A stretch of DNA of 64,000 nucleotides from Candidatus Latescibacterota bacterium (GTDB lineage: Bacteria > Latescibacterota > UBA2968 > UBA8231). This document shows positions 1 through 64,000 of the stretch, one piece after another. The stretch spans positions 4,721,842 through 4,785,841 of the forward strand of contig OZ220089.1 in NCBI GenBank assembly GCA_964291625.2. Direction: 5' to 3'. Below the pieces are notes generated by a model. It ran no database searches. It was not told the origin of the DNA and was given only the letters and a program-made list of their open reading frames with translations. Both the position numbers and the translations under genes were made by a program. Each line of letters begins with the position of its first letter. The first letter of the stretch is position 1.

Positions 1-2085
1 CACGCCGGGGACGGGAGCTATGCCCCCACCGCCTTCTTCGAGGGGGGCGATCCGGCGCCCGCGCACTCGACGGCGAGCCGGTTCATCCCCTGGGGCCGGC
101 ACGACCTCGACGGCGACGGTCTCCTGGAGCTCATGGCGGTCGACGCCCGCCGGGTCCGCCTCTTCGAGCAGCGGGCGCCCGGCCAGTACCCCGGGCGCAG
201 GGCCTGGGCCGTCCGCGAGGTCTGGGGCGGGGAGGTCCTCGACGCCGACGCCGACGGCCGCCCGGAGATGTTCCTGCGCTCGGCCACGGCCGAGCTGTTC
301 CGGGTCTTCGAGGGCCGCGGCGACGACGACTACGCCGAGACCGCGGCCCTGGTCAACGACACCCCGGGGGGGAACGAGTTCGGCCCGCGGCAGGTGGCGG
401 CCGACCTCGATGGCGACGGACGCGGGGAGCTGCTGGCCGGGGACAGCGACGGAGATCTGCTGGTCTTCGAGGCCGGGGCCGACGACGCCTACCGCCGAAC
501 CTGGCGTTTCCTGGAGCAGGAGGAGTCGGTCGACGGCCGGCTGGTGGGCGGCGGCGCCGACCTCGACGGGGACGGGGAGGCGGAGTTCGTCGTCGGCCGA
601 CTGCGCCGCGATCCCTTCGACGTCGAGGGCCGCCGCTGGCGGCTGTCGGTGTACGGGGCCGCCGGCGACGACGACTACCGGAAGGAGTGGGAAGGGGAGG
701 TGCTGGCCGCGTCCTCCCAGGGAGCGGGCATCGCCGTGGCCGACCTCGACGGCGACGGGCAGGTGGAGTGGATCGCCGTCCTGGTGCCCCACCTGTACGT
801 GTTCCGGGCCGCCGGCGACGGCGGCTTCGAGGTGGTGTGGCACGCCGAGGCGGGGGAGACCTGGAGGCCGGCTGCGGGAGATGCCGACGGCGACGGCGGC
901 AGCGAGCTGTACTTCAACGCCCTGGACGGGGCGATCCGCCGCCTCTCGTGGACAGCGGGGCTCCGGCGGCTCGGGGCGCCGCCGGGGTGGCAGGTCCTGG
1001 CCCTGGGGCGGGACCGCGTGGAGCTGATGTGGGAGGAGGTCCCCGGGGCCGCCCGCTACGAGGCGACCCGGGACGACTCCGTCGTGGCCAGGGTGGAAGC
1101 CGGGCCCCGGCGCTTCGCCCACGTCGATTCGGGACTGGCCCCCGGCCGGGCCCATGCGTACCAGATCGCCGCCATCGACTCGGCGGGACTCCGCGGCGAG
1201 AGCTCCCGGGTGCTGATGGCGGAACCTCGCCCGGGTCCGGTCATCGTCGATCTCCTGCACACCGCCCCCCGCCAGCTGGAGGTCCGGTTCGACCAGGCCA
1301 TGGCTCCGGAGGCGGCCCAGGCCCACCGCTGGCGGCTGATCCCCGAGGCCGCCCGGCCGCGGGAGGGTCTGCTCGACCAGGGCGCCAGGCGGCTCATCCT
1401 CTTCCTCGACCGGGCCCTGCCCGACAGCGGCACGGTGCGCCTCGAAGCTGCGGGGGTGCGTTCGGCGCGGGGTGGGCTCGTGGGTCTCCGGGGGCCGCCG
1501 ACGGCCTCCCTGCGTCTGGCCCCGGTGGACCCCGCGGCGCGGCTGGTGGAGGCGGTCCTGGCGGGTCCGGCGACGATCCGCCTGCGCTTCGACAGCCCCC
1601 TCTCGGCGCCGGGTGAGGCCCGGGCCGTGGTCGACGGCCGTCTCCCGGTCGAGAGGATCGAGCCGGGGGAGGACGACCGCACGGTGCGGCTGGTCCTGCC
1701 CGAGGGGACGCGCCTGCCGGCGCGGGGCCGCGCCTGGGAGGTCGAGGTGTGGGGGCTGCGGGACGGTCTCGGGCGGCCGTTGCGGGTGCGGACCCTGGTG
1801 CGGGTCGCGGTCGACCGCCTCGAGGAGGTCCGGGCCTACCCCAACCCCTTCGATCCCGCCGCCGGCGAGCTGACCCTCGCGGGCCTGCCCCGGGAGTCGG
1901 AGGTGCAGGTCTTCACCTTCGCGGGGGAGCTCGTCTGGGAGGGCCGGGAGGAGGACGGCGACGGCGGGCTCGACTGGAGCGGCCTCAACCCTTCCGGAGC
2001 CAGGGTCGCCGCCGGAATCTACCTCGTGCGCGTGGAGCACGAGGACCGCGTGCGGCGCCTGAAGATCGCCGTCGTGCCCCGCTGA
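1..2085 (+). CDS. Secreted FG-GAP/VCBS-repeat protein with FN3-like/Ig-like domains and C-terminal FlgD-Ig (T9SS-like) domain; 5'-truncated by window edge
   Basis: Frame is open from base 1. Repeated D[L/A]DGDG..E motifs; FN3-like 'LMWEEVPGAARYE...DSGLAPGRAHAYQIAA'; C-terminal 'RAYPNPFDP...WSGLNPSGARVAAGIYLVR'. Confidence 0.8.
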   Translation, partial: HAGDGSYAPTAFFEGGDPAPAHSTASRFIPWGRHDLDGDGLLELMAVDARRVRLFEQRAPGQYPGRRAWAVREVWGGEVLDADADGRPEMFLRSATAELFRVFEGRGDDDYAETAALVNDTPGGNEFGPRQVAADLDGDGRGELLAGDSDGDLLVFEAGADDAYRRTWRFLEQEESVDGRLVGGGADLDGDGEAEFVVGRLRRDPFDVEGRRWRLSVYGAAGDDDYRKEWEGEVLAASSQGAGIAVADLDGDGQVEWIAVLVPHLYVFRAAGDGGFEVVWHAEAGETWRPAAGDADGDGGSELYFNALDGAIRRLSWTAGLRRLGAPPGWQVLALGRDRVELMWEEVPGAARYEATRDDSVVARVEAGPRRFAHVDSGLAPGRAHAYQIAAIDSAGLRGESSRVLMAEPRPGPVIVDLLHTAPRQLEVRFDQAMAPEAAQAHRWRLIPEAARPREGLLDQGARRLILFLDRALPDSGTVRLEAAGVRSARGGLVGLRGPPTASLRLAPVDPAARLVEAVLAGPATIRLRFDSPLSAPGEARAVVDGRLPVERIEPGEDDRTVRLVLPEGTRLPARGRAWEVEVWGLRDGLGRPLRVRTLVRVAVDRLEEVRAYPNPFDPAAGELTLAGLPRESEVQVFTFAGELVWEGREEDGDGGLDWSGLNPSGARVAAGIYLVRVEHEDRVRRLKIAVVPR

Positions 2086-2126
2086 CGCCGATGTCCTATC
2101 GTAGCCGCCCCAACGGGAGAGACTCC

Positions 2127-3137
2127 ATGGTACGCATCGGCATCGTCGGCATCGGTTTCATGGGCACCACCCACTACAAGGCGATCGCCCGGGTGAAGGG
2201 GGCGAAGGTGACCGCCATCTGCACGCGGGACCCCAAAAAGCTGAAGGGCGACTGGCGCGGCGTGCAGGGGAACTTCGGCGACGACGGCGGCGTGCACGAC
2301 CTGCGGGGGGTGGCGGCGTACGAGCGCATCGAGGACCTGCTCGCGGACGACCGCGTCGACCTGGTGGACATCTGCCTGCCCACGACCCTGCACTACGACT
2401 GGACCCTGGCGGCCCTGGCGGCGGGCAAGCACGTCTTCCTCGAGAAGCCGATCGCCCTCGACCTGCGGCGGGCGGACCGCATGGTGGCGGAGGCTCGGAA
2501 GCGCGGCCTGCGGCTGATGGTGGCGCACGTCCTGCGGTTCTTCCCGGAGTTCCGGCTGGTCAAGGCGCTGATGGACGGAGGGGAGCACGGCCGCGTGCTG
2601 GCGGCGGACTTCAAGCGCGTCATCTCCATGCCGGCGTGGTGGGACCCGAAGGACCTGGACCGCACCGGCGGCCCGGCCATCGACCTGCACATCCACGACG
2701 CCGACTTCGTGCAGTTCCTCTTCGGCATGCCCGAGGCGGTGACCTCGGCGGGGGTGATCCGCAAGGGCGGCGTGGTGGAGCACATCGACACCCACTACCA
2801 CTTCGAGGGCGGGCCCCAGGTGACCGCCAGCGGCGGCTGGCTCTCCCAGCAGGGCTGCCCCTTCGAGCACGGCTACGACGTGTTCTTCGAGCGGGCCACC
2901 CTCAAGTACAACAGCTCGTGGGGTCAGCCGCCGGCGCTGCTCACCGCCGACGGCAGGAGCCGCCGGCCGCGGCTGCCGCGCAGGGACGGCTTCGTCGGCG
3001 AGCTGCAGGAGGCGGTGCGGGCCGTCGCCGCCGGCGAGGACTCCGGGGAGCTGTCGGGGGTGAGCGCCCGCGACAGCCTGCGCCTGTGTCTCAAGGAGAT
3101 CGAGTCGGTCAAGCGCGGGCGCCGCGTGCGCGTGTAA
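2127..3137 (+). CDS. Gfo/Idh/MocA family oxidoreductase
   Basis: 'RIGIVGIGFMG' Rossmann motif, 'GKHVFLEKP', 'DLHIHD'; ATG 2127 follows a GGGAGA RBS. Confidence 0.9.
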   Translation: MVRIGIVGIGFMGTTHYKAIARVKGAKVTAICTRDPKKLKGDWRGVQGNFGDDGGVHDLRGVAAYERIEDLLADDRVDLVDICLPTTLHYDWTLAALAAGKHVFLEKPIALDLRRADRMVAEARKRGLRLMVAHVLRFFPEFRLVKALMDGGEHGRVLAADFKRVISMPAWWDPKDLDRTGGPAIDLHIHDADFVQFLFGMPEAVTSAGVIRKGGVVEHIDTHYHFEGGPQVTASGGWLSQQGCPFEHGYDVFFERATLKYNSSWGQPPALLTADGRSRRPRLPRRDGFVGELQEAVRAVAAGEDSGELSGVSARDSLRLCLKEIESVKRGRRVRV

Positions 3138-3173
3138 GACCTCCCGCCCGGCGGGGCCTGCCGGGACTCGCTC

Positions 3174-4301
3174 TCAGGCCGACAGCAGGGCCCGCAGGCG
3201 TTCGGCGATGATCTCGGCCTCGCCCGCCTGCAGCGTCTGGGGCGCCACGGATATCGAGTCCTCCGAGCCGCCCACGAGGATCGCCGGCTCTCCCTGCTCG
3301 AGGGCGGCGGCCACCTCCCGGCTGGCGGCCGGCGCGTGGCCGGCGAAGCGCAGGCGCACGATGGGGCTGGCCGGCGGAAAGCGGTTGGCGAAGGGGGGAT
3401 CGCACTCGGCGGTGATCCCGTCGATCCCCTCGGCCGCCGCCGCCACCACCCGGCAGCGGCGCTCCCACTCGGCGATCACACCCTCCTCATCGGCCTCCAG
3501 GAAGAGTTCCACCGCCCGCAGCAGGCCCACCACCTCCTCCTTGCCGACCTTCATCCCCCGTCCCACCCCCGAGTGCGGATTGCTGTTCATGGAGGCCGCC
3601 TTCACGAGGTCGGCGCGGCCGAGGATCAGCCCGCTCGACTGCGGCCCGAAGAGGCCCTTGCCGCCGCTGTAGACGGCCAGGTCGGCGCCGATCTCCGTGG
3701 TCAGATCGGTCAGGTTCGAGCGCGGCGGCAGCTGCGCCGCGGCGTCGACGATGACCGGAACGCCGCGCCGCCGGGCGATGGGGACGATCTCGCGCAGCTG
3801 CTCCAGGGGCTGGCTCCCGAGGAAGAACACGACGGCGGCGGTGCGCTCGTCGAGGGCGGCCTCGTAGTCGGCCGCCGAGACCGACTCCCGGGACCCGACC
3901 CGGATCAGCTCGCCGCCGCAGACCCGGAACCCCTGGTGAACGTAGAAGTGGCTGTCCACGAGGCTGATGACGAAGCGGTTCGGGCGGCCGCCGGTGTCGG
4001 GCAGGGATGCGATCGCCCCGGGGTCGGTGCCGGTGAGACAGGCGGCGCCGGCCAGCAGCATGCCGCTGGCGGCGCCGGCGCAGACGAAGGCGGCCTCGGT
4101 CCCGGTGAGGCCGGCGATGCGCTCGCCCACCCGGTCGTGCAGCTCCTCCAGGCGGACGAAGCTCAGGGAGGCCTCGGCCATGGCGGCCACGACCTCGGGC
4201 GGCATGATCGACCCGCCGAGGGTGGTGATCGTGCCGCGGGCGTTGATGAAGGTGCGCAGGCCCAGGCGGGAGTAGATGGAGACGGGGGGGGTGCCGGTCA
4301 T
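3174..4301 (-). CDS. SelA-like PLP-dependent enzyme (D-glucosaminate-6-phosphate ammonia-lyase DgaE-like)
   Basis: 'FINARGTITTLGGS', 'VDAAAQ', PLP-lysine motif 'YSGGKGLFGPQSSG', 'GRGMKVGKEE'. Confidence 0.8.
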   Translation of the reverse strand: MTGTPPVSIYSRLGLRTFINARGTITTLGGSIMPPEVVAAMAEASLSFVRLEELHDRVGERIAGLTGTEAAFVCAGAASGMLLAGAACLTGTDPGAIASLPDTGGRPNRFVISLVDSHFYVHQGFRVCGGELIRVGSRESVSAADYEAALDERTAAVVFFLGSQPLEQLREIVPIARRRGVPVIVDAAAQLPPRSNLTDLTTEIGADLAVYSGGKGLFGPQSSGLILGRADLVKAASMNSNPHSGVGRGMKVGKEEVVGLLRAVELFLEADEEGVIAEWERRCRVVAAAAEGIDGITAECDPPFANRFPPASPIVRLRFAGHAPAASREVAAALEQGEPAILVGGSEDSISVAPQTLQAGEAEIIAERLRALLSA

Positions 4302-4383
4302 GTCGGTCCGATCCTGTCGCGGGTGGGTGGGTTGTGCCGCGGCAGAACGGTATGCGGGCCGGGGCCGCGCTCAAGGGCGGGCC

Positions 4384-4420
4384 AAAGAGAAAGGGCGGGA
4401 ACCTCTCGGCACCCGCCCTC
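4384..4420 (-). terminator. Rho-independent terminator downstream of groEL
   Basis: Stem AGGGCGGG (4392-4399) / CCCGCCCT (4412-4419), followed on the minus strand by TTCTCTTT. Confidence 0.65.
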
Positions 4421-4473
4421 TCCGCCTTCGTCTGCCGTGAACCGGCGGCGGCGCGTGGCCGCCCCGGATGCGT

Positions 4474-6413
<1,940 letters not shown>

Positions 6414-6488
6414 GATGCGCTCCTTGTTTGGAGAGAGGGAGGCCGGAATCGACCTCCCGGGGAATGGGACATCAGCGCCGGGACAACA

Positions 6489-6505
6489 TGCAAGAGCTGT
6501 GCCAA
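6489..6505 (-). promoter_or_regulatory. Sigma-54 (RpoN) -24/-12 promoter of groES-groEL
   Basis: Minus strand reads TTGGCACAGCTCTTGCA = TGGCAC-N5-TTGCA with exact GG-N10-GC spacing, ~75 bp upstream of groES. Confidence 0.8.
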
Positions 6506-6824
6506 TACAGGGTATCCTCCTCCATGAATTGGCAATTCGTTGTAGAACAGAGAGTTATGTACACGGCCTCACTATTCAGGTAAATCATGCATATTGTCCA
6601 TTTTGAGAGAGGGAGAGCCGCATCCTTTCCTCAGGACACATCCTAACCCCATGCCGGAAAGCAAGATAATGATCATTCCCGATTTGACAACGAGGATCGA
6701 GCGGATATTTGCCATATCGAGAACAGACCACCTCCAGGGAAGTCCGCAGGACTCCTTCCCGGGCCGTCCGGCGCCGGGATCGGCCGGGACCGGCTCCTCC
6801 CGGCCCCCGCCCGGAGCTGACCCC

Positions 6825-7610
6825 ATGGGCCGCGACTACCGCGACGCCGTGGTGGTGGTCACCGGAGCCGGCGGCGGCATCGGCCGCGCCCTCTCCGTGG
6901 CCCTGACCTCGAAGGGGGCCCGCCTGGCGCTGGTTGGGCGCCGCCCCGGCCCCCTGGAGGAGACGGCGGGCCTGGCCGGCGCGCAGCCGCTGGTCCTGCC
7001 CTGCGACGTATCCGACGCCGGGGCGGTGGCCGGACTCTGCGAGCGCGTCGAGGCCGAGCTGGGGGAGATCGAGGTGCTGGTGAACAACGCCGGCCGGGGG
7101 GCGTACGGCCCCTTCGAGGAGGTCCCCCTCGCCGATCACCGGGCCGTGGTCGAGACCAACCTGATGGGGGTGATCCACACCACCCACCGGGTGCTGCCGT
7201 CGATGCTGCGCCGGAAACGGGGTCAGCTGGTCTTCGTCTCCAGCGTCCTCGGCGAGCTGCCGTCGCCGGACCACGCCGTGTACGGGGCGACGAAGTTCGC
7301 CGTCACCGGGCTCGGCGAGAGCCTGGCCCACGAGTTGCGGGGCACGGGGGTCTCGGTCACCGTCGTCGAGCCCGGACTCGTGCACTCGGGGTTCCACGAG
7401 GTCTCCCGGACCCCCATGAAGCGCTTCGGACAGGTGCCGTCGAAGAGCTCCGAAGAGGCGGCGGCCGAGGTCCTGGGCGCCATGGAGCGGCAGCGCCGCC
7501 TGTACGTGGCCGACCGCTGGGTCGGCCTGGCCATCCGGATGCGCAGGCTCGCGCCGAGGAGCTTCGGTTGGGTCTTCGGGGTGGTCTGGGGGCGGATGCG
7601 GCGGCGGTAG
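6825..7610 (+). CDS. SDR family oxidoreductase
   Basis: 'VVTGAGGGIG', 'LVNNAG', catalytic 'YGATK'; ATG 6825 follows a GGAG RBS. Confidence 0.9.
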   Translation: MGRDYRDAVVVVTGAGGGIGRALSVALTSKGARLALVGRRPGPLEETAGLAGAQPLVLPCDVSDAGAVAGLCERVEAELGEIEVLVNNAGRGAYGPFEEVPLADHRAVVETNLMGVIHTTHRVLPSMLRRKRGQLVFVSSVLGELPSPDHAVYGATKFAVTGLGESLAHELRGTGVSVTVVEPGLVHSGFHEVSRTPMKRFGQVPSKSSEEAAAEVLGAMERQRRLYVADRWVGLAIRMRRLAPRSFGWVFGVVWGRMRRR

Positions 7611-7628
7611 CGGGCGCCCCGCCGGGGG

Positions 7629-8450
7629 TCAGATCGAACGGGGTCCGGCGAAGGGGCGCTGGCCCGCCACTTCCAGGGCCAGACCGTACACCGAACCGGT
7701 CGCCGCCTCGGCGACGAAGAGCCGGTCGTAGTCGAGGCCGCCGAAGGTCATGGCCGCCACCTCGGCGCCGGGGATCTCGATCAGGCCCTGGCGGCGGCCC
7801 TCCGGATCGATGACGACGATGCCGGCGCCGGGGACGCTCGCGTAGAGCTGCCCGCGGGCGTCGAAGAGCAGGTCCTCGGCGCCCGGGTCCTCGCCGAACT
7901 CGATGAAGACCTGCTGGTTCTGTGGCTGGCCCTCGTCGTCCATCTCCAGGGAGAGGATGCGCCGGCTCCCCCGCTCCGAGACGTAGAGGACGGCCGCGTC
8001 TTCCGAGAGCAACATCCCCGCCGGAGACGACAACCCGCTGATGACCTCGGTCACCTCGCCGTCGAGATCGGCGCGGTACACCGAGCCGCCGCCGTCCTCG
8101 CCGTGCCCCGGGTCGCTGAAGAGAATGTCGCCGGTGGGCTCGAAGCAGAGCTGCCGGGGGCTGATGAAGCGCCGGCCCCTGCAGCTGTGGGCGTAGATCT
8201 CCAGCGCTTCGTCCGGGGAGATGAGGATCAGGTGATGGCGCCCGCTCTCGGCCACGAAGAGATCGCCCGAGTCGTCGAAGGCGATGCCCAGCGGCCGCGG
8301 GCCGGTCTGGGCGAAGAGCTGGGCCTGGCCGTCCACGATGCGGAGGATGCGGTTGGCGGCGGACTCGGAGACGAAGAGGACGTCGTCGGCGTCGAAGGCG
8401 ATCCCGTACGGCGACCGCAAATCGCTGACGACGATCTCAGGTTGGGCCAC
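7629..8450 (-). CDS. SMP-30/gluconolactonase-like beta-propeller
   Basis: Repeated 'P.GIAFD..G.LFV.E' blades and the typical C-terminal 'TFGG.D...LFV'. Confidence 0.8.
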   Translation of the reverse strand: MAQPEIVVSDLRSPYGIAFDADDVLFVSESAANRILRIVDGQAQLFAQTGPRPLGIAFDDSGDLFVAESGRHHLILISPDEALEIYAHSCRGRRFISPRQLCFEPTGDILFSDPGHGEDGGGSVYRADLDGEVTEVISGLSSPAGMLLSEDAAVLYVSERGSRRILSLEMDDEGQPQNQQVFIEFGEDPGAEDLLFDARGQLYASVPGAGIVVIDPEGRRQGLIEIPGAEVAAMTFGGLDYDRLFVAEAATGSVYGLALEVAGQRPFAGPRSI

Positions 8451-8562
8451 GGGGTCCTGGGTGCGGTGTCAGGAGTTTTGAAACGGCGGCCGCCGGGTTC
8501 GGGCCGCGGCCGATGCCAGGGGGTGGGCTGCGAAATATAGCGCCCGGCCCCTGCATGGCAAC

Positions 8563-9339
8563 CTACTGGGCGGTGTAGCCTCCGTCGACGACGAGGGCCG
8601 CCCCGGTGGTGAAGGACGAGGCGGGGGAGGCGAAGTAGAGGACGGCCGTGGCCAACTCGGCGGGATCGCCCCAGCGGCCCAGGGGGACCTTGTCCCGCAT
8701 CGCCCGCGCCGCCTCGGGATCGTCGAGGAGAGGCTTGTTGAGGGGCGTGGCGAAGGGCCCCGGACAGATGCAGTTGGCCGTCACCCCCGTCCCGGCCCAC
8801 TCCAGGGCCAGGGTGCGCGTCAGCTGCAGGATGCCGCCCTTGCTCGAGGCGTACGGCGTGCGGTGGGGGATGGAGATGGAGGACAAGGTCGAGCCGATGT
8901 TGATGACCCGGCCGTAGCCGCGCTCGACCATGTGCCGTCCGGCGGCGCGGCAGTAGTAGAAAGGCCCGGTGAGGTTGATGCCGAGGACGGTCTCCCAGGT
9001 CTCGTCCTCCATCTCCAGGATCGGGGCCCGCAGGTTGACGCCGGCGTTGTTCACGAGGATGTCGAGATGGCCGAAGCGCTCGACGACCTCTCTCACCGAG
9101 CCTTCGGCCTGGCCGCGGTCCGCGGCATCGGCCTGGAGGGGGACCACCCGGCCGCCGCTCCCGGCGGCGATCGTCTCGGCCGCGGAACGGGCCTCGTCGA
9201 GGTGGCGGCTGGTGATGGCCACGTCGGCGCCGGCGCCGGACAGTGCGGCAGCCATGGCCTCGCCCAGGCCCTTGCTGCCCCCGGTGACCAGGGCCGTCCG
9301 CCCCTCGAGGCAGAACAGGCCGGGGGAGCCGCCTACCAC
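8563..9339 (-). CDS. SDR family oxidoreductase (gluconate 5-dehydrogenase-like)
   Basis: 'ALVTGGSKGLG', 'LVNNAG', 'YASSKGG', 'ICPGPFAT', 'VDGGYTAQ'. Confidence 0.9.
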   Translation of the reverse strand: MVGGSPGLFCLEGRTALVTGGSKGLGEAMAAALSGAGADVAITSRHLDEARSAAETIAAGSGGRVVPLQADAADRGQAEGSVREVVERFGHLDILVNNAGVNLRAPILEMEDETWETVLGINLTGPFYYCRAAGRHMVERGYGRVINIGSTLSSISIPHRTPYASSKGGILQLTRTLALEWAGTGVTANCICPGPFATPLNKPLLDDPEAARAMRDKVPLGRWGDPAELATAVLYFASPASSFTTGAALVVDGGYTAQ

Positions 9340-9569
9340 TGCTCCTCCTCCACCATTTCGCGGGCGAGGGTGCCCAGCTCCTCGGCGAGCTCCTCCTTCT
9401 CGCCCTGACGCGCCTTGCTGGTGATCTGCATGGTGAGGGCGATCAGGCCCAGGCCGAAGATGCGCTGCAGGCTCTGGGGCCGCTCCGGGTCCAGATCGGG
9501 GATCAGCTCGCCCAGGCGGTCGAGGAGGCGGCGGTGCTTCTCGGACAGCTCGATGACTTCGAGAGACAT
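9333..9569 (-). CDS. Small hypothetical protein
   Basis: 78-aa ORF with host-like codon usage; fills the operon gap and overlaps the downstream SDR start. Confidence 0.6.
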   Translation of the reverse strand: MSLEVIELSEKHRRLLDRLGELIPDLDPERPQSLQRIFGLGLIALTMQITSKARQGEKEELAEELGTLAREMVEEEQW

Positions 9570-9623
9570 GGAGCAGCAGTATAGTCGGTGCCGCCGGAGG
9601 CCGCTATCGGCGCGCCGGACGCC

Positions 9624-10475
9624 TCAGCCCTCGAGGGCCGCGGCGCGGTACTCCCCCCGCTCGCCGCGGACCAGGCGGCTGAAGGGACCGTGGGGGTCGT
9701 GGTCCCAGGCGAGGACGCAGCCCTCCTCGTGGACCCGGCGGACCAGGGCCTGCTTCGCTCGCAGGGTATCGTGGGGGAACATGTCGTAGGCCATGATCCA
9801 GTAGGGGCTCAGGTGGTGGCGCGACGGCAGCACGTCGCCGGGGAAGACCAGGCGCCGGTGGTCCCCGTGCACCCAGACGGCCTGGTGGTGACCGGTGTGG
9901 CCTCCCGTGGCCTGCACCGAGATTTGCGGCAGGATCGAGCCGTCGCCCTCGACGAGTTCCCAGCGCAGGCCGGCCAGGGCCTCCAGGTCGCCGGGCGCAT
10001 AGCTGGAGCGCATGATGGAGACGCCCTCGCGGGCGTCCTCCCACTCGCCGCGCTGCACCACGTGCACGGCCTCGGGGAAGAGGGGGCGGAGGCCGCCGTC
10101 GCCCAGGATCAGGGCGCCGGCGGCGTGGTCGAAGTGCAGGTGGGTGAGCACCACGTGGGTGATCTCGCCCGGGGCGACGCCGGCTTCGCGCAGCGCCCCC
10201 GGGAGGGTGACCTCCGGGTCGACGGCGAAGATCTCCCGGGAGCGCTCGTCGAAGCGGTCGCCGCAGCCGGTGTCGACCAGGGCCAGGGCGCCGCGGCAGC
10301 GCACCAGCAGGCAGCGGCAGGGGTTGTCGATGCGGTGGCGGTCGTCGGGAGGGCAGGCGCGTTCCCACAGGGGCCGGGGCACGACGCCGAACATGGCGCC
10401 GCCGTCGAGGCGCATGCGCCCGCCGAGGAGGGGCCGGACCTCGACGCCCCCGAGATCGAGGGCTGCCCCCGTCAC
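9624..10475 (-). CDS. MBL-fold metallo-hydrolase
   Basis: 'RLDGGAMFGVVPRPLW', 'LTHLHFDHAAG', 'GGHTGHHQ', 'HDP'; GTG start overlaps the transaldolase stop (GTGA). Confidence 0.9.
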   Translation of the reverse strand: MTGAALDLGGVEVRPLLGGRMRLDGGAMFGVVPRPLWERACPPDDRHRIDNPCRCLLVRCRGALALVDTGCGDRFDERSREIFAVDPEVTLPGALREAGVAPGEITHVVLTHLHFDHAAGALILGDGGLRPLFPEAVHVVQRGEWEDAREGVSIMRSSYAPGDLEALAGLRWELVEGDGSILPQISVQATGGHTGHHQAVWVHGDHRRLVFPGDVLPSRHHLSPYWIMAYDMFPHDTLRAKQALVRRVHEEGCVLAWDHDPHGPFSRLVRGERGEYRAAALEG

Positions 10476-11137
10476 TCGAGGCCGCCCCGCCGGCGGGCCT
10501 CGTCCCAGGCGGTCTTGAACTCGTCGATGGTCTCCACCGTGCGCGGGTGGTGGGCCATGGCCGGCAGGAACCGGTAGGGGGTGGTGACGATGTGGGCCCC
10601 GGCGAGGAAGGAGCGCTGGATGTCGCCCACGGAGCGCATGCTGCCGGCGATGATGCGGGCCTCGAAGCCGCCGTGCTCGATGAACCGGGCGGTCTCGGCG
10701 ATGGCGGCGTCGGCGTCGTTGCCGAGGTCGGTGATGCGGCCGATGAAGAGGCTCACGTAGCTGGCTCCCGCCATCATCGCCAGGGCCGCCTGGCTGGAGT
10801 TCATCATGCAGGTCACGTTCACCCGCACGTCGCGGTCGGCCTCGAGGACGTGCACCGCCCGCAGGCCCTCCATCGACATGGGGATCTTGACGACCACGCG
10901 CGGGTCCCAGGCGGCGTACTCCGCGGCCTCGGCGAGCATGCCCTCGACGCTCTCGGCCACGACCTCGACGCTCACGGGGCCGTCGATGCAGGCGAGGATC
11001 TCCTCCACGCGCCGGCGCATGCTGCCGGGCTCGGCGGCGGCGGCCAGCTTGGGGTTGGTCGTGCACCCGGAGATCACCCCCAGGGCGGCGGCCTGGCGGA
11101 CCTCCTCCAGGTCGGCGCTGTCGATGAAGAGCTCCAT
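10472..11137 (-). CDS. Transaldolase family protein (short Tal/Fsa type)
   Basis: 'MELFIDSAD', 'GCTTNPKL', Schiff-base Lys in 'VVVKIPM', 'YVSLFIGR'. Confidence 0.9.
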   Translation of the reverse strand: MELFIDSADLEEVRQAAALGVISGCTTNPKLAAAAEPGSMRRRVEEILACIDGPVSVEVVAESVEGMLAEAAEYAAWDPRVVVKIPMSMEGLRAVHVLEADRDVRVNVTCMMNSSQAALAMMAGASYVSLFIGRITDLGNDADAAIAETARFIEHGGFEARIIAGSMRSVGDIQRSFLAGAHIVTTPYRFLPAMAHHPRTVETIDEFKTAWDEARRRGGLE

Positions 11138-11150
11138 GCTGTCTCCGTGA

Positions 11151-11750
11151 TCAGGCGGCGGCGATGCGCTGCCGCAGGCGGTCGCAGATGAGGTGCTGCA
11201 GGGCGAGGTGGAAGGACTCCACCTGCGGCGTGGAGTCGACGGGCACGACGATGCAGACGTCGGCGAGCCGCTTCAGGGCGCCGCCGTCGAAGCCGCTGAG
11301 CCCCAGGGTGCGGGCGCCGCGGTCCCGGGCGACCTGGAGGGCCTTCAGCAGATTCCCGGACCAGGCGCCGGCGTTGCCCTGCCCGGAGCCGCCGTGGACG
11401 CTGATCAGCACCAGCACGTCGCCCTCGCCGATCCAGGCCTCGACCTGCCTGGCGTAGACCGAGTCCGGGCCCTCGTCGTTCATCAGGGCGCTGAAGAGGG
11501 GCATGTTGTCGGTCAGGGCCAGGACGCGGAAGCGGGGCTTGCCCTCGCACAGGGTCCACTTGGCGAGGTCGCAGGCGAAGTGGCTCGCCGTCGACGCCGA
11601 GCCGCCGTTGCCGGCCAGGTAGACCGCCTTCCCCGAGCCCCAGGCCTCGAAGAGGAGGTCGATGGCGGCGTCGATCTGCGGCCGCGGCAGGTCGTCGAGG
11701 ACGGCGCCCATGCGCGCGAGGTAGGCGTCGATGTAGTCCCGGTTGCTCAT
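11151..11750 (-). CDS. gmhA: Phosphoheptose isomerase (SIS domain)
   Basis: 'LAGNGGSASTASHFACDL', 'GLSGFDGG', 'VESFHLALQH'. Confidence 0.85.
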   Translation of the reverse strand: MSNRDYIDAYLARMGAVLDDLPRPQIDAAIDLLFEAWGSGKAVYLAGNGGSASTASHFACDLAKWTLCEGKPRFRVLALTDNMPLFSALMNDEGPDSVYARQVEAWIGEGDVLVLISVHGGSGQGNAGAWSGNLLKALQVARDRGARTLGLSGFDGGALKRLADVCIVVPVDSTPQVESFHLALQHLICDRLRQRIAAA

Positions 11751-11751
11751 C

Positions 11752-12744
11752 TCACCCGGTGTTGGTCAGCACCTTGGCGCCCTCGGTGTCGAAGCGGAAG
11801 CCCATCTCGCGCAGGCCCTTCTGCCGCATCCGCTGCAGCAGGGCCTCGCGGGCGCCGGGGGGAGTATAGAACATCAGGAAGCCGCCGCCGCCGGCCCCCA
11901 TCAGCTTGCCCCCGAGGGCGCCGGCGCGCCTCGCCTCGTCGTACCACCGGTCGATCTCGGGGTTGGACATCTTCGAGGAGCGCCTCTTCTTGGTCTCCCA
12001 GTGGGTGTGCAGCAGGTCGCCGAAGCGGTCGAGGTCGCCGGCCTCGAGGGCGTCGCGGATGGCCAGGCCGAGGGACTTGATCTCGTGCAGGCCGTCGACG
12101 ACGGAGGCCTTGCCGGCGCGCGTCTCCTCCTCCTGCTGCGAGAGGATGTCGAAGCTCTCGCGCTGGATGCCGGTGTAGAGCAGGACGAGGCGGCGGCCAA
12201 GCTCGTCCAGGGTCTCGCCGGAGACGCGGGGGCCGCTCACCGACACGCGGCCCCCGGAGTCGATGTCGAGGCAGGTGAGGCCCCCGAAGGCGGCCAGGTA
12301 GTGGTCGTGCTTGCCCGCCGGCTGGCCGGCGCGCGCCGTCTCCACGTGGTGGGCCTCGTCGGCCAGGTGGGCCCGCGGCAGGGGCCGGCCCGCGAACTCG
12401 CGCAGGGCGGCCAGGAGGGCCACGGTGAAGGCCCCGGAGGAGCCCAGGCCGGTGCGCCCCGGTACGTCGGCCATGGCGCCGATCTCGAGGCCGCCCTCGA
12501 TGCCCAGGTGGAGGAGGGACTCGCGCAGCAGCGGGTGCTCCAGGTCGGCGGCGTGGTCGACGCGCTCGGTGCGGGAGTACTTGACGCGCACGAAGTCCTC
12601 CACCTGGAGGGCGTTGAGCTGGATGTAGACGTACTTGTCGATGGCGGCGGAGAGGATGAAGCCGCCGTGGCGGCCGGCATAGGAGGGCAGGTCGGTGCCG
12701 CCCCCGCCGAGGGGGATCCTCAGGGGCGCCCGGGTGGTGATCAC
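11752..12744 (-). CDS. hddA: GHMP kinase, D-glycero-alpha-D-manno-heptose-7-phosphate kinase-like
   Basis: 'TRAPLRIPLGGGGTDLPSY', 'GRTGLGSSG', 'GGKLMGAGGGGFL'; GTG start overlaps the epimerase stop. Confidence 0.8.
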   Translation of the reverse strand: MITTRAPLRIPLGGGGTDLPSYAGRHGGFILSAAIDKYVYIQLNALQVEDFVRVKYSRTERVDHAADLEHPLLRESLLHLGIEGGLEIGAMADVPGRTGLGSSGAFTVALLAALREFAGRPLPRAHLADEAHHVETARAGQPAGKHDHYLAAFGGLTCLDIDSGGRVSVSGPRVSGETLDELGRRLVLLYTGIQRESFDILSQQEEETRAGKASVVDGLHEIKSLGLAIRDALEAGDLDRFGDLLHTHWETKKRRSSKMSNPEIDRWYDEARRAGALGGKLMGAGGGGFLMFYTPPGAREALLQRMRQKGLREMGFRFDTEGAKVLTNTG

Positions 12745-13883
12745 GCCGCCCGCTCCGCCCCGGAGGCGGCGGCCCGGCGGATGACGCCGGCGGCGCGCAT
12801 GGTCCTGCGGCTGCGGGCGTAGAACTCGCCCAGGTCCGGCTGCTCCCGCACCCATTCCACGTAGTCGCCCAGGAACTCCTCCGGCGCCGCTCCCGGGCGC
12901 CAGCCGAGGCCGCCCAGGCGCTCCCCGGAGGAGACGGTGTGGCGGGCGTCGCCCAGGCGGTACTCGCCGGTGATCTCGGGCTCGAGGCCCTCCCGGCCGC
13001 AGATGGCCGAGAGCATCCGCGCCACCTCGACCACGCTGGTGGCGCCGCGGCCGGGCACGTTCAGGTTCGTGAAGTCGGTGCGGTCGTCCTCGAGGGCGAG
13101 GACGTTGGCGCGGGCCACGTCCTCCACGTGGACGTAGTCCCGCCGCTGGCGGCCGTCCTCGTAGATCACCGGGGCGCGGCCGTGGAGCAGCTGCAGGGTG
13201 AAGATCCGGGCGACGCCGCTGTAGGCGTTGTAGAAGGAGTTGCGCCTCCCCTGCACGATGGAGTAGCGCATGTTGGTCACCGGGATGGCGTAGCGCCGGC
13301 CCAGGTTCAGGGCCGCCATCTCCAGGGAGTACTTGGAGATGCCGTACGCCGTGTGGGGGTGGAGGGGCAGGTCCTCGGTCAGGGGCAGGGGCTCGGCGGG
13401 GCCCCCGCAGGAGGGGCAGCGGACCTCCCAGTCGCCCCGCGAGAGCTGCTCCCGCGACCGCGCCGGGGGGTGGACGGTCCCGCAGCCGGCGCAGCGGTAG
13501 CTGCCCTCTCCGTACACGGCCTGGGAGGAGGCCAGCACGATCTTGCGCAGCGGCAGACGCAGGGAGACGGCGATCTCGAAGAGCAGGGCCGTGCCCACCG
13601 TGTTGACGGCGAAGTAGGTGCTGAAGTCCGGCATGTAGTCCTGGTAGGCCGCCAGGTGGACGACGCCGTCGACCCCCTCCAGGGCCCGCCGGAGACCGCC
13701 GGCGTCGCGCACGTCGCCGCGGACGCGGTCGATCCCCGCCGGCAGGTAGTCCGGCCAGCCGTCGGGATGGACGCGCTCCTGCAGGGCGTCGTAGACGCGC
13801 ACCTCGTAGCCGCGCTCGAGGAGCAGGTCGACGGTGTGGGAGCCGATGAAGCCGGCGCCTCCGGTGACCAGGATTCTCTCCAT
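12741..13883 (-). CDS. NAD-dependent epimerase/dehydratase with CxxC...CxxC insert
   Basis: 'ILVTGGAGFIGSH', 'YGISK', 'DGRQRRDYVHVEDVARA'; insert 'CAGCG...CPSCG'. Confidence 0.9.
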   Translation of the reverse strand: MERILVTGGAGFIGSHTVDLLLERGYEVRVYDALQERVHPDGWPDYLPAGIDRVRGDVRDAGGLRRALEGVDGVVHLAAYQDYMPDFSTYFAVNTVGTALLFEIAVSLRLPLRKIVLASSQAVYGEGSYRCAGCGTVHPPARSREQLSRGDWEVRCPSCGGPAEPLPLTEDLPLHPHTAYGISKYSLEMAALNLGRRYAIPVTNMRYSIVQGRRNSFYNAYSGVARIFTLQLLHGRAPVIYEDGRQRRDYVHVEDVARANVLALEDDRTDFTNLNVPGRGATSVVEVARMLSAICGREGLEPEITGEYRLGDARHTVSSGERLGGLGWRPGAAPEEFLGDYVEWVREQPDLGEFYARSRRTMRAAGVIRRAAASGAERAA

Positions 13884-13966
13884 GTTCCGGCTTTCGGGGG
13901 GATCCAGGGGGTTCTTGCGAAAGGCTCCAAATGTAGGCCGGACTTAAGGTTACGGCAAATCCCGCA

Positions 13967-13995
13967 TTGACCTGTCCGGCCCCCGGGGATAGCTT
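13967..13995 (+). promoter_or_regulatory. Putative sigma-70 promoter for the YfhO/DUF2723/helicase operon
   Basis: TTGACC-N17-TAGCTT. Confidence 0.55.
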
Positions 13996-14036
13996 GGGAG
14001 GCCCCTCCACCCGACGCGGCGAGCCTCGGAAGAGCG

Positions 14037-16538
14037 ATGCGCCACATGGCCTCCCGGACGCTTCCCATCCCCGCTGACCGGCTCGCCGGCCCCGCCTGCC
14101 TGGCGGGTCTCGCCCTGGCCGTGGCCTCCCTCTTCCCCGGCGTCCTGCAGGGCGGGGTGTTCTTCGTGCAGGACGTGATGGTGCAGAACGTCCCCTGGCG
14201 CCACTTCCTGCACGAGGCCCTCGCCGAGGGCCGGCTGCCGCTGTGGGAGCCGAGCGTCAGCTGCGGGTTCCCGCTCTTCGCCGAGGGCCAGGTGGGGGCC
14301 CTGTACCCGCCCAACTGGCTGCTGGCCCCGCTGCCGCCGGCGGCCGCCGTGACCTGGTCGGTCCTCGGCCACCTCTGGCTGGCCGCCGCCGCCACCTGGG
14401 GCTTCCTGCGCGCCCTCGGCTGCGGCCGTCTGGCGGCGCTCACCGGGGGGCTGACCTACGGCCTCGGCGGCTACCTCGTGGTGCGCGCCATGTCCCCCAA
14501 CTTCGTCGCCGCCGCCGCCCTGCTGCCGGTGCTGTTCTGGCTCCTGGAGACCGGCCTCGCCCGCGGGCGGCCGGTGCGCGTCGTCCTGGCCGGAGGGGCG
14601 GCGGCCCTGCTGCTGCTGGCCGGCCACCCGCAGGCGGCCCTCTACGGCGCCGCGGCGGCCTCCGCCTACGGGGCGCTGCGGGCCTGGCAGCTCGGGCGGC
14701 GGCAGGCGGTCCTGGCGGCGCTGCTGGCCGTGCCGGGGGCCGCGATCGCGGCCGTGCAGTTGCTGCCGACCTGGGAGCTGGCCGCCGAGTCCGGCCGCGG
14801 CGGCGGCCTCGGGTACGAGCAGTTCGTCAACATGTCCCTGCCGCCCGAGCGTCTCCTCGGCCTGCTGCTCCCCGGCTTCTTCGGCAACTCGGCGACGGGG
14901 TCGTACTGGGGCCGGGAGGCGGGGTTCTTCATCCAGCTCTGCCCCTACATCGGCGTCACCGGCCTGGTGCTGGCCCTGGTCGGCGCCCGCGAGGCGGAGT
15001 CGCCGGCCCGGGGCTTCTTCGCCCTCCTCGCCGTCCTCGGCCTGACCCTCTCCCTGGGCCACTACTCGGGCCTGTTCCACGCCCTCCACGAGGTCCCCTT
15101 CCTGCGCCAGCTGCGCATCCCCACCCGCTTCCTGCTGTGGTGGGCCTTCGGCGGTGCCGTCCTGGCCGGCCTCGGCGTCCACCGCCTCGCCGACGGCCGG
15201 CCGTTGCGGACCTCGTGGGTGCGGGTCTGCGTCCTCCTCGCCCTCGCTGCAGGGCTCGCGGCCCTGGTCAACCGCGCCGTCCTCTGGGGCGGGGCGGCCC
15301 TCCCCCCCGGCAGCGAGCTCCTGGTCGAGCGCTACCGCGCCGACCTGGCCGCCGATCTGTGGCGCCTGGGCCCGGTCCTGCTCGCCATGGCCCTGCTCAC
15401 CTGCGGCCCGGTCCGGCGCCGCCTCGGCCCGCGGTTGCCGGCGGCGGCCATCGTCGTCCTCTGCGCGCTGGAGCTGAACGACTTCGGACGGCCCTTCAAC
15501 GGGGTCCTGCCGCCGGAGGTCTACGAGCGGGTCCCGCCGGCGGCGCAGGCGATCCTGGCCGACGCCGGCCGCTGGCGGCCGGGGTCCGGACCCGGCGTGC
15601 CCACGGCCGGGCTGGTGCGCGTGGCCAGCCTCGTGTCGGAGCGCAACTCCCCCTACGACTGGCACGGCGGCTGGGCCCACGACCTCTCCTCGTACGAGCG
15701 CTACCCGGGGACCCTGCGCATGTACTCGGCGGGCCTCTTCGGCCTGGCCAACACCCTGCCGGGGTGGAGCCCCCTGCACCCGCGCCGCCACTGGGAGCTG
15801 GTCAGGGCCTATCCGGTTCGGCTGGACCTGGCCAACGCCGGGTACGTGGTCAGCCACCGGGCCCTGTCGTGGCCGGGTCTGGAGTTGGTGCACGAGGGAG
15901 AGGAGCGGGTCTACCGCAACCGGGAGGCCCTGCCCAGGGCCTGGGTCGCGCCCGAGGCCCTGGTCGAGCCCGACCCCCGCCGGCGCCTGGCGCGGCTGCG
16001 CTCCCCCGGGTTCGATGCGGGGCGGCAGGTCCTCCTCGACCGGCCTCCGGGGTCGGCCCCAGGTCCGGGAGCCGGGTACGCTCCGGCGCGCATCACCCGC
16101 TACGAGGCGACGGGCGTCGAGGTGGAGCTGCCCGGCCGGGACGGGTTCCTGGTGCTGGCCGACAGCTACGCGCCGGGGTGGGAGGCGCGGGTCGACGGCC
16201 GCGAGCGGGAGATCCTGCGGGCGAACCACGTCTTCCGGGCGGTGCCGGTGACGGCGGCGGACCTCCGCGTCTCCTTCCGCTACCGGCCGGCCTCGCTGGC
16301 GCGGGGCGCGGCCATCGCCACGGCAGCGGCCCTCCTGTGGACAGCCGCCCTGTGGCGGGCCCGGCGCTGGCGCTGGCCGCCGCCGGCGGAGGGGTCGGAG
16401 GTCCGGGGCGCCATGCCGCCGGTGCACGCGGCCGTGCAGGTGGCGGCCGTGGTCGTGCTCCACGGCATCGCCCGGGAGACGGCCCTGTGGGCGCAGAGCC
16501 TGGAGCGCATGCGGCTGCTGGCGGTGCTGGCCGGGTAG
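14037..16538 (+). CDS. YfhO-family polytopic membrane protein (GT-C-fold glycosyltransferase-like)
   Basis: 'GRLPLWEPSVSCGFPLFAEGQ...LYPPN', many TM segments, C-terminal 'LVLADSYAPGWEARVDG...ANHVFRAV'. Confidence 0.8.
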   Translation: MRHMASRTLPIPADRLAGPACLAGLALAVASLFPGVLQGGVFFVQDVMVQNVPWRHFLHEALAEGRLPLWEPSVSCGFPLFAEGQVGALYPPNWLLAPLPPAAAVTWSVLGHLWLAAAATWGFLRALGCGRLAALTGGLTYGLGGYLVVRAMSPNFVAAAALLPVLFWLLETGLARGRPVRVVLAGGAAALLLLAGHPQAALYGAAAASAYGALRAWQLGRRQAVLAALLAVPGAAIAAVQLLPTWELAAESGRGGGLGYEQFVNMSLPPERLLGLLLPGFFGNSATGSYWGREAGFFIQLCPYIGVTGLVLALVGAREAESPARGFFALLAVLGLTLSLGHYSGLFHALHEVPFLRQLRIPTRFLLWWAFGGAVLAGLGVHRLADGRPLRTSWVRVCVLLALAAGLAALVNRAVLWGGAALPPGSELLVERYRADLAADLWRLGPVLLAMALLTCGPVRRRLGPRLPAAAIVVLCALELNDFGRPFNGVLPPEVYERVPPAAQAILADAGRWRPGSGPGVPTAGLVRVASLVSERNSPYDWHGGWAHDLSSYERYPGTLRMYSAGLFGLANTLPGWSPLHPRRHWELVRAYPVRLDLANAGYVVSHRALSWPGLELVHEGEERVYRNREALPRAWVAPEALVEPDPRRRLARLRSPGFDAGRQVLLDRPPGSAPGPGAGYAPARITRYEATGVEVELPGRDGFLVLADSYAPGWEARVDGREREILRANHVFRAVPVTAADLRVSFRYRPASLARGAAIATAAALLWTAALWRARRWRWPPPAEGSEVRGAMPPVHAAVQVAAVVVLHGIARETALWAQSLERMRLLAVLAG

Positions 16539-16542
16539 CGCC

Positions 16543-18414
16543 GTGGACCGGACCCGCCTGGCCGCCGCCGCCGTCTTCGGCCTCGCCGCGATCAGCTACC
16601 TGCTGACCCTCTGCCCCTCGGTCTACGTCGAGGGCTCGGGGGAGCTGATCGGGGCCGTCTGGGGCCTGGGCACGCCGCACCCGACCGGGTATCCCCTGTA
16701 CGTGCTTCTGGCGAAGGTGCTCTCCTGGCTCGATCCGGGGGTTTCGCCGGCGCGGGCGGTGAACGCCGCCACCTGCCTGATGGCGGCGGCCGCCGCCGGC
16801 TCCCTGGCCCTCTTCCTCCAGGGCCGCGGGTGCGGCCCGGCGGCGGCCGCGGCGGCGGGGCTGGCCCTGGCCTGGAGCCGCACGTTCTGGAGCCAGGCGG
16901 TGATCTCCGAGGTCTACGGCCTCTTCGTCCTGGCCGCGGTGGCGCTCCTCGGCGCCGGGCTCCGGGCGCGGTCCTGCGGTCCCGCCGACCGCCCCCGGTG
17001 GCTGCTGCTGACCGGGTACGCCGCCGGCCTCGCCGCCACCTGCCACCTGCAGGCGGTCCTGCTGGTGCCGCCGGTGCTGGTGGCGGCCCTCGGGCCGGCG
17101 CGGCGTACGCCCGTCGAGGGGGGACGGCGGCTGCGCGAAGCGGGATGGATGGCGGCGGGCGGGGCCGCCGGCCTGAGCCCGTGGATCTACCTGCCGGTGC
17201 GCAACGGCGTCGGCGCCGGTTTCCACTGGGGCCCCCTGGACTCGATCCCGGCCCTGTGGGAGCACCTCACCGGGGCCACCTACCGCGGCTCCTTCTTCAG
17301 CCTGCCCTGGGGGGCCGCGGCGATCAACGCCCGGCGCCTGGGCGAGCAACTGGCGGGGGAGTGGACGCCCCTGTTCCTGCCCCTGATCGCCTGGGGGGCG
17401 GCGGCGGCCTTGCGGCGCGACCCGGTCCTGGCGCGGGTGCTGCTGGCGGCGGCGGTCCTCAACCTGGTCACGGCCCTGGGCTACCACCGCAACCCGCAGG
17501 GACTGGACGTGTTCTTCCTGCTGGCGGTGCTGTGCGCCGCCGCCCTGGCCGGGTTCGGCCTCGACGACTTGGCGCGGCGGCTGCGGGGCCGGCTCCGCCG
17601 GCTGGCGCCGGCGGCGGTCCTCGCCTGCGCCGCCATCCCCCTCGCCGCCAACCTCGGGGAGGCCGACCGGAGCGGCGCCTGGTTCCCGGACCTCTACGGG
17701 CGCCGGCTGCTGGACGAGCTGCCCCCCCGGGCGGTGCTGATCACCGAGGGGGACGACGCCAGCTTCCTCGTGGACTACCTGCAGCGGGTGGAGGGGGTGC
17801 GCCCGGACGTGACCATCGCCAACCGCCTGGGCCGCGGCGATCCCACCGCCGCCGCCGGCCCGGAGGGGGCGCCGCGGCGCCGGCGCCGGGAGCGGGCCTG
17901 GATGAACTCCGAGCGTCCCGTTCACTTCCTGGTGGCGCGGCGCCCGCCCGAGGGGTTCGGCTTCGAGCCCCGGGGGCTGAGCTATCTCGCCGTCCGCGGG
18001 CGCCAGGGCGGCGGCCCGGACAGGTCCGCCGATCCCGCGGACTGGCTGGAAGGGGCGGATCCCGCCCTCCTGGAGTCGCCGGACCCGTGGGTGCGCAAGC
18101 TGGTGGCCAACGGCTGGTTCATGTCGGGGGAACGCCACCGCCACGCCGGGGACCTTCAGGAGGCCGCGGCGGCGTACCGGCGCGCGGCGGCGGCCGCTCC
18201 GGGATCTCAGTCGACGAATTACAACGTGAGCCTCATGTTGTTCCGCATGAACGAGTTGGGAGAGTCACTCAGGTACGCTCTTCGAGCCCTGGAGATCGAT
18301 CCCGTGCGCACCGGACCGTACCGGCTGGCGGCGCAGGTCCTGTCGCGGATGGGCCGGGCGGGGGAGGCGGAGGCGCTGCAGGCGAGAGCCCGGGAATGGG
18401 CCCGGGCGCGGTGA
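16543..18414 (+). CDS. DUF2723 (TMEM260-like) membrane glycosyltransferase with C-terminal TPR
   Basis: 'LTLCPSVYVEGSGEL...LGTPHPTGYPLY', 'FWSQAVISEVYG', 'EGVRPDV', TPR-like C-terminus. Confidence 0.8.
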   Translation: MDRTRLAAAAVFGLAAISYLLTLCPSVYVEGSGELIGAVWGLGTPHPTGYPLYVLLAKVLSWLDPGVSPARAVNAATCLMAAAAAGSLALFLQGRGCGPAAAAAAGLALAWSRTFWSQAVISEVYGLFVLAAVALLGAGLRARSCGPADRPRWLLLTGYAAGLAATCHLQAVLLVPPVLVAALGPARRTPVEGGRRLREAGWMAAGGAAGLSPWIYLPVRNGVGAGFHWGPLDSIPALWEHLTGATYRGSFFSLPWGAAAINARRLGEQLAGEWTPLFLPLIAWGAAAALRRDPVLARVLLAAAVLNLVTALGYHRNPQGLDVFFLLAVLCAAALAGFGLDDLARRLRGRLRRLAPAAVLACAAIPLAANLGEADRSGAWFPDLYGRRLLDELPPRAVLITEGDDASFLVDYLQRVEGVRPDVTIANRLGRGDPTAAAGPEGAPRRRRRERAWMNSERPVHFLVARRPPEGFGFEPRGLSYLAVRGRQGGGPDRSADPADWLEGADPALLESPDPWVRKLVANGWFMSGERHRHAGDLQEAAAAYRRAAAAAPGSQSTNYNVSLMLFRMNELGESLRYALRALEIDPVRTGPYRLAAQVLSRMGRAGEAEALQARAREWARAR

Positions 18415-20519
18415 TGCCGCCGGGGACGCCGGCGGGCTCCTGGAGCGGCGAGGTGGCCGCGGCCATCGCCGCCCCGGCGGCCGGCCCGGTGTGGATCGAC
18501 CTGCCCCAGGGGCCGGCCGCCGCCGGCGCCCTGGTCCGCCAGCGGCTGGCCGCGCTCCTCGACCAGGGAGTGAGCGGCGACGAGCTGCTGGTCCTGGTCC
18601 CGCAGCGCCCCCGCCGGCGGCTGGAGCCCGCCGGGGGACAGGGCCGCGGACGGGCGGCGGTCGCTCCCGAGATCCACACCTTCTACGGCCTGGCGGCGCG
18701 CATGGTGCGACTGTTCTGGCCGCGGATCGCCACCGGGGCCGGCTTCGGATCGCCCCTCGACCCGCCGGTCCTGCTGACCTACGAGACCGCCCAGTACGTG
18801 ATGAAGCAGATCGTCGACCCCCGCCTCGCCGAGGGCGCCTTCGACGGCCTCTCCCTGCGGCCCCAGAGACTGCTCTCGCAGCTGCTCGACAACCTCAACA
18901 AGGCCGGCGTCAACGGTTACGACATCGCCGAGGTCGGCCCCCGGCTGCGGGACTCGTGGACGGCCCACAGGGAGGGCCGGGAGGTCTGGTTCGACCAGGC
19001 CCAGGGCTGCATCGAGGCCTACCGCGCCCACTGCCTGGAGCACAATCTGGTCGACGTCTCCCTCGTCCTCCACCTCTTCCGCCGGCACCTGCTGCCCTCC
19101 GACGAGTTCCGGCGCTACCTGGAGGGGCGCTTCCGGCACCTGCTGGTGGAGGCGGTGGAGGAGACGGTGCCCCTGGCCCAGGACTTCATCCGGCAGCGGC
19201 TGGAGGCCGTCGACTCGGCCTGGCTGGTGGCCCGGCGGGACGGGGGGTTCCGCGTCTTCCTCGGGGTCGATCCCGAGGGCGCCTGGTCCCTGCGGGAGGT
19301 CTGCGCCCGGCGCCTGCGGGTGCCCGATGAGCCGGTGCGGCCGACGGTCACCCTCGGGCGGGAGCTGTCCGCCGGCTTCGAGCCGCCCCGGGCCCCCGGC
19401 GAGACGCCCGACGAGGCCGCCGCCGGGGCCCTGCGCCTGCTCTCGGCGCGCCACCGCGGACCGATGGTCGCCGAGGTCGCCGCCGAAGTCGTGCGCCTCG
19501 TCGAAGCGGGCGCCGCCGAGCCGGGGGAGATCGCCGTCGTCGCCCCCCACGCCGACGGCGTCCTGCGGTTCCTGGTGAGCGAGGCCCTCCGGGAGGCGCA
19601 GATCCCCTGCGCCGTGGTCCGCCGCTTCGAGAGCCTGCGCGAGGAGCCCGAGACGAGGGTCGCCCTGGCCCTGGCGGCGCTGGCCTACCCGGCCTGGGAG
19701 CACGCCCCCCACGCCAGCGACGTCGCCGAGGCGCTGCAGGCGGCCCTGAGCCTGGACCCGGTGCGCGCAAGGCTGCTGACGCGGGCGGCGTACGACGCCG
19801 GCTCCGGCGCCCTGCGCGAGCTGGGCGAGGGGGACCCGCGGCTCCGGGAGCGGCTGCCCCCGGGGGCCCTGGAGGCCTTCGAGACCCTGCGCCGCTGGCT
19901 GCGGGCGCGCCGGCAGGGCGAGCCCCAGCCCCTCGACCTCTTCCTCCGGCAGCTCTTCGGAGAGGTGCTGTCGCGGCCCGATCTCGACCCGGGGAGGGCG
20001 GCCATGTACGCGCGCCTGATCTCCTCGGCCTCCTGGTTCCGGCGCTCCGCCCCCTCCCTGGGCACCGGCCCCGACCCCGGGGGCACGGCCGAGGGCTACG
20101 CCCGCATGGTGGAGGAGGGGGTGGTGGCCGCCTCTCACCCTGCGGGCGCACAGCCGGCGGCGGCCGCCGTCCTCGTGGTGGCGCCGGTCTACACCTACCT
20201 GCTGGAGGAGCGGTTCGACCGCTACCAGTTCTGGCTCGACGCCGGATCGATCAGCTGGTGGGAGCCGCCGCACCAGCCGCTGACCAACCCCCACGTTCTG
20301 TCCCGCCGCTGGCGCCGGGACGCCCGCTGGACCGAGGCCGTCGACCACGAGACCCGCAACCGCACCCTCGGCCGCCTGGTGCGGGGGTTGTGCAGCCGCG
20401 CCGGCGAGGCCGTCTACCTGTGCTGGAGCGAGACCGAGGCGGGCGGGCCCCCCGAGGAGGACAGTCCCCTGCTGCGGGCGGCGGCGCGGGTCGCCGGACC
20501 GGTGGAGCGGGCGGCGTGA
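18414..20519 (+). CDS. UvrD-like helicase-fold protein with degenerate ATPase motifs
   Basis: SF1-like layout ('LLVLVPQR', 'HTFYGLAARMV', 'PGEIAVVAP', 'YQFWLD'), but no GxGKT Walker A, and Walker B reads 'LLVEAVEE'. Confidence 0.65.
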   Translation: MPPGTPAGSWSGEVAAAIAAPAAGPVWIDLPQGPAAAGALVRQRLAALLDQGVSGDELLVLVPQRPRRRLEPAGGQGRGRAAVAPEIHTFYGLAARMVRLFWPRIATGAGFGSPLDPPVLLTYETAQYVMKQIVDPRLAEGAFDGLSLRPQRLLSQLLDNLNKAGVNGYDIAEVGPRLRDSWTAHREGREVWFDQAQGCIEAYRAHCLEHNLVDVSLVLHLFRRHLLPSDEFRRYLEGRFRHLLVEAVEETVPLAQDFIRQRLEAVDSAWLVARRDGGFRVFLGVDPEGAWSLREVCARRLRVPDEPVRPTVTLGRELSAGFEPPRAPGETPDEAAAGALRLLSARHRGPMVAEVAAEVVRLVEAGAAEPGEIAVVAPHADGVLRFLVSEALREAQIPCAVVRRFESLREEPETRVALALAALAYPAWEHAPHASDVAEALQAALSLDPVRARLLTRAAYDAGSGALRELGEGDPRLRERLPPGALEAFETLRRWLRARRQGEPQPLDLFLRQLFGEVLSRPDLDPGRAAMYARLISSASWFRRSAPSLGTGPDPGGTAEGYARMVEEGVVAASHPAGAQPAAAAVLVVAPVYTYLLEERFDRYQFWLDAGSISWWEPPHQPLTNPHVLSRRWRRDARWTEAVDHETRNRTLGRLVRGLCSRAGEAVYLCWSETEAGGPPEEDSPLLRAAARVAGPVERAA

Positions 20520-22747
20520 ACGCCTCCGACATCTTCCGCCCCCGGGAAGGGCAGAAGCAGATCCTCGAGTACGAGGGCGGCCTCATGGGGGTGGCGGCGG
20601 TCCCCGGCAGCGGCAAGACCACCACCATCGCCCATCTCGCCGCGGAGCTGCTGGACCGCCGCAGCCGGGGAGAGGGCCCCCTGTCCGAGACCGGTCGGGT
20701 CCTGGTGGTCACCTACCAGGCCGCCGCCGCCGACGCCCTGCGGGGGCGCATCGCCCGGGCCCTCGCCAGCCGCCGGCTGGTCTCCGCGGGGTACGAGGTG
20801 CGCACCCTCCACAGCCTGGCCTTCGGCATCGTCCAGACCTGGCCGGGCCACGCCGGCACCGACTCGGAGCTGCGGGTCCTCGACGAGCGCTCCCAGATGG
20901 AGCTCGTCGACCGCGCCCTGCGCGAGTGGAGCGTGGAGAACCGGCACCGCTGGGAACCCCTGTCGCCCGGAGAGGGGCGGCCCGACGCGGGCTGGGAGGA
21001 GAGGTGGGCGCGCATCGGCCTCGACATGGGGCGCACGGTGATCGCCGCCGCCAAGAACCACCGCCTGGACGCCGACGCGCTCCTCGGGCTGCTGGCCGGC
21101 GCCGGGGACCGCGGCGAGGAGGGCGAAGACCTGTCCCGGCGGCTCCTGCGCATCGGGGCCGAGCTGTACTCCCGCTACCAGCTCCTCGTCGAGAGCTGGG
21201 GCGGCATCGACTTCAACGACATGGTGCGCCTCGCCGTCGACCTCCTCGCCTCCCACGAGGACGTGGCCGAACGCCTCGCCGGGCGCTGGCCCGTGGTGCT
21301 CGAGGACGAGGCCCAGGACAGCGTCCCCCTCCAGGAGGAGCTCCTCGGAAGGCTGACCGCCCGCTCCGGCCACTGGATCCGCGTGGGCGACCCGAACCAG
21401 TCGATCACCAGCACCTTCACCTCCGCCGATCCCCGGTTCCTGCGCCGCTTCCTCGAGCGCGGCGAGGTACGCACCGTCGAGATGTCCGTCTCGGGCCGCT
21501 GCTCGCCGCGGATCATGGAGCTGGCCAACGGCCTGGTGGCCTGGACCTGCCGGGAGTACCCGGTCCTCGAGGTGCGCGACGAGGCCTTCCGCCGCCAGCG
21601 CATGGAGCGATCGGGCGCCGGGGACCCGCAGCCGAACCCGGACGACGGCGACAGCGCCATCGCCCTGCGCTCCTTCGAGGGCCGGGACGAGGAGCTGGCG
21701 TACGTGGCCCGGCGGGCCCTCGGCTTCGCCCGGGGGCGGCCGGACTGCACCCTCGCCGTCCTCGTGCCCACCAACCGTCTCGGCTTCGAGATGGCCGAGG
21801 TCCTGCGCGAGATGGACGTCTCCTTCGACGAGCGCCTCACCACCTCGCGCCGCTCCCGGGCGGTGATCGACCGCCTCGCCCGGGTCCTCACCTTCGTCGC
21901 CGACCCCCTCTCCCCGGCCGCCCTCGAGGGGGTCTTCCGCGTCACCTCGGGCGAGGAGGAGGAGGACCTGCGGCCCCTGGTGCGCAGCTGCTACCGCCCG
22001 GAGAGCCTCCTCTACCCGGCGCCGGGGGTGGCGGTGGCCGACGCCTTCCCGCCGGTGGCGCGCCTCCAGGGCGACCTGCAGCCCCTCGGCGCCCTGGCCC
22101 GCCGGGCCCGCCGCTGGCTGGAGGCGGGGCGATTCCCCGTGGACCAGCTGGCCCTGGCCGTGGCCGCCGAGCTCTTCGAGGGCGACGACCTGGCGCGGGC
22201 CCAGCGCGTCGCCGGACACCTGCGCCGGCGGGCCGACCAGCACCCGGCCTGGCGCCTCCCCGAGCTGGCTGCCGATCTGAAGCGGCCCGAGGCGGCGCGG
22301 GAGATCCTGGCGGGCGAGGAGGAGGCGGCGTACGAGCCCCGGCCCGGACAGCTCACCCTGACGACGATGCACAAGTCCAAGGGCATGGAGTGGGACCTCG
22401 TCTACCTCGTGGGCGTCGACGGCATCGAGTTCCCCGGCACCCCGGAGGACTACTTCCGCGGCCACGAGCCCCACCTCGGGGGCAACCCGGCGGAGATGGC
22501 GAGGGCCCGCCTGACGGCGCTTCTGGAGGCCGGCCCGAGGCCCTCGGCGGCGCCGACCGGCCAGCTGGAGTACATCTGCGAGCGGCTGCGCCTGCTCTAC
22601 GTCGCCATCACCCGGGCGCGGCGCTTCCTGTCGGTCAGCTACAGCCGCACCATCCCCAGCGGACAGCGCACCCGCCCGGCGCCGGAGTCCCTCCTCTTCG
22701 CGCGCCTGGGGGCGCTCCTCGACGACAAGGGGGGAGGTCCCGCATGA
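20516..22747 (+). CDS. ATP-dependent SF1 (UvrD/REP) helicase
   Basis: 'AVPGSGKTT', 'LEDEAQD', 'VGDPNQSI', 'TMHKSKGMEWD', 'RLLYVAITRAR'; GTGA overlap with the upstream gene. Confidence 0.9.
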   Translation: MNASDIFRPREGQKQILEYEGGLMGVAAVPGSGKTTTIAHLAAELLDRRSRGEGPLSETGRVLVVTYQAAAADALRGRIARALASRRLVSAGYEVRTLHSLAFGIVQTWPGHAGTDSELRVLDERSQMELVDRALREWSVENRHRWEPLSPGEGRPDAGWEERWARIGLDMGRTVIAAAKNHRLDADALLGLLAGAGDRGEEGEDLSRRLLRIGAELYSRYQLLVESWGGIDFNDMVRLAVDLLASHEDVAERLAGRWPVVLEDEAQDSVPLQEELLGRLTARSGHWIRVGDPNQSITSTFTSADPRFLRRFLERGEVRTVEMSVSGRCSPRIMELANGLVAWTCREYPVLEVRDEAFRRQRMERSGAGDPQPNPDDGDSAIALRSFEGRDEELAYVARRALGFARGRPDCTLAVLVPTNRLGFEMAEVLREMDVSFDERLTTSRRSRAVIDRLARVLTFVADPLSPAALEGVFRVTSGEEEEDLRPLVRSCYRPESLLYPAPGVAVADAFPPVARLQGDLQPLGALARRARRWLEAGRFPVDQLALAVAAELFEGDDLARAQRVAGHLRRRADQHPAWRLPELAADLKRPEAAREILAGEEEAAYEPRPGQLTLTTMHKSKGMEWDLVYLVGVDGIEFPGTPEDYFRGHEPHLGGNPAEMARARLTALLEAGPRPSAAPTGQLEYICERLRLLYVAITRARRFLSVSYSRTIPSGQRTRPAPESLLFARLGALLDDKGGGPA

Positions 22748-23583
22748 ACCCGCCGCCCCTGAGCCAGAGCGCCCTCTCCGCCTTCGAGCGCTGCGAGCGC
22801 CGGTTCTATCTGCGCTTCGTGCGGCGCCTCGAGTGGCCGGCGCCGCTCACCGGATCCGAGCAGGAGTGGGAGCGCTCCCGCCGCCGGGGGGAGCGGTTCC
22901 ACCTGCTCGTGCAGCAGCACGCCCTCGGCCTGCCGGCGGACCGGATCGCGCACGCCTCCGGGGACGAGGAGCTCACCGCCTGGTGGGAGCGTTTCCGGCG
23001 GCACCCGCCTCCGGCCCCCGAGGGGCCGAGTCTCCGCGTCCACACGGAGTTGGAGCTGGAGGTGGTGCTGGCCGGCGGCCAGTCCCTGGTGGCTCGCTTC
23101 GACCGCCTCGAGGTCAGCGGCGGACCCGGCGGCCTGCGCCTCGACATCGTCGACTGGAAGACCGGCGCCCCGTCGAGCCGGGAGCACCTCGAGCGCAGCT
23201 GGCAGACGGCGGTGTACCGCTTCGTCGCCCTCGAGGGGGCCGGCTCCCTGGCGCCGGGGCCGGTGGCCGCCGAAGGGATCCGCTTCGTCTACTGGCAGAG
23301 CGCCCTTCCCGAGGAGCCGGTGGTGCTGCACTACGACGCCGGGCAGCACGAACAGGCGCGGCAGCGGATCGAGGCGGCGGCGGCGGTGATCGAGGAGCGG
23401 CTCGTGGAGGGGGAGGAGGGATTCCCCCGGACCGAGGACATCGGGGTCTGCCGTTACTGTCCGTACCGGTCCTACTGCGACCGCGGGCGCGAGGCCGGGC
23501 CGGGTGTGGACTTCGAGTCGGACGAGGAGGAAGGCGAGGCCGACGGTTGGCTGGCGCCGCCCGGGGACCCGGAGCCGGGGTAG
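22744..23583 (+). CDS. PD-(D/E)XK nuclease, AddB/Cas4-like, with predicted 4Fe-4S Cys staple
   Basis: 'LSQSALSAFERCERRF', 'ARFDRL...IVDWKTG', 'QTAVY', 'CRYCPYRSYC'; ATGA overlap with the upstream gene. Confidence 0.85.
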   Translation: MNPPPLSQSALSAFERCERRFYLRFVRRLEWPAPLTGSEQEWERSRRRGERFHLLVQQHALGLPADRIAHASGDEELTAWWERFRRHPPPAPEGPSLRVHTELELEVVLAGGQSLVARFDRLEVSGGPGGLRLDIVDWKTGAPSSREHLERSWQTAVYRFVALEGAGSLAPGPVAAEGIRFVYWQSALPEEPVVLHYDAGQHEQARQRIEAAAAVIEERLVEGEEGFPRTEDIGVCRYCPYRSYCDRGREAGPGVDFESDEEEGEADGWLAPPGDPEPG

Positions 23584-24746
23584 CCGGGTCCTTCTTGGAG
23601 GCAATCTACTATGGGCGTGATCGTCTCGATGAGTTCCCGCAGCACGGTGGCCATCTTGTGAGCCAACTCCTCATTTAGCGCACCGGTCCCAAGGTCAGCC
23701 GAGATGTCCCGGTCGTTTACGATCTGCCACTCCTGGTGGGTCCCGATGCCTCTAAGGATGTCCTCAAGCTCAAAGGCCACTTCACCAGTGCTCCTCCGAG
23801 CATGCCTGAAGAGGACACTAGCCTTCCATCTCTTCACTTCGTCTTCCACATCCACTGGAGTCAGTAGAATCTGGTAGTATGTACCATAGCCGCTGCTCTG
23901 CTGGATCCAAGGCGCTCTCAAGTACCTCAGATTGTACCAGCGTGAGTCATAGTAGCTGCCTGCCCACCTGCTCGCCTTGTCCGGACTCATCTCGGCCGGA
24001 AGCCCATCCATCGCCAGTTCTTCGACCCTTCGCACAAAGTGTGTAACGCCATCGTCAGCGTTCGGATTCCTGCCACTGGCCGCCGGCTGGCCCTTGCCGA
24101 TTCTCACCACATCTATCCCGGGTACCGGGATGATGGTCGATGCTTGCAGGTACAATGAATCGGCTCTTGCGTCCCGATACGGGGTCAGTTGTACGCAGGT
24201 GATTAGGTTCTCGTTAGTGGCCTTCTCATTCAGCCACAAGACGGCGGTTGTCACTTCCGGCGCGAACCGGTGGCTTGCCAGAATGAGGCGCTGGTCGTGA
24301 TTCAGCCTAGCATTGAGGTCTTCGACACTCTCGACATTGAGATGTTTCAAGAGGTCGGTCTCGGCATCTGACTCGGAGATTCCCCTGTAGCGGGCAAAGA
24401 TGCCGACGACTTGGTCAGCCTTGGCATGGGAGAAATAGCTCGCGTACCTGATGGCTTGCCAATGAACATCCGCCCCTGAGTCATCGCGTTTGAGCTCGAT
24501 GACAACCAGTTTCCCATCCGTTTCCACTGCCAGCAGATCCGGCCGCTCTCGTGCCCCTTCAAAGTCACTGAACTCCTTGCCGACCAAGAGTAAGTCGTCC
24601 CCCAAAATGCCGGGATTGTTGGATATCCACTCCTGAAGGTCCGCTCGCTCCCTCAATCCCAATTCAGCCAAGTCCACTTCCGTCAGCTCGTTGCTCTCCT
24701 GGCTCTTGGGGTCGATGCGGAGAATCTGTGGCCCGCTGTCCATCAA
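23472..24746 (-). CDS. NucS/DUF91-like PD-(D/E)XK endonuclease domain protein; 3' end reads through the island junction
   Basis: 'ERADLQEWISNNPGILGDDLLLVGKE...RPDLLAVETDGKLVVIELKRDD...QAIRYAS'; the last ~37 codons lie antisense to the host nuclease gene. Confidence 0.75.
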   Translation of the reverse strand: MMDSGPQILRIDPKSQESNELTEVDLAELGLRERADLQEWISNNPGILGDDLLLVGKEFSDFEGARERPDLLAVETDGKLVVIELKRDDSGADVHWQAIRYASYFSHAKADQVVGIFARYRGISESDAETDLLKHLNVESVEDLNARLNHDQRLILASHRFAPEVTTAVLWLNEKATNENLITCVQLTPYRDARADSLYLQASTIIPVPGIDVVRIGKGQPAASGRNPNADDGVTHFVRRVEELAMDGLPAEMSPDKASRWAGSYYDSRWYNLRYLRAPWIQQSSGYGTYYQILLTPVDVEDEVKRWKASVLFRHARRSTGEVAFELEDILRGIGTHQEWQIVNDRDISADLGTGALNEELAHKMATVLRELIETITPIVDCLQEGPGYPGSGSPGGASQPSASPSSSSDSKSTPGPASRPRSQ

Positions 24747-24820
24747 GAGACTCCCGACTTAGGCATCACTTTGAAATGCAAGGGCTGTAGAATCATTAAG
24801 ACACCAAATCCAGGTCCCCG

Positions 24821-25813
24821 TCACCTACTTCGAGGGGGGTTGACCTTGCCTTCCCTCACCTCCCGACGGGTGAGCCTCAGAGGCAGCCTCTTGCCTTTCC
24901 TAGCTTTCGTGAAAACCGAATTCATCCAAAGGACCTCTGTCCGTGGATAGTCCCTTCCCGTGGTGTCCCGCGTGGTAGTATCGATGTCAACCCTCTCCCA
25001 CCCGCGAGTGGCCGTCAAAATCTCGGCATACAGCTCGTTCTCATAGCCACTAACAAGCAGCATACAACGTGCCTTGACGCACTTCTTCAATAGCTCCTGG
25101 TGGAAGGTCTCATCCCGCGCATCGATCATGTATCCATGCTCTCTCCTTGTAAAGTACGGAGGATCCAAGTACATCAAGGTAGCCGGACGATCAACAAACA
25201 TCTCCACCAGCTCCCGTGCATCCCGATTCTCAATCCTAATCCCACGTAGCCTATCCACCACCCTTCCGAGCCTATCTGGCAGATTGCACCAGCGATTGAC
25301 CCGTGCCTCCCTCCCCTCACGTGCATAGGACTGAGAGTATGACCACCCCGCCCTCATGCCTATGCTGCCATTCACTGTCATCATCGCCGCTACCAGAAAT
25401 CTTCGAGCCTGCTCCAGGGGATCCAACTCGGGCTGCCCACCCCCCACCTCTCGATCCTCTCCACCCCCTGTCCCAGTCACCCACTCCCGGGCACGTTCGA
25501 ACTCCCCCCGAGCGTAAGGAGTGAGCTCAACTGCTCGGCAGAGCCCTTCCGCATTGTCTCTCAGCTGAGTGAACAGGTTGACGATTTGCCCATCCTTGTC
25601 ATTAATCACCTCGATGGGAACCGGTGGCTTGGAGAGAGTTAGAGCGGCGGATCCACAGAATCCCTCGACCCATGCATTGTGCGGAGGAAGGATCTCAATG
25701 ATTCTGCGCGCAATCGACTGCTTCGCTCCGTAGTATCCGAAGGGCGACCTGGCCGGATCTGCCACTAGTGACTGTGCATCGTGAGTCTGCGACACGTACG
25801 ACCTAGCAGTCAT
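24821..25813 (-). CDS. DNA adenine methyltransferase (Dam/D12 class)
   Basis: 'FGYYGAK', SAM motif 'WVEGFCGSAA', 'EVINDKDG', catalytic 'YLDPPY', 'TEVLWMN'. Confidence 0.9.
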   Translation of the reverse strand: MTARSYVSQTHDAQSLVADPARSPFGYYGAKQSIARRIIEILPPHNAWVEGFCGSAALTLSKPPVPIEVINDKDGQIVNLFTQLRDNAEGLCRAVELTPYARGEFERAREWVTGTGGGEDREVGGGQPELDPLEQARRFLVAAMMTVNGSIGMRAGWSYSQSYAREGREARVNRWCNLPDRLGRVVDRLRGIRIENRDARELVEMFVDRPATLMYLDPPYFTRREHGYMIDARDETFHQELLKKCVKARCMLLVSGYENELYAEILTATRGWERVDIDTTTRDTTGRDYPRTEVLWMNSVFTKARKGKRLPLRLTRREVREGKVNPPRSR

Positions 25814-26783
25814 CAAGCGTACCTGAACCCGGTTGATGACGCTTCCTGCACTGCACTCCATCTGCCTCAACTTCCCAATTTGCGCTCGACCCAAGAACCG
25901 CCGTGGTAGGGGTCGGAATAATTGCCAGCTCTTCTAGGACGAACCGCCCGTCCCGGGATACCGGCAAAAGGTATAGGTAGTACCAATCCCCGTATCTCCG
26001 CGATGCCTCGATCTCGTTGCGTGTCCAGAAGAATCTCAGTGACCGTCTCTCCACGGCCTTGACCTCAATTAACCTCGGTGCTGCCCTGCCCCTCTCTAGG
26101 GTGAGACTCCGTACATCATACCCCGCCGCCGCATTCACCAAGGCCACATGCTGTACCGAATCCTGATACATCTCACCTAGCCTGCTTCTTTCGTAATTCA
26201 CAATCGTACTCTCCGCTGCAGTCCCAAAGGACTCTCTCTCCGCCTGTACGAGAGCTCTCCTGGCGGGTGTCTGTCTTGCCCCTGCCCAATCCTGGGCTGC
26301 CAAGTAGAGATCGAGTTGAGAATCTCTGACAAAATAGAAATCACCGTCGACACTGTGGGCAATCACTCCGAGATCAATCAGGAAGTTACGTACATTACTC
26401 TCGTAGTGTCGGTAGGGCCTCCTAGGACGGTGTCTTGGGGCACCTCCCTCGATGCTGTAAGCCTGAAGATAGGAATACAGCGCCCTACGGTAGCTATTGT
26501 CCGACCCGAGCAAGCTGTCCACAATCCACCTTCGGACCCAATCCTCATCAATGTCGGATGGCACCTCAATCTCTATCGTACCTACTCCCGCCGTCTTGCT
26601 CCCAGCAACTTCGGTCAAGAAGGCGTGGGTCTCTTCGAAGTTTTCAGCCTGCTCCAGATACAACCGCTTGATGTGGCCAAGATCCCGCAGCTGCGCCCCC
26701 TGCAACACGGAGACCAACTCTCGGATCTGACTCCAGCGAAGCCCCCGAAATCGATCGTCATCCTCCAATGAAAAGTCTCTCAT
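25803..26783 (-). CDS. DUF3883 (NOV-C) PD-(D/E)XK-type nuclease domain protein
   Basis: 'GTAAESTIVNYERSRL', 'AAGYDVRS...RLIEVKA...FFWTRNEI...YYLYL'; overlaps both neighbours. Confidence 0.8.
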   Translation of the reverse strand: MRDFSLEDDDRFRGLRWSQIRELVSVLQGAQLRDLGHIKRLYLEQAENFEETHAFLTEVAGSKTAGVGTIEIEVPSDIDEDWVRRWIVDSLLGSDNSYRRALYSYLQAYSIEGGAPRHRPRRPYRHYESNVRNFLIDLGVIAHSVDGDFYFVRDSQLDLYLAAQDWAGARQTPARRALVQAERESFGTAAESTIVNYERSRLGEMYQDSVQHVALVNAAAGYDVRSLTLERGRAAPRLIEVKAVERRSLRFFWTRNEIEASRRYGDWYYLYLLPVSRDGRFVLEELAIIPTPTTAVLGSSANWEVEADGVQCRKRHQPGSGTLDDC

Positions 26784-28650
26784 ATGCGTCCAGTTCCTCA
26801 TCTTCACTGAACATATCCAGTGAGTAGATTGGATAGTCGTGATCGATGATGGCACCCATGCGCTCTGCTTTCTCCTGTACTGTTCTCAAAATGTCGGAAT
26901 CTATTGTGTCCTCATATTGAAGGAAGTAGTAGTGGGCTGGTCTCTGCTCCGACCCTCCGATCCGATGTATTCGATCGAGTGACTGCACGTACTGGGCACA
27001 ATTGTAGGACAAGTCATAGTAAATGGCCGTGGAGCAGCTCTTGTGTAGCGATACGGACTCAGCACATGCCCCGGGATTTGCCAACAGTATGTCGATCCCA
27101 CTATTGGGGTCCAAGAACTCCTGAACGATCTCATGCCTAGTGAGTTCATCCGTCACACCAGAACGCTCCACCGGAGTCGCACCATAGATGAGTCTCGAGC
27201 CCGCTAGAGGTCGAAGCTTCCCGTGCAGCATCTCCAGGGTTCGGACGAAGTTGGCCCAAATGACCACCTTCTCCTGGCCTCGCCGTAACTCCTCCACCAG
27301 CTCTAGGAGATGATGTACCTTGTTTGGTTCCTCCAGTCCATCGTAGTGTTCGATTACTTCGCCGAGCGGACCAACTGCGTCAGCAAGGTTTTCACTGTAG
27401 GCTGGAACTCCACTTGCCAGCATGGCAGAGTAGGATAGGCACTGGCGAAGCCTCATCATACGCCCCTTTCTCAGCCCCACCAATAAATCCAGGTCCTTCA
27501 TGTAGTCCGAGGAGGAAACGTCGACGATTCTGCCAACAATCAGATCATAGATCTGCCGCTCGTATGGCTTCATCTGGATCTGAATCGGCGAATGAAAAAC
27601 CTGAGGTGCAAGATCCAAGTCGTACTTTCGGACCCGATAGAATAGGGGTCCTATAGCGTCGCTCAGACACTCCCTAGCCGCCTCGAATTCCCGCTTCTGT
27701 GAGTACAGCTCGATTCGATGCCGGGACTCCTCCGGGATGGGAGAGCACTCCGGCCAGAGTACATCGAAGAGGTTGAAGGCATCTGAAAAACTCTGAGGAA
27801 AGGGTGTTCCGGTGAGAACTGCACGGCGAGACGCACAGCGGGCCACATTGACCACTGCGGTCGCCCATACGCCTCCTGGCTGCTTTACGTAATGGGCCTC
27901 ATCAACGATGAAGTAGAAGTCAACCCCCTGTCGCTCAAAGAGGATCTTAACCTGTGTCCAGTCTCGCTGGAGGGTTTGGAACGTGGTCAAATACAGGTCT
28001 GCTACAGATTCCTGGTTGACCAAGTACTCTGTTCGTCGAGCCTCAATGTTGCCACCCGCGAGGATCACACACTTGGGAGCTATCCCAAGGACCTCTTGGT
28101 ATTCGGTCTTCCACGGTCCGAAGCAGGAAGGAGGACCAACGACGAACAGGGAATGGAGCTTACCTTGCTGTCGTAATCTCTCGAAGACCGTCAGGATGAC
28201 GGTGGTCTTGCCACTCCCTGGCACGGAGAAGTTGGCGCCGTTCACGGCCGCCAAAAGATGTAAGGCCGCTTTGCACTGATGGTCCTTGAGGGTACGTGGT
28301 ATGCTGTTCTCTAGGAATTGAAGGAACCGAGCTACCTCCTCCTCATCCAGGTTGCCTTCTTTAAGGACTCCAGCCTTCTCTCTTGCACTACGGTATAACG
28401 ACTCGGCGTCCTCCTGTTCCCTGAGGCGGTCCTTCATGGTGGTTCCCAGTTCAACAGGGAAGGAGCCTCGTTCGAAGTAGTCGCTCACTTTCTTGGCCAG
28501 CTCCGTGGTATCTCCTGAAGGCCCCACGTATCGGCCATCCTTGCCGAATGAGAAGCCCCAAAACATCAGCTGGCTGGTGTGATGTGGTGCAAGATCACTT
28601 TGCTCACAGTCGAGCACCAACCTGTCTTGCTCGGCAAGAATCCGTATCAC
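26758..28650 (-). CDS. SNF2-family (SF2) helicase/translocase
   Basis: 'LKDHQ', 'SVPGSGKTT', 'IVDEAHYVK', 'LTGTP', 'AESVSLH', 'QSLDRIHRIG'. Confidence 0.9.
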   Translation of the reverse strand: MIRILAEQDRLVLDCEQSDLAPHHTSQLMFWGFSFGKDGRYVGPSGDTTELAKKVSDYFERGSFPVELGTTMKDRLREQEDAESLYRSAREKAGVLKEGNLDEEEVARFLQFLENSIPRTLKDHQCKAALHLLAAVNGANFSVPGSGKTTVILTVFERLRQQGKLHSLFVVGPPSCFGPWKTEYQEVLGIAPKCVILAGGNIEARRTEYLVNQESVADLYLTTFQTLQRDWTQVKILFERQGVDFYFIVDEAHYVKQPGGVWATAVVNVARCASRRAVLTGTPFPQSFSDAFNLFDVLWPECSPIPEESRHRIELYSQKREFEAARECLSDAIGPLFYRVRKYDLDLAPQVFHSPIQIQMKPYERQIYDLIVGRIVDVSSSDYMKDLDLLVGLRKGRMMRLRQCLSYSAMLASGVPAYSENLADAVGPLGEVIEHYDGLEEPNKVHHLLELVEELRRGQEKVVIWANFVRTLEMLHGKLRPLAGSRLIYGATPVERSGVTDELTRHEIVQEFLDPNSGIDILLANPGACAESVSLHKSCSTAIYYDLSYNCAQYVQSLDRIHRIGGSEQRPAHYYFLQYEDTIDSDILRTVQEKAERMGAIIDHDYPIYSLDMFSEDEELDAYERLFIGG

Positions 28651-28654
28651 ATCA

Positions 28655-30055
28655 TCACCTCTTGTTGGAGAGTCTCTTCATGTTTTTCGTGTATTGAAAA
28701 ATGTCGGACTCCAACGTCTTTCCGGCTCTGATGATTCTTCCAATGATCTCGCGCGCCCTTCTTAAGTCCCTATTGTCGATAGCGCTAAGGTCCATATTGT
28801 CGTGCGTTAGTTTTCTGTGGGCTTCTTCCAGGAGTTCTATCGGCGTCTCCTTTTCCTTCAAGTGCTGATGGCTTTGAGAAGCCTTCTTGAGGTTGTATAT
28901 GATTGGGCGGCGATACTTGGCCTCCCACTTCGCATCGATTTCCTCTATGCTGAGTTCTTCTCCCTCCTCATCAACGCACTCCTCTGGTGGAAGAACCGGA
29001 GCCACCTCGGCCACAATTCTCTTAATCGCCTGTTTTCCTTCTTCTGTACGGCACAACTTGCTGTAATCTCGCATGATCTTGTGGACTTTGGGCATATCAG
29101 GGACTGTTCTTAGGCGAATGATGTCGAAGGCAGCTGCCTCCAGTTCGCCAATCTCCTCTTCTTTAATCCCTATCTCCATTCGTCGCTTGGGATTGCTGAA
29201 GTAGCGAGTGAATGTGGCGCTATAGTCGGCAAAGGCCTGCCAACGGCCTTCCGAGTCTGCGATACCTCGTGAGACGGTCCGGTATAGGCCATCCCGGGCG
29301 AACTGCCTCAGGTATCGATCGATACAGGCAAGAGGATCGAGGTAGTCCTTTTGGTACCGATCGACTACGCGCTTCAACTGCGCGTTTGTGGTGCCTGCAT
29401 AGGTCGGGTCGTCCGCCACTTGTTCCTCAAGGGTAAAGCCGAGATCCACTTTGCGCTTTATCGACAAGGCGCGATCGAAGCTGTAGTACTCGGCCCTTCC
29501 GTCACTTTGGAGCTGGTAGCGATTCTCGATTTTCTCGATTTCAACAAGGGTAGGTGGGCCGCCCTCCTCGTCTCTTCCTGGGAGGATGACAGCCTGCATG
29601 TACCTGAGGTTCTCATCGCTTGGGGACTCCTTCAGGAGACGCTCCATCGCCATCTTCCGCCGATTCCCATTGATGAGAAAGCCGTCACAGGTAATTATGA
29701 CCGGTTGCTGCTGTCCCGCATGGAGAATCGACTTGACGAGAACCTCGGTGCGTTCCGGGTCCTTTCCCTCAAGGAACTCCCGGATCTTGGCTTGGTCGCC
29801 CTCATCGTTCTCGTCTAACGGGGCAACAGTCTGTTCGTAGTCCAGGACATCTGACGCGATCCGGCCATTGTCCTTGCGATATCTCAGTAGATCGATGGGC
29901 ACCCGCCATACCGGTCGCTCTGTACCGCGAACTTGGTCGTCCCGGAAATTGATAACTTCCTGCGACGGCTTGGCGGTGTCAGTTTTTCGTCTTTGGATCT
30001 CCTTGGCGAAGTCCTCGACTATCTCCCTCGGTGCCTCAGCCGTAATGCGTGCCAT
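28655..30055 (-). CDS. ParB/Srx-like N-terminal domain protein
   Basis: 'LRYRKDNGRI', 'LVKSILHAGQQQPVIITCDGFLINGNRRKMAM' (ParB GxRR motif); GGAGGGAG RBS. Confidence 0.7.
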   Translation of the reverse strand: MARITAEAPREIVEDFAKEIQRRKTDTAKPSQEVINFRDDQVRGTERPVWRVPIDLLRYRKDNGRIASDVLDYEQTVAPLDENDEGDQAKIREFLEGKDPERTEVLVKSILHAGQQQPVIITCDGFLINGNRRKMAMERLLKESPSDENLRYMQAVILPGRDEEGGPPTLVEIEKIENRYQLQSDGRAEYYSFDRALSIKRKVDLGFTLEEQVADDPTYAGTTNAQLKRVVDRYQKDYLDPLACIDRYLRQFARDGLYRTVSRGIADSEGRWQAFADYSATFTRYFSNPKRRMEIGIKEEEIGELEAAAFDIIRLRTVPDMPKVHKIMRDYSKLCRTEEGKQAIKRIVAEVAPVLPPEECVDEEGEELSIEEIDAKWEAKYRRPIIYNLKKASQSHQHLKEKETPIELLEEAHRKLTHDNMDLSAIDNRDLRRAREIIGRIIRAGKTLESDIFQYTKNMKRLSNKR

Positions 30056-30299
30056 TGTCCTAAACTCCCTCCAGAGAGAGTGTTTGACTCAAGATGCCGT
30101 TTCGCCTAACGGACCTCGCCGTCCAGCAGACGGCCGTAGGAAGTGTACCCCGTCAACTGGACAGGAATTGGGCTTGTGCAAGCGAGCGTCTCGAGATGTG
30201 ATGGAGCGGTACGGCGCCCCGGGGCCCGGATCGAAGCCCGGCCTCCCGGACTTGCACCCAGGCCGGGCCCCCGGGGCCGTGAGGAGAGCCCCCCCGCGC

Positions 30300-31127
30300 T
30301 CAGGCCGCCCGGTGGTAGACATCGCTGGGGGTCTCGTAGTCGAAGGCCTGGTGCGGCCGCTCGAGGTTGTAGAAGCGGAAGTAGGCCGCCACGCCCTCGA
30401 TCAACTCGGGGACGGTGTCGTAGGCCTTCAGGTAGATGTCCTCGTACTTCAGGGAGCGCCACAGCCGCTCGATGAAGATGTTGTCCAGCACCCGGCCGCG
30501 GCCGTCCATGCTCACCCGCGCCCCGGCGGCCTCGACCCGCTCGGTGAAGGCGGTGCTGGTGAACTGGGCCCCCTGGTCGGTGTTGAAGATCTCCGGCCGC
30601 CCCTGGCTCAGAGCCTCCTCCAAAGCCTCCAGGCAGAAGGCCGCGTCGAGGGTGTTGGAGACCCGCCAAGCCAGCACGTAGCGGCTGAACCAGTCCATGA
30701 CCGCCACCAGGTAGACGAAGCCGGAAGGCATCGGCAGATAGGTGATGTCGCTGCACCACACCTGGTCCGGCCGGTCCACGGTCATCCCTCGCAGCAGATA
30801 CGGATAGACCCGGTGCTGAGGGTTGGGAGTGGTCGGTCGCGGGCGAGGATAGATCGCCTGCAGGCCCATGACCTTCATCAGGCGATGCACGCGCTTGAGA
30901 TTGACCGGGTGCCCCTGCCGCCTCAGAGCCGCGCAGATCCGGCGCACGCCGTAGACCGGGCGCTTGGTGTAGATCCGGTCGATGACGTTCATCAGGTCGA
31001 GGGTGAGCGGGTCTGGCCCCTCCGGGTGGTAGTAGAAACTGGATCGGGCCAGCCCGAGCAGCTCGCACTGCCGGTGCACGCTCAGCTGGGCGTGGCGCGG
31101 CTCGATGAGAGCGCGGCGCTCAGCCAC
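30300..31127 (-). CDS. IS3 transposase OrfB (DDE integrase core), probably fused to OrfA by a -1 frameshift
   Basis: 'WCSDITY', '[11 protein letters not shown]', '[15 protein letters not shown]'; A8 slippery run at 31141-31148. Confidence 0.92.
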
Positions 31128-31409
31128 CGACAGCCTCGTGTTTTTTTTGAAGCCACTCCAGCTCCATCTGCAGGCGACCGATCTGCTCGTAGAGCTCGGG
31201 CACCGAGGCGGCCTCCTCGTCCGGCCGCCGGCCCCCGGGGCCCTGGAAGGCCTCGGGCAACCGCTCCAGCAACTGCTTCTTCCAGCCGTGGATCTGGCTG
31301 GGGTGGACGGAGAACTTGCGGGCCAGCTCGTTGACCGTCTGCCGCTCGCGCAGGGCCTCCAGAGCCACCTTGGCCTTAAACTGAGCCGAGTGCGTCTTGC
31401 GTTTCCTCG

Positions 31410-31413
<4 letters not shown>
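31120..31413 (-). CDS. IS3 transposase OrfA (HTH)
   Basis: '[17 protein letters not shown]...[20 protein letters not shown]...[18 protein letters not shown]'. Confidence 0.9.
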
Positions 31414-32875
<1,462 letters not shown>

Positions 32876-32879
<4 letters not shown>

Positions 32880-34228
32880 ACCAGCTCTCCGAAGGTCTCG
32901 CTCTCGCGGGCCCGGGTGAGGGCCACCTCGACGAAGGAGTTCGCCCGGACGGGGGTGCCGGCGGTCTCGAAGCGGACGCGGATGTAGTTGTCGGTGAGCC
33001 CGGAGGCCAGGCCGTCCCCGCCGGCATCCTCCACCAGGACGCGCACCCTGCGGCCGAGGTGGCGGCGGTGGAAGTCCAGCCGCTTGCCCTCGCCGAGGGC
33101 GATCAGCTCGCGCACCCGGCGGCTCTTCACCGGGCCGCTGCAGTGGCCGCCGAGGCGCTGCGCCGGCGTCTCCTGGCGCTCGGAGTAGGGGAAGACGTGC
33201 AGGTAGGTGACGGGCAGGCGCTCCAGGAGGCGGCGCGTAGAGGCGAAGTGTTCCTCGCCCTCCCCCGGGAAGCCGGCCATGACGTCGGCGCCGATGGCGC
33301 ACCCGGGCAGCCGGTCGGCGATGCGGGTGATGCGCTCGGCGTAGCGCGCCGCCGTGCAGCGCCGGCCCATGCGCCGCAGCACGCGGTCGTCGCCGCTCTG
33401 CAGGGGCACGTGGAAGTGGCGGCAGACGCTCTCCGTGTCGGCGGCGATGTCGATGAGCCCGTCGCTCACGTACCCGGGCTCGATCGAGTTGAGGCGGATG
33501 CGCTCCAGCCCCTCGACGGCGGCGAGCTGCCGCACCAGGTCGGCGAAGTCGTCGGACTCGTCGGACTCGTCCAGATCGCGGCCGTAGGAGCCGGTGTGGA
33601 CGCCGGTCAGGGCCAGCTCGCGGTAGCCGGCCTCGACCATCTTGCGGGCCTGGGCCAGGACCTCGGCCGGCGGCCGGCTGGCCCCGGGGCCGCGGACGCT
33701 GGGGATGATGCAGAAGGTGCAGTGCTCGTCGCAGCCGTCCTGGATCTGCAGGGTGCCGCGGGTGCGGCCCTCGGCGACGGCGCCGTCGATCTGCAGGAAG
33801 CGCGTGGTGGGGGGCCGCCTTCCCGGGGCGGGGCCCGGCGCCGGGGCCTCCGGGGATCCCTGGTGGACGGCCGCCCCGGGGGGGCCGCCGAGGTGCTCCC
33901 GCACCCTGTCGACGAGACCGGCCTTGTCGGTGTTCGGGACCACCAGGCCGGCGCCGGCGCCGCGCAGCTCCTCGGGCCGGCGCTGGGCGTAGCAGCCGGT
34001 GGCCACCACCAGGGCCTCCGGGTTGCTCCGGCGGGCGCGGCGCACGGCGCGGCGCGAGTCGGCGTCGCCGGAGCCGGTGACCGTGCAGGTGTTGACCACG
34101 TACACGTCGGCCTCCTCGGCGAAGGGGACCACGCGCCAGCCGCTGCCGCCGAACCCGGCCTTGAGGGCCTCGGCCTCGTACTGGTTCAGCTTGCAGCCGA
34201 GATGATGGACGGCGACGCGCGGGGACAC
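32876..34228 (-). CDS. mtaB: tRNA t6A37 methylthiotransferase
   Basis: 'LGCKLNQYEAE', 'VNTCTVT', 'QDGCDEHCTFCIIP', 'LTGVHTGSYG', 'HVFPYSER', 'GLTDNYIRV'. Confidence 0.9.
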
Positions 34229-34322
34229 CGGCGGAAGACCTTGTGGGAGAAGGAGTAGCAGAGAACCGCGAGAGCTGCCAGGGAAGGTACGCCGGAGGCC
34301 GGAGGGGCGCAACGGCGAGGCT

Positions 34323-34351
34323 TTGACGGGGAGAGCGGGCGCCGGTAGCCT
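34323..34351 (+). promoter_or_regulatory. Putative sigma-70 promoter
   Basis: TTGACG-N17-TAGCCT upstream of the gene at 34399. Confidence 0.5.
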
Positions 34352-34398
34352 ATGAGGGAAAGCTCTGCCGCCGGGAAACCCTATCGAAGGCATCGCTC

Positions 34399-36576
34399 AT
34401 GTCACGAGCCCCCCGCCCCCTGCCGCGCTGGACCCGCGCCGTCCTCACCGCCGCCGTCCTCGCCGCCCTCGTCGCCCTGGACCTGCGCTTCAACCTCGCC
34501 CGCACTCTGTTCGTCGGGCCCGCCGAATCGCAGGCCGCCTCCGAGGAGCCGCTGCAGGTGCAGGGGCTGCCGATCCTGCGCCCCGGCACCCTGACCCTGG
34601 GGGAGGGGAACCCGACGGTTGCGGTGGCGGCCTCCATCGACGCGGAGCTGGCCGACCCGGCCCCCATCGACCAGGACCTGAGCTACGCGCAGGTCGACGC
34701 CATCGTCCGCCGGGCTCTCGACCTCGACCGCTCCGGCGCCTCGATCCGCGACGTCATCGAGCCCGGCGACGAGGTGCTCGTCAAGGTGAACTCGGTGACC
34801 AACCGCGGGCGCCTCGACCAGAAACAGAGCGGCACCGGGTACTTTCACGCCGGCTTCGAGCACCCCGGGCAGATCACGGACCTGCGGGTCGTCAAGAGCC
34901 TCATCGCCTACCTCATCGAGCACGTCGGCCCGCGGCGCATCCTCATCGCCGAGGGCGGGGCCGAGTCCCCCCGCCGCGGCGAGCCCGGGTTCCCGTCGGG
35001 CCTGGAGGACGACTCCTGGTCGGTGACCTACCCCGAGTTCGACGGCCTCTCCTACGTGGGCATCGTCGAGGAGTTCCGGGCCCTGGGCGTGGAGACCGCG
35101 GTCGACACCTCCGACCTCAACTACGCGCCGTACCGGCGCCAGCCGGTCCCCGGAGGCGCCCTGCAGCGTCTCGGGGTCACCCGCCTGAGGTACCCCGGCG
35201 CCCAGTTCGGCTTCCACGTGGAGGGCACCGGCTCCTTCCGCGCCGACGGCTACTACATGCCCGAGCCGATCCTCGACGCCGACAAGGTGATCTCCGTGCC
35301 GGCCATGAAGACGACGATCTACGGCACCACCCTGGCGCTGAAGAACTACGTCGGCACCCTGGCCTCGGCCGCCTACGGCGACGGCACCTCCAAGCGCGAG
35401 CACTACCAGAACAACCCCGAGCACGGCTACGTCGACCTCTTCGCCTACAACCCGCCCGTCTACTCGGTGATCGAGGGGTTCTGGGGCACCGAGGGCCACG
35501 GGCCCCAGTGGGGGCACAACGTGCAGCACAACGTCGTCGTCGCCGGCTCCGACCCGCTGGCCGCGGAGGCGATCGCCAACGTCACCATGGGCTTCGACGC
35601 CCTCGACCTGGAGGCCCTCTACCTGGCGGCGGCCAAGGGCTACGGCACCATCGATCGGCGGCGGATCCGGGTCGTCGGGCGCGAGCCCGAGAGCGTGCGG
35701 CGCGACTTCGTCAAGTCGGGGGGCGGCTCGGGGCAGGGGTTCTTCTACGGCCGCGGCATCCGCCGCTGGCTGGCGGCCGGCCCCTTCGAGGGCCGCGACG
35801 TGGACGAGGCCCACCTGCCGGGCGAGGCCGACCTGCGGCCCCTGGAGGGCGAGACCGCCGGCGCCGGCAGCTGGGTCCGCGCCGAGCACCTCGGGTACAG
35901 CGCCGAGATCCTCGACCTCGGCGAGATCGCCGGCGGCGAGGGCAACTCGACGAGCTACGCCTTCACCCTCGTCCACTCGCCCGGCGATCAGGAGGGCTTC
36001 CTGTGGCTGGGCTTCCAGGAGCATCTGAAGGTCTGGCTCAACGGCGAGGAGGTCTTCTCGCGGACCTCGCCCGCCTCCTTCGCCCTGGCGGCGGAGAAGG
36101 TCCCGGTGCGGCTGCGGGCCGGGGAGAACCGCCTGCTCTTCAAGGCGGCCAGCTACTCGGGCGAGACGAGGCTCGCCGCCCACGTGGTCGACGAGGACGG
36201 CGACCGGCTTCCCGGCATCCGCTTCGCGCTGCCGGGGGAGATGCCCACGGCCGTGGCCGCAACGGAGGCCGGGGCGGTCCCCGGGAGCCACGCCCTGCTG
36301 GGCAACTACCCGAACCCCTTCAACGCCTCCACCCACCTGCGCTTCGCCCTGGCCGCCGAGGCCGACGTGCGCATCGCCGTGCACAACCTGGCGGGGCAGC
36401 GGATACGCCAGCTCGTGGAAGGGCCGGCGCCGGCCGGGGTCCACGAGGTGGTCTGGGACGGCCGCGACGACGGCGGCGCCAGCGCCGCCAGCGGGGTCTA
36501 CGTGGCGGTGATGGAAGCCCGCGGCAGCGGCGGGTCCGCCTTCCGGCAGAGCCGGTCGATGGCGCTGCTGCGGTAG
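34399..36576 (+). CDS. Exported DUF362-domain protein with C-terminal FlgD-Ig (T9SS-like) domain
   Basis: N-terminal hydrophobic segment; DUF362 motifs 'VLVKVN...TDLRVV...IAEG', 'ISVPAMKT...TLALKN..G', 'GHGP...AGSDPLA'; CTD 'NYPNPFNAST...WDGRDDGG..AASGVY'. Confidence 0.75.
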   Translation: MSRAPRPLPRWTRAVLTAAVLAALVALDLRFNLARTLFVGPAESQAASEEPLQVQGLPILRPGTLTLGEGNPTVAVAASIDAELADPAPIDQDLSYAQVDAIVRRALDLDRSGASIRDVIEPGDEVLVKVNSVTNRGRLDQKQSGTGYFHAGFEHPGQITDLRVVKSLIAYLIEHVGPRRILIAEGGAESPRRGEPGFPSGLEDDSWSVTYPEFDGLSYVGIVEEFRALGVETAVDTSDLNYAPYRRQPVPGGALQRLGVTRLRYPGAQFGFHVEGTGSFRADGYYMPEPILDADKVISVPAMKTTIYGTTLALKNYVGTLASAAYGDGTSKREHYQNNPEHGYVDLFAYNPPVYSVIEGFWGTEGHGPQWGHNVQHNVVVAGSDPLAAEAIANVTMGFDALDLEALYLAAAKGYGTIDRRRIRVVGREPESVRRDFVKSGGGSGQGFFYGRGIRRWLAAGPFEGRDVDEAHLPGEADLRPLEGETAGAGSWVRAEHLGYSAEILDLGEIAGGEGNSTSYAFTLVHSPGDQEGFLWLGFQEHLKVWLNGEEVFSRTSPASFALAAEKVPVRLRAGENRLLFKAASYSGETRLAAHVVDEDGDRLPGIRFALPGEMPTAVAATEAGAVPGSHALLGNYPNPFNASTHLRFALAAEADVRIAVHNLAGQRIRQLVEGPAPAGVHEVVWDGRDDGGASAASGVYVAVMEARGSGGSAFRQSRSMALLR

Positions 36577-36833
36577 AGCGGGCCTGCGCCAGAGCCTTCA
36601 GCCGGCCCCTGCTTGATCTCCGAAGGCCGGTCGCAATGGAGTCTTGGCCGACCGGCTCGCCGCCCACGCTGGCGGGGCCAGCTCGGAGTCGGCATAGCCG
36701 CCCGTAGGTCGGAGGTTCGCGGACGGATGTAGCTGGCGAGGATCTCCAAGTCGAGCCGCCTGCTAGTTCATCCTCAAGCTCTCCTGCCGCCCTCGAGACA
36801 ATACCAAAGTCCGGGGAAGAAGAGTGTCTCGGT

Positions 36834-37517
36834 CTATAGCAATTGGCACGTAGGGTGCGGAACCGTCCGGATCAATCGGATGAATCGCTCTCTTCCTGAA
36901 AGCTCCTCAGTTCCCGATTTACGGTTCCACCAAGGGCTACTAGCATGCTGAGTCGCTCCTACCTTGACGTCTTGTTGGGCGATTGATTCCTGAAATACCC
37001 GTGCAGCTTTCATGCTGATGAAAAAGGCATGTCCGGGACTGAGTATTTCCATGACTTGTCGAATCACTTCGCCTGATTCTACGATGTCCAGATCTGTTTC
37101 CCCTATGCTCTCTCCTGTAGTAGCTGGGCGTTGAAACGCGTTCATGAAACAGTACCTCTGCATTATTGAGCAATCGTACTCCTGCCCCGTTGCGTCGCAC
37201 AACGCCTGTACTATGTTTGGTAGAAAAGGGGCCTTCCCCCCTCTCACATGAGAATCAACTATTGCTCTGGTATCTGTCCAACCCTTTTCACAACTATTGA
37301 GACGATTGGCATCCCCTTCGTACCACTGCGTAGCGTCAAGGTGAATGGTACTCTTCTCGGGGAGATAGTGACTCTCACCCAATAGAAGTATGCCCCCCCT
37401 TCGGTAGTTCTTACCGACGAACGGCATCATTTGACGATATCGCCGGTAATGCTCAATTTTCCGAAATCCCTTATCGTAACTGTTTGTGTAGTAGTAGGTG
37501 TTGTTTTCTTCGCTCAC
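36834..37517 (-). CDS. Low-GC hypothetical protein, uracil-DNA-glycosylase-like fold suspected
   Basis: 'PFVGKNY...ILLLGESHY', 'FMNAFQRP', 'QHASS'; AAGGAG RBS; AT-rich relative to host. Confidence 0.55.
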   Translation of the reverse strand: MSEENNTYYYTNSYDKGFRKIEHYRRYRQMMPFVGKNYRRGGILLLGESHYLPEKSTIHLDATQWYEGDANRLNSCEKGWTDTRAIVDSHVRGGKAPFLPNIVQALCDATGQEYDCSIMQRYCFMNAFQRPATTGESIGETDLDIVESGEVIRQVMEILSPGHAFFISMKAARVFQESIAQQDVKVGATQHASSPWWNRKSGTEELSGRERFIRLIRTVPHPTCQLL

Positions 37518-37569
37518 TTCACTCTCCTTACGAATCTACGGGCTCAATGCATAGTGCAAGAGCGGGGCG

Positions 37570-39873
37570 CTAGGCCGGCTGCAGCCCGGCGTAGGCGGCC
37601 ATGACCCGCTTGGTGGTGCCGCCGAAGCGGATCGACAGCTTGGTCTTCTCGCCCTGGCCCTCGCGCTCGACGATCCTCCCGCGGCCCCAATCGGGATGGA
37701 CGACCCAGCGGCCCACGGCCAGGGGGTCGCCGTCGGCGTCGAACTCCTCCCCGGCGGGGGAGTCCTCGTCCGGCACGTAGTGAACGCCCTTCGGCTTCGG
37801 GTCGGCGGCGGGGCGCTGACGCGCCGGCGGCGGCGGCGCCTCGGACCGCTGGCGCTTGCGGCGGCCGGCGCCGGGGGGGGATCCCCAGGCGAGCTGGGCC
37901 TCGACCTCCTCCTGCTCCACCAGTTCCTCGGGGATCTCGGCGAGGAACCGCGAAGGCAGCATCTCCCGCGCCTGGCCGAAGAGGTAGCGCCAGCGCGCCC
38001 AGGTGAGCAGCAGGTGCCGGCGGGCCCGGGTGATGCCCACGTAGCACAGCCGCCGCTCCTCCTCGATGGCGCCGGCGTCGGTGCGCGAGGCCTCGATGGC
38101 GCGCATCGTCGGGAACAGTTCCTCCTCGAGGCCGCAGATGGCGATCACCGGGTACTCCAGACCCTTGGCGCCGTGGAGGGTCATCAGCGTCAGGGTGCCC
38201 TGGTCGCCGGCGGCCAGACCGGCCTCGTCCTCGGAGGTCATGAGGGCGACCTGCTCCAGGAACTCGCTCAGACCGGCCTCCTCGTCCTCGTGCTCGGCGG
38301 CGAACTCGGCCATGCCGTTGACGAGCTCGTCGAGGTTCTCCCGGCGGGCCTGGGCGTCGGGCGTGTCCTGCGCCTCCAGGGCGTCGAGGTAGCCGGTGCG
38401 CTCCATGACCTCCCGGGCCAGCTCCGGGAGGGTGAGACCGCCGCCGCCGGCGGCCTGGGCCAGGGACTCCATCACCGCGGCGAACTCCTGCACCGCCCTG
38501 GCCGACCGCCCCCCGAGACCGGGGACCTCCGCGGCGTGGAGGGCGGCCTGGATGAGGTTGGTGTGGCTGCTGGCGGCGTGGGCGGCCAGCCGCTCCACCG
38601 TGCGGTCGCCGATGCCGCGCCGGGGCGTGTTGATCACCCGCAGCAGGCTGATGTCGTCGGCCGGGTTCACCAGCAGCCGCAGGTAGGCGAGGACGTCCTT
38701 CACCTCCCGGCGCTCGTAGAACCGGATGCCGCCCACCAGGACATAGGGGATCCCCCGGCGGCGCAGCTCCTCCTCGAGGACGCGGGACTGGGCGTTGGCG
38801 CGGTAGAGGATCGCCGCGTCGGAGAGGGTCAGCCCCTCCTCGCGGCAGCGGCCGCCCACGGCTTCGACGAGGTGGCGCGCTTCGGCGCGGTCGTCGCCGC
38901 ACTCGGCCAGCCGGATCGCCGGCCCCTCCTCGCCCCGGGTCCACAGGCTCTTGCCCTTGCGCGCCAGGTTGTGGCCGATGACGGCGTTGGCGGCGGCCAG
39001 GATGCGGCTGGTGGAGCGGTAGTTCTGCTCCAGGCGCACGACCACGGCCTCGGGGTAGTCCGCCTCGAAGTCGAGGATGTTGCGGATGTCGGCGCCGCGG
39101 AACTGGTAGATCGACTGGTCGTCGTCGCCGACGACGCAGAGGTTGCGGTGCTCGGCGGCCAGCAGCCGGGTGAGCAGGTACTGGGGGCGGTTGGTGTCCT
39201 GGTACTCGTCGACGAGGATGTGCCGCCAGCGCTCCCGCCACTTCTCCAGGACCTCCTCGTGGCGCTGCAGCCGGCGCACCGGCTCGACGATGAGGTCGTC
39301 GAAGTCGAAGGCGTTGTTGGCCCGCAGCCCCTCTTCGTACGCGGAGTAGACCTCGGCCAGGCGCCGCCGGCGCGGGTTGCCGTCGGCCCCGCGGGTGAAC
39401 TCCTCGACGCCGATCATGGCGTTCTTGGCGCGGCTGATCTCGCCGTGGACCTGCCGTGGGGGGAAGTCCTGCTCGGCCAGGTCGAGGCCGTCGAGGACGC
39501 GGCGCACGAGGGTGCGGGAGTCCTCGGCGTCGTAGATGGTGAAGTCGCCGTGGAGGCCGAAGGCGTCGGCCTCGTAGCGCAGCAGGCGCGCGCAGATCGA
39601 ATGGAAGGTGCCGATCCACAGCCTGCCCGCGCAGTCCTGGCCCACCAGGCGCTCGATGCGTTCCCGCATCTCGCCGGCGGCCTTGTTGGTGAAGGTGACG
39701 GCGAGGATGTGCCAGGGCGCCACCCCGGCCTCGTCGACGAGGTGGGCGATGCGGTGGGTGAGGACCCGGGTCTTGCCCGAGCCGGCGCCGGCCAGCACCA
39801 GCAGCGGGCCCGAGGTCTTCTCGACGGCGCGGCGCTGTTCCGGGTTGAGCCCGGCGAGGTGGCCGGCCTCCAT
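37570..39873 (-). CDS. pcrA: ATP-dependent DNA helicase PcrA/UvrD
   Basis: 'LNPEQRRAV...AGAGSGKTRVLT', 'VDEYQDTN', 'VGDDDQSIYQFRGA', 'EQNYRST', 'EEERRLCYVGITRA', C-terminal Tudor-like 'VVHPDWGRG'. Confidence 0.92.
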   Translation of the reverse strand: MEAGHLAGLNPEQRRAVEKTSGPLLVLAGAGSGKTRVLTHRIAHLVDEAGVAPWHILAVTFTNKAAGEMRERIERLVGQDCAGRLWIGTFHSICARLLRYEADAFGLHGDFTIYDAEDSRTLVRRVLDGLDLAEQDFPPRQVHGEISRAKNAMIGVEEFTRGADGNPRRRRLAEVYSAYEEGLRANNAFDFDDLIVEPVRRLQRHEEVLEKWRERWRHILVDEYQDTNRPQYLLTRLLAAEHRNLCVVGDDDQSIYQFRGADIRNILDFEADYPEAVVVRLEQNYRSTSRILAAANAVIGHNLARKGKSLWTRGEEGPAIRLAECGDDRAEARHLVEAVGGRCREEGLTLSDAAILYRANAQSRVLEEELRRRGIPYVLVGGIRFYERREVKDVLAYLRLLVNPADDISLLRVINTPRRGIGDRTVERLAAHAASSHTNLIQAALHAAEVPGLGGRSARAVQEFAAVMESLAQAAGGGGLTLPELAREVMERTGYLDALEAQDTPDAQARRENLDELVNGMAEFAAEHEDEEAGLSEFLEQVALMTSEDEAGLAAGDQGTLTLMTLHGAKGLEYPVIAICGLEEELFPTMRAIEASRTDAGAIEEERRLCYVGITRARRHLLLTWARWRYLFGQAREMLPSRFLAEIPEELVEQEEVEAQLAWGSPPGAGRRKRQRSEAPPPPARQRPAADPKPKGVHYVPDEDSPAGEEFDADGDPLAVGRWVVHPDWGRGRIVEREGQGEKTKLSIRFGGTTKRVMAAYAGLQPA

Positions 39874-40916
39874 CAGTTGAGCCCCGCAGCCCCGGCGGCG
39901 CGGGCGGCGGCGCGCGCCTGGCGCCGGATCTGGCGCTTGGCGGCCTCGTGCTCGCGGTTGGTGCGGCTGAACTCGTGGGTGCCGTCGCCGCGGGCCACGA
40001 AGAAGAAGTACTCGGTCTCGGGCGGGTGCAGGGCCGCCTCGAGGGAGGCGCGACCGGGGCTGCAGATCGGCCCCGGCGGCAGGCCGGCGTGGCGGTAGGT
40101 GTTGTAGGGGGAGACGACCTCCAGGTCCTCGTTGGTGAGGGGCTCCCGCTTCTGCACCCCGAGGGCGAACTCGACGGTGGCGCACGACTCGAGGCGGCGG
40201 TCGAGGTTCAGGCGGCGGTGGAAGATGGCGGCGATGACGGGCCGCTCCTCGGCGGCCATGGCCTCGCCCTCGACGATGGAGGCCAGGGTGACGGCCTCGT
40301 GCAGGGAGACGCCCAGCTCCGGCAGTCGCGCCGCCAGGGAGTCGTCGAAGACGCGGAAGAACTCGGCCACCATGTGGCGGACGATCTCCTCCTCGTCGGC
40401 GTCCGGCGGCAGGAAGTAGGTCTCGGGGAAGAGGTAGCCCTCCAGGGTCCCGGCCTCGACGCCGAGTTCCGAGAGCAGCCGCAGGGACTCGGTGGCGGCC
40501 ACGAAGCGCGCCGAGTCGGCCAGGCCCGCCGCCCGCAGCCGCCCCGCCGTCTGGTGGCGCGTGAGCCCCTCGGGGATCGTGACCCGCACCATCTCCAGCG
40601 GGGCTTCGAGCAAGTCGTCGAGGAGCTGGCTCGGCGAGCGCGAGCCGTCGAGGCGGTAGCGCCCCGCCTCCAGGCGGTTGGCCAGCCCCCGCCAGCGCGC
40701 CGCGGCCTCGAAGTACCGGGCGCTGCGCACGAGCCCGAGGGCCTCGAGGCGGACGCCGATGGCGCGGGCGCTCATGCCCTCGTCGATGGAGACGGCCAGC
40801 GCCGGGCCCCCCGTGGGCTGGCCCAGGTACCACAGGAGGGCCGCGCCAGCGCCGGCCCCGGCGGCGGCGAGGACCGCGGCCAGTGCGAGCCAGCGTCGGA
40901 TGGAGGGAAGGGGCAA
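39873..40916 (-). CDS. mltG: Endolytic transglycosylase MltG (YceG)
   Basis: N-terminal TM, 'VTIPEG', 'LEGYLFPETY', 'LASIVEGE', 'SPYNTYRHAGLPPGPICSPG'. Confidence 0.92.
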   Translation of the reverse strand: MPLPSIRRWLALAAVLAAAGAGAGAALLWYLGQPTGGPALAVSIDEGMSARAIGVRLEALGLVRSARYFEAAARWRGLANRLEAGRYRLDGSRSPSQLLDDLLEAPLEMVRVTIPEGLTRHQTAGRLRAAGLADSARFVAATESLRLLSELGVEAGTLEGYLFPETYFLPPDADEEEIVRHMVAEFFRVFDDSLAARLPELGVSLHEAVTLASIVEGEAMAAEERPVIAAIFHRRLNLDRRLESCATVEFALGVQKREPLTNEDLEVVSPYNTYRHAGLPPGPICSPGRASLEAALHPPETEYFFFVARGDGTHEFSRTNREHEAAKRQIRRQARAAARAAGAAGLN

Positions 40917-41038
40917 GAGGATCGGCGGTCCCGGCGAGTCGGTGGAGGCCGGGGGTCCCTGCCGGTCCCGCGGCCGTCGAGGACGGGTCGGTCGAAGAAG
41001 CGGATCGTGCGTGAGCCCGGGGAGGACGCTCGGCGGGG

Positions 41039-41067
41039 ATTCTACCCGGGGTCCCCCGGAATGTCAA
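41039..41067 (-). promoter_or_regulatory. Near-consensus sigma-70 promoter of mltG-pcrA
   Basis: Minus strand reads TTGACA-N17-TAGAAT. Confidence 0.75.
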
Positions 41068-41224
41068 GCAGGTCCCGGAGCCCTGCCGGCGGGCCCGGAG
41101 AGACCGCTGCTCGACCTCTCGGCCGCGGCCCTTCCGAGCCGGTCCTCTTGCCCGGGGTCACCCCATCCGCCTGAGTTCTGCGCCCGGGTCCGCCATACCC
41201 GCCACGTCCCGGTCAGGCCCGCCG

Positions 41225-42721
41225 ATGATCCTCGCCATCGCCCGCAAGGAGTTCCTCCAGGCCCTGCTGACCCTGCGCTTCGCCGTGGGGCTGATCCTGT
41301 GCGTCGTCGCCGTGGCCGCCGGCACCCTGGCCATGATCGAGGACTACGACTCGCGCCGGGAGGCCTGGCTGCAGCAGGTCGGGGAGTACGACGCCGAGGT
41401 GCTGGAGAAGGAGGGGCCGTACGCCCGGCTGGTCTGGGATCTCAAGGCCTTCCGCGAGCCCCGGCAGCTGGCCGTGTTCAGCGTCGGCTCCGACCGCTGG
41501 CAGGGCAACCAGGTCCGGGTCACCCACCACGAGGTGCCGGTGCGGTCGCAGTGGCTGGGCGTCTCCAACCCCTACATGGTCCTCTTCCGCACCGTCGACC
41601 TGTCCCTCATCGTGCAGATCATCCTCGGCCTGCTGGCCCTGCTCTTCGCCCACGACGCGGTCTGCGGCGAGCGCGAGCGGGGGACCTTGCGGCTCATGCT
41701 GGCCAACCCCGTGGCCCGGGACCAGGTCCTGCTCGGCAAGGCGGCCGGACACCTGGGCCTGCTCATGGTGCTGCTGGCCGTGACCTACGTGGTGGGCCTG
41801 CTCTTCGTGCAGATCTCGCCCGCCCTCCACCTCGGGGCCGGCGAGGTCGGCCGGGTGGCCCTCATGCTCGCCGCCTCCGGCCTCTACGTGGCGGCCATGT
41901 ACGCGGCCGGCCTGCTGCTGTCGATCTGCACGCGGCGCTCGGCCACGGCCCTCGTCCTGGCCGTCTTCGGGTGGCTCCTGGGCGCCGCCGTCTATCCCAA
42001 CGTCGTCGGCTTCGGCGTCGACGCCTGGGCCCGTGCGCGCCTGTCGGTGGAGTCGGCCGAGGACCTGCAAGGCCAGCTGCACGAGAGCTTCGGCGAGTGG
42101 ATCGGCCGGCGCGGCGAGCGCGAGGGTCTGGTCAGCGAATGGGGGGTGGTGAACTTCGGATCGTCGGTCTCGACCGGCGGCTGGGACGAGCCCCGGGGCT
42201 ACGCGGTGGGCTCGCTCCCCCAGGACGCGGAGGCGGCCGAGGTCGAGGCCAGGGTGCGGCAGCTGACCTCCCTGTTCGCCGACGTCGAGCAGCAGCGCAC
42301 CGCCTACGCGGACCGGGTGTGGCGGGAGGCCTGGGAGCCGCTGGAGAGAGGGATGAAGGACCTCCACGCGGTGGCCGCGGGGCTGTCCCTGCTCTCCCCG
42401 GCGGGCGCCCACGGCCGGGCCACGGCGGCCCTGGCCCGCACCGACCGCGGCGACTACTGGCGCTTCCTGGAGTCGGCGCGGGGCTACCGGGGCCAGTTGA
42501 TCGCCTTCTACGAGCAGCAGGGCTGGTTCGGGTCCCGGGAGTGGTGGGACCAGACGATGGAGGCCACCCTCGAGCACCTGCCGCGCTACCGCGAGCCGGG
42601 CGGTTCCCTCGCCGGGAGCCTGGCCCGCGCCTCGGGGCCGCTGCTGGTCCTGGCCGGCTTCGCCGCCGCCGCCTTCCTGGCCGCGTACTGGCGGTTCCGG
42701 CGCTACGACCTGGCGGCCTGA
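41225..42721 (+). CDS. ABC-2 type transporter permease subunit
   Basis: 'MILAIARKE', 'HDAVCGERERGTLRLMLANPVAR..LLGK', C-terminal 'FRRYDL'. Confidence 0.85.
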   Translation: MILAIARKEFLQALLTLRFAVGLILCVVAVAAGTLAMIEDYDSRREAWLQQVGEYDAEVLEKEGPYARLVWDLKAFREPRQLAVFSVGSDRWQGNQVRVTHHEVPVRSQWLGVSNPYMVLFRTVDLSLIVQIILGLLALLFAHDAVCGERERGTLRLMLANPVARDQVLLGKAAGHLGLLMVLLAVTYVVGLLFVQISPALHLGAGEVGRVALMLAASGLYVAAMYAAGLLLSICTRRSATALVLAVFGWLLGAAVYPNVVGFGVDAWARARLSVESAEDLQGQLHESFGEWIGRRGEREGLVSEWGVVNFGSSVSTGGWDEPRGYAVGSLPQDAEAAEVEARVRQLTSLFADVEQQRTAYADRVWREAWEPLERGMKDLHAVAAGLSLLSPAGAHGRATAALARTDRGDYWRFLESARGYRGQLIAFYEQQGWFGSREWWDQTMEATLEHLPRYREPGGSLAGSLARASGPLLVLAGFAAAAFLAAYWRFRRYDLAA

Positions 42722-42768
42722 GGAGTGTCGATGAGTCACCGGAAGGTCCGAAGCCTGGAGGAGCGGCC

Positions 42769-44205
42769 GTGATCGCGGCGATCCTGCGCCGCGAGCTGGC
42801 CGACCACCTCACCAGCCTGCGCTTCGCCCTGACCCTGCTGATCACGGCGGCCCTCATGGCGGTGAACGGCGTCGTCTTCAGCGGCTCCGGCCGCGACCGG
42901 GCCCAGGAGCGGTACCAGGACCAGCTGAACTCCGCCGAGGACCGGCTCGAAGGGCTCGCCGGCACTCTCGGCGAGCTGGCGGTCAAGGGACCCGGGGCGC
43001 TGGCCAAGCGGCCGAGCCCCCTCTCCTTCGTCGCCTTCGGCCGCGAGGACTTCCTGCCCGCCACGATCACGGCGCAGACGACCAGCACCTACGGCGGCAA
43101 CTGGGGCTTCATGATCGACATGCCGTGGAGCCTGGACTACCAGGAGCCGGCCGCCCCTCCCGCCGCCGGCGTCGTCCCCGACTTCGTCGAGGTCGACTGG
43201 GTCTTCATCGTCGGCTTCTGCCTCAGCCTCATGGCCCTGCTGCTCACCTACGACGGCGTCTGCGGCGAGCGCCGGGAGGGCACCCTCATGCTCGCCCTCT
43301 CGGGGCCGGTGCCGCGCTCCAGCCTGCTGCTGGGCAAGTTCGCCGCCGCCTGGATCGTCCTCGCCGCGGCCCTCACCGTGGGGGTCGTCCTCAACCTGCT
43401 CGTCCTCGGCCTGGCCGGCCCCGTCGAGTTGGGCACCGACCTCTTCCTGCGCCTCGCCCCCGTCCATCTCGCCTGCCTGCTCTACCTCGCCTGCTTCGTC
43501 GGCCTCGGGCTGCTGGTCTCCTGCCTGAGCGAGCGGCCCTCCTCGGCCCTGGTGGTGCTGCTGCTGGTGTGGACGGTGCTGCTCGTGCTGCTGCCGAACA
43601 CGGTCTCCGGGGCGGTGAGCTACTTCCAGGAGCCGCGGATGGACTGGCGCAGCCACCACTCGCAGCGGCAGGCCCTGGTCGAGGAGCATCAGCTCTGGCG
43701 CAAGACCAGCCCCGTCGAGCCGGGCGAGCGTCCTCCCGCCGAGTTCGTGGCCGAGTTCAGCGACTTCCTGCGCCAGCGCCTGCAGCTGGACCGGGGGTTC
43801 TCCGAGGAGCAGCTGCGGCGTCAGCTCGAGCCGGTCGAGGCGGGCGCCCTCGTCAACCGCGTCAGCCCCTACGGCATCCTCCAGTACGCCCTGGAGTCGC
43901 TGGCCGGGACGGGCCTGCCCCGGCACCTGGGCTTCATCGAGGCCGCGCGCCGCCATGCCCTGGACTTCCGCCGCTTCACCCAGGAGCGCGACCAGGCCGA
44001 CCCGGACAGCTACCACCTCTTCGGGCTCGCCCCGGGCCTGTCGGAGCGGCCCGTGCCGGTGGAGGCGATCCCCCGCTTCGGAGAGCCGCTCTCGGCTGGA
44101 GCGGTGCTGGCCGCCGCCTCGACCGACCTGGCGCTGCTGGCCCTGTTCGCGCTGCTGGCCTTCATGGCGGCCAACATCGCCTTCCTGCGTTCGGAGATCG
44201 ACTGA
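42769..44205 (+). CDS. ABC-2 type transporter permease subunit (paralog)
   Basis: 'IAAILRREL', 'YDGVCGERREGTL.L.LSGPVPR..LLGK', C-terminal 'FLRSEID'; GGAGGAG RBS. Confidence 0.85.
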   Translation: MIAAILRRELADHLTSLRFALTLLITAALMAVNGVVFSGSGRDRAQERYQDQLNSAEDRLEGLAGTLGELAVKGPGALAKRPSPLSFVAFGREDFLPATITAQTTSTYGGNWGFMIDMPWSLDYQEPAAPPAAGVVPDFVEVDWVFIVGFCLSLMALLLTYDGVCGERREGTLMLALSGPVPRSSLLLGKFAAAWIVLAAALTVGVVLNLLVLGLAGPVELGTDLFLRLAPVHLACLLYLACFVGLGLLVSCLSERPSSALVVLLLVWTVLLVLLPNTVSGAVSYFQEPRMDWRSHHSQRQALVEEHQLWRKTSPVEPGERPPAEFVAEFSDFLRQRLQLDRGFSEEQLRRQLEPVEAGALVNRVSPYGILQYALESLAGTGLPRHLGFIEAARRHALDFRRFTQERDQADPDSYHLFGLAPGLSERPVPVEAIPRFGEPLSAGAVLAAASTDLALLALFALLAFMAANIAFLRSEID

Positions 44206-44253
44206 GGCGGGTTGAATCCCGGGAGGGGCGGGGTGTCGGTCGCGGGGCACCGG

Positions 44254-44559
44254 TCATGCCGGCTGGTACCGCTGAACATCGATCTCGTCGGCCCGTGCCC
44301 GCATTTGCGTCGCGTCGTGCCAGGCCTGCATCCGCAGCAGCAGGTCCATGCTGAGGTCGAACGCCTTCTCGACTCGCAAGGCCATTTCGGGCGACAGCGA
44401 GGCGTTCCCGTTCACCAGGTCGGAGAGCGTCGCACGACGCACGCCGAGAATCCGCGCCGCCGCCGACACGCTCAACCCCAACTCCTCAAGGGCCTCGATC
44501 CGGATGAAGGTGCCGGGATGCGGGGGAGTCATCCCCATCTTGATGCCGCTGCTGGTCAT
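44254..44559 (-). CDS. higA: HigA-family antitoxin
   Basis: 'PPHPGTFIRIE.LEELGLSV..AARILGV.R.TLS.LVNG...LSPEMALR.EKAF'. Confidence 0.9.
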   Translation of the reverse strand: MTSSGIKMGMTPPHPGTFIRIEALEELGLSVSAAARILGVRRATLSDLVNGNASLSPEMALRVEKAFDLSMDLLLRMQAWHDATQMRARADEIDVQRYQPA

Positions 44560-44602
44560 CAGTGGTAATCCTCCAGGTTCACGCGCTCGATGCCGTCGTC
44601 AT
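44559..44602 (-). pseudogene. HigB toxin 3' remnant
   Basis: Only 'DDGIERVNLEDYH*' remains (typical HigB/RelE C-terminus); its TGA overlaps the higA ATG. Confidence 0.65.
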
Positions 44603-45227
44603 GACGTGTATGTGTACCGGCATAGCCGTGCATAGGGCAAGCGGCCGGATGGGCGCAGCCTGAGCCGGGCATCCCGCCCTGGGGGTGTACGTCTGTCGCC
44701 GGGAGTCGGCAGCACCGTGACAGGTGGCCTGCCGTGCGCCTCGCCGCGCGGCGACCGCCGGCCATGGCCTGGCAATGACCTCGTGCGCAGCACTCAGTTA
44801 CGGGAGCCCGAGCGGCGCTTTGAGCGAACCAGTTCGAACGCTTCCGAACCCCGAAAACCGGTGAGCGTCGAGCCGCTCTCGGCCGGCTCGGCGGTGGCCG
44901 CCGCCTCGACCGACCTGGCGCTGCTGGCCCTGTTCGCGCTGCTGGCCTTCATGGCGGCCAACATCGCCTTCCTGCGTTCGGAGATCGACTGAGGGCGGAC
45001 GCGCCTCCGGCCGCCGGCTTCGGGCCGAAGCGGCCTGGGATGCGCTCGGCGAGCCTGCCGGCCAGGAGCGGGTGGATTCGGAAGGACGCCCGGGGTACCT
45101 TCCTGTCACCCCCCGCGGCGGCGGTCCGGCCCCTTCCGGCCGCAGCCGACACGCTCCCGTTCACCCCGGGAGCCCTCCCCCGAACTCGCCCCATCCCCCG
45201 CCCCCACGCCGAGAGGCGGCTGTACCC

Positions 45228-47840
45228 ATGCGTGTTCCGCAGACCCTTCCCCCCGGGCCGGCCTTGGCCGGCGCCCTCGGCCTCCTGATACTCGCCGCGG
45301 TCGCCCCGGCCTCGGCGCAGACCCTGCCGGCCGAGACCCATCCGAGCCTGCTCTTCACCTCCGCCGACGTTGCCGAGCTCCGCGAGCGCATCGGCCGGGA
45401 GCCGTACGCGACCTGGTGGCGAACCGTGCGCGAGCGGGCGGACTCCGTGCCGTCGAGCCTCTCCGAGGAGCGGCAGAAGGTCCGTTATGCCAAGAGCGCC
45501 GCCTTCGCCTGGCAGATCACCGGCGACGAGGGCTACGGGCGGCAGGCGGTGGATCTGCTCCTCGACGTCCGCTTCCCGCCCCGGGGAGGGGACCTGGGGG
45601 AGGCCCACGCCGAGGGCGAGGTGGCGGCCCAGTACGCCGCCGCCTACGACATGATCCACGAGTACGCCGCCGGCGACCCCGCCGAGCTCGAGGAGGTCCG
45701 GGCGATCCTGGCGGAGGAGGCCCAGCGCATCTTCGAGGGCATCGTGGTCAGGGAGGTGAACCTCGGGCTGGTGACCCTCAAGATCCGCCTCCACGACACC
45801 CCGGACCCGCGCAATCCGCTGAGGCTGATCCTGAACAACTGGCACGTGCGCGCCTACGCCGGCCTCGGACTGGCGGCCATGGCCCTGTCCGACCACCCCG
45901 GCGGGGAGAACACCCCCCAGGAGTGGGCGGACCACGCCTTCGACCTGGTGACCCGCACCCTGTGGCAGCAGATCGACGACGAGGACGGGAGCTGGGCCGA
46001 GGGGCCCTTCTACAGCCGCTACGCCGCCGACGTCTACCTGCCCTGGATGTACGCCCTGCGCAACCTCACGGGGGTCGACCTCTTCGCCGACCCGCAGGTC
46101 GAAGCGATGCACCGGTGGTCCCTCAACCTGCGCCTGCCCAGCGGCCGCCGCCCCAACATCGACGACGCCCACCTGGACGACGCCTACGGACACTACCTCT
46201 CCGCCGTGTACGCCGACGGCGGTCTCCACCGCTGGGACTGGGAGCAGAACGAGGACGGACCGTACACGCGCGGCTTCAACGAGATGGACGCCATCGCCAT
46301 CTACGACGACTCCGTGGAGGCGAGGGCGCCGGACCACGGCCCAACGGTGTTCATGCCCGGGGCCGGCGACGCCGTCTTCCGCAGCGACTGGGGCCCGGGC
46401 GCCACGTACATGCTGCTGCGCGGCGAGCACGGGTCAGCGCGGCTGCACGGGTTCAGCCACGAGCATCCCGACGAGACCAGCTTCCTCCTCTACGCCGGCG
46501 GCGAGATGCTGGCCCTGGACGCGGGCTACATCAACTACGAGAACCACCTCAAGGTGAATCAGGGTCACAACCACAACCTGATCCTGGTGGACGGCGAGGG
46601 TCCGCCCCTGCTGGTCGTCGAAGGCGAGTCGATCGACGGCGGCAACGACGCCTATCTGCAGCAGACCTTCACCAGCGGACTCGTGGAGTACGCCGAGGTC
46701 CGGGCCGGGTACGCCGGCGCCGACTTCCTGCGCAGCGTGATGTTCGTCGACGGCAGCTACTTCGTGGTGGTCGACGAGGTCCGCGGCGACGGCGCCCACA
46801 TCTACGAGTGGCGGCTCCACGGCCACGGCGGCGGCGACAGCGGCGGCACCTACGCCCGCGACGGGGCCCTGGGGCGCTGGACCCGCCCCGGCGCGGAGCT
46901 CCTCGCCTTTGTGGCCGGGCCGGAGGGCGCGGCCTTCAGCGAGGCCGAGGCGATCCACTCCTTCGCCTACCGGCAGGAGTCGACGCACACGGTGATGCGG
47001 GTCGAGGCCGAGGGCCGCGACGTGGAGTTCCTGAGCCTGCTCCATCCGCGGCCCTCGGCGGCTGCCGAGCCCACGCTGAGCCAGGTGGAGACTGACCACG
47101 GCCGGGTGGTGCGCATGGAGCTGGGCGATCTCGTGGACCTGGCCTGGACCCGCGGCGGCGATGGGGGCGTGCGGTTCCCCGCTCCCGCCGGCGAGGTCGC
47201 CGGCGACGGCCGCCTGGGACTGGTGCGCTGCGAGGCGGGGGAGCTGACCGGCTTCAGCTTCCAGGACGGGACCCGCCTGGAGGCCGGCGGCGCATCGGTC
47301 TTCACCGCCTCCGAGCCGGTGGACGCGAGTCTGCGGTTGGCGCCCGAGAGGGTGAGCGGCTTCCTTCGCGGCCCGGACTCGGGCTACACCGTGGCCCTGC
47401 CCATGGCCGGCTCGCTGGAGGGGGTCACCTTCAGCGGGGGACTGATCGGCAAGAGGGTGGAGGGGGACGTGCTCACGGTGGAACTGGCGGGAGAGGGGAC
47501 CCTGGAGATCTCCGGCGGCACCAACGTCCTCGAAGATCTCGAGGACCGCGGGGCGGCGCCTGACGGCTTCCGCCTGTCGCCGAGTTACCCCAACCCCTTC
47601 AACGCCAGCACGATCATCCCCTTCGGGCTGGCCGAGCCGGGCCGGGCGCGGATGACCGTCTACAACTCCCTCGGCCGGCGGGTGCGGACCCTGGTGAACG
47701 GCGAACTGTCCGCCGGGGCCCACCGGGCCGCCTGGGACGGCCGCGACGAGGGCGGGGAGGTGGTGGCCAGCGGAGTGTACCTGGTGCGGCTGCGGTCCGG
47801 GGCGGGCACCGCGACGCGGCGGCTGCTGCTGCTGAGGTAG
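45228..47840 (+). CDS. Secreted heparinase II/III-like polysaccharide lyase with C-terminal FlgD-Ig domain
   Basis: Signal peptide '...APASAQ', 'HPSLLF', 'DGSWAEGPFY', 'FRSDW', 'HEHPDETSF', 'DAGY...HNLILVDG'; CTD 'SYPNPFNAST'. Confidence 0.8.
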   Translation: MRVPQTLPPGPALAGALGLLILAAVAPASAQTLPAETHPSLLFTSADVAELRERIGREPYATWWRTVRERADSVPSSLSEERQKVRYAKSAAFAWQITGDEGYGRQAVDLLLDVRFPPRGGDLGEAHAEGEVAAQYAAAYDMIHEYAAGDPAELEEVRAILAEEAQRIFEGIVVREVNLGLVTLKIRLHDTPDPRNPLRLILNNWHVRAYAGLGLAAMALSDHPGGENTPQEWADHAFDLVTRTLWQQIDDEDGSWAEGPFYSRYAADVYLPWMYALRNLTGVDLFADPQVEAMHRWSLNLRLPSGRRPNIDDAHLDDAYGHYLSAVYADGGLHRWDWEQNEDGPYTRGFNEMDAIAIYDDSVEARAPDHGPTVFMPGAGDAVFRSDWGPGATYMLLRGEHGSARLHGFSHEHPDETSFLLYAGGEMLALDAGYINYENHLKVNQGHNHNLILVDGEGPPLLVVEGESIDGGNDAYLQQTFTSGLVEYAEVRAGYAGADFLRSVMFVDGSYFVVVDEVRGDGAHIYEWRLHGHGGGDSGGTYARDGALGRWTRPGAELLAFVAGPEGAAFSEAEAIHSFAYRQESTHTVMRVEAEGRDVEFLSLLHPRPSAAAEPTLSQVETDHGRVVRMELGDLVDLAWTRGGDGGVRFPAPAGEVAGDGRLGLVRCEAGELTGFSFQDGTRLEAGGASVFTASEPVDASLRLAPERVSGFLRGPDSGYTVALPMAGSLEGVTFSGGLIGKRVEGDVLTVELAGEGTLEISGGTNVLEDLEDRGAAPDGFRLSPSYPNPFNASTIIPFGLAEPGRARMTVYNSLGRRVRTLVNGELSAGAHRAAWDGRDEGGEVVASGVYLVRLRSGAGTATRRLLLLR

Positions 47841-47921
47841 CGTTCTGGAGCAGCGGATCTTGCGGGACTGCGCGAGGCCGACGGATCGTCATGCGGGACC
47901 TGGACCGACCCGATGGCCCGG

Positions 47922-47950
47922 TTGACGTCAGGCGGCGGCTGGGATAGGGT
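47922..47950 (+). promoter_or_regulatory. Putative sigma-70 promoter
   Basis: TTGACG-N17-TAGGGT upstream of an AAGGAGG RBS. Confidence 0.5.
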
Positions 47951-47981
47951 TGGCTCCAACAACCCACAAAAGGAGGTCATC

Positions 47982-48569
47982 ATGAATAACCGCACTATCG
48001 GGGCCATGGTCCTCGCATTGGTTGGCGCGGAGGGGATCGGTGCCGAGGATATCTCCGCCACCCTCAGTGAATTGGTGGACGGCGCCGACAGAATCGCCGT
48101 GGGCGACGTCGGCACCATGCGCCGCGTCATCGAAGACCAGGTCGTCCACACCAAGGACGGCGAGGAGATCACGGGCAAGTTCATCTTCACCTACGTCAAC
48201 GTGACCCCCACCGAGCATATCGTCGGCGGTCAGGTGAGCACGGTGACCGTCCGTCTCCTGGGCGGCCTTCACCCCGACGGCACCAAGGTCACGACCTACC
48301 TCCAGGCGCCTTCCCTGTCGAGCGAGGAGAAGGTCCTGCTCTTTCTGAAGGAGGCCCCGGAACGCGGTCCCAACCAGGAAGTCGTGCACCAGATCGCCCA
48401 CCACCATGCCGGCAAGTTCCGCGTCGAAGGCGAGGGCGCCGCGGCGCGCTTGGTGCGTCCCCTGCCCAACAGCGCGCTGAAGATCGATCCGAGCCAGGGC
48501 ATCGACGAGAGCCCGATCCTGCTGTCGAGGATGAAGCAGTTGATCCAGGCGGAGCGGACGGGTCAGTAA
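47982..48569 (+). CDS. Secreted hypothetical protein resembling N-terminal domains of bacterial matrixin-type proteases
   Basis: Signal-like N-terminus; 'LSELVDGADRIAVGDV...FTYVNV...VTVRLLGG...EKVLLFL'; strong RBS. Confidence 0.6.
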   Translation: MNNRTIGAMVLALVGAEGIGAEDISATLSELVDGADRIAVGDVGTMRRVIEDQVVHTKDGEEITGKFIFTYVNVTPTEHIVGGQVSTVTVRLLGGLHPDGTKVTTYLQAPSLSSEEKVLLFLKEAPERGPNQEVVHQIAHHHAGKFRVEGEGAAARLVRPLPNSALKIDPSQGIDESPILLSRMKQLIQAERTGQ

Positions 48570-48611
48570 CCAATCCCGGATTAACACACGCTCAAGAGGG
48601 AGCATACCGAA

Positions 48612-49811
48612 GTGAAAGCTGGATCAAGTATTCTCTGTGTGGTCGGCCTGCTGACTGTCGCCGAGAGTGGAGGAGCTGACCCTTATTCCGTAATGCACTT
48701 GCGAACGGTTCAAACGGAAGAGGGGGGAACTGAGTATGGCTCTGTCTCCTACTTGGACACCACCTATAGGGCCATATGGTGGGTCGGCAGTAATGAGCTT
48801 CCCGAGGACCCGTCAACGAGAGACGAGGCGTGGGTATTCTGGGATGTCTCGTCCGTAGAGTTCAAGATGGGGGTTCCCAGCGAGGACTTCCCCTCCCAGT
48901 TCACGGCCACCGGGTCCATCGAGGACGCCATCGATGCTTGGGACGATGTCGAGTCGAGTGTTCTCAGCCTCACCTATGGCGGATTGGACGTATACCTGGC
49001 CAACGATCCCGGGGACGGCGTAAATGTAATCTTCTGGGCCAGCCACTCCAGTCTGGATACAGATAACCTCAATGGCTTTACCCTGATCACGACACCCACC
49101 GAAGGTGATGACCTCGGCGAGTTTTCCGACGTTGACATCGTCCTCAACGAGAGGAAGCGCTGGACGACGGGCATATCCCGCTGTAGGCCAGATACCGCCG
49201 GCGCAGACTACGTGGATACGCTTGATGTTCAGAGCGTCGTGACCCACGAATTGGGGCACGCCCTCGGGCTGGGGCATGCCACGGGCGAGAATGCGATGAC
49301 CCCAAGTCAGGTATGGTGTGCCGACGATAGCATGAAGACCAAGTACGAAGAGCCTGACGACGACGAAGAGCCTGACGACGACAACGACGAAGTGCCAGCA
49401 CAGCGGATCGTCGCCGATGGAGATCGGGACGGCTATCGGTATATATACGTAGGGGACAAGAGCGTGCGTTATTTGTTCGGTCGACCCAGTGAGAATGAGA
49501 AGGTCGTTGCAGCAGGGGTGCCGGACGAGAGCGGCGTTGGACTGGCCACCGTCTTTCCCAATCCCTTCAATCCGGAGGTCACCGTGGCCTTCGAGTTGGA
49601 CCGTTTGGCCTCCGTATCGGTGCGGATCTACGACGAGTTGGGGCAGCGGGTGCGGGTGCTGGCCGCGGAGGCCGAGCGCCCGGCGGGGTCCTACCAGTTC
49701 GTCTGGGACGGGCTCGACCAGGCGGGGCGGTCGCAGGCCTCCGGCATCTACTTTCTGGTGGTGTCGGTCGATGGGACTACGGAGAGCCACAAGCTGACCC
49801 TGCTGCATTGA
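48612..49811 (+). CDS. Matrixin (M10-like metzincin) metalloprotease with C-terminal FlgD-Ig domain
   Basis: 'DVDIVLN', 'HELGHALGLGH', Met-turn 'NAMTP'; CTD 'FPNPFNPEVT...ASGIYFL'. Confidence 0.85.
   Translation: MKAGSSILCVVGLLTVAESGGADPYSVMHLRTVQTEEGGTEYGSVSYLDTTYRAIWWVGSNELPEDPSTRDEAWVFWDVSSVEFKMGVPSEDFPSQFTATGSIEDAIDAWDDVESSVLSLTYGGLDVYLANDPGDGVNVIFWASHSSLDTDNLNGFTLITTPTEGDDLGEFSDVDIVLNERKRWTTGISRCRPDTAGADYVDTLDVQSVVTHELGHALGLGHATGENAMTPSQVWCADDSMKTKYEEPDDDEEPDDDNDEVPAQRIVADGDRDGYRYIYVGDKSVRYLFGRPSENEKVVAAGVPDESGVGLATVFPNPFNPEVTVAFELDRLASVSVRIYDELGQRVRVLAAEAERPAGSYQFVWDGLDQAGRSQASGIYFLVVSVDGTTESHKLTLLH
49345..49382 (+). repeat. 18-bp in-frame tandem duplication (EEPDDD x2)
   Basis: ACGAAGAGCCTGACGACG occurs twice in tandem. 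Confidence 0.85.
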
Positions 49812-51780
49812 GGGACGGCAGGACATGCCAATCATCCGTCTCCATGGCCTCCTCTCCCTGTCGTGGCTTGCCCTGGCGCCCCCGGTGGGGGCGCTACCGC
49901 CTTGCGGGGAGCCGGGCACGATCAGCACCGTGACCGCCCCCGACGGCGGCGACTACATCGCCGCCTTCAGTGGCTACAAAGTCTACCCGCCGCAGGAGGT
50001 ACCCGGCTATCCGGGAAAGGTAGTCGCGCCGGAGTACCGCAGTCACTATCCCCAGTACCTGGCCGTCGATCCCCAAGGGCGCGTCCATGTCGCGGACTGG
50101 ACGATCATTTACCGTTTGGAGGCCGATGGCAGCGCTACGCGCATCGTCGGCGTACCCCAGTATCTGGACCATGACGGCAGCGGCAAAGGCCACGACAGGT
50201 ACTGGCCACCGCGTACACAGAAAGTGAATGTCCTCGTGGACACGGTGGCGGCGCTGGAGGCCCGTATCGCGCCGGGGGCAATGGCCTTCGACCGGCAGGG
50301 GCGGCTCTACTTCGTCGACTATGTCGACGCGTCCCAGGTGCTTAGGGTCGGAGGTCCGACGGCGGTGGCACGCATTGCGCGTCTGGAGACCGATGGGCGG
50401 GTCGTCACCTTCGCCGGGCTGGAGGAGTTTGGTTGGGTAAGTTCGCTGGTCTTCGATCTGGAGGGGCATCTGCTGTTGTCGGGTCATGGAGGGGTCTGGC
50501 GCATCGACGGCCAGGGAGATGTCTCCGGACCCATGGGGCCACCTGGACAAGGAGCTCTGCAAGTGGATGACCAGGGGAGACTGTACTTCCGGGCCCGTAA
50601 CCAGGTCTTCCGCCGCCATGCCGACGGCACGATCGAGCACATGGCAGGGTCGGCCTGGGAGGACCGCAAGGCCATGCGCGAGGCCGCGTTGGCGGGGGAG
50701 TGGTCGGAGGAGCGCCCGGGTGGGTACTATGTCGCCAATGGCGGGCCAGCGACCGAAGCTCCCTTCGACTTTGTGTCGGCCCTGGCTCTCGACTCGGACG
50801 GGTCCCTGTATGTAGCCAATTTCAACTTCCATCGCATCCATCGGGTGCGTCCCGACGGCGCCATCGAGACCGTCGCCGGCAACGGCCGGGGCTTCTTGGG
50901 GGCACCCGGTTGTTATGCCAGCGAGAAACGGGTGGCCGGGGGCCAACCCCGATGCCTGGACAATATCGGCGACGGCGGACCGGCGCTGGAGGCCCCGGTC
51001 TGGGAGCCCCATCGGCTGCAGATGACGCCGGACGGGGATCTTCTGATAGGGATGTGGCCGGGGGGAATGATGTGGGCGGGGGGCGACATCTCCCACCTGC
51101 GCCGCATCTGCCGGATCCGCGAGTGGATGGTGGCCACGGCGGTGGGGACGGTCGAGGAGGAGGTGCCGGCGAGTGGCGCCGAAGAAACGCTACCCTCCGT
51201 GCGTCTGTGGCCGAATCCCTCCAATGCCGCTGTCACCGTGGCCTTCGAGCTGGACCACCCGGCCTCCGTATCGGTACGGGTCTACGACGAGCTGGGACAG
51301 CGGGTACGGGTGCTGGCCGCCGAGGCCGAGCGCCCGGCGGGCTCCTACCAGTTCGTCTGGGACGGGCTCGACCAGGCCGGTCGGTCGCAGGCCTCCGGTA
51401 CCTACTTTCTGGTGGTGTCGGTCGATGGGACGGCGGAGAGCCACAAGCTGACCCTGCTGCATTGAGGGAGGATGGTTCTGGCACTTCGTCTCCATGGCCT
51501 CCTCTGCCTATCGTGGCTTGCCTTGGCGATCCCGGTGGGGGCGCTGCCGCCGTGCGGGGGAGCCGGGCACGATCAGCACCGTGACTGCCCCCGACGGCGG
51601 GGACTACATCGCCGCCTTCACTGGCTACAAGATCTACCCGACGGTTGAGGAGGGATTCCAAGGCGTAGATGGCCCGGTGGACCTGGTCGCGGCGCCGGAG
51701 TACCGCAGTCACTATCCGTGGTATCTGGCCGCAGGCCCCCAGGGTCGCGTCCATATCTCCGACGGGACGATCATCTACCG
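49557..51780 (+). repeat. ~560-bp imperfect direct repeat spanning CTD + stop + next gene's N-terminus (49557-50114 and 51211-51780)
   Basis: Both copies encode 'VTVAFELD..ASVSVR.YDELGQRVRVLAAEAERPAGSYQFVWDGLDQAGRSQASG.YFLVVSVDGT.ESHKLTLLH*', then 'RLHGLL.LSWLALA.PVGALPPCGEPGTISTVTAPDGGDYIAAF'. Confidence 0.9.
49825..51465 (+). CDS. Secreted NHL-repeat beta-propeller protein with C-terminal FlgD-Ig domain
   Basis: Signal peptide; NHL-like 'LAVDPQGRVHVAD', 'MAFDRQGRLYFVD', 'GDGGPALEA', 'IETVAGNG'; CTD almost identical to that of the upstream protease. Confidence 0.8.
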   Translation: MPIIRLHGLLSLSWLALAPPVGALPPCGEPGTISTVTAPDGGDYIAAFSGYKVYPPQEVPGYPGKVVAPEYRSHYPQYLAVDPQGRVHVADWTIIYRLEADGSATRIVGVPQYLDHDGSGKGHDRYWPPRTQKVNVLVDTVAALEARIAPGAMAFDRQGRLYFVDYVDASQVLRVGGPTAVARIARLETDGRVVTFAGLEEFGWVSSLVFDLEGHLLLSGHGGVWRIDGQGDVSGPMGPPGQGALQVDDQGRLYFRARNQVFRRHADGTIEHMAGSAWEDRKAMREAALAGEWSEERPGGYYVANGGPATEAPFDFVSALALDSDGSLYVANFNFHRIHRVRPDGAIETVAGNGRGFLGAPGCYASEKRVAGGQPRCLDNIGDGGPALEAPVWEPHRLQMTPDGDLLIGMWPGGMMWAGGDISHLRRICRIREWMVATAVGTVEEEVPASGAEETLPSVRLWPNPSNAAVTVAFELDHPASVSVRVYDELGQRVRVLAAEAERPAGSYQFVWDGLDQAGRSQASGTYFLVVSVDGTAESHKLTLLH

Positions 51781-52042
51781 CCGATGGAAGGCAGACGATC
51801 CCATGCATGCTGAAGGTCTGGATTGGTCCGGGATTCGACACTCGGTCATCGACGCGGACTATCTGGCCGCGGCCAGGTACGATCAACACTACGGCGCCTA
51901 TGCTACCCTTCCAGAGTGGTTTCTGGCTGAGCTCTCCGCCCGCGGAGAGGATGACTCCCCACATCAGGAGAAGCCAACGCTTGAGCGCTGGGCCGATCCC
52001 AGGATCCTGGAAGAGACGAGGAAGCACGTTGGTTCAGCTTGA
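51472..52042 (+). pseudogene. Truncated, frameshifted paralog of the NHL protein N-terminus joined to unrelated sequence
   Basis: ATG 51472 gives MVLALRLHGLLCLSWLALAIPVGALPPCG; G5 at 51556-51560 versus G4 in the paralog; homology stops at ~51787. Confidence 0.7.
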
Positions 52043-52862
52043 CTTGTCTGCTTACCGCCGTGGACATCGTTGGCGGGTTGAAGAGACGGGTGAGTGCCTG
52101 TTCCTGATCGATGTTGATCTGCCAGACCCGAACACCCCAGACATGCAGCACCTGCTCGAGATCGCCGACCAGCAACCCCAACGTGTCCGCGCTGCCTTGA
52201 ACATCTCGCCGGATGCAACAAAGGACAAGGAACGCCGGCGCCGGGTGAATGTGTGGTTGTACAGTCCCCGCCTCCTTGAAGAGGCGGGTCTCGTGAGACC
52301 GGAGAAACCGAGCATGTTCTATGGAACCGGCAACGCTGCGGGCCTGCATCTGATCACCCGTCACATGGCCTGGGATGACCCGATGGTACTGGACCGGGTG
52401 ATCCATGAAGCGGTCCACTACTGGTGGTGTGACCAGGTTGGAGAAGCACCATCGCTCTTGAACGAAGGGGTTGCGGCATACTTCGAGCGCACTCTCGCGA
52501 CCCAATCGCGAGAGAGGCAGAGCGAACTGGTCCATTCCTGGCGGAAGTATGCCGGTAGTGCCGAACCCGGATTCCTGGGCCGGCTCTGCAGGAACGAGAC
52601 CTTCTGGAGCGAAGATGCCGCCGGCGAGCCCGTCTACAAGGTTGGTGGACAGCTTGTCTCATTCCTGCTGGACCGTCATGGATTGCCAAAGGTGCGGCAG
52701 ATCTTCCTGGAGTCGCATTTTGAGGATCCCCACCTCGAGGAGCACATCGAGGAGGTGATCGGTGAGCCAATCGACTCTCTGGAGCAACAGATAGGGCGAT
52801 CGACACATTTTGTGCCGCCGCCGGGGTCCGGGCGGACGCCGAGTGAAGGGAGGGGCACGTGA
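52029..52862 (+). CDS. Gluzincin (peptidase MA-like) domain protein
   Basis: 'VIHEAVHYWW...PSLLNEGVAAY'; start uncertain (TTG 52029). Confidence 0.6.
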   Translation: MVQLDLSAYRRGHRWRVEETGECLFLIDVDLPDPNTPDMQHLLEIADQQPQRVRAALNISPDATKDKERRRRVNVWLYSPRLLEEAGLVRPEKPSMFYGTGNAAGLHLITRHMAWDDPMVLDRVIHEAVHYWWCDQVGEAPSLLNEGVAAYFERTLATQSRERQSELVHSWRKYAGSAEPGFLGRLCRNETFWSEDAAGEPVYKVGGQLVSFLLDRHGLPKVRQIFLESHFEDPHLEEHIEEVIGEPIDSLEQQIGRSTHFVPPPGSGRTPSEGRGT

Positions 52863-53920
52863 AGAAACGAACGTTCCGCGGTACACCCGCCGAGGTGGGC
52901 GCCGCCCAGGGCGCCATGAACCCCGAAGCAGCCCGGGCCTACGTCGATTTCTGGCTGGCCCGGCCCCACGACTTCGAGGCCCCGTACTTCCGGAAGAACC
53001 TGACCTTCATGCGCCGCGAGTTCCCGGACCTCGTCCAGCAGATCGAGGCTTTCGCCGAGGCCGCGGGCATGCCCTTCGACCACGCCTGGTACAGCCACCT
53101 GCATTGGACGGGGGCCGCGTCGGAGGCCTGCTCGACCCTGGGGATCGTCCTGCAGGAGGACGGGCCGGCGATGCTGTCGACCAACGACGGGCACGACGAC
53201 ACGGTGCCGGGCACGGTGGACAACACGGTGGTCTCCATCTTCCCCGACACGAAGCCCCATGGGATGATGGGGCTCGGCGGCCGGCGCCACGTCACCCTCG
53301 GGGCGGCGGTGAACGACTCGGGCCTGCTGGTGGGGGCCAACTCGGGGCACCGCCGGTTCAACCCCGTCTCCAACCCGGAGTGCCTCAACCTCTACTTCAT
53401 CGTCCACCTGCTGGCCCAGCACTGCGCCGACTGCGGCGACGTGCGCCACTTCGTCGAGCAGTACCGCCTCTCCGGGCAGAAGGGGATGATCCTGGTCACC
53501 GTCGACGCCGCGGGCAACATCCTCGGCCTGGAGCTGGAGTCGGAGAACATCGCCGTCTCCGAGGCCCAGGACGGCATGCTCCTGGAGGTCAACCACTGGC
53601 AGCACCCAACCCTCCAGGTGCCGTCCCGGCAGGCGAACCCCGACTGGTGGAACGGCTCCTACTACTACAACTCCCAGGCGCGGGTCATGTACTTCGCCCA
53701 CTACCGCGGCGTCTTCGCGCGCATGAAGAGCATGCAGGAGCTGGTCGACTTCTCCTTCGACGTCCACGCGCCGGGGCGCATCCTGCAGATGGCGGGCCTG
53801 AACGTGGACGACCTGATCTCCTGCCAGGTGATGTTCGCCTCCGCGAGGGAGCGGTCGATGAGGATCCACCTCCATCCCTTGGGCAAGGACGAGTACGAGG
53901 AGTTCCGCTACCCGGAGTGA
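52859..53920 (+). CDS. C45 family (Ntn-hydrolase, acyltransferase-like) peptidase
   Basis: 'FRGTPAEVGAAQG', autocleavage 'EA|CST', 'AVNDSGL', 'NH'. Confidence 0.75.
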   Translation: MKKRTFRGTPAEVGAAQGAMNPEAARAYVDFWLARPHDFEAPYFRKNLTFMRREFPDLVQQIEAFAEAAGMPFDHAWYSHLHWTGAASEACSTLGIVLQEDGPAMLSTNDGHDDTVPGTVDNTVVSIFPDTKPHGMMGLGGRRHVTLGAAVNDSGLLVGANSGHRRFNPVSNPECLNLYFIVHLLAQHCADCGDVRHFVEQYRLSGQKGMILVTVDAAGNILGLELESENIAVSEAQDGMLLEVNHWQHPTLQVPSRQANPDWWNGSYYYNSQARVMYFAHYRGVFARMKSMQELVDFSFDVHAPGRILQMAGLNVDDLISCQVMFASARERSMRIHLHPLGKDEYEEFRYPE

Positions 53921-53927
53921 GGGGCCG

Positions 53928-56105
53928 ATGACGATACAGATCGAGGGAAGGGTTCGGGAAGCGGATTCCGGGCGGGCGCTGGAAAATGTGTGCGTCTCCA
54001 ACGGCGAGCACGTGGTGCGGACCGATGCGGAGGGGCGCTACCGGCTGGAGGTCGAGCCGGGGGGGCACCGGTTCGTGTGGGTCTCGGTGCCCGGGGGCTT
54101 CCGGCTGCCGGCGGACTTCTACCGCTCCGTCCGCGGCTGGGAGGCTTCCCGGCGGGACGTCGACTTCGAGCTTGTCCCGGCGCCCGGCGGGGAGCGCGGG
54201 AACCTGCGGCTGGCCCACGTCACCGATACCCACGTGGGAGCGGTGGGGTACCGCATGACGGGGGAGATCGTGCGGGATGACCTGCGCGACCTGGTCGGCG
54301 AGGCCGCGCCGGACGTGATCGTGGTCAGCGGCGACCTGACCGACTGGGGGACGCCTCCCGAGCTGGAGAGCTTCCGCGAGGCGGTGGGGGACGTGGGGGT
54401 GCCGGTGATGCCCATGTTCGGCGGCCACGACGGCAACCGCGAGCGCTTCGGAGATCTGTCGGCCGAGCGTCTGGCGGAGCTGAAGCGCAACCGCCAGCAG
54501 CAGGAGATCCGGCGGATCGTCAAGCGGCGGGAGGGCGTCAGCTTCACCAAGAACTACGAGGAGGTCCTCGGGCCCTCGTGGTACAGCTTCGACCGGGGGG
54601 GCCGGCACTTCGTCCTCTATCCGAACGAGGAGAACTTCCTCACCCCACGGGACCGGGAGCGGAAGCAGGCCTGGCTGCTGGCCGACCTGGCGGCGCAGCC
54701 GGCCGGCCGGGAGGTGGTCGTCTTCATCCACATCCCCCCGTCGGCGGACCTGCTGGACCTGCTGAGCGGCTCCGGCGCGCGGCTGGTCCTGCACGGTCAC
54801 TGGCACGCGAGCAAGCTCCTCGTCCACCACGGGATCACGATCGCCGGGACGCCCCCCCTCGGCATCGGGGGCCTCGACACCCGCGCCCGGGGCTACCGTC
54901 TGATCGACTTCGGGGAAGGGGAGCCGCGGATCGCTCTCAGGCCGCTGGTCCGGGGCGGCTCCTCCCTCCCGCGGCAGGATCCGCCGATCACGCTGGAGGA
55001 GGGGAGCGGACCCCTTCAGGTCCTCTGGACGCAGCGGCTGCCGGCGGGGCTGCACCGGGCGGCGCCGGTGGCCTCGGAGGGCCGGGTCCTGGTGAGCCTG
55101 GCCCACGAGGACGATCCCGGGGGCAGCGGCGTGGCCTGCTTCGACGGGCGAGGCGGCGAGCGGCAGTGGCTGACGGCTGCCGATTCAGCGGTCAAGAACA
55201 GCGTGGCCCCGGGCCCGGGATGCTGCGCCGCCGTCTCCGTGTCCGGCCGGCTCCACCTGCTGGAGACGGACTCGGGACGGGTCCGCTGGCAGGCCGACCT
55301 GCCCGGCTTCCCCGAGCGCTGGGTCTACACCTCGCCCGTGATCGCCGGCGACACCGTGTTCGTCGGCAACAGGGGCGGCTGCGGCGCCTTCGACCTGGAG
55401 ACAGGCGAACAGCGGTGGTACGTCGTCTTCGACACCGGGGACGACGGCCCGTGCTACGCGGGCCCCCGGGTCTGGGGGGACCTCCTCGTCCTCTTCCTGC
55501 CGCGCCGGGGCCTGCTCGCCCTCGACCGGCAAGAGGGAGGGGTGGTGTGGGAGCGGAGCCTCTACGTCGAGCATCCCCTGGCCCGCCCCGCCCTGGCCGG
55601 CGACCTGCTGGTTAGCGGCAGCGAGGTCTCCGACGTGCACTGGTACCACGGGGACCCCGCCCCCCTGATCGTCCTGAGCATGCCGGCGGGGGAGATCGTC
55701 TGGCACCGCCCCGTCCTGCCCTCGAGGTACCCGGCGGGGCTGGCGGTCCGGGAGGACCGCATCTTCGCCACCACCCCGGATGGCGAAGCCCTGTGCCTGG
55801 ATCTGCACTCGGGGGAGCTGCTGTGGCGCTACGGGGTGGGGGATGACCTGCTGGACATGGTGACGGCCCGCCGCCAGGTGCGGTCGATTCTCGCCGACCC
55901 GGTCCTCCACGGGGACCGGGTGCTCGTGGGCGCCAACGACGGCTGCCTCCACGTCCTCGACGCACAGACCGGCGCCCGCGAGAGCCGCATAGCCTTCGGC
56001 TCCCCTATCTCCGCCTCCGTCTGTATCACCGGCGACGGGATCTGCCTGGGGACCTGCGACGGACGGCTGGTCTGTCTGGCGGACCCCGCCGGCTTCCGGG
56101 GCTGA
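53928..56105 (+). CDS. Calcineurin-like metallophosphoesterase fused to a PQQ-like beta-propeller
   Basis: 'VCVSNG...TDAEGRY' N-domain; 'HVTDTH', 'SGDLTD', 'GGHD', 'HGHWH'; repeated 'D.ETG...W' propeller blades. Confidence 0.8.
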   Translation: MTIQIEGRVREADSGRALENVCVSNGEHVVRTDAEGRYRLEVEPGGHRFVWVSVPGGFRLPADFYRSVRGWEASRRDVDFELVPAPGGERGNLRLAHVTDTHVGAVGYRMTGEIVRDDLRDLVGEAAPDVIVVSGDLTDWGTPPELESFREAVGDVGVPVMPMFGGHDGNRERFGDLSAERLAELKRNRQQQEIRRIVKRREGVSFTKNYEEVLGPSWYSFDRGGRHFVLYPNEENFLTPRDRERKQAWLLADLAAQPAGREVVVFIHIPPSADLLDLLSGSGARLVLHGHWHASKLLVHHGITIAGTPPLGIGGLDTRARGYRLIDFGEGEPRIALRPLVRGGSSLPRQDPPITLEEGSGPLQVLWTQRLPAGLHRAAPVASEGRVLVSLAHEDDPGGSGVACFDGRGGERQWLTAADSAVKNSVAPGPGCCAAVSVSGRLHLLETDSGRVRWQADLPGFPERWVYTSPVIAGDTVFVGNRGGCGAFDLETGEQRWYVVFDTGDDGPCYAGPRVWGDLLVLFLPRRGLLALDRQEGGVVWERSLYVEHPLARPALAGDLLVSGSEVSDVHWYHGDPAPLIVLSMPAGEIVWHRPVLPSRYPAGLAVREDRIFATTPDGEALCLDLHSGELLWRYGVGDDLLDMVTARRQVRSILADPVLHGDRVLVGANDGCLHVLDAQTGARESRIAFGSPISASVCITGDGICLGTCDGRLVCLADPAGFRG

Positions 56106-56114
56106 TCCGCCCGC

Positions 56115-58307
56115 CTACTGCGTCCAGAAGGAGTAGAGCCGGGCGTCGCGCAGGTGGAAGCGCAGGCGCACGGGGGCGCCTGAGGCGGGCAGCCGGTTCC
56201 GTTCCCGGAAGCGGATCCTCTGACGCACGGAGTCGCGGCTGCAGGGCACACAGTCCGCGGCCGTGTATCCCTGCAGCGGCCGGCCGGCAAGGTCCGTGAC
56301 CTCGACGCGCAGCTCGCCGCCGCGGGCATCGGCGTTCACGTACAACTGCGGGTGGAGCAGCTCCAGGGCCTTGGTCTCCAGCACCCCTCCGCCCGCTCCC
56401 GCGCCGGCGGAGACGAAGCCGTCGAGGCGCAGTTTCCCCATGCCGATGCGGCCCCAGGTGTCGTCCATCATGTGGATCTTGCGGCCCTCGTGGTCCCTCC
56501 ACAGGTGATCGGCGGTGCGGCCGCTGTAGTAGAACCACAGCTCGTCGCCGACGCGCACCGGCGGCACGGAGATCACCGTGTTGTTGGCCCAGTCCCACTC
56601 GTTGATGGTGCGGTCGCCGCAGGGGATCAGGGGCTCGCGGAAGGTGCGGTCCCAGTGCCGGGGGTCCCGCGCCGAGGCCAGCTGGATGTCGAGGCGGTGC
56701 AGCTTCCCGAGGTGGTACATGCGCATCAGGCACAGGTGCACGGTCTCGTAGAAGAAGGGGCTCATCGCGTAGATCTGGTCCTCCTCCTCGTCGCGGCCGT
56801 CCGCCGCCATCTGGAGGACCGTGTCCGACCAGCTCAGGCCGTCGGCGCTCTCGGCGTAGCCGCGTCCCCGGCGGCCCTGGTAGTGGAGCTTGGCCGTGGC
56901 GAAGTGGACGCCGCGCAGGGGGTCGAAGGCGGTGTCCGTGCAGTCGTAGGCCTGGGCGAGGATGGAGCCGCGGTCCTTCCAGTGGATGCCGTCGGCCGAG
57001 GTCAGCAGGGAGAAGCCCCGCACCTTGACCAGGGCCTTGTAGCGCTGCTCCGGGTCGGGCTCGTCCGGGTCCCGGGTGATCGAGTTCGCCGACCGCGCCC
57101 CGGTGGCGGCGTCCCAGGGCTCCCACAGCTCGTGCTCGGTCTCGTCCCGCTCGCGGCTGGCGATGACGATGTTGGTCTCCTCGACACCCTCGAAAGAGTG
57201 GAGGCCCAGCTTCGGCTTCTCCCAGTGGATGCCGTCGTCGCTGAAGGCGAGACCTGTGACGCTCCGCTTGAGGCGGCGCTCCTGCCGCGGCGGCGGGCCG
57301 TAGATCGGGCAGTAGGCCTTGTAGTACATGCGGAACTTCCCCGACTCGTCGCGGAAGACGGCGCCGCCGCCGAGGACGGCCCCGCCCTCCCAGGGGTGCT
57401 CGGGCACGATCAGGGGGTTGGCGGGATGCTTGTCGATGGCGTGGAGCCGGCGCTTCACGCCGCTTGTCCGGTGGATCAGCCAGTCGTCGACGAAGAGCTG
57501 CCGGGGCCGGCCCACGGGGATCGGCTCCACCGGCTTCGTCCTGCTGAACCTGAGCACGGGGGCCGGCTCGCCCGCCCGCAGCTCGGAGGCGCGCCGCAGC
57601 AGGCCGCCGGCGCGGATGTCGTCCCAGTGCCCGGAGCCGACGATCGCCGATGACGAGTCGTCCCCCAGGCGGGCGGCGAGGATGGGGGTGTCCGGGTCCT
57701 GGTCGGCGAAGGCGCCGACGAAGCGTTCCCGCCCCGGGGCCCCGGCCCAGAGCTGCACCGTGGGGGTCCCCTTGCGGCGCATGAGGATGAACCGCGTCCA
57801 GCGTCTCTGGGACAGGCCTGTCACGACCTGCCGGCGCCGGCGGGGCCGGCGTCCGCCGCCTTCGAGGATGTCGATGTCGTAGCGGCCGCTGTCCGCCGAG
57901 CCGCTGGCGGTCAGGGTGATCCCCGTGGGCCGGTCCATGTCGCTGTCGCAGGGCTGCAGGACGATCCAGTCGCGTAGCTCCACCGGCCTGGAGCGGACGG
58001 GCCGGAAGACGAACTCGACGACCGTGACCTCCGGCGGCGCCGGTGCGTCGGCCCGCGCCAGGACGCGGATCATGGCCCGCTGCTTTCGTGCCGTCGTCAC
58101 CGCGTGCAGGGCGCGCTCCCCGGCGAAGGCGAAGCCGCGGGTGACCTCGGTCACGCCGTGGGCCTCCTTGATCCACGGTTCGCCGAGCCAGCGCACGCCG
58201 GCGTTGTTCAGCCCGGTGAGGGTGTCGACGTAGCGCTCGGCGTCGACGTGGAGCACGGCGCCGTCGCTGCGGGGCGGGGGGAGGGGAGTGGGACGGGGGG
58301 GCTTCAT
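56115..58307 (-). CDS. Glycoside-hydrolase-like five-bladed beta-propeller protein (GH32/43-like fold)
   Basis: 'QLFVDD', 'PEHPWEG', Asp-boxes 'SDDGIHWEKP', 'SADGIHW', 'SADGLSW', 'LRLDGF', 'RLRFHL...LYSF'. Confidence 0.7.
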   Translation of the reverse strand: MKPPRPTPLPPPRSDGAVLHVDAERYVDTLTGLNNAGVRWLGEPWIKEAHGVTEVTRGFAFAGERALHAVTTARKQRAMIRVLARADAPAPPEVTVVEFVFRPVRSRPVELRDWIVLQPCDSDMDRPTGITLTASGSADSGRYDIDILEGGGRRPRRRRQVVTGLSQRRWTRFILMRRKGTPTVQLWAGAPGRERFVGAFADQDPDTPILAARLGDDSSSAIVGSGHWDDIRAGGLLRRASELRAGEPAPVLRFSRTKPVEPIPVGRPRQLFVDDWLIHRTSGVKRRLHAIDKHPANPLIVPEHPWEGGAVLGGGAVFRDESGKFRMYYKAYCPIYGPPPRQERRLKRSVTGLAFSDDGIHWEKPKLGLHSFEGVEETNIVIASRERDETEHELWEPWDAATGARSANSITRDPDEPDPEQRYKALVKVRGFSLLTSADGIHWKDRGSILAQAYDCTDTAFDPLRGVHFATAKLHYQGRRGRGYAESADGLSWSDTVLQMAADGRDEEEDQIYAMSPFFYETVHLCLMRMYHLGKLHRLDIQLASARDPRHWDRTFREPLIPCGDRTINEWDWANNTVISVPPVRVGDELWFYYSGRTADHLWRDHEGRKIHMMDDTWGRIGMGKLRLDGFVSAGAGAGGGVLETKALELLHPQLYVNADARGGELRVEVTDLAGRPLQGYTAADCVPCSRDSVRQRIRFRERNRLPASGAPVRLRFHLRDARLYSFWTQ

Positions 58308-58511
58308 GGATTGCTTCGCTTCCGTTGCCGATGGGGGAAACACCTCCGGGGCGCATGTGCGCGCGCCCGGAGGGCCGAACTTCGACATTGGATCTCAGGG
58401 TCGGCAAGCCGTCGCGGCTCCCGGGCCGGGGGCCGCGGCGTGCACGGCAGGGAAGCCGGGACGCCCGGGCGGGAGAGAGCGGAGCGTGGGCCTGGTTGGC
58501 GAGAGGGCGGC

Positions 58512-59162
58512 CTAGGGGCGGGCCTTGCCGGGGATCGCCTTGACCCGGGACCAGACTGGCCGGGCGGCCGGCTTGGGGCTCTCCCCCTCGCCGCAGTCCG
58601 TGGACAGGGGATCGTCCATCCAGCGCACGATGCGCCAGAGGCCGTCGTCGCCCTCGCGCATCTTGAAGGTCATCACCTGATCGACGAAGTAGCCCTCGTC
58701 CGGCCGCTGGAGGAGCCGGATCTCCACCCGGCCCCGGAAGACCTCCCAGTCTTCGTCGGGGTGCCCGTCGGGATCGCCCTCGAAGCTGTCGGGACGATCT
58801 CTGCCGAACTCGGTATAGCGCCGGGTGGGATGGAACTTCCAGTCGATGTTGCGGTAGATGTCGAAGATGCCGTGGGACGAGCCGTCGCGGGGGCCCATGA
58901 TCCGCAGCTCCTCCTCCTTGCCGTAGTAGTAGAGAAGGTCGCCCCTGCAGTCGGCCTCGGTGAACCAGAAGGCGTCGTCGAGGAGTGTCTCGTAGAGGTC
59001 CCTGTCGCGTTGGTTGAAGGCCCTCTCCAGGTTGTCCATCACCACCTGGGGAGTGGTCGCATCGGGGGGCGGGGAGGATTCCCCCGGTGTCACAGGCGGT
59101 GCAAAGATGTCGCAGCCGGCCAGGAGCAGCCCGGTCAGGGCGATGAGGGCGGATCGTGCCAT
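58512..59162 (-). CDS. Hypothetical lipoprotein
   Basis: Lipobox 'LLLAG|C'; GGAGG RBS. Confidence 0.7.
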   Translation of the reverse strand: MARSALIALTGLLLAGCDIFAPPVTPGESSPPPDATTPQVVMDNLERAFNQRDRDLYETLLDDAFWFTEADCRGDLLYYYGKEEELRIMGPRDGSSHGIFDIYRNIDWKFHPTRRYTEFGRDRPDSFEGDPDGHPDEDWEVFRGRVEIRLLQRPDEGYFVDQVMTFKMREGDDGLWRIVRWMDDPLSTDCGEGESPKPAARPVWSRVKAIPGKARP

Positions 59163-59268
59163 GGACTCTCGCCTCCTGCTGCGAGGCCGCTCTTGCCGTG
59201 GCGACGCTCCAACTCAGACGACCCGGTGACCCATCGGTTCCTGACCCTCCCCCAGGCGCCGATGCGAC

Positions 59269-59562
59269 TCACGCCACCTCCCGCGGGCGGATGGCGCGCA
59301 AGTCCTCGGCCTTCTCACGCGCCGCGAGTTCGAGTTCGTAGCGGTCCTGAAGGTTCATCCAACTCCGGGCATCAGTGTTGAAGTACCGCGCCAGACGCAG
59401 CGCGGTCTTCGCCGTGATTCCCCGGAGGCCGCGGACGATCTCGTTGATCCTCGCCGGCGTAACGCCGATCGCTCTCGCGAGGGCGGTGTCGGACAACTCC
59501 ATGGGCTCCATGAAGTCGTGCTTCAGAATCTCGCCGGGGTGGATGGGGTCCAGGCGGGTCAT
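59269..59562 (-). CDS. higA: HigA-family antitoxin (orphan)
   Basis: 'IHPGEILKHDFMEPM.LS...LARAIGV...RINEIVRG.RGITA.TALRLARYF.T....WMNLQ..YEL'; GAGGAGG RBS. Confidence 0.9.
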   Translation of the reverse strand: MTRLDPIHPGEILKHDFMEPMELSDTALARAIGVTPARINEIVRGLRGITAKTALRLARYFNTDARSWMNLQDRYELELAAREKAEDLRAIRPREVA

Positions 59563-59635
59563 GTCGTCACCTCCTCGAAGGTGATCAGGATCCAGGGTAT
59601 ATTCCGGCACACTCTCAAATAGGAGATCATGGACC

Positions 59636-60172
59636 ATGATACGAATCCCCGACAGAGCCATCCTCGCCCTGGCCCTCGCATTGGCGGCGAGCGGCGTGGG
59701 ATGCTCCGACGACGAGCCGACTGCGCCCGAGGAGACCAGGGCCAGCGCCGTCATCAGCCCGACGGAGGGCAACGAGGCTCAAGGGACAGTAGAGTTCATG
59801 CAGGAAGCCGGCGGCGTGCGAGTCACGGCCACGCTGACCGGGCTCTCGGAGGGCGACCACGGATTCCACATCCACGAGAAGGGAGATTGCAGCGCCGCCG
59901 ACGGCACGTCCGCCGGCGGTCACTTCAATCCCGAAGGCAGGGCCCACGGCGCGCCGGATGCAGCGGAACGGCACATCGGCGACCTTGGCAACATCACCGC
60001 CAACCCCTCCGGGCAAGCCAGGTACGACCGCCTCGACAGCCACGTCGAACTCAGTGGCGCCAACAGCATCATCGGGCTCGCAGTCATCGTTCACCAGGAC
60101 CCGGACGATTTCTCCCAACCCACGGGCGCGGCCGGCCCCCGCGTCGGCTGTGGGGTCATAGAAGGTGGATAG
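59636..60172 (+). CDS. sodC: Cu/Zn superoxide dismutase (lipoprotein)
   Basis: Lipobox 'GVG|C'; 'HGFHIHEKGDC', 'GGHFNP', 'HIGDLGNI', 'GPRVGCGVI'. Confidence 0.93.
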   Translation: MIRIPDRAILALALALAASGVGCSDDEPTAPEETRASAVISPTEGNEAQGTVEFMQEAGGVRVTATLTGLSEGDHGFHIHEKGDCSAADGTSAGGHFNPEGRAHGAPDAAERHIGDLGNITANPSGQARYDRLDSHVELSGANSIIGLAVIVHQDPDDFSQPTGAAGPRVGCGVIEGG

Positions 60173-60216
60173 GCCTTGCGGGACCGAGCGCGCAGCGGCC
60201 CCGGAGGTCTGGCCGA

Positions 60217-62148
60217 TCACCCCGGCCAGTTCGGCCAGTTCAGTGATGCACTCGGCCGGCCCACGTACCGCCGCGTCTCCAGCTCCAGGGTGATCCGCGT
60301 CGCCGGCGGCAGGTCGACGGCCAGGTGGGCGTCGTCCACGTGGCGGCTGTCGCCGCCGGCGGCCAGGGGCTCGGCGGCGTAGTCGGCGCTGCCGCCGGGG
60401 TAGGCGCTGAGGCGGCGGTCCCAGGTGACGCGGCCGAAGCGGTGCTCGCCGAAGGCGCCGGCGCGGAGCGTCAGCCGGCGCTCCTCGAAGGGGCTGAGGT
60501 TGACCAGGGTCAGGACGGTGCGCTCCGCCGACAGCTCCTGCACGAGGGCGGCCACGTCCGCGGGTAGTCCCGGCCGCCGGCGCTCCCGATCGCAATAGCG
60601 CACCCGGCAGTGCAGGAGTCCGCCGTTGTAGAGGGACTGGGGCGCGCCCAGGGTCTGTTGCACGAGGGCCTCCGTCGAGACGGGGTTCACGTGCTGCCAG
60701 CGGTGCACGTCGCGGTGGGTGTCGTGCTCGTCGTCGCCGCGGATCAGCTCCAGGCGGCGGGAGACCTCGCCGTAGCTGGCGCCGAGCATGTGCTCGGGGA
60801 AGCCGGGGTTGGCGCCGTCCAGGAAGCGCAGCCACGGCTGCTCGTGGCCGGCGTCCTCCTTGTTGCGGAAGCTGAAGACGTCAGCCCAGTCGTAGGCCTC
60901 CCGGGCGCGCAGCTCCTCGATGCGGCGCCAGTCGGCCGGGTCCATGGACAGGTTCCACAGGGCCGCCGGGTAGATGGGGGAGAGGGGCTGCCAGTCGAAC
61001 CAGCCGGCGTCGCCGTAGCGGTAGGGGACGACCCAGGTGTCGTGGACGCCGGCGCGCTCCAGGCCCCGCCAGTGGCCGATCCAGTGGTGGTGGAGGCTCA
61101 TCCGCTGGCGCCGCAGGTCGCGCGTCTCGCCCATCTCGAAGATGCGGTCCTGCTGCAGCCGCGGCAGCTCCAGCCACGACGTGTCCCCGGTCATGAGTTG
61201 GGCGGCCCCGGCGGCCAGCAGGGCCGCCTGCTGCACGTTGTAGAACCCGTGTGGCCAGGTCCAGCCGTAGAGGGCGCCGTGCCACTTGCCGTCCATGTGC
61301 TCGCCCACCTCGCCGGAGAGGCCGACGTTGTCGGGCAGCAGTCCGCCGTTGGCCCGGGCCCGCTCGGCCCAGCGGCCGGCGTAATCGAGGACCCAGGCGC
61401 GGTAGCGGTCCTCGCCGGTGAGCAGCCAGGCATTGGTCACCAGGCTCACCACGGCGAGGTTGGCAACGGCGTCGCCGCGCCCCATGCGCCGGGCCATGGC
61501 GGCGCCCATGGCCCGTGCCTTGTCCGGGTCCTTCAGATCTTCGACGGTCTCGACGCCGGGCACGTCGTGGTAGGGGAGGCCGTAGACGGACATGCCCTCG
61601 GACCAGCCGTACGAGTGGCCGGGGCCGTAGAAGTCGAGGGCGCCGCCGCCGGAGCCGTTGAGGGCGCAGCGGATCAGCCTGCGGTCGCCGTCCCAGTTGT
61701 CGACGCCGGGATCGTGGCCGGTGTAGAGGTCGGCGAACCGGCAGGCCCGGGCCGCGGTGGCCTCGTCGACGGGATCGGCCAGGCAGAGGTTGTAGAAGAA
61801 GATGTCGCTCTCGGCCTGGTGGAACTGGTCCTCCCGGAGGGCGTACTCGTGGCGCACCAGGCCGAAGCCGGTCAGCTGCCGGGTGACGGCCCGCCAGTGC
61901 CGGTGCGATCGCGGCAGCAGGTCGTCGGCGCCGCCGAGCAGGTAGAGGAGGGGCCAGTTGAAGAAGGCCTCGTAGAAGTCGTCGGGGCTGCCCGCCGTCT
62001 CGTGGCGCCAGATCAGGCGGCCGTCGGCCTCGCAGTAGGCCTCGGTGTAGGGCTCGACGGAGGCGTTCATCGCATCGATGAGGCGGCGCTGCCAGACCGC
62101 CCACGACGGCGCCTCGGTGGCGGGTACGGTGGCTCGGATCGGGTCCAT
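60217..62148 (-). CDS. Conserved-looking hypothetical protein (Trp/Tyr/Asp-rich, possible carbohydrate-active helical barrel)
   Basis: 643-aa ORF with strong host codon bias and GGAG RBS; no family motif I can name confidently. Confidence 0.7.
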   Translation of the reverse strand: MDPIRATVPATEAPSWAVWQRRLIDAMNASVEPYTEAYCEADGRLIWRHETAGSPDDFYEAFFNWPLLYLLGGADDLLPRSHRHWRAVTRQLTGFGLVRHEYALREDQFHQAESDIFFYNLCLADPVDEATAARACRFADLYTGHDPGVDNWDGDRRLIRCALNGSGGGALDFYGPGHSYGWSEGMSVYGLPYHDVPGVETVEDLKDPDKARAMGAAMARRMGRGDAVANLAVVSLVTNAWLLTGEDRYRAWVLDYAGRWAERARANGGLLPDNVGLSGEVGEHMDGKWHGALYGWTWPHGFYNVQQAALLAAGAAQLMTGDTSWLELPRLQQDRIFEMGETRDLRRQRMSLHHHWIGHWRGLERAGVHDTWVVPYRYGDAGWFDWQPLSPIYPAALWNLSMDPADWRRIEELRAREAYDWADVFSFRNKEDAGHEQPWLRFLDGANPGFPEHMLGASYGEVSRRLELIRGDDEHDTHRDVHRWQHVNPVSTEALVQQTLGAPQSLYNGGLLHCRVRYCDRERRRPGLPADVAALVQELSAERTVLTLVNLSPFEERRLTLRAGAFGEHRFGRVTWDRRLSAYPGGSADYAAEPLAAGGDSRHVDDAHLAVDLPPATRITLELETRRYVGRPSASLNWPNWPG

Positions 62149-62252
62149 GGCTGATCTCCCGGAAAGGGCGGGGAATGAGGCCCCGGGGGGCCGTAGGCGT
62201 CAATCTGCATGAGGTCCGTCCCCTGATATCTCCTTCTTGATTCTGGTGTCCG

Positions 62253-62871
62253 ATGACGGCCATGGCAGACAAGATCATGCGGAGGGTGTCCGTACACGGG
62301 AGCGGACGGTGGGTGTGCACGCCCAAGGACTTTCTGGATCTCGGCAGCCGTGAGGCCATCGACCAGGCCCTGTCGCGTCTCGTCAAGGCGGGACGGCTGC
62401 GCCGCGTGGGCCATGGCCTGTACGACAGGCCCAGGATCAGCCGTGTGCTGAATCGGCCAGCGCCCGTCGATCTGGAGGCCGCCATCGCAGCGCTGGCACG
62501 ACGAGACGGTGTGCGGATCATGCCAGACGGCCTGGTGGCCGCGAATCAGTTGGGCCTCACCAACGCGGTTCCGGCGAAGGTCAGCTACGTGACCGACGGC
62601 CATTTCGAGGACGCTTGAGATCGACGGAAGAACCGTCCGGTTTCGACACGCGGGTCCGAGGGTCATGCAGTGGGCGGGGAGACCCGCCGCGCCGGTCGTT
62701 CAAGCGCTGCGGTGGTTGGGGCCTCGGGCGGCCTCGAAGGAAGAGGTCGTCTCGAGGCTGAGGCGTCATCTCCCCGACGACATGAAGCTCGACCTCTTGA
62801 ACAACCGCCGCGATCTGCCCGGCTGGGCCTTGCCGCTGGCGCGCCGCGTCGCCGGCGAAGAGGCGGCGTGA
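62253..62871 (+). pseudogene. DUF6088/AbiEi-type (type IV TA) antitoxin with one frameshift
   Basis: 'TPKDFLDLGSREAIDQALSRL...RRVGHGLYDRP...ANQLGLTNAVP...YVTDG'; removing one T at 62603-62605 restores 'HSRTLEIDGRTVRFRHAG...VVQALRWLG'. Confidence 0.75.
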
Positions 62872-62972
62872 CCGGAGGCAGGACAGGCGGGGGATGTCTT
62901 CCAGGCGACGCAGCCTGCCTCGACAGGCTCACCCGGCTTTCTTGACGCCGCAAGCCGGCCCGTCCAGTTTGT

Positions 62973-62988
62973 GACTGACCGGTCAGTC
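62973..62988. promoter_or_regulatory. Perfect 16-bp palindrome, TetR-type operator candidate
   Basis: GACTGACCGGTCAGTC lies between TTGACG (62942) and the ABC transporter start. Confidence 0.6.
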
Positions 62989-63004
62989 TATTTACGGACT
63001 CCCT

Positions 63005-64000
63005 TTGCGCATCGATCCCTTCCGACTCTTCCGCCCCTGGCTGCGGCCCTACCGCCGCCAGGTCGTCCTTGGTCTGGGGCTGCTGCTGCTGGCCCAGACG
63101 ATCACCCTCGTCCTGCCCCTGCTGCTGAAGGAGGCGATCGAGCGCGCCGAGAAGGTCACCGAGGCGGAGCCGGCCGCGGGAGTTGTCGCCGCGGCCCTGG
63201 GCGAGGTGCGGGTCTTCGCCTGGGTGATCGCCGGCCTGGCCGTGGCGGGCTGGGGGTGAACTTCGGCATGCGCTGGTTCTTCACCAGCGTGTCGCGCCAC
63301 GTGGAGCACGACATCCGGGGCGCCTACGTGAGGCACCTCCTGCGGCTGCCGCTGCGGTTTTTCCAGGAGCGCCGCGCCGGCGACCTGATGGCCCGCGCCA
63401 CCAACGACGTGGAGGCGATCCAGCGCTTCCTGCACCACGCCTTCCGCATGACCCTCATGGGCGTGCTCACCTTCGTCCTGAGCCTGCTCCTCATGAGCCT
63501 GATCGACTGGCAGCTGGCCCTGCTGGCCCTGGCGCCGATGCCGGTCCTGGCCGTGGCCGCCAGCCTCGTCTCGGTCCGCGTCCGCTCCGGCTACCGGCGC
63601 GTGCAGGAGCAGTTCGGGGCGATCAGCTCCCGCATCCAGGAGAACCTCGGCGGCATGCGGGCTGGTCAAGGCGTGCGCCGTCGAGGCCCGGGAGATCCGC
63701 GACTTCGGGGCCCTCAACGAAGAGTACGTGGAGCGCAACCAGGGACTGATCCACATCCGCAGCCTGTTCTTTCCCTTCACGGGACTGCTGAACGGGGTCT
63801 CCATGCTGGTCGTGCTGTGGCTCGGAGGCCTGCGCGTCATCGACGGCAGCCTGACCCTCGGCGCCTTCGTCGCCTTCAACCTCTACCTGATCCGCATGAG
63901 CCGGCCCATGTACCTCCTGGGCCGCATGGTCGACGAGTTCCAGCGCGCCGCCGCCTCCCTCGGCCGCATCAACGCCATCCTCGGCCACCCGCCCGAGGAC
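63005..64000 (+). CDS. ABC exporter (MsbA/YheI-like) transmembrane domain; two single-base frameshifts; runs off the window
   Basis: 'LRPYRRQVVLG', then 'SRHVEHDIR...RRAGDLMARATNDVEA', 'SRIQENLGGMR', then 'LVK...LTLGAFVAFNLYL...QRAAASLGRI'; shifts at G-runs 63252-63256 and 63659-63661. Confidence 0.8.

Follow-up and report, generated by a model that had tools for sequence, protein, structure and literature searches.

What kind of system, if any, do five adjoining genes of low GC content form in Candidatus Latescibacterota? The window studied here, the whole stretch of 64,000 nucleotides from contig OZ220089.1, carries such genes, and a sequence-only reading had proposed that positions 23472 to 30143 encode an undescribed, restriction-like defence system of five components. 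We asked which of these genes belong together, what their products are likely to do, and whether the combination has a precedent.

An acquired island between two host genes

The five genes (g1 to g5) are located in a 6.5-kb insert with 55% GC in a genome of 71-76% GC. As had been noticed from the sequence, they are co-oriented and lower in GC (0.53-0.58 per gene; flanks, 0.76 and 0.71), and the first four are tightly spaced: g1 and g2 are 4 bp apart and, if ATG starts are used, g2 and g3 overlap by 26 bp and g3 and g4 by 11 bp. The features are as follows:

23584..30105, minus strand: horizontally acquired island, 6.5 kb, GC 0.55, containing g5 and the four-gene cassette
28655..30055, minus strand: g1, predicted ParB/Srx-fold protein, 466 aa (from fold prediction)
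26758..28650, minus strand: g2, SNF2-family ATPase, 630 aa (Pfam SNF2-rel_dom, ResIII, Helicase_C)
25803..26783 (ATG start), minus strand: g3, two winged-helix domains and a predicted NOV_C/DUF3883-type PD-(D/E)xK nuclease (Pfam NOV_C)
24821..25813 (ATG start), minus strand: g4, D12-class (Dam-like) N6-adenine DNA methyltransferase (Pfam MethyltransfD12)
23472..24746, minus strand: g5, NucS_C-type PD-(D/E)xK protein, 424 aa (PADLOC candidate family PDC-S11)
30139..31490, minus strand: IS3-family insertion sequence (Pfam HTH_Tnp_1, HTH_21, rve, rve_3)

The island stands in place of a short spacer that separates two convergent host genes. The empty site is seen in two genomes of the same genus (L119 and L117), whose alignment (~95%) breaks off after position 23583 and continues from 31489, the aligned ends being 36 and 158 bp apart, respectively. 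The island border is 23583/23584, and at the other end host sequence is again recognisable at 30106-30138. The IS3 element beyond it (orfA, 31120-31464; orfB, 30300-31127) has terminal inverted repeats of 27 nt (30139-30165 and 31464-31490) and is flanked by GTA at either end; in the relatives, the host sequence runs uninterrupted across this site. The present genome acquired the cassette recently, and the IS3 element is an independent insertion that adjoins the island and lies outside the system. The interval proposed originally needs one correction, as the insert covers 23584-30105: the g5 frame reads through the island border without meeting a stop, and its last 112 nt (23472-23583) are host DNA.

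g1 as a predicted ParB/Srx-fold protein

No match to g1 was obtained with either Pfam or PADLOC models, and its ParB-like nature, although suspected from the sequence, needed fold prediction. The AF2 model (pLDDT 90.1) agrees with this suspicion. Its top fold matches were all ParB/Srx proteins (PadC, Z 8.8; KorB, Z 8.7; sulfiredoxin, Z 7.3), and pNOB8 ParB-N aligned over 211 residues (Z 8.2), Z values of 8-9 lying in a range that the tool (VIA) grades as middling. The Foldseek matches shown at ranks 1-26 were all ParB/Noc/KorB/Spo0J, headed by PDB 5K5D; no PDB match reached E ≤ 0.001 (best, 2.8e-3). The model comprises an N-terminal domain of the NTP-binding type (approximately aa 40-185) with the motifs GNRR, located within DGFLINGNRR (aa 124-133), and IENRYQ, followed by a central helical part and a long C-terminal helical hairpin (aa 370-465). 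Invariant residues are N63, R65, Q115, D124, G125, G130, N131, R132, R133, and E177, and the stretch from G130 to R133, the GxxR phosphate-binding motif, is invariant in 46 sequences. In a profile alignment with chromosomal ParB, which is weak if taken alone (E 0.014, hhalign probability 3%), GNRR falls on GERR and IENRYQ on IENIQRE. Membership of g1 in the ParB/Srx fold superfamily is borne out by the predicted structure, which would provide the layout of a complete ParB: an NTP-binding domain with GxRR and ENxxQ motifs, a helical middle of the DNA-binding type, and a hairpin that could dimerise. According to a survey of the ParB/Srx fold, its members bind CTP, ATP, or GTP, and the choice is not predictable from sequence (10.1101/2025.10.10.680097).

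Structure prediction weakly favours a contact between g1 and g2. The pair scored an ipSAE of 0.59, against 0.00 for the best of three controls. Of 157 solved complexes, 116 attained the mark for this score, as did 2 of 215 mismatched pairs, but at values of up to 0.60 only 18 of the 157 did so, along with both of the mismatches that passed. The prediction runs share at least 97% of the contacts, and the partner pLDDT was at least 73.

Motor, nuclease, and methylase

The SNF2 ATPase g2 was matched by Pfam SNF2-rel_dom (E 3.2e-14) and ResIII (E 2.1e-10) and contains a Walker A motif (GSGKT, aa 145-149) and a DEAH box (aa 250-253). Its motor (aa 111-630) is conserved and the catalytic motifs are kept across relatives; the N-terminal 110 residues evolve fast. 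Matches to PADLOC models cover the motor region only (ZorD, E 4e-26; DpdE, E 1.9e-14) or, in the case of HmaA (E 7.8e-9), only aa 458-596 in its C-terminal part, and no PLD or PbeA N-terminal match was found among these models.

The frame of g3 is open up to a GTG (25803-26855, 350 aa), with an ATG at 26783. It was matched by Pfam NOV_C (E 3.4e-13) and has the motifs GYD (aa 245-247) and IEVK (aa 263-266, numbered from the GTG start). In the model (pLDDT 88.6), the C-terminal domain resembles I-Ssp6803I (Z 8.9), Hjc (Z 8.7), and NhoI (Z 8.2), and the residues E198, D223, E240, and K242 (model numbering), which form an E...D...ExK set, are invariant in 31 sequences. Profile, conserved set, and fold all point to a NOV_C/DUF3883 PD-(D/E)xK nuclease. 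The N-terminal part matches the recognition domain of FokI over 155 residues (Z 7.3), as well as numerous wHTH proteins.

The g4 frame is likewise open further upstream, to a TTG (24821-25894, 357 aa; ATG at 25813). It was matched by Pfam MethyltransfD12 (E 6.5e-13) and PADLOC MTase_II (E 5.1e-53) and has a DPPY motif at aa 244-247; its only relative in the PDB is a weak one, DpnM (E 1.6e-4). All motifs that had been called intact in advance (GNRR; GSGKT/DEAH; GYD with IEVK; DPPY; RPDLLA with IELK in g5) are present. The PADLOC search that had been suggested as a check yielded MTase_II for g4, the motor matches for g2, and a candidate family for g5, but nothing for g1.

Within the cassette, evolution is fastest at the N-termini of g2 and g3, where pairwise identity averages 0.29 and 0.27, respectively, against 0.54-0.59 for g1 and the motor. 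Methylase identity exceeds that of the g3 N-terminal domain; between loci L014 and L043, for example, the values are 0.97 and 0.55. The partial correlation between the two is 0.11 for the D12 set and 0.39 for loci with an N6_N4-class enzyme. Given this stronger conservation of the methylase, the simplest model, in which the nuclease reads the methylase-marked site, is unsupported, and these sequence comparisons argue against a hypervariable g3 N-terminal domain that tracks the methylase. With this domain disfavoured, the methylase itself or g1 becomes the likelier reader of the methylation site. Methylases act as site readers in Type I and Type III systems.

A four-gene module that moves between genomes

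The synteny that the sequence-only reading had suggested looking for is conserved. The SNF2 gene adjoins g1 in 51 of the 53 related loci that extend 2 kb or more downstream, g3 was present in 49/51, and a DNA methylase gene is adjacent in 40/42, of D12 class in 27 cases and of N6_N4 class in 13. Among the 15 loci lacking a D12 g4, 13 have an N6_N4_Mtase ORF directly 3' of g3, and the remaining two (L005 and L078) are g1 fragments only. On the g1 tree the methylase class switched at least once, and three times by parsimony.

The expected proximity to defence islands was not seen at most loci. Each of the 24 long loci examined has different flanks; most have ordinary chromosomal housekeeping flanks without conjugation or phage genes, and some have genes for transposases, an integrase, Cas3-HD, ResIII, or a Panacea antitoxin. 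Within the phylum, g1 occurs in 5 of 168 genomes, and neither g1 nor the cassette was found in the nine other genomes of the genus (completeness 76-96%). A locus from Cytophagales and one from Peregrinibacteria encode g1 proteins that are 84% identical. Two copies are broken, one with frame breaks in g1, g2, and g3 (L002) and one with an internal stop in g1 (G025). In viral_contigs, none of 137 pattern matches was confirmed as a relative. Genes g1 to g4 are a conserved module that travels together across phyla.

Proposed function and alternatives

The closest published counterpart is AbiR, a phage defence system encoded by the Lactococcus lactis plasmid pKR223. As described in a review, it consists of AbiRa, AbiRb, and AbiRc together with the LlaKR2I methylase: AbiRa is a sigma70-like protein, AbiRb is ParB-like and was superimposed on PDB 5K5D, and AbiRc carries an N-terminal SauUSI-like nuclease fused to a Snf2 ATPase; the system requires the methylase and is toxic without it (PMC13064643). 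The g1 profile matched a ParB-like protein of an L. plantarum plasmid (E 1.6e-26), and the g2 profile matched residues 273-838 of an 862-aa PLD-SNF2 protein of the same plasmid (E 4.4e-50), although identities to this Lactobacillales pair are only 25-30%. The g3 profile found a DUF3883-like gene of the Streptococcus prophage Javan191 (E 1.9e-23), part of a ParB-like/SNF2/nuclease/C5-methylase block. Judged by these profiles, g1 and g2 are homologous to Lactobacillales plasmid pairs that fit the published description of AbiR, the pKR223 proteins being known from the review alone. On two Lactobacillales plasmids, such a ParB-like/helicase pair follows immediately on a Type III Mod-Res pair; its ParB-like gene overlaps res by 11 bp (L102) or starts one base after it (L104).

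We consider it fairly probable that g1 to g4 form a self-contained, horizontally mobile, R-M-like immune cassette related to lactococcal AbiR, and we take immunity of the R-M type, controlled by an NTP-gated switch of the ParB type, to be its most likely role. The D12 methylase g4 would mark host adenines and so protect self DNA, and g1 may be a DNA clamp or switch gated by an NTP. When incoming DNA is unmethylated, g1 would license the SNF2 translocase g2 and the winged-helix nuclease g3, leading to cutting.

In a rival reading, which we regard as unlikely, a phage cue, and not the methylation state, activates the ParB-like/SNF2/nuclease complex to cause abortive infection or interfere with replication, and the methylase merely restrains basal self-toxicity. 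AbiR was originally classed in this way, and the review groups it with Abi-like systems that lower phage DNA replication (PMC13064643); the fast evolution of the N-terminal regions of g2 and g3 would fit an arms race with phage proteins, and these regions do not track the methylase. However, a methylase of either class is adjacent in nearly all loci (40/42), no sensor-type domain was found, and the reported toxicity of AbiR without its methylase is a hallmark of self/non-self marking. Somewhat less likely still is a selfish module for the addiction to, or establishment of, mobile elements, a split counterpart of polyvalent-protein domains that serves spread or anti-restriction instead of host defence. 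As described in PMC5512222, polyvalent proteins of phages and conjugative elements repeatedly combine ParB-superfamily, SWI2/SNF2, and adenine-methylase domains; distant relatives occur on conjugative Lactobacillales plasmids and in the Streptococcus prophage, and the cassette is patchy and mobile. Yet it contains an intact nuclease, its relatives could not be confirmed in viral_contigs, most long loci have housekeeping surroundings, and AbiR, according to the review, confers phage resistance (PMC13064643).

The sequence-only reading had counted g5 as a second nuclease of the same system. This gene is co-oriented, has a GC content of 0.58, and lies 74 bp downstream of g4 inside the same insert, but relatives of it were found in none of 86 related loci, and g5 is therefore a separate neighbour. 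Its frame is cut by the island border, and the protein, which has the motifs RPDLLA (aa 68-73) and IELK (aa 83-86) and a Pfam NucS_C match (E 1.2e-6), fits the single-gene PADLOC candidate family PDC-S11 (E 9.7e-64, aa 10-219). By these matches, g5 is an independent candidate defence gene that shares the island and lies outside the cassette, and we give a two-nuclease system of all five genes very little credence; what stood of the original proposal is the conserved, closely packed module of g1 to g4 with its methylase partner, which is what one would expect of a restriction-like defence system. The least credible reading is housekeeping, with g1 as a ParB for DNA segregation and the SNF2 protein and nuclease acting in repair. 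It could draw on the ParB fold and ParB-like domain order of g1, but the genome's own canonical ParB lies elsewhere (TIGR00180, E 2.3e-51), g1 itself scores only 15.4 bits against the TIGR00180 cut-off of 58.45, no ParA gene was found near the cassette, and the cassette is foreign in GC and was not found in the nine other genomes of the genus that were searched.

Comparison with known systems

DISARM and BREX had been named as points of reference from the sequence. The DrmD, BrxH, ZorD, and DpdE models of DISARM, BREX, Zorya, and Dpd found nothing in the island but the SNF2 motor of g2, and the other island genes gave no match to further core genes (DrmABC; PglZ and BrxC; ZorABC; DpdA-C). With the match confined to the generic SNF2 core, neither DISARM nor BREX is a good comparison. 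An SF2 motor, a PD-(D/E)xK nuclease, and an adenine methylase also occur together in Type III and Type ISP R-M systems, but the cassette has a motor of the SNF2 type, a separate nuclease, and an extra ParB-like subunit. With the canonical CTP clamps ParB, Noc, and KorB, g1 shares the predicted fold, the domain order, and the aligned GxRR phosphate and ENxxR/Q motifs; it differs from them in having no ParA, no Pfam ParB match, and another C-terminal domain.

The Type-1 BREX-related system Hma (HmaABC) resembles the cassette in composition: it is described as combining an SNF2 helicase and a DUF3883 nuclease with a methyltransferase and one further NTPase (PMC11232893; PMC12839542), and g2 matches the HmaA motor. 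However, HmaA fuses motor and DUF3883 nuclease, which the cassette splits over g2 and g3, HmaB is usually of the DUF1156 type, and the third component, the DUF499 AAA+ ATPase HmaC, is absent from the island, where a ParB-fold protein takes its place. MANTIS (Gao_RL, BR type 2) has a similar four-gene plan, in which an NTPase loader and a methylase are joined with a helicase-nuclease effector, and its methylase, according to a preprint, reads the site for modification and restriction alike (10.64898/2026.09.23.753747). Its described components (a DUF499 AAA+ ATPase, a DUF3870 protein, and a PLD nuclease) differ from ours, and no sequence relationship to the cassette was found. MANTIS serves as a working model for the possible roles of g1 and g4.

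AbiR, as portrayed in the review (PMC13064643), shares with the cassette a ParB-like protein, an Snf2 ATPase, and a nuclease, and the structure on which AbiRb was superimposed, 5K5D, is the top Foldseek match of the g1 model. A methylase accompanies both, by adjacency in the cassette and by dependence in AbiR. In contrast to AbiR with its AbiRa, none of g1 to g5 has a sigma70 Pfam match, and the island has no room for a further gene. The AbiRc nuclease is fused to the motor, whereas g2 is an Snf2 motor without a fused PLD nuclease and the cassette nuclease is a separate winged-helix and DUF3883 PD-(D/E)xK protein; the cassette methylase is of D12 class and lies inside the operon. The claim of an undescribed combination must be narrowed by this precedent, but it holds in part: the cassette, whose g1 has no counterpart among the PADLOC models, is a split-nuclease, in-operon-methylase variant without a name.

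Organization and insertion of the island

The GC content of the window lies at 0.70-0.78 in most 1-kb bins and falls to 0.53-0.57 between 24 and 30 kb. This low-GC stretch is filled by five long minus-strand open reading frames, g1-g5. The features of the region are as follows:

28655-30055, minus strand: g1, long open reading frame, ParB/Srx-fold protein
26758-28650, minus strand: g2, long open reading frame, SNF2 ATPase
25803-26855, minus strand: g3, long open reading frame with an ATG start at 26783, winged-helix and NOV_C/DUF3883 nuclease
24821-25894, minus strand: g4, long open reading frame with an ATG start at 25813, D12 methylase
23472-24746, minus strand: g5, long open reading frame, NucS-like PDC-S11 gene
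23584-30105: island of 6.5 kb, replacing a short spacer between a host PD-(D/E)xK gene and a convergent radical-SAM (MiaB-like) gene
30139-31490: IS3-family element, bounded by 27-nt inverted repeats and flanked on either side by GTA; orfA and orfB both lie on the minus strand

Profile searches agreed with the domain assignments of the sequence-only reading for g2 (SNF2 ATPase), g3 (NOV_C/DUF3883), g4 (D12 methyltransferase) and g5 (NucS_C), and every motif listed there was found in the five proteins. With ATG starts for g3 and g4, the reported spacing was also recovered: g1 and g2 are 4 bp apart, g2 overlaps g3 by 26 bp, g3 overlaps g4 by 11 bp, and 74 bp separate g4 from g5. In many loci around g1 relatives (L001, L006, L007, L009 and L013 among them), and in the window at 26758-26855, the tblastn match to g3 starts 70-90 nt upstream of the g2 end, so the g2/g3 overlap may exceed the 26 bp implied by the ATG and may be conserved. 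Promoter and terminator scans of the island gave counts at or under the shuffled expectation, and an Rfam search of window positions 20000-34000 returned no match.

Up to position 23583, two genomes of the same genus align with the window at about 95%; both alignments resume at 31489, and only 36 and 158 bp lie in between. The host PD-(D/E)xK gene, which itself follows a UvrD-like helicase gene, has its stop codon at 23583. The junctions show two separate events, namely insertion of the island and a distinct insertion of the IS3-family element, which is not part of the neighbouring defence island. The radical-SAM gene carries this element in its 3' end, where about ten terminal codons are apparently displaced. 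The reading frame of g5 meets no stop codon within the island and runs 112 nt into host DNA (23472-23583), where its last 37 codons overlap the 3' end of the host PD-(D/E)xK gene in antisense; the C-terminus of g5 is therefore chimeric or was truncated by the insertion. The 6.5-kb insert with the cassette (g1-g4) and the PDC-S11 gene is a recent defence insert in the source genome. Other stretches of lowered GC content (48001-53000, 37001-38000 and 5001-7000; 0.60-0.67 compared to about 0.72) may be further acquired segments.

Conservation and distribution of the cassette

The gene g1 is present in a single copy in the source genome. It was not found in any of the nine other searched genomes of the genus (completeness 76-96%), and it occurs in five of 168 genomes of the phylum, each representing a different genus. 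Among 8000 candidates scored, 1486 were relatives of g1 at E <= 1e-3, and an exhaustive search yielded 908 cluster representatives at E <= 1e-3, of which 92 reached E <= 1e-30 (clusters at 50% identity). The 120 relatives listed are 57-100% identical to g1, contain no Pfam domain and, where a name is given in the source, are called 'hypothetical'. Records with an organism name span about nine phyla, including Latescibacterota, Verrucomicrobiota, Planctomycetota, Bacteroidota and Peregrinibacteria.

We located relatives of all five window proteins by tblastn in 86 loci around g1 relatives, six from genomes and 80 from metagenomes (the best 80 of 514 confirmed metagenome loci). The gene order ParB-like, SNF2, DUF3883, methylase, which the sequence-only reading had proposed to look for in other genomes, is conserved: g2 lies downstream of g1 in 51 of the 53 loci with enough downstream sequence, and g3 comes next in 49 of 51. 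A methylase is an obligatory partner. The D12 enzyme is present in 27/42 loci, and in 13 of the 15 loci lacking it an N6_N4-class DNA methylase directly follows g3 (11 co-oriented, 2 opposite); the remaining two, L005 and L078, contain only a truncated g1. Relatives of g5 were found by tblastn in none of the 86 loci.

The cassette is transferred as a unit. Flanking genes differ in all 24 long loci scanned, and apart from the methylases we saw no Pfam family in three or more of them. These flanks hold mostly housekeeping genes, along with transposases, an integrase, Cas3-HD, ResIII and a Panacea antitoxin. The cassettes of a Cytophagales MAG (L003) and a Candidatus Peregrinibacteria MAG (L004) are close sisters (84% identity for g1, 85% for the methylase), which indicates that a transfer across very distant phyla took place recently. 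In one locus (L002, 10001-15240), g1, g2 and g3 show frame breaks and their tblastn hits are split in two, and the g1 copy of one genome (G025, C1:179761-181172) is interrupted by a single TAA; either such copies are decaying or the long reads contain errors.

Predicted fold of g1

Sequence comparison alone gave little for g1. Neither Pfam nor PADLOC produced a match, the sole Pfam hit at E <= 10 was 4HB_MCP_1 (E 0.12), and the ParB model TIGR00180 scored below threshold (15.4 bits; cut-off 58.45). Searches of PDB chains with g1 alone and with a 46-sequence profile returned nothing relevant, the only row being a haemagglutinin coiled coil (E 0.9). An AlphaFold2 model built on 46 diverse sequences reached a pLDDT of 90.1 and a pTM of 0.81. 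Foldseek with this model gave nothing at E <= 0.001; the rows shown at ranks 1-26 were all ParB, Noc, KorB, Spo0J or pNOB8 ParB (best 5K5D, E 2.8e-3). In an independent search with VIA-align, places 1-7 were likewise all taken by ParB/Srx proteins.

VIA-align matches of the g1 model (protein; Z; rmsd; residues aligned)
PadC; 8.8; 2.5 A; 94
KorB; 8.7; 11.4 A; 150
pNOB8 ParB-N; 8.2; 4.0 A; 211
Arabidopsis sulfiredoxin; 7.3; 3.0 A; 86
Free serine kinase (5x0b); 6.0; 3.1 A; 86
Spo0J; 5.8; 4.0 A; 161
Human sulfiredoxin; 5.7; 5.2 A; 89

We take the free serine kinase to be of the ParB/Srx fold as well. Since a Z near 8 is middling by the tool's own warning, the weight rests on the consistency of the ParB/Srx list. 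The initial ParB-like call for g1 is thus supported by the top matches to a predicted structure in both searches.

The invariant residues of g1 are N63, R65, Q115, D124, G125, G130-N131-R132-R133 and E177. Against 12 chromosomal ParB proteins of related genomes, the g1 profile weakly aligned GNRR with GERR and IENRYQ with IENIQRE (E 0.014, probability 3%). These ParB motifs are known as Box II and Box III and serve CTP binding and hydrolysis. The AlphaFold2 model ends in a long helical hairpin that spans the C-terminal 100 residues. A subfamily of g1 relatives (P0143, P0155 and P0157; 498-620 aa) carries an N-terminal extension of about 165 aa, and three of the four extended relatives scanned gave a weak HNH-like match (E 0.006-0.009, under the Pfam cut-offs). 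Judging from these matches, the extension may give the ParB-like subunit an alternative link to a nuclease.

Active sites and variation of g2, g3 and g4

The active sites of the remaining proteins are intact. The Walker A motif, DEAH and the C-terminal helicase motifs of g2 are invariant in 31 sequences, as are the catalytic E, D and ExK residues of g3. In the g3 model (pLDDT 88.6), two winged-helix domains precede a C-terminal PD-(D/E)xK domain that matches I-Ssp6803I (Z 8.9), Hjc (Z 8.7) and NhoI (Z 8.2). The best multi-domain matches of the winged-helix pair are the DNA-recognition domains of FokI (Z 7.3, 155 aligned) and BpuJI (Z 5.9). The g4 protein is a D12 enzyme with DPPY, and its sole PDB relative, DpnM, is too weak a match (E 1.6e-4) to serve as a guide to the target site.

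Among 33 complete cassettes, the mean pairwise identity was 0.54 for g1, 0.59 for the g2 motor and 0.44 for the g3 nuclease domain, and fell to 0.29 for the N-terminal 110 residues of g2 and 0.27 for the g3 winged-helix region; the methylase was at least as conserved as g1. In the close cassettes L014, L041 and L043, methylases are 91-97% identical and the g3 winged-helix region is down to 55-58%. Co-variation of the variable winged-helix domain with the methylase found little support: controlled for g1 and the g2 motor, the identities of the g3 N-terminus and the methylase correlated weakly (partial r 0.11 in the D12 set, 0.39 in the N6_N4 set), which argues against g3 reading the site marked by the methylase.

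Between L041 and L043, g1 and the methylase are 91% identical, as against only 58% for the N-terminus of g3. L014 and L041 agree at 92% in the g2 motor and 90% in the g3 N-terminus, and at only 80% in g1. Such gene-level mosaics suggest that cassettes have recombined with one another at the borders of genes or domains. The g1 tree has two clades, each with 100% SH-aLRT. The first (16 rows) is all D12 and places the window as sister to a Latescibacterota locus of 71% identity; the second holds 11 N6_N4 and six D12 rows. Parsimony requires three changes of methylase class, only one of which is forced by well-supported branches.

Relatives on Lactobacillales plasmids and prophages

The N-terminal half of g1 matches records annotated as ParB N-terminal domain proteins, 17 from plasmids and four from phages. 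An L. plantarum plasmid encodes a C5 methylase, a ParB-like protein, a PLD-SNF2 protein (862 aa), an REase-like protein and Vsr; the Streptococcus prophage Javan191 encodes an REase-like, a ParB-like, an SNF2 and a DUF3883-like protein together with a C5 methylase. On two plasmids, a Type III Mod-Res pair is directly followed by a ParB-like gene and a helicase gene, which suggests that the ParB-like/helicase pair can act as an add-on to a classical R-M system. Both (L102, 2002-10016; L104, 1062-9169) are conjugative Lactobacillales plasmids; Res and the ParB-like gene share 11 bp in the former, and in the latter the ParB-like gene follows Res by one base.

The g1 profile matched the L. plantarum ParB-like protein (E 1.6e-26), the g2 profile residues 273-838 of the PLD-SNF2 protein (E 4.4e-50) and the g3 profile the Javan191 DUF3883-like protein (E 1.9e-23). 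By BLASTP, g1 matched the ParB-like protein of the L. lactis plasmid L102 (E 5e-15) and g2 the adjacent helicase (E 1e-46). By these sequence matches, the ParB-like, SNF2 and DUF3883-like proteins are homologues of g1, g2 and g3, respectively. No PADLOC model matches any of the ParB-like proteins, g1 included. The ParB-like/SNF2 pair is therefore the constant core, around which nuclease and methylase are interchangeable.

Possible mechanism and alternative explanations

The cassette most likely works by an R-M-like mechanism. In this scheme, g4 would mark self DNA, g1 would act as an NTP-gated ParB-type clamp or switch, g2 would translocate along DNA and g3 would cut unmethylated DNA; we infer the order of events, the nucleotide used and the subunit that reads the site. 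From the AbiR literature (PMC13064643) the scheme borrows the toxicity of the effector without methylation. Co-folding of g2 with g1(1-365) gave weak support (ipSAE 0.59; best of three controls 0.00): of 157 solved complexes, 116 reach the mark, as do two of 215 mismatched pairs, and scores of 0.60 or under that pass it comprise 18 of the 157 solved complexes and both passing mismatches. The runs agreed in at least 97% of contacts, with a partner pLDDT of at least 73.

Several alternatives have to be weighed against this scheme. The cassette could follow a phage-triggered Abi-type mechanism. It might instead be a selfish or establishment module of mobile elements, for which polyvalent proteins offer a comparison (PMC5512222). 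Related blocks do lie on plasmids and a prophage; a scan of viral contigs with the g1 alignment gave 137 pattern matches, none of them confirmed. A housekeeping role in partition or repair would draw on the ParB-like fold; the canonical ParB of the source genome is encoded elsewhere, and g1 itself is scattered among genera. That all five genes, g5 included, form one system has their shared strand and low GC content in its favour, and against it the 86 loci, by which g5 is an unrelated neighbour (PDC-S11).

Returning to the R-M-like scheme, a stricter version of it seems to us rather unlikely and is put forward tentatively. Here, g1 would be a true ParB nucleotide-gated clamp that loads, closes on NTP, spreads or scans and hands the SNF2 protein and the nuclease to unmethylated DNA only, with nuclease and methylase swappable around the ParB-SNF2 core. 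If true, this very large family, AbiR included, would be the first immune system with a ParB-clamp sensor or licensing step.

Comparison with known defence systems

To our knowledge, AbiR is the only tested relative of the cassette, and a mechanism for it has been lacking since 2000-2006. Solving that of the cassette would explain AbiR and the role of a ParB-CTPase-fold switch in immunity. According to a 2026 review (PMC13064643) on AbiR, a phage-defence system of lactococci, L. lactis AbiR consists of three genes, requires the LlaKR2I methylase for function and is toxic without it. The same text likens AbiRa to a sigma70 factor, superimposes the ParB-like AbiRb on PDB 5K5D, describes AbiRc as an N-terminal SauUSI-like nuclease with a C-terminal Snf2 ATPase, and reports a reliable predicted complex of all three. 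Apart from this review, a search of the main texts of articles found no paper naming a ParB-like/SNF2/DUF3883/methylase cassette.

Other systems were considered and dropped: DUF499-centred BR systems, as the cassette has no DUF499; ARMADA II, which has no ParB-like part; and Druantia, in whose paper ParB is merely a DNA label. As described (PMC11232893, PMC12839542), Hma (Type-1 BR) combines a DUF499 ATPase with a methylase and a protein in which SNF2 and DUF3883 are fused. Hma and MANTIS are architectural and mechanistic analogues of the cassette; both are built around a DUF499 AAA+ ATPase, whereas the present cassette has a ParB-fold protein instead. Of the undescribed five-gene defence system proposed from the sequence, a four-gene defence-type cassette is real; g5 falls away, and the AbiR design precedes the combination. 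Since g1 has no PADLOC model, working out the cassette would let defence annotation cover a common system that it now misses. Rather than a fully new kind of system, the cassette is a widespread, still unnamed variant on the AbiR design.
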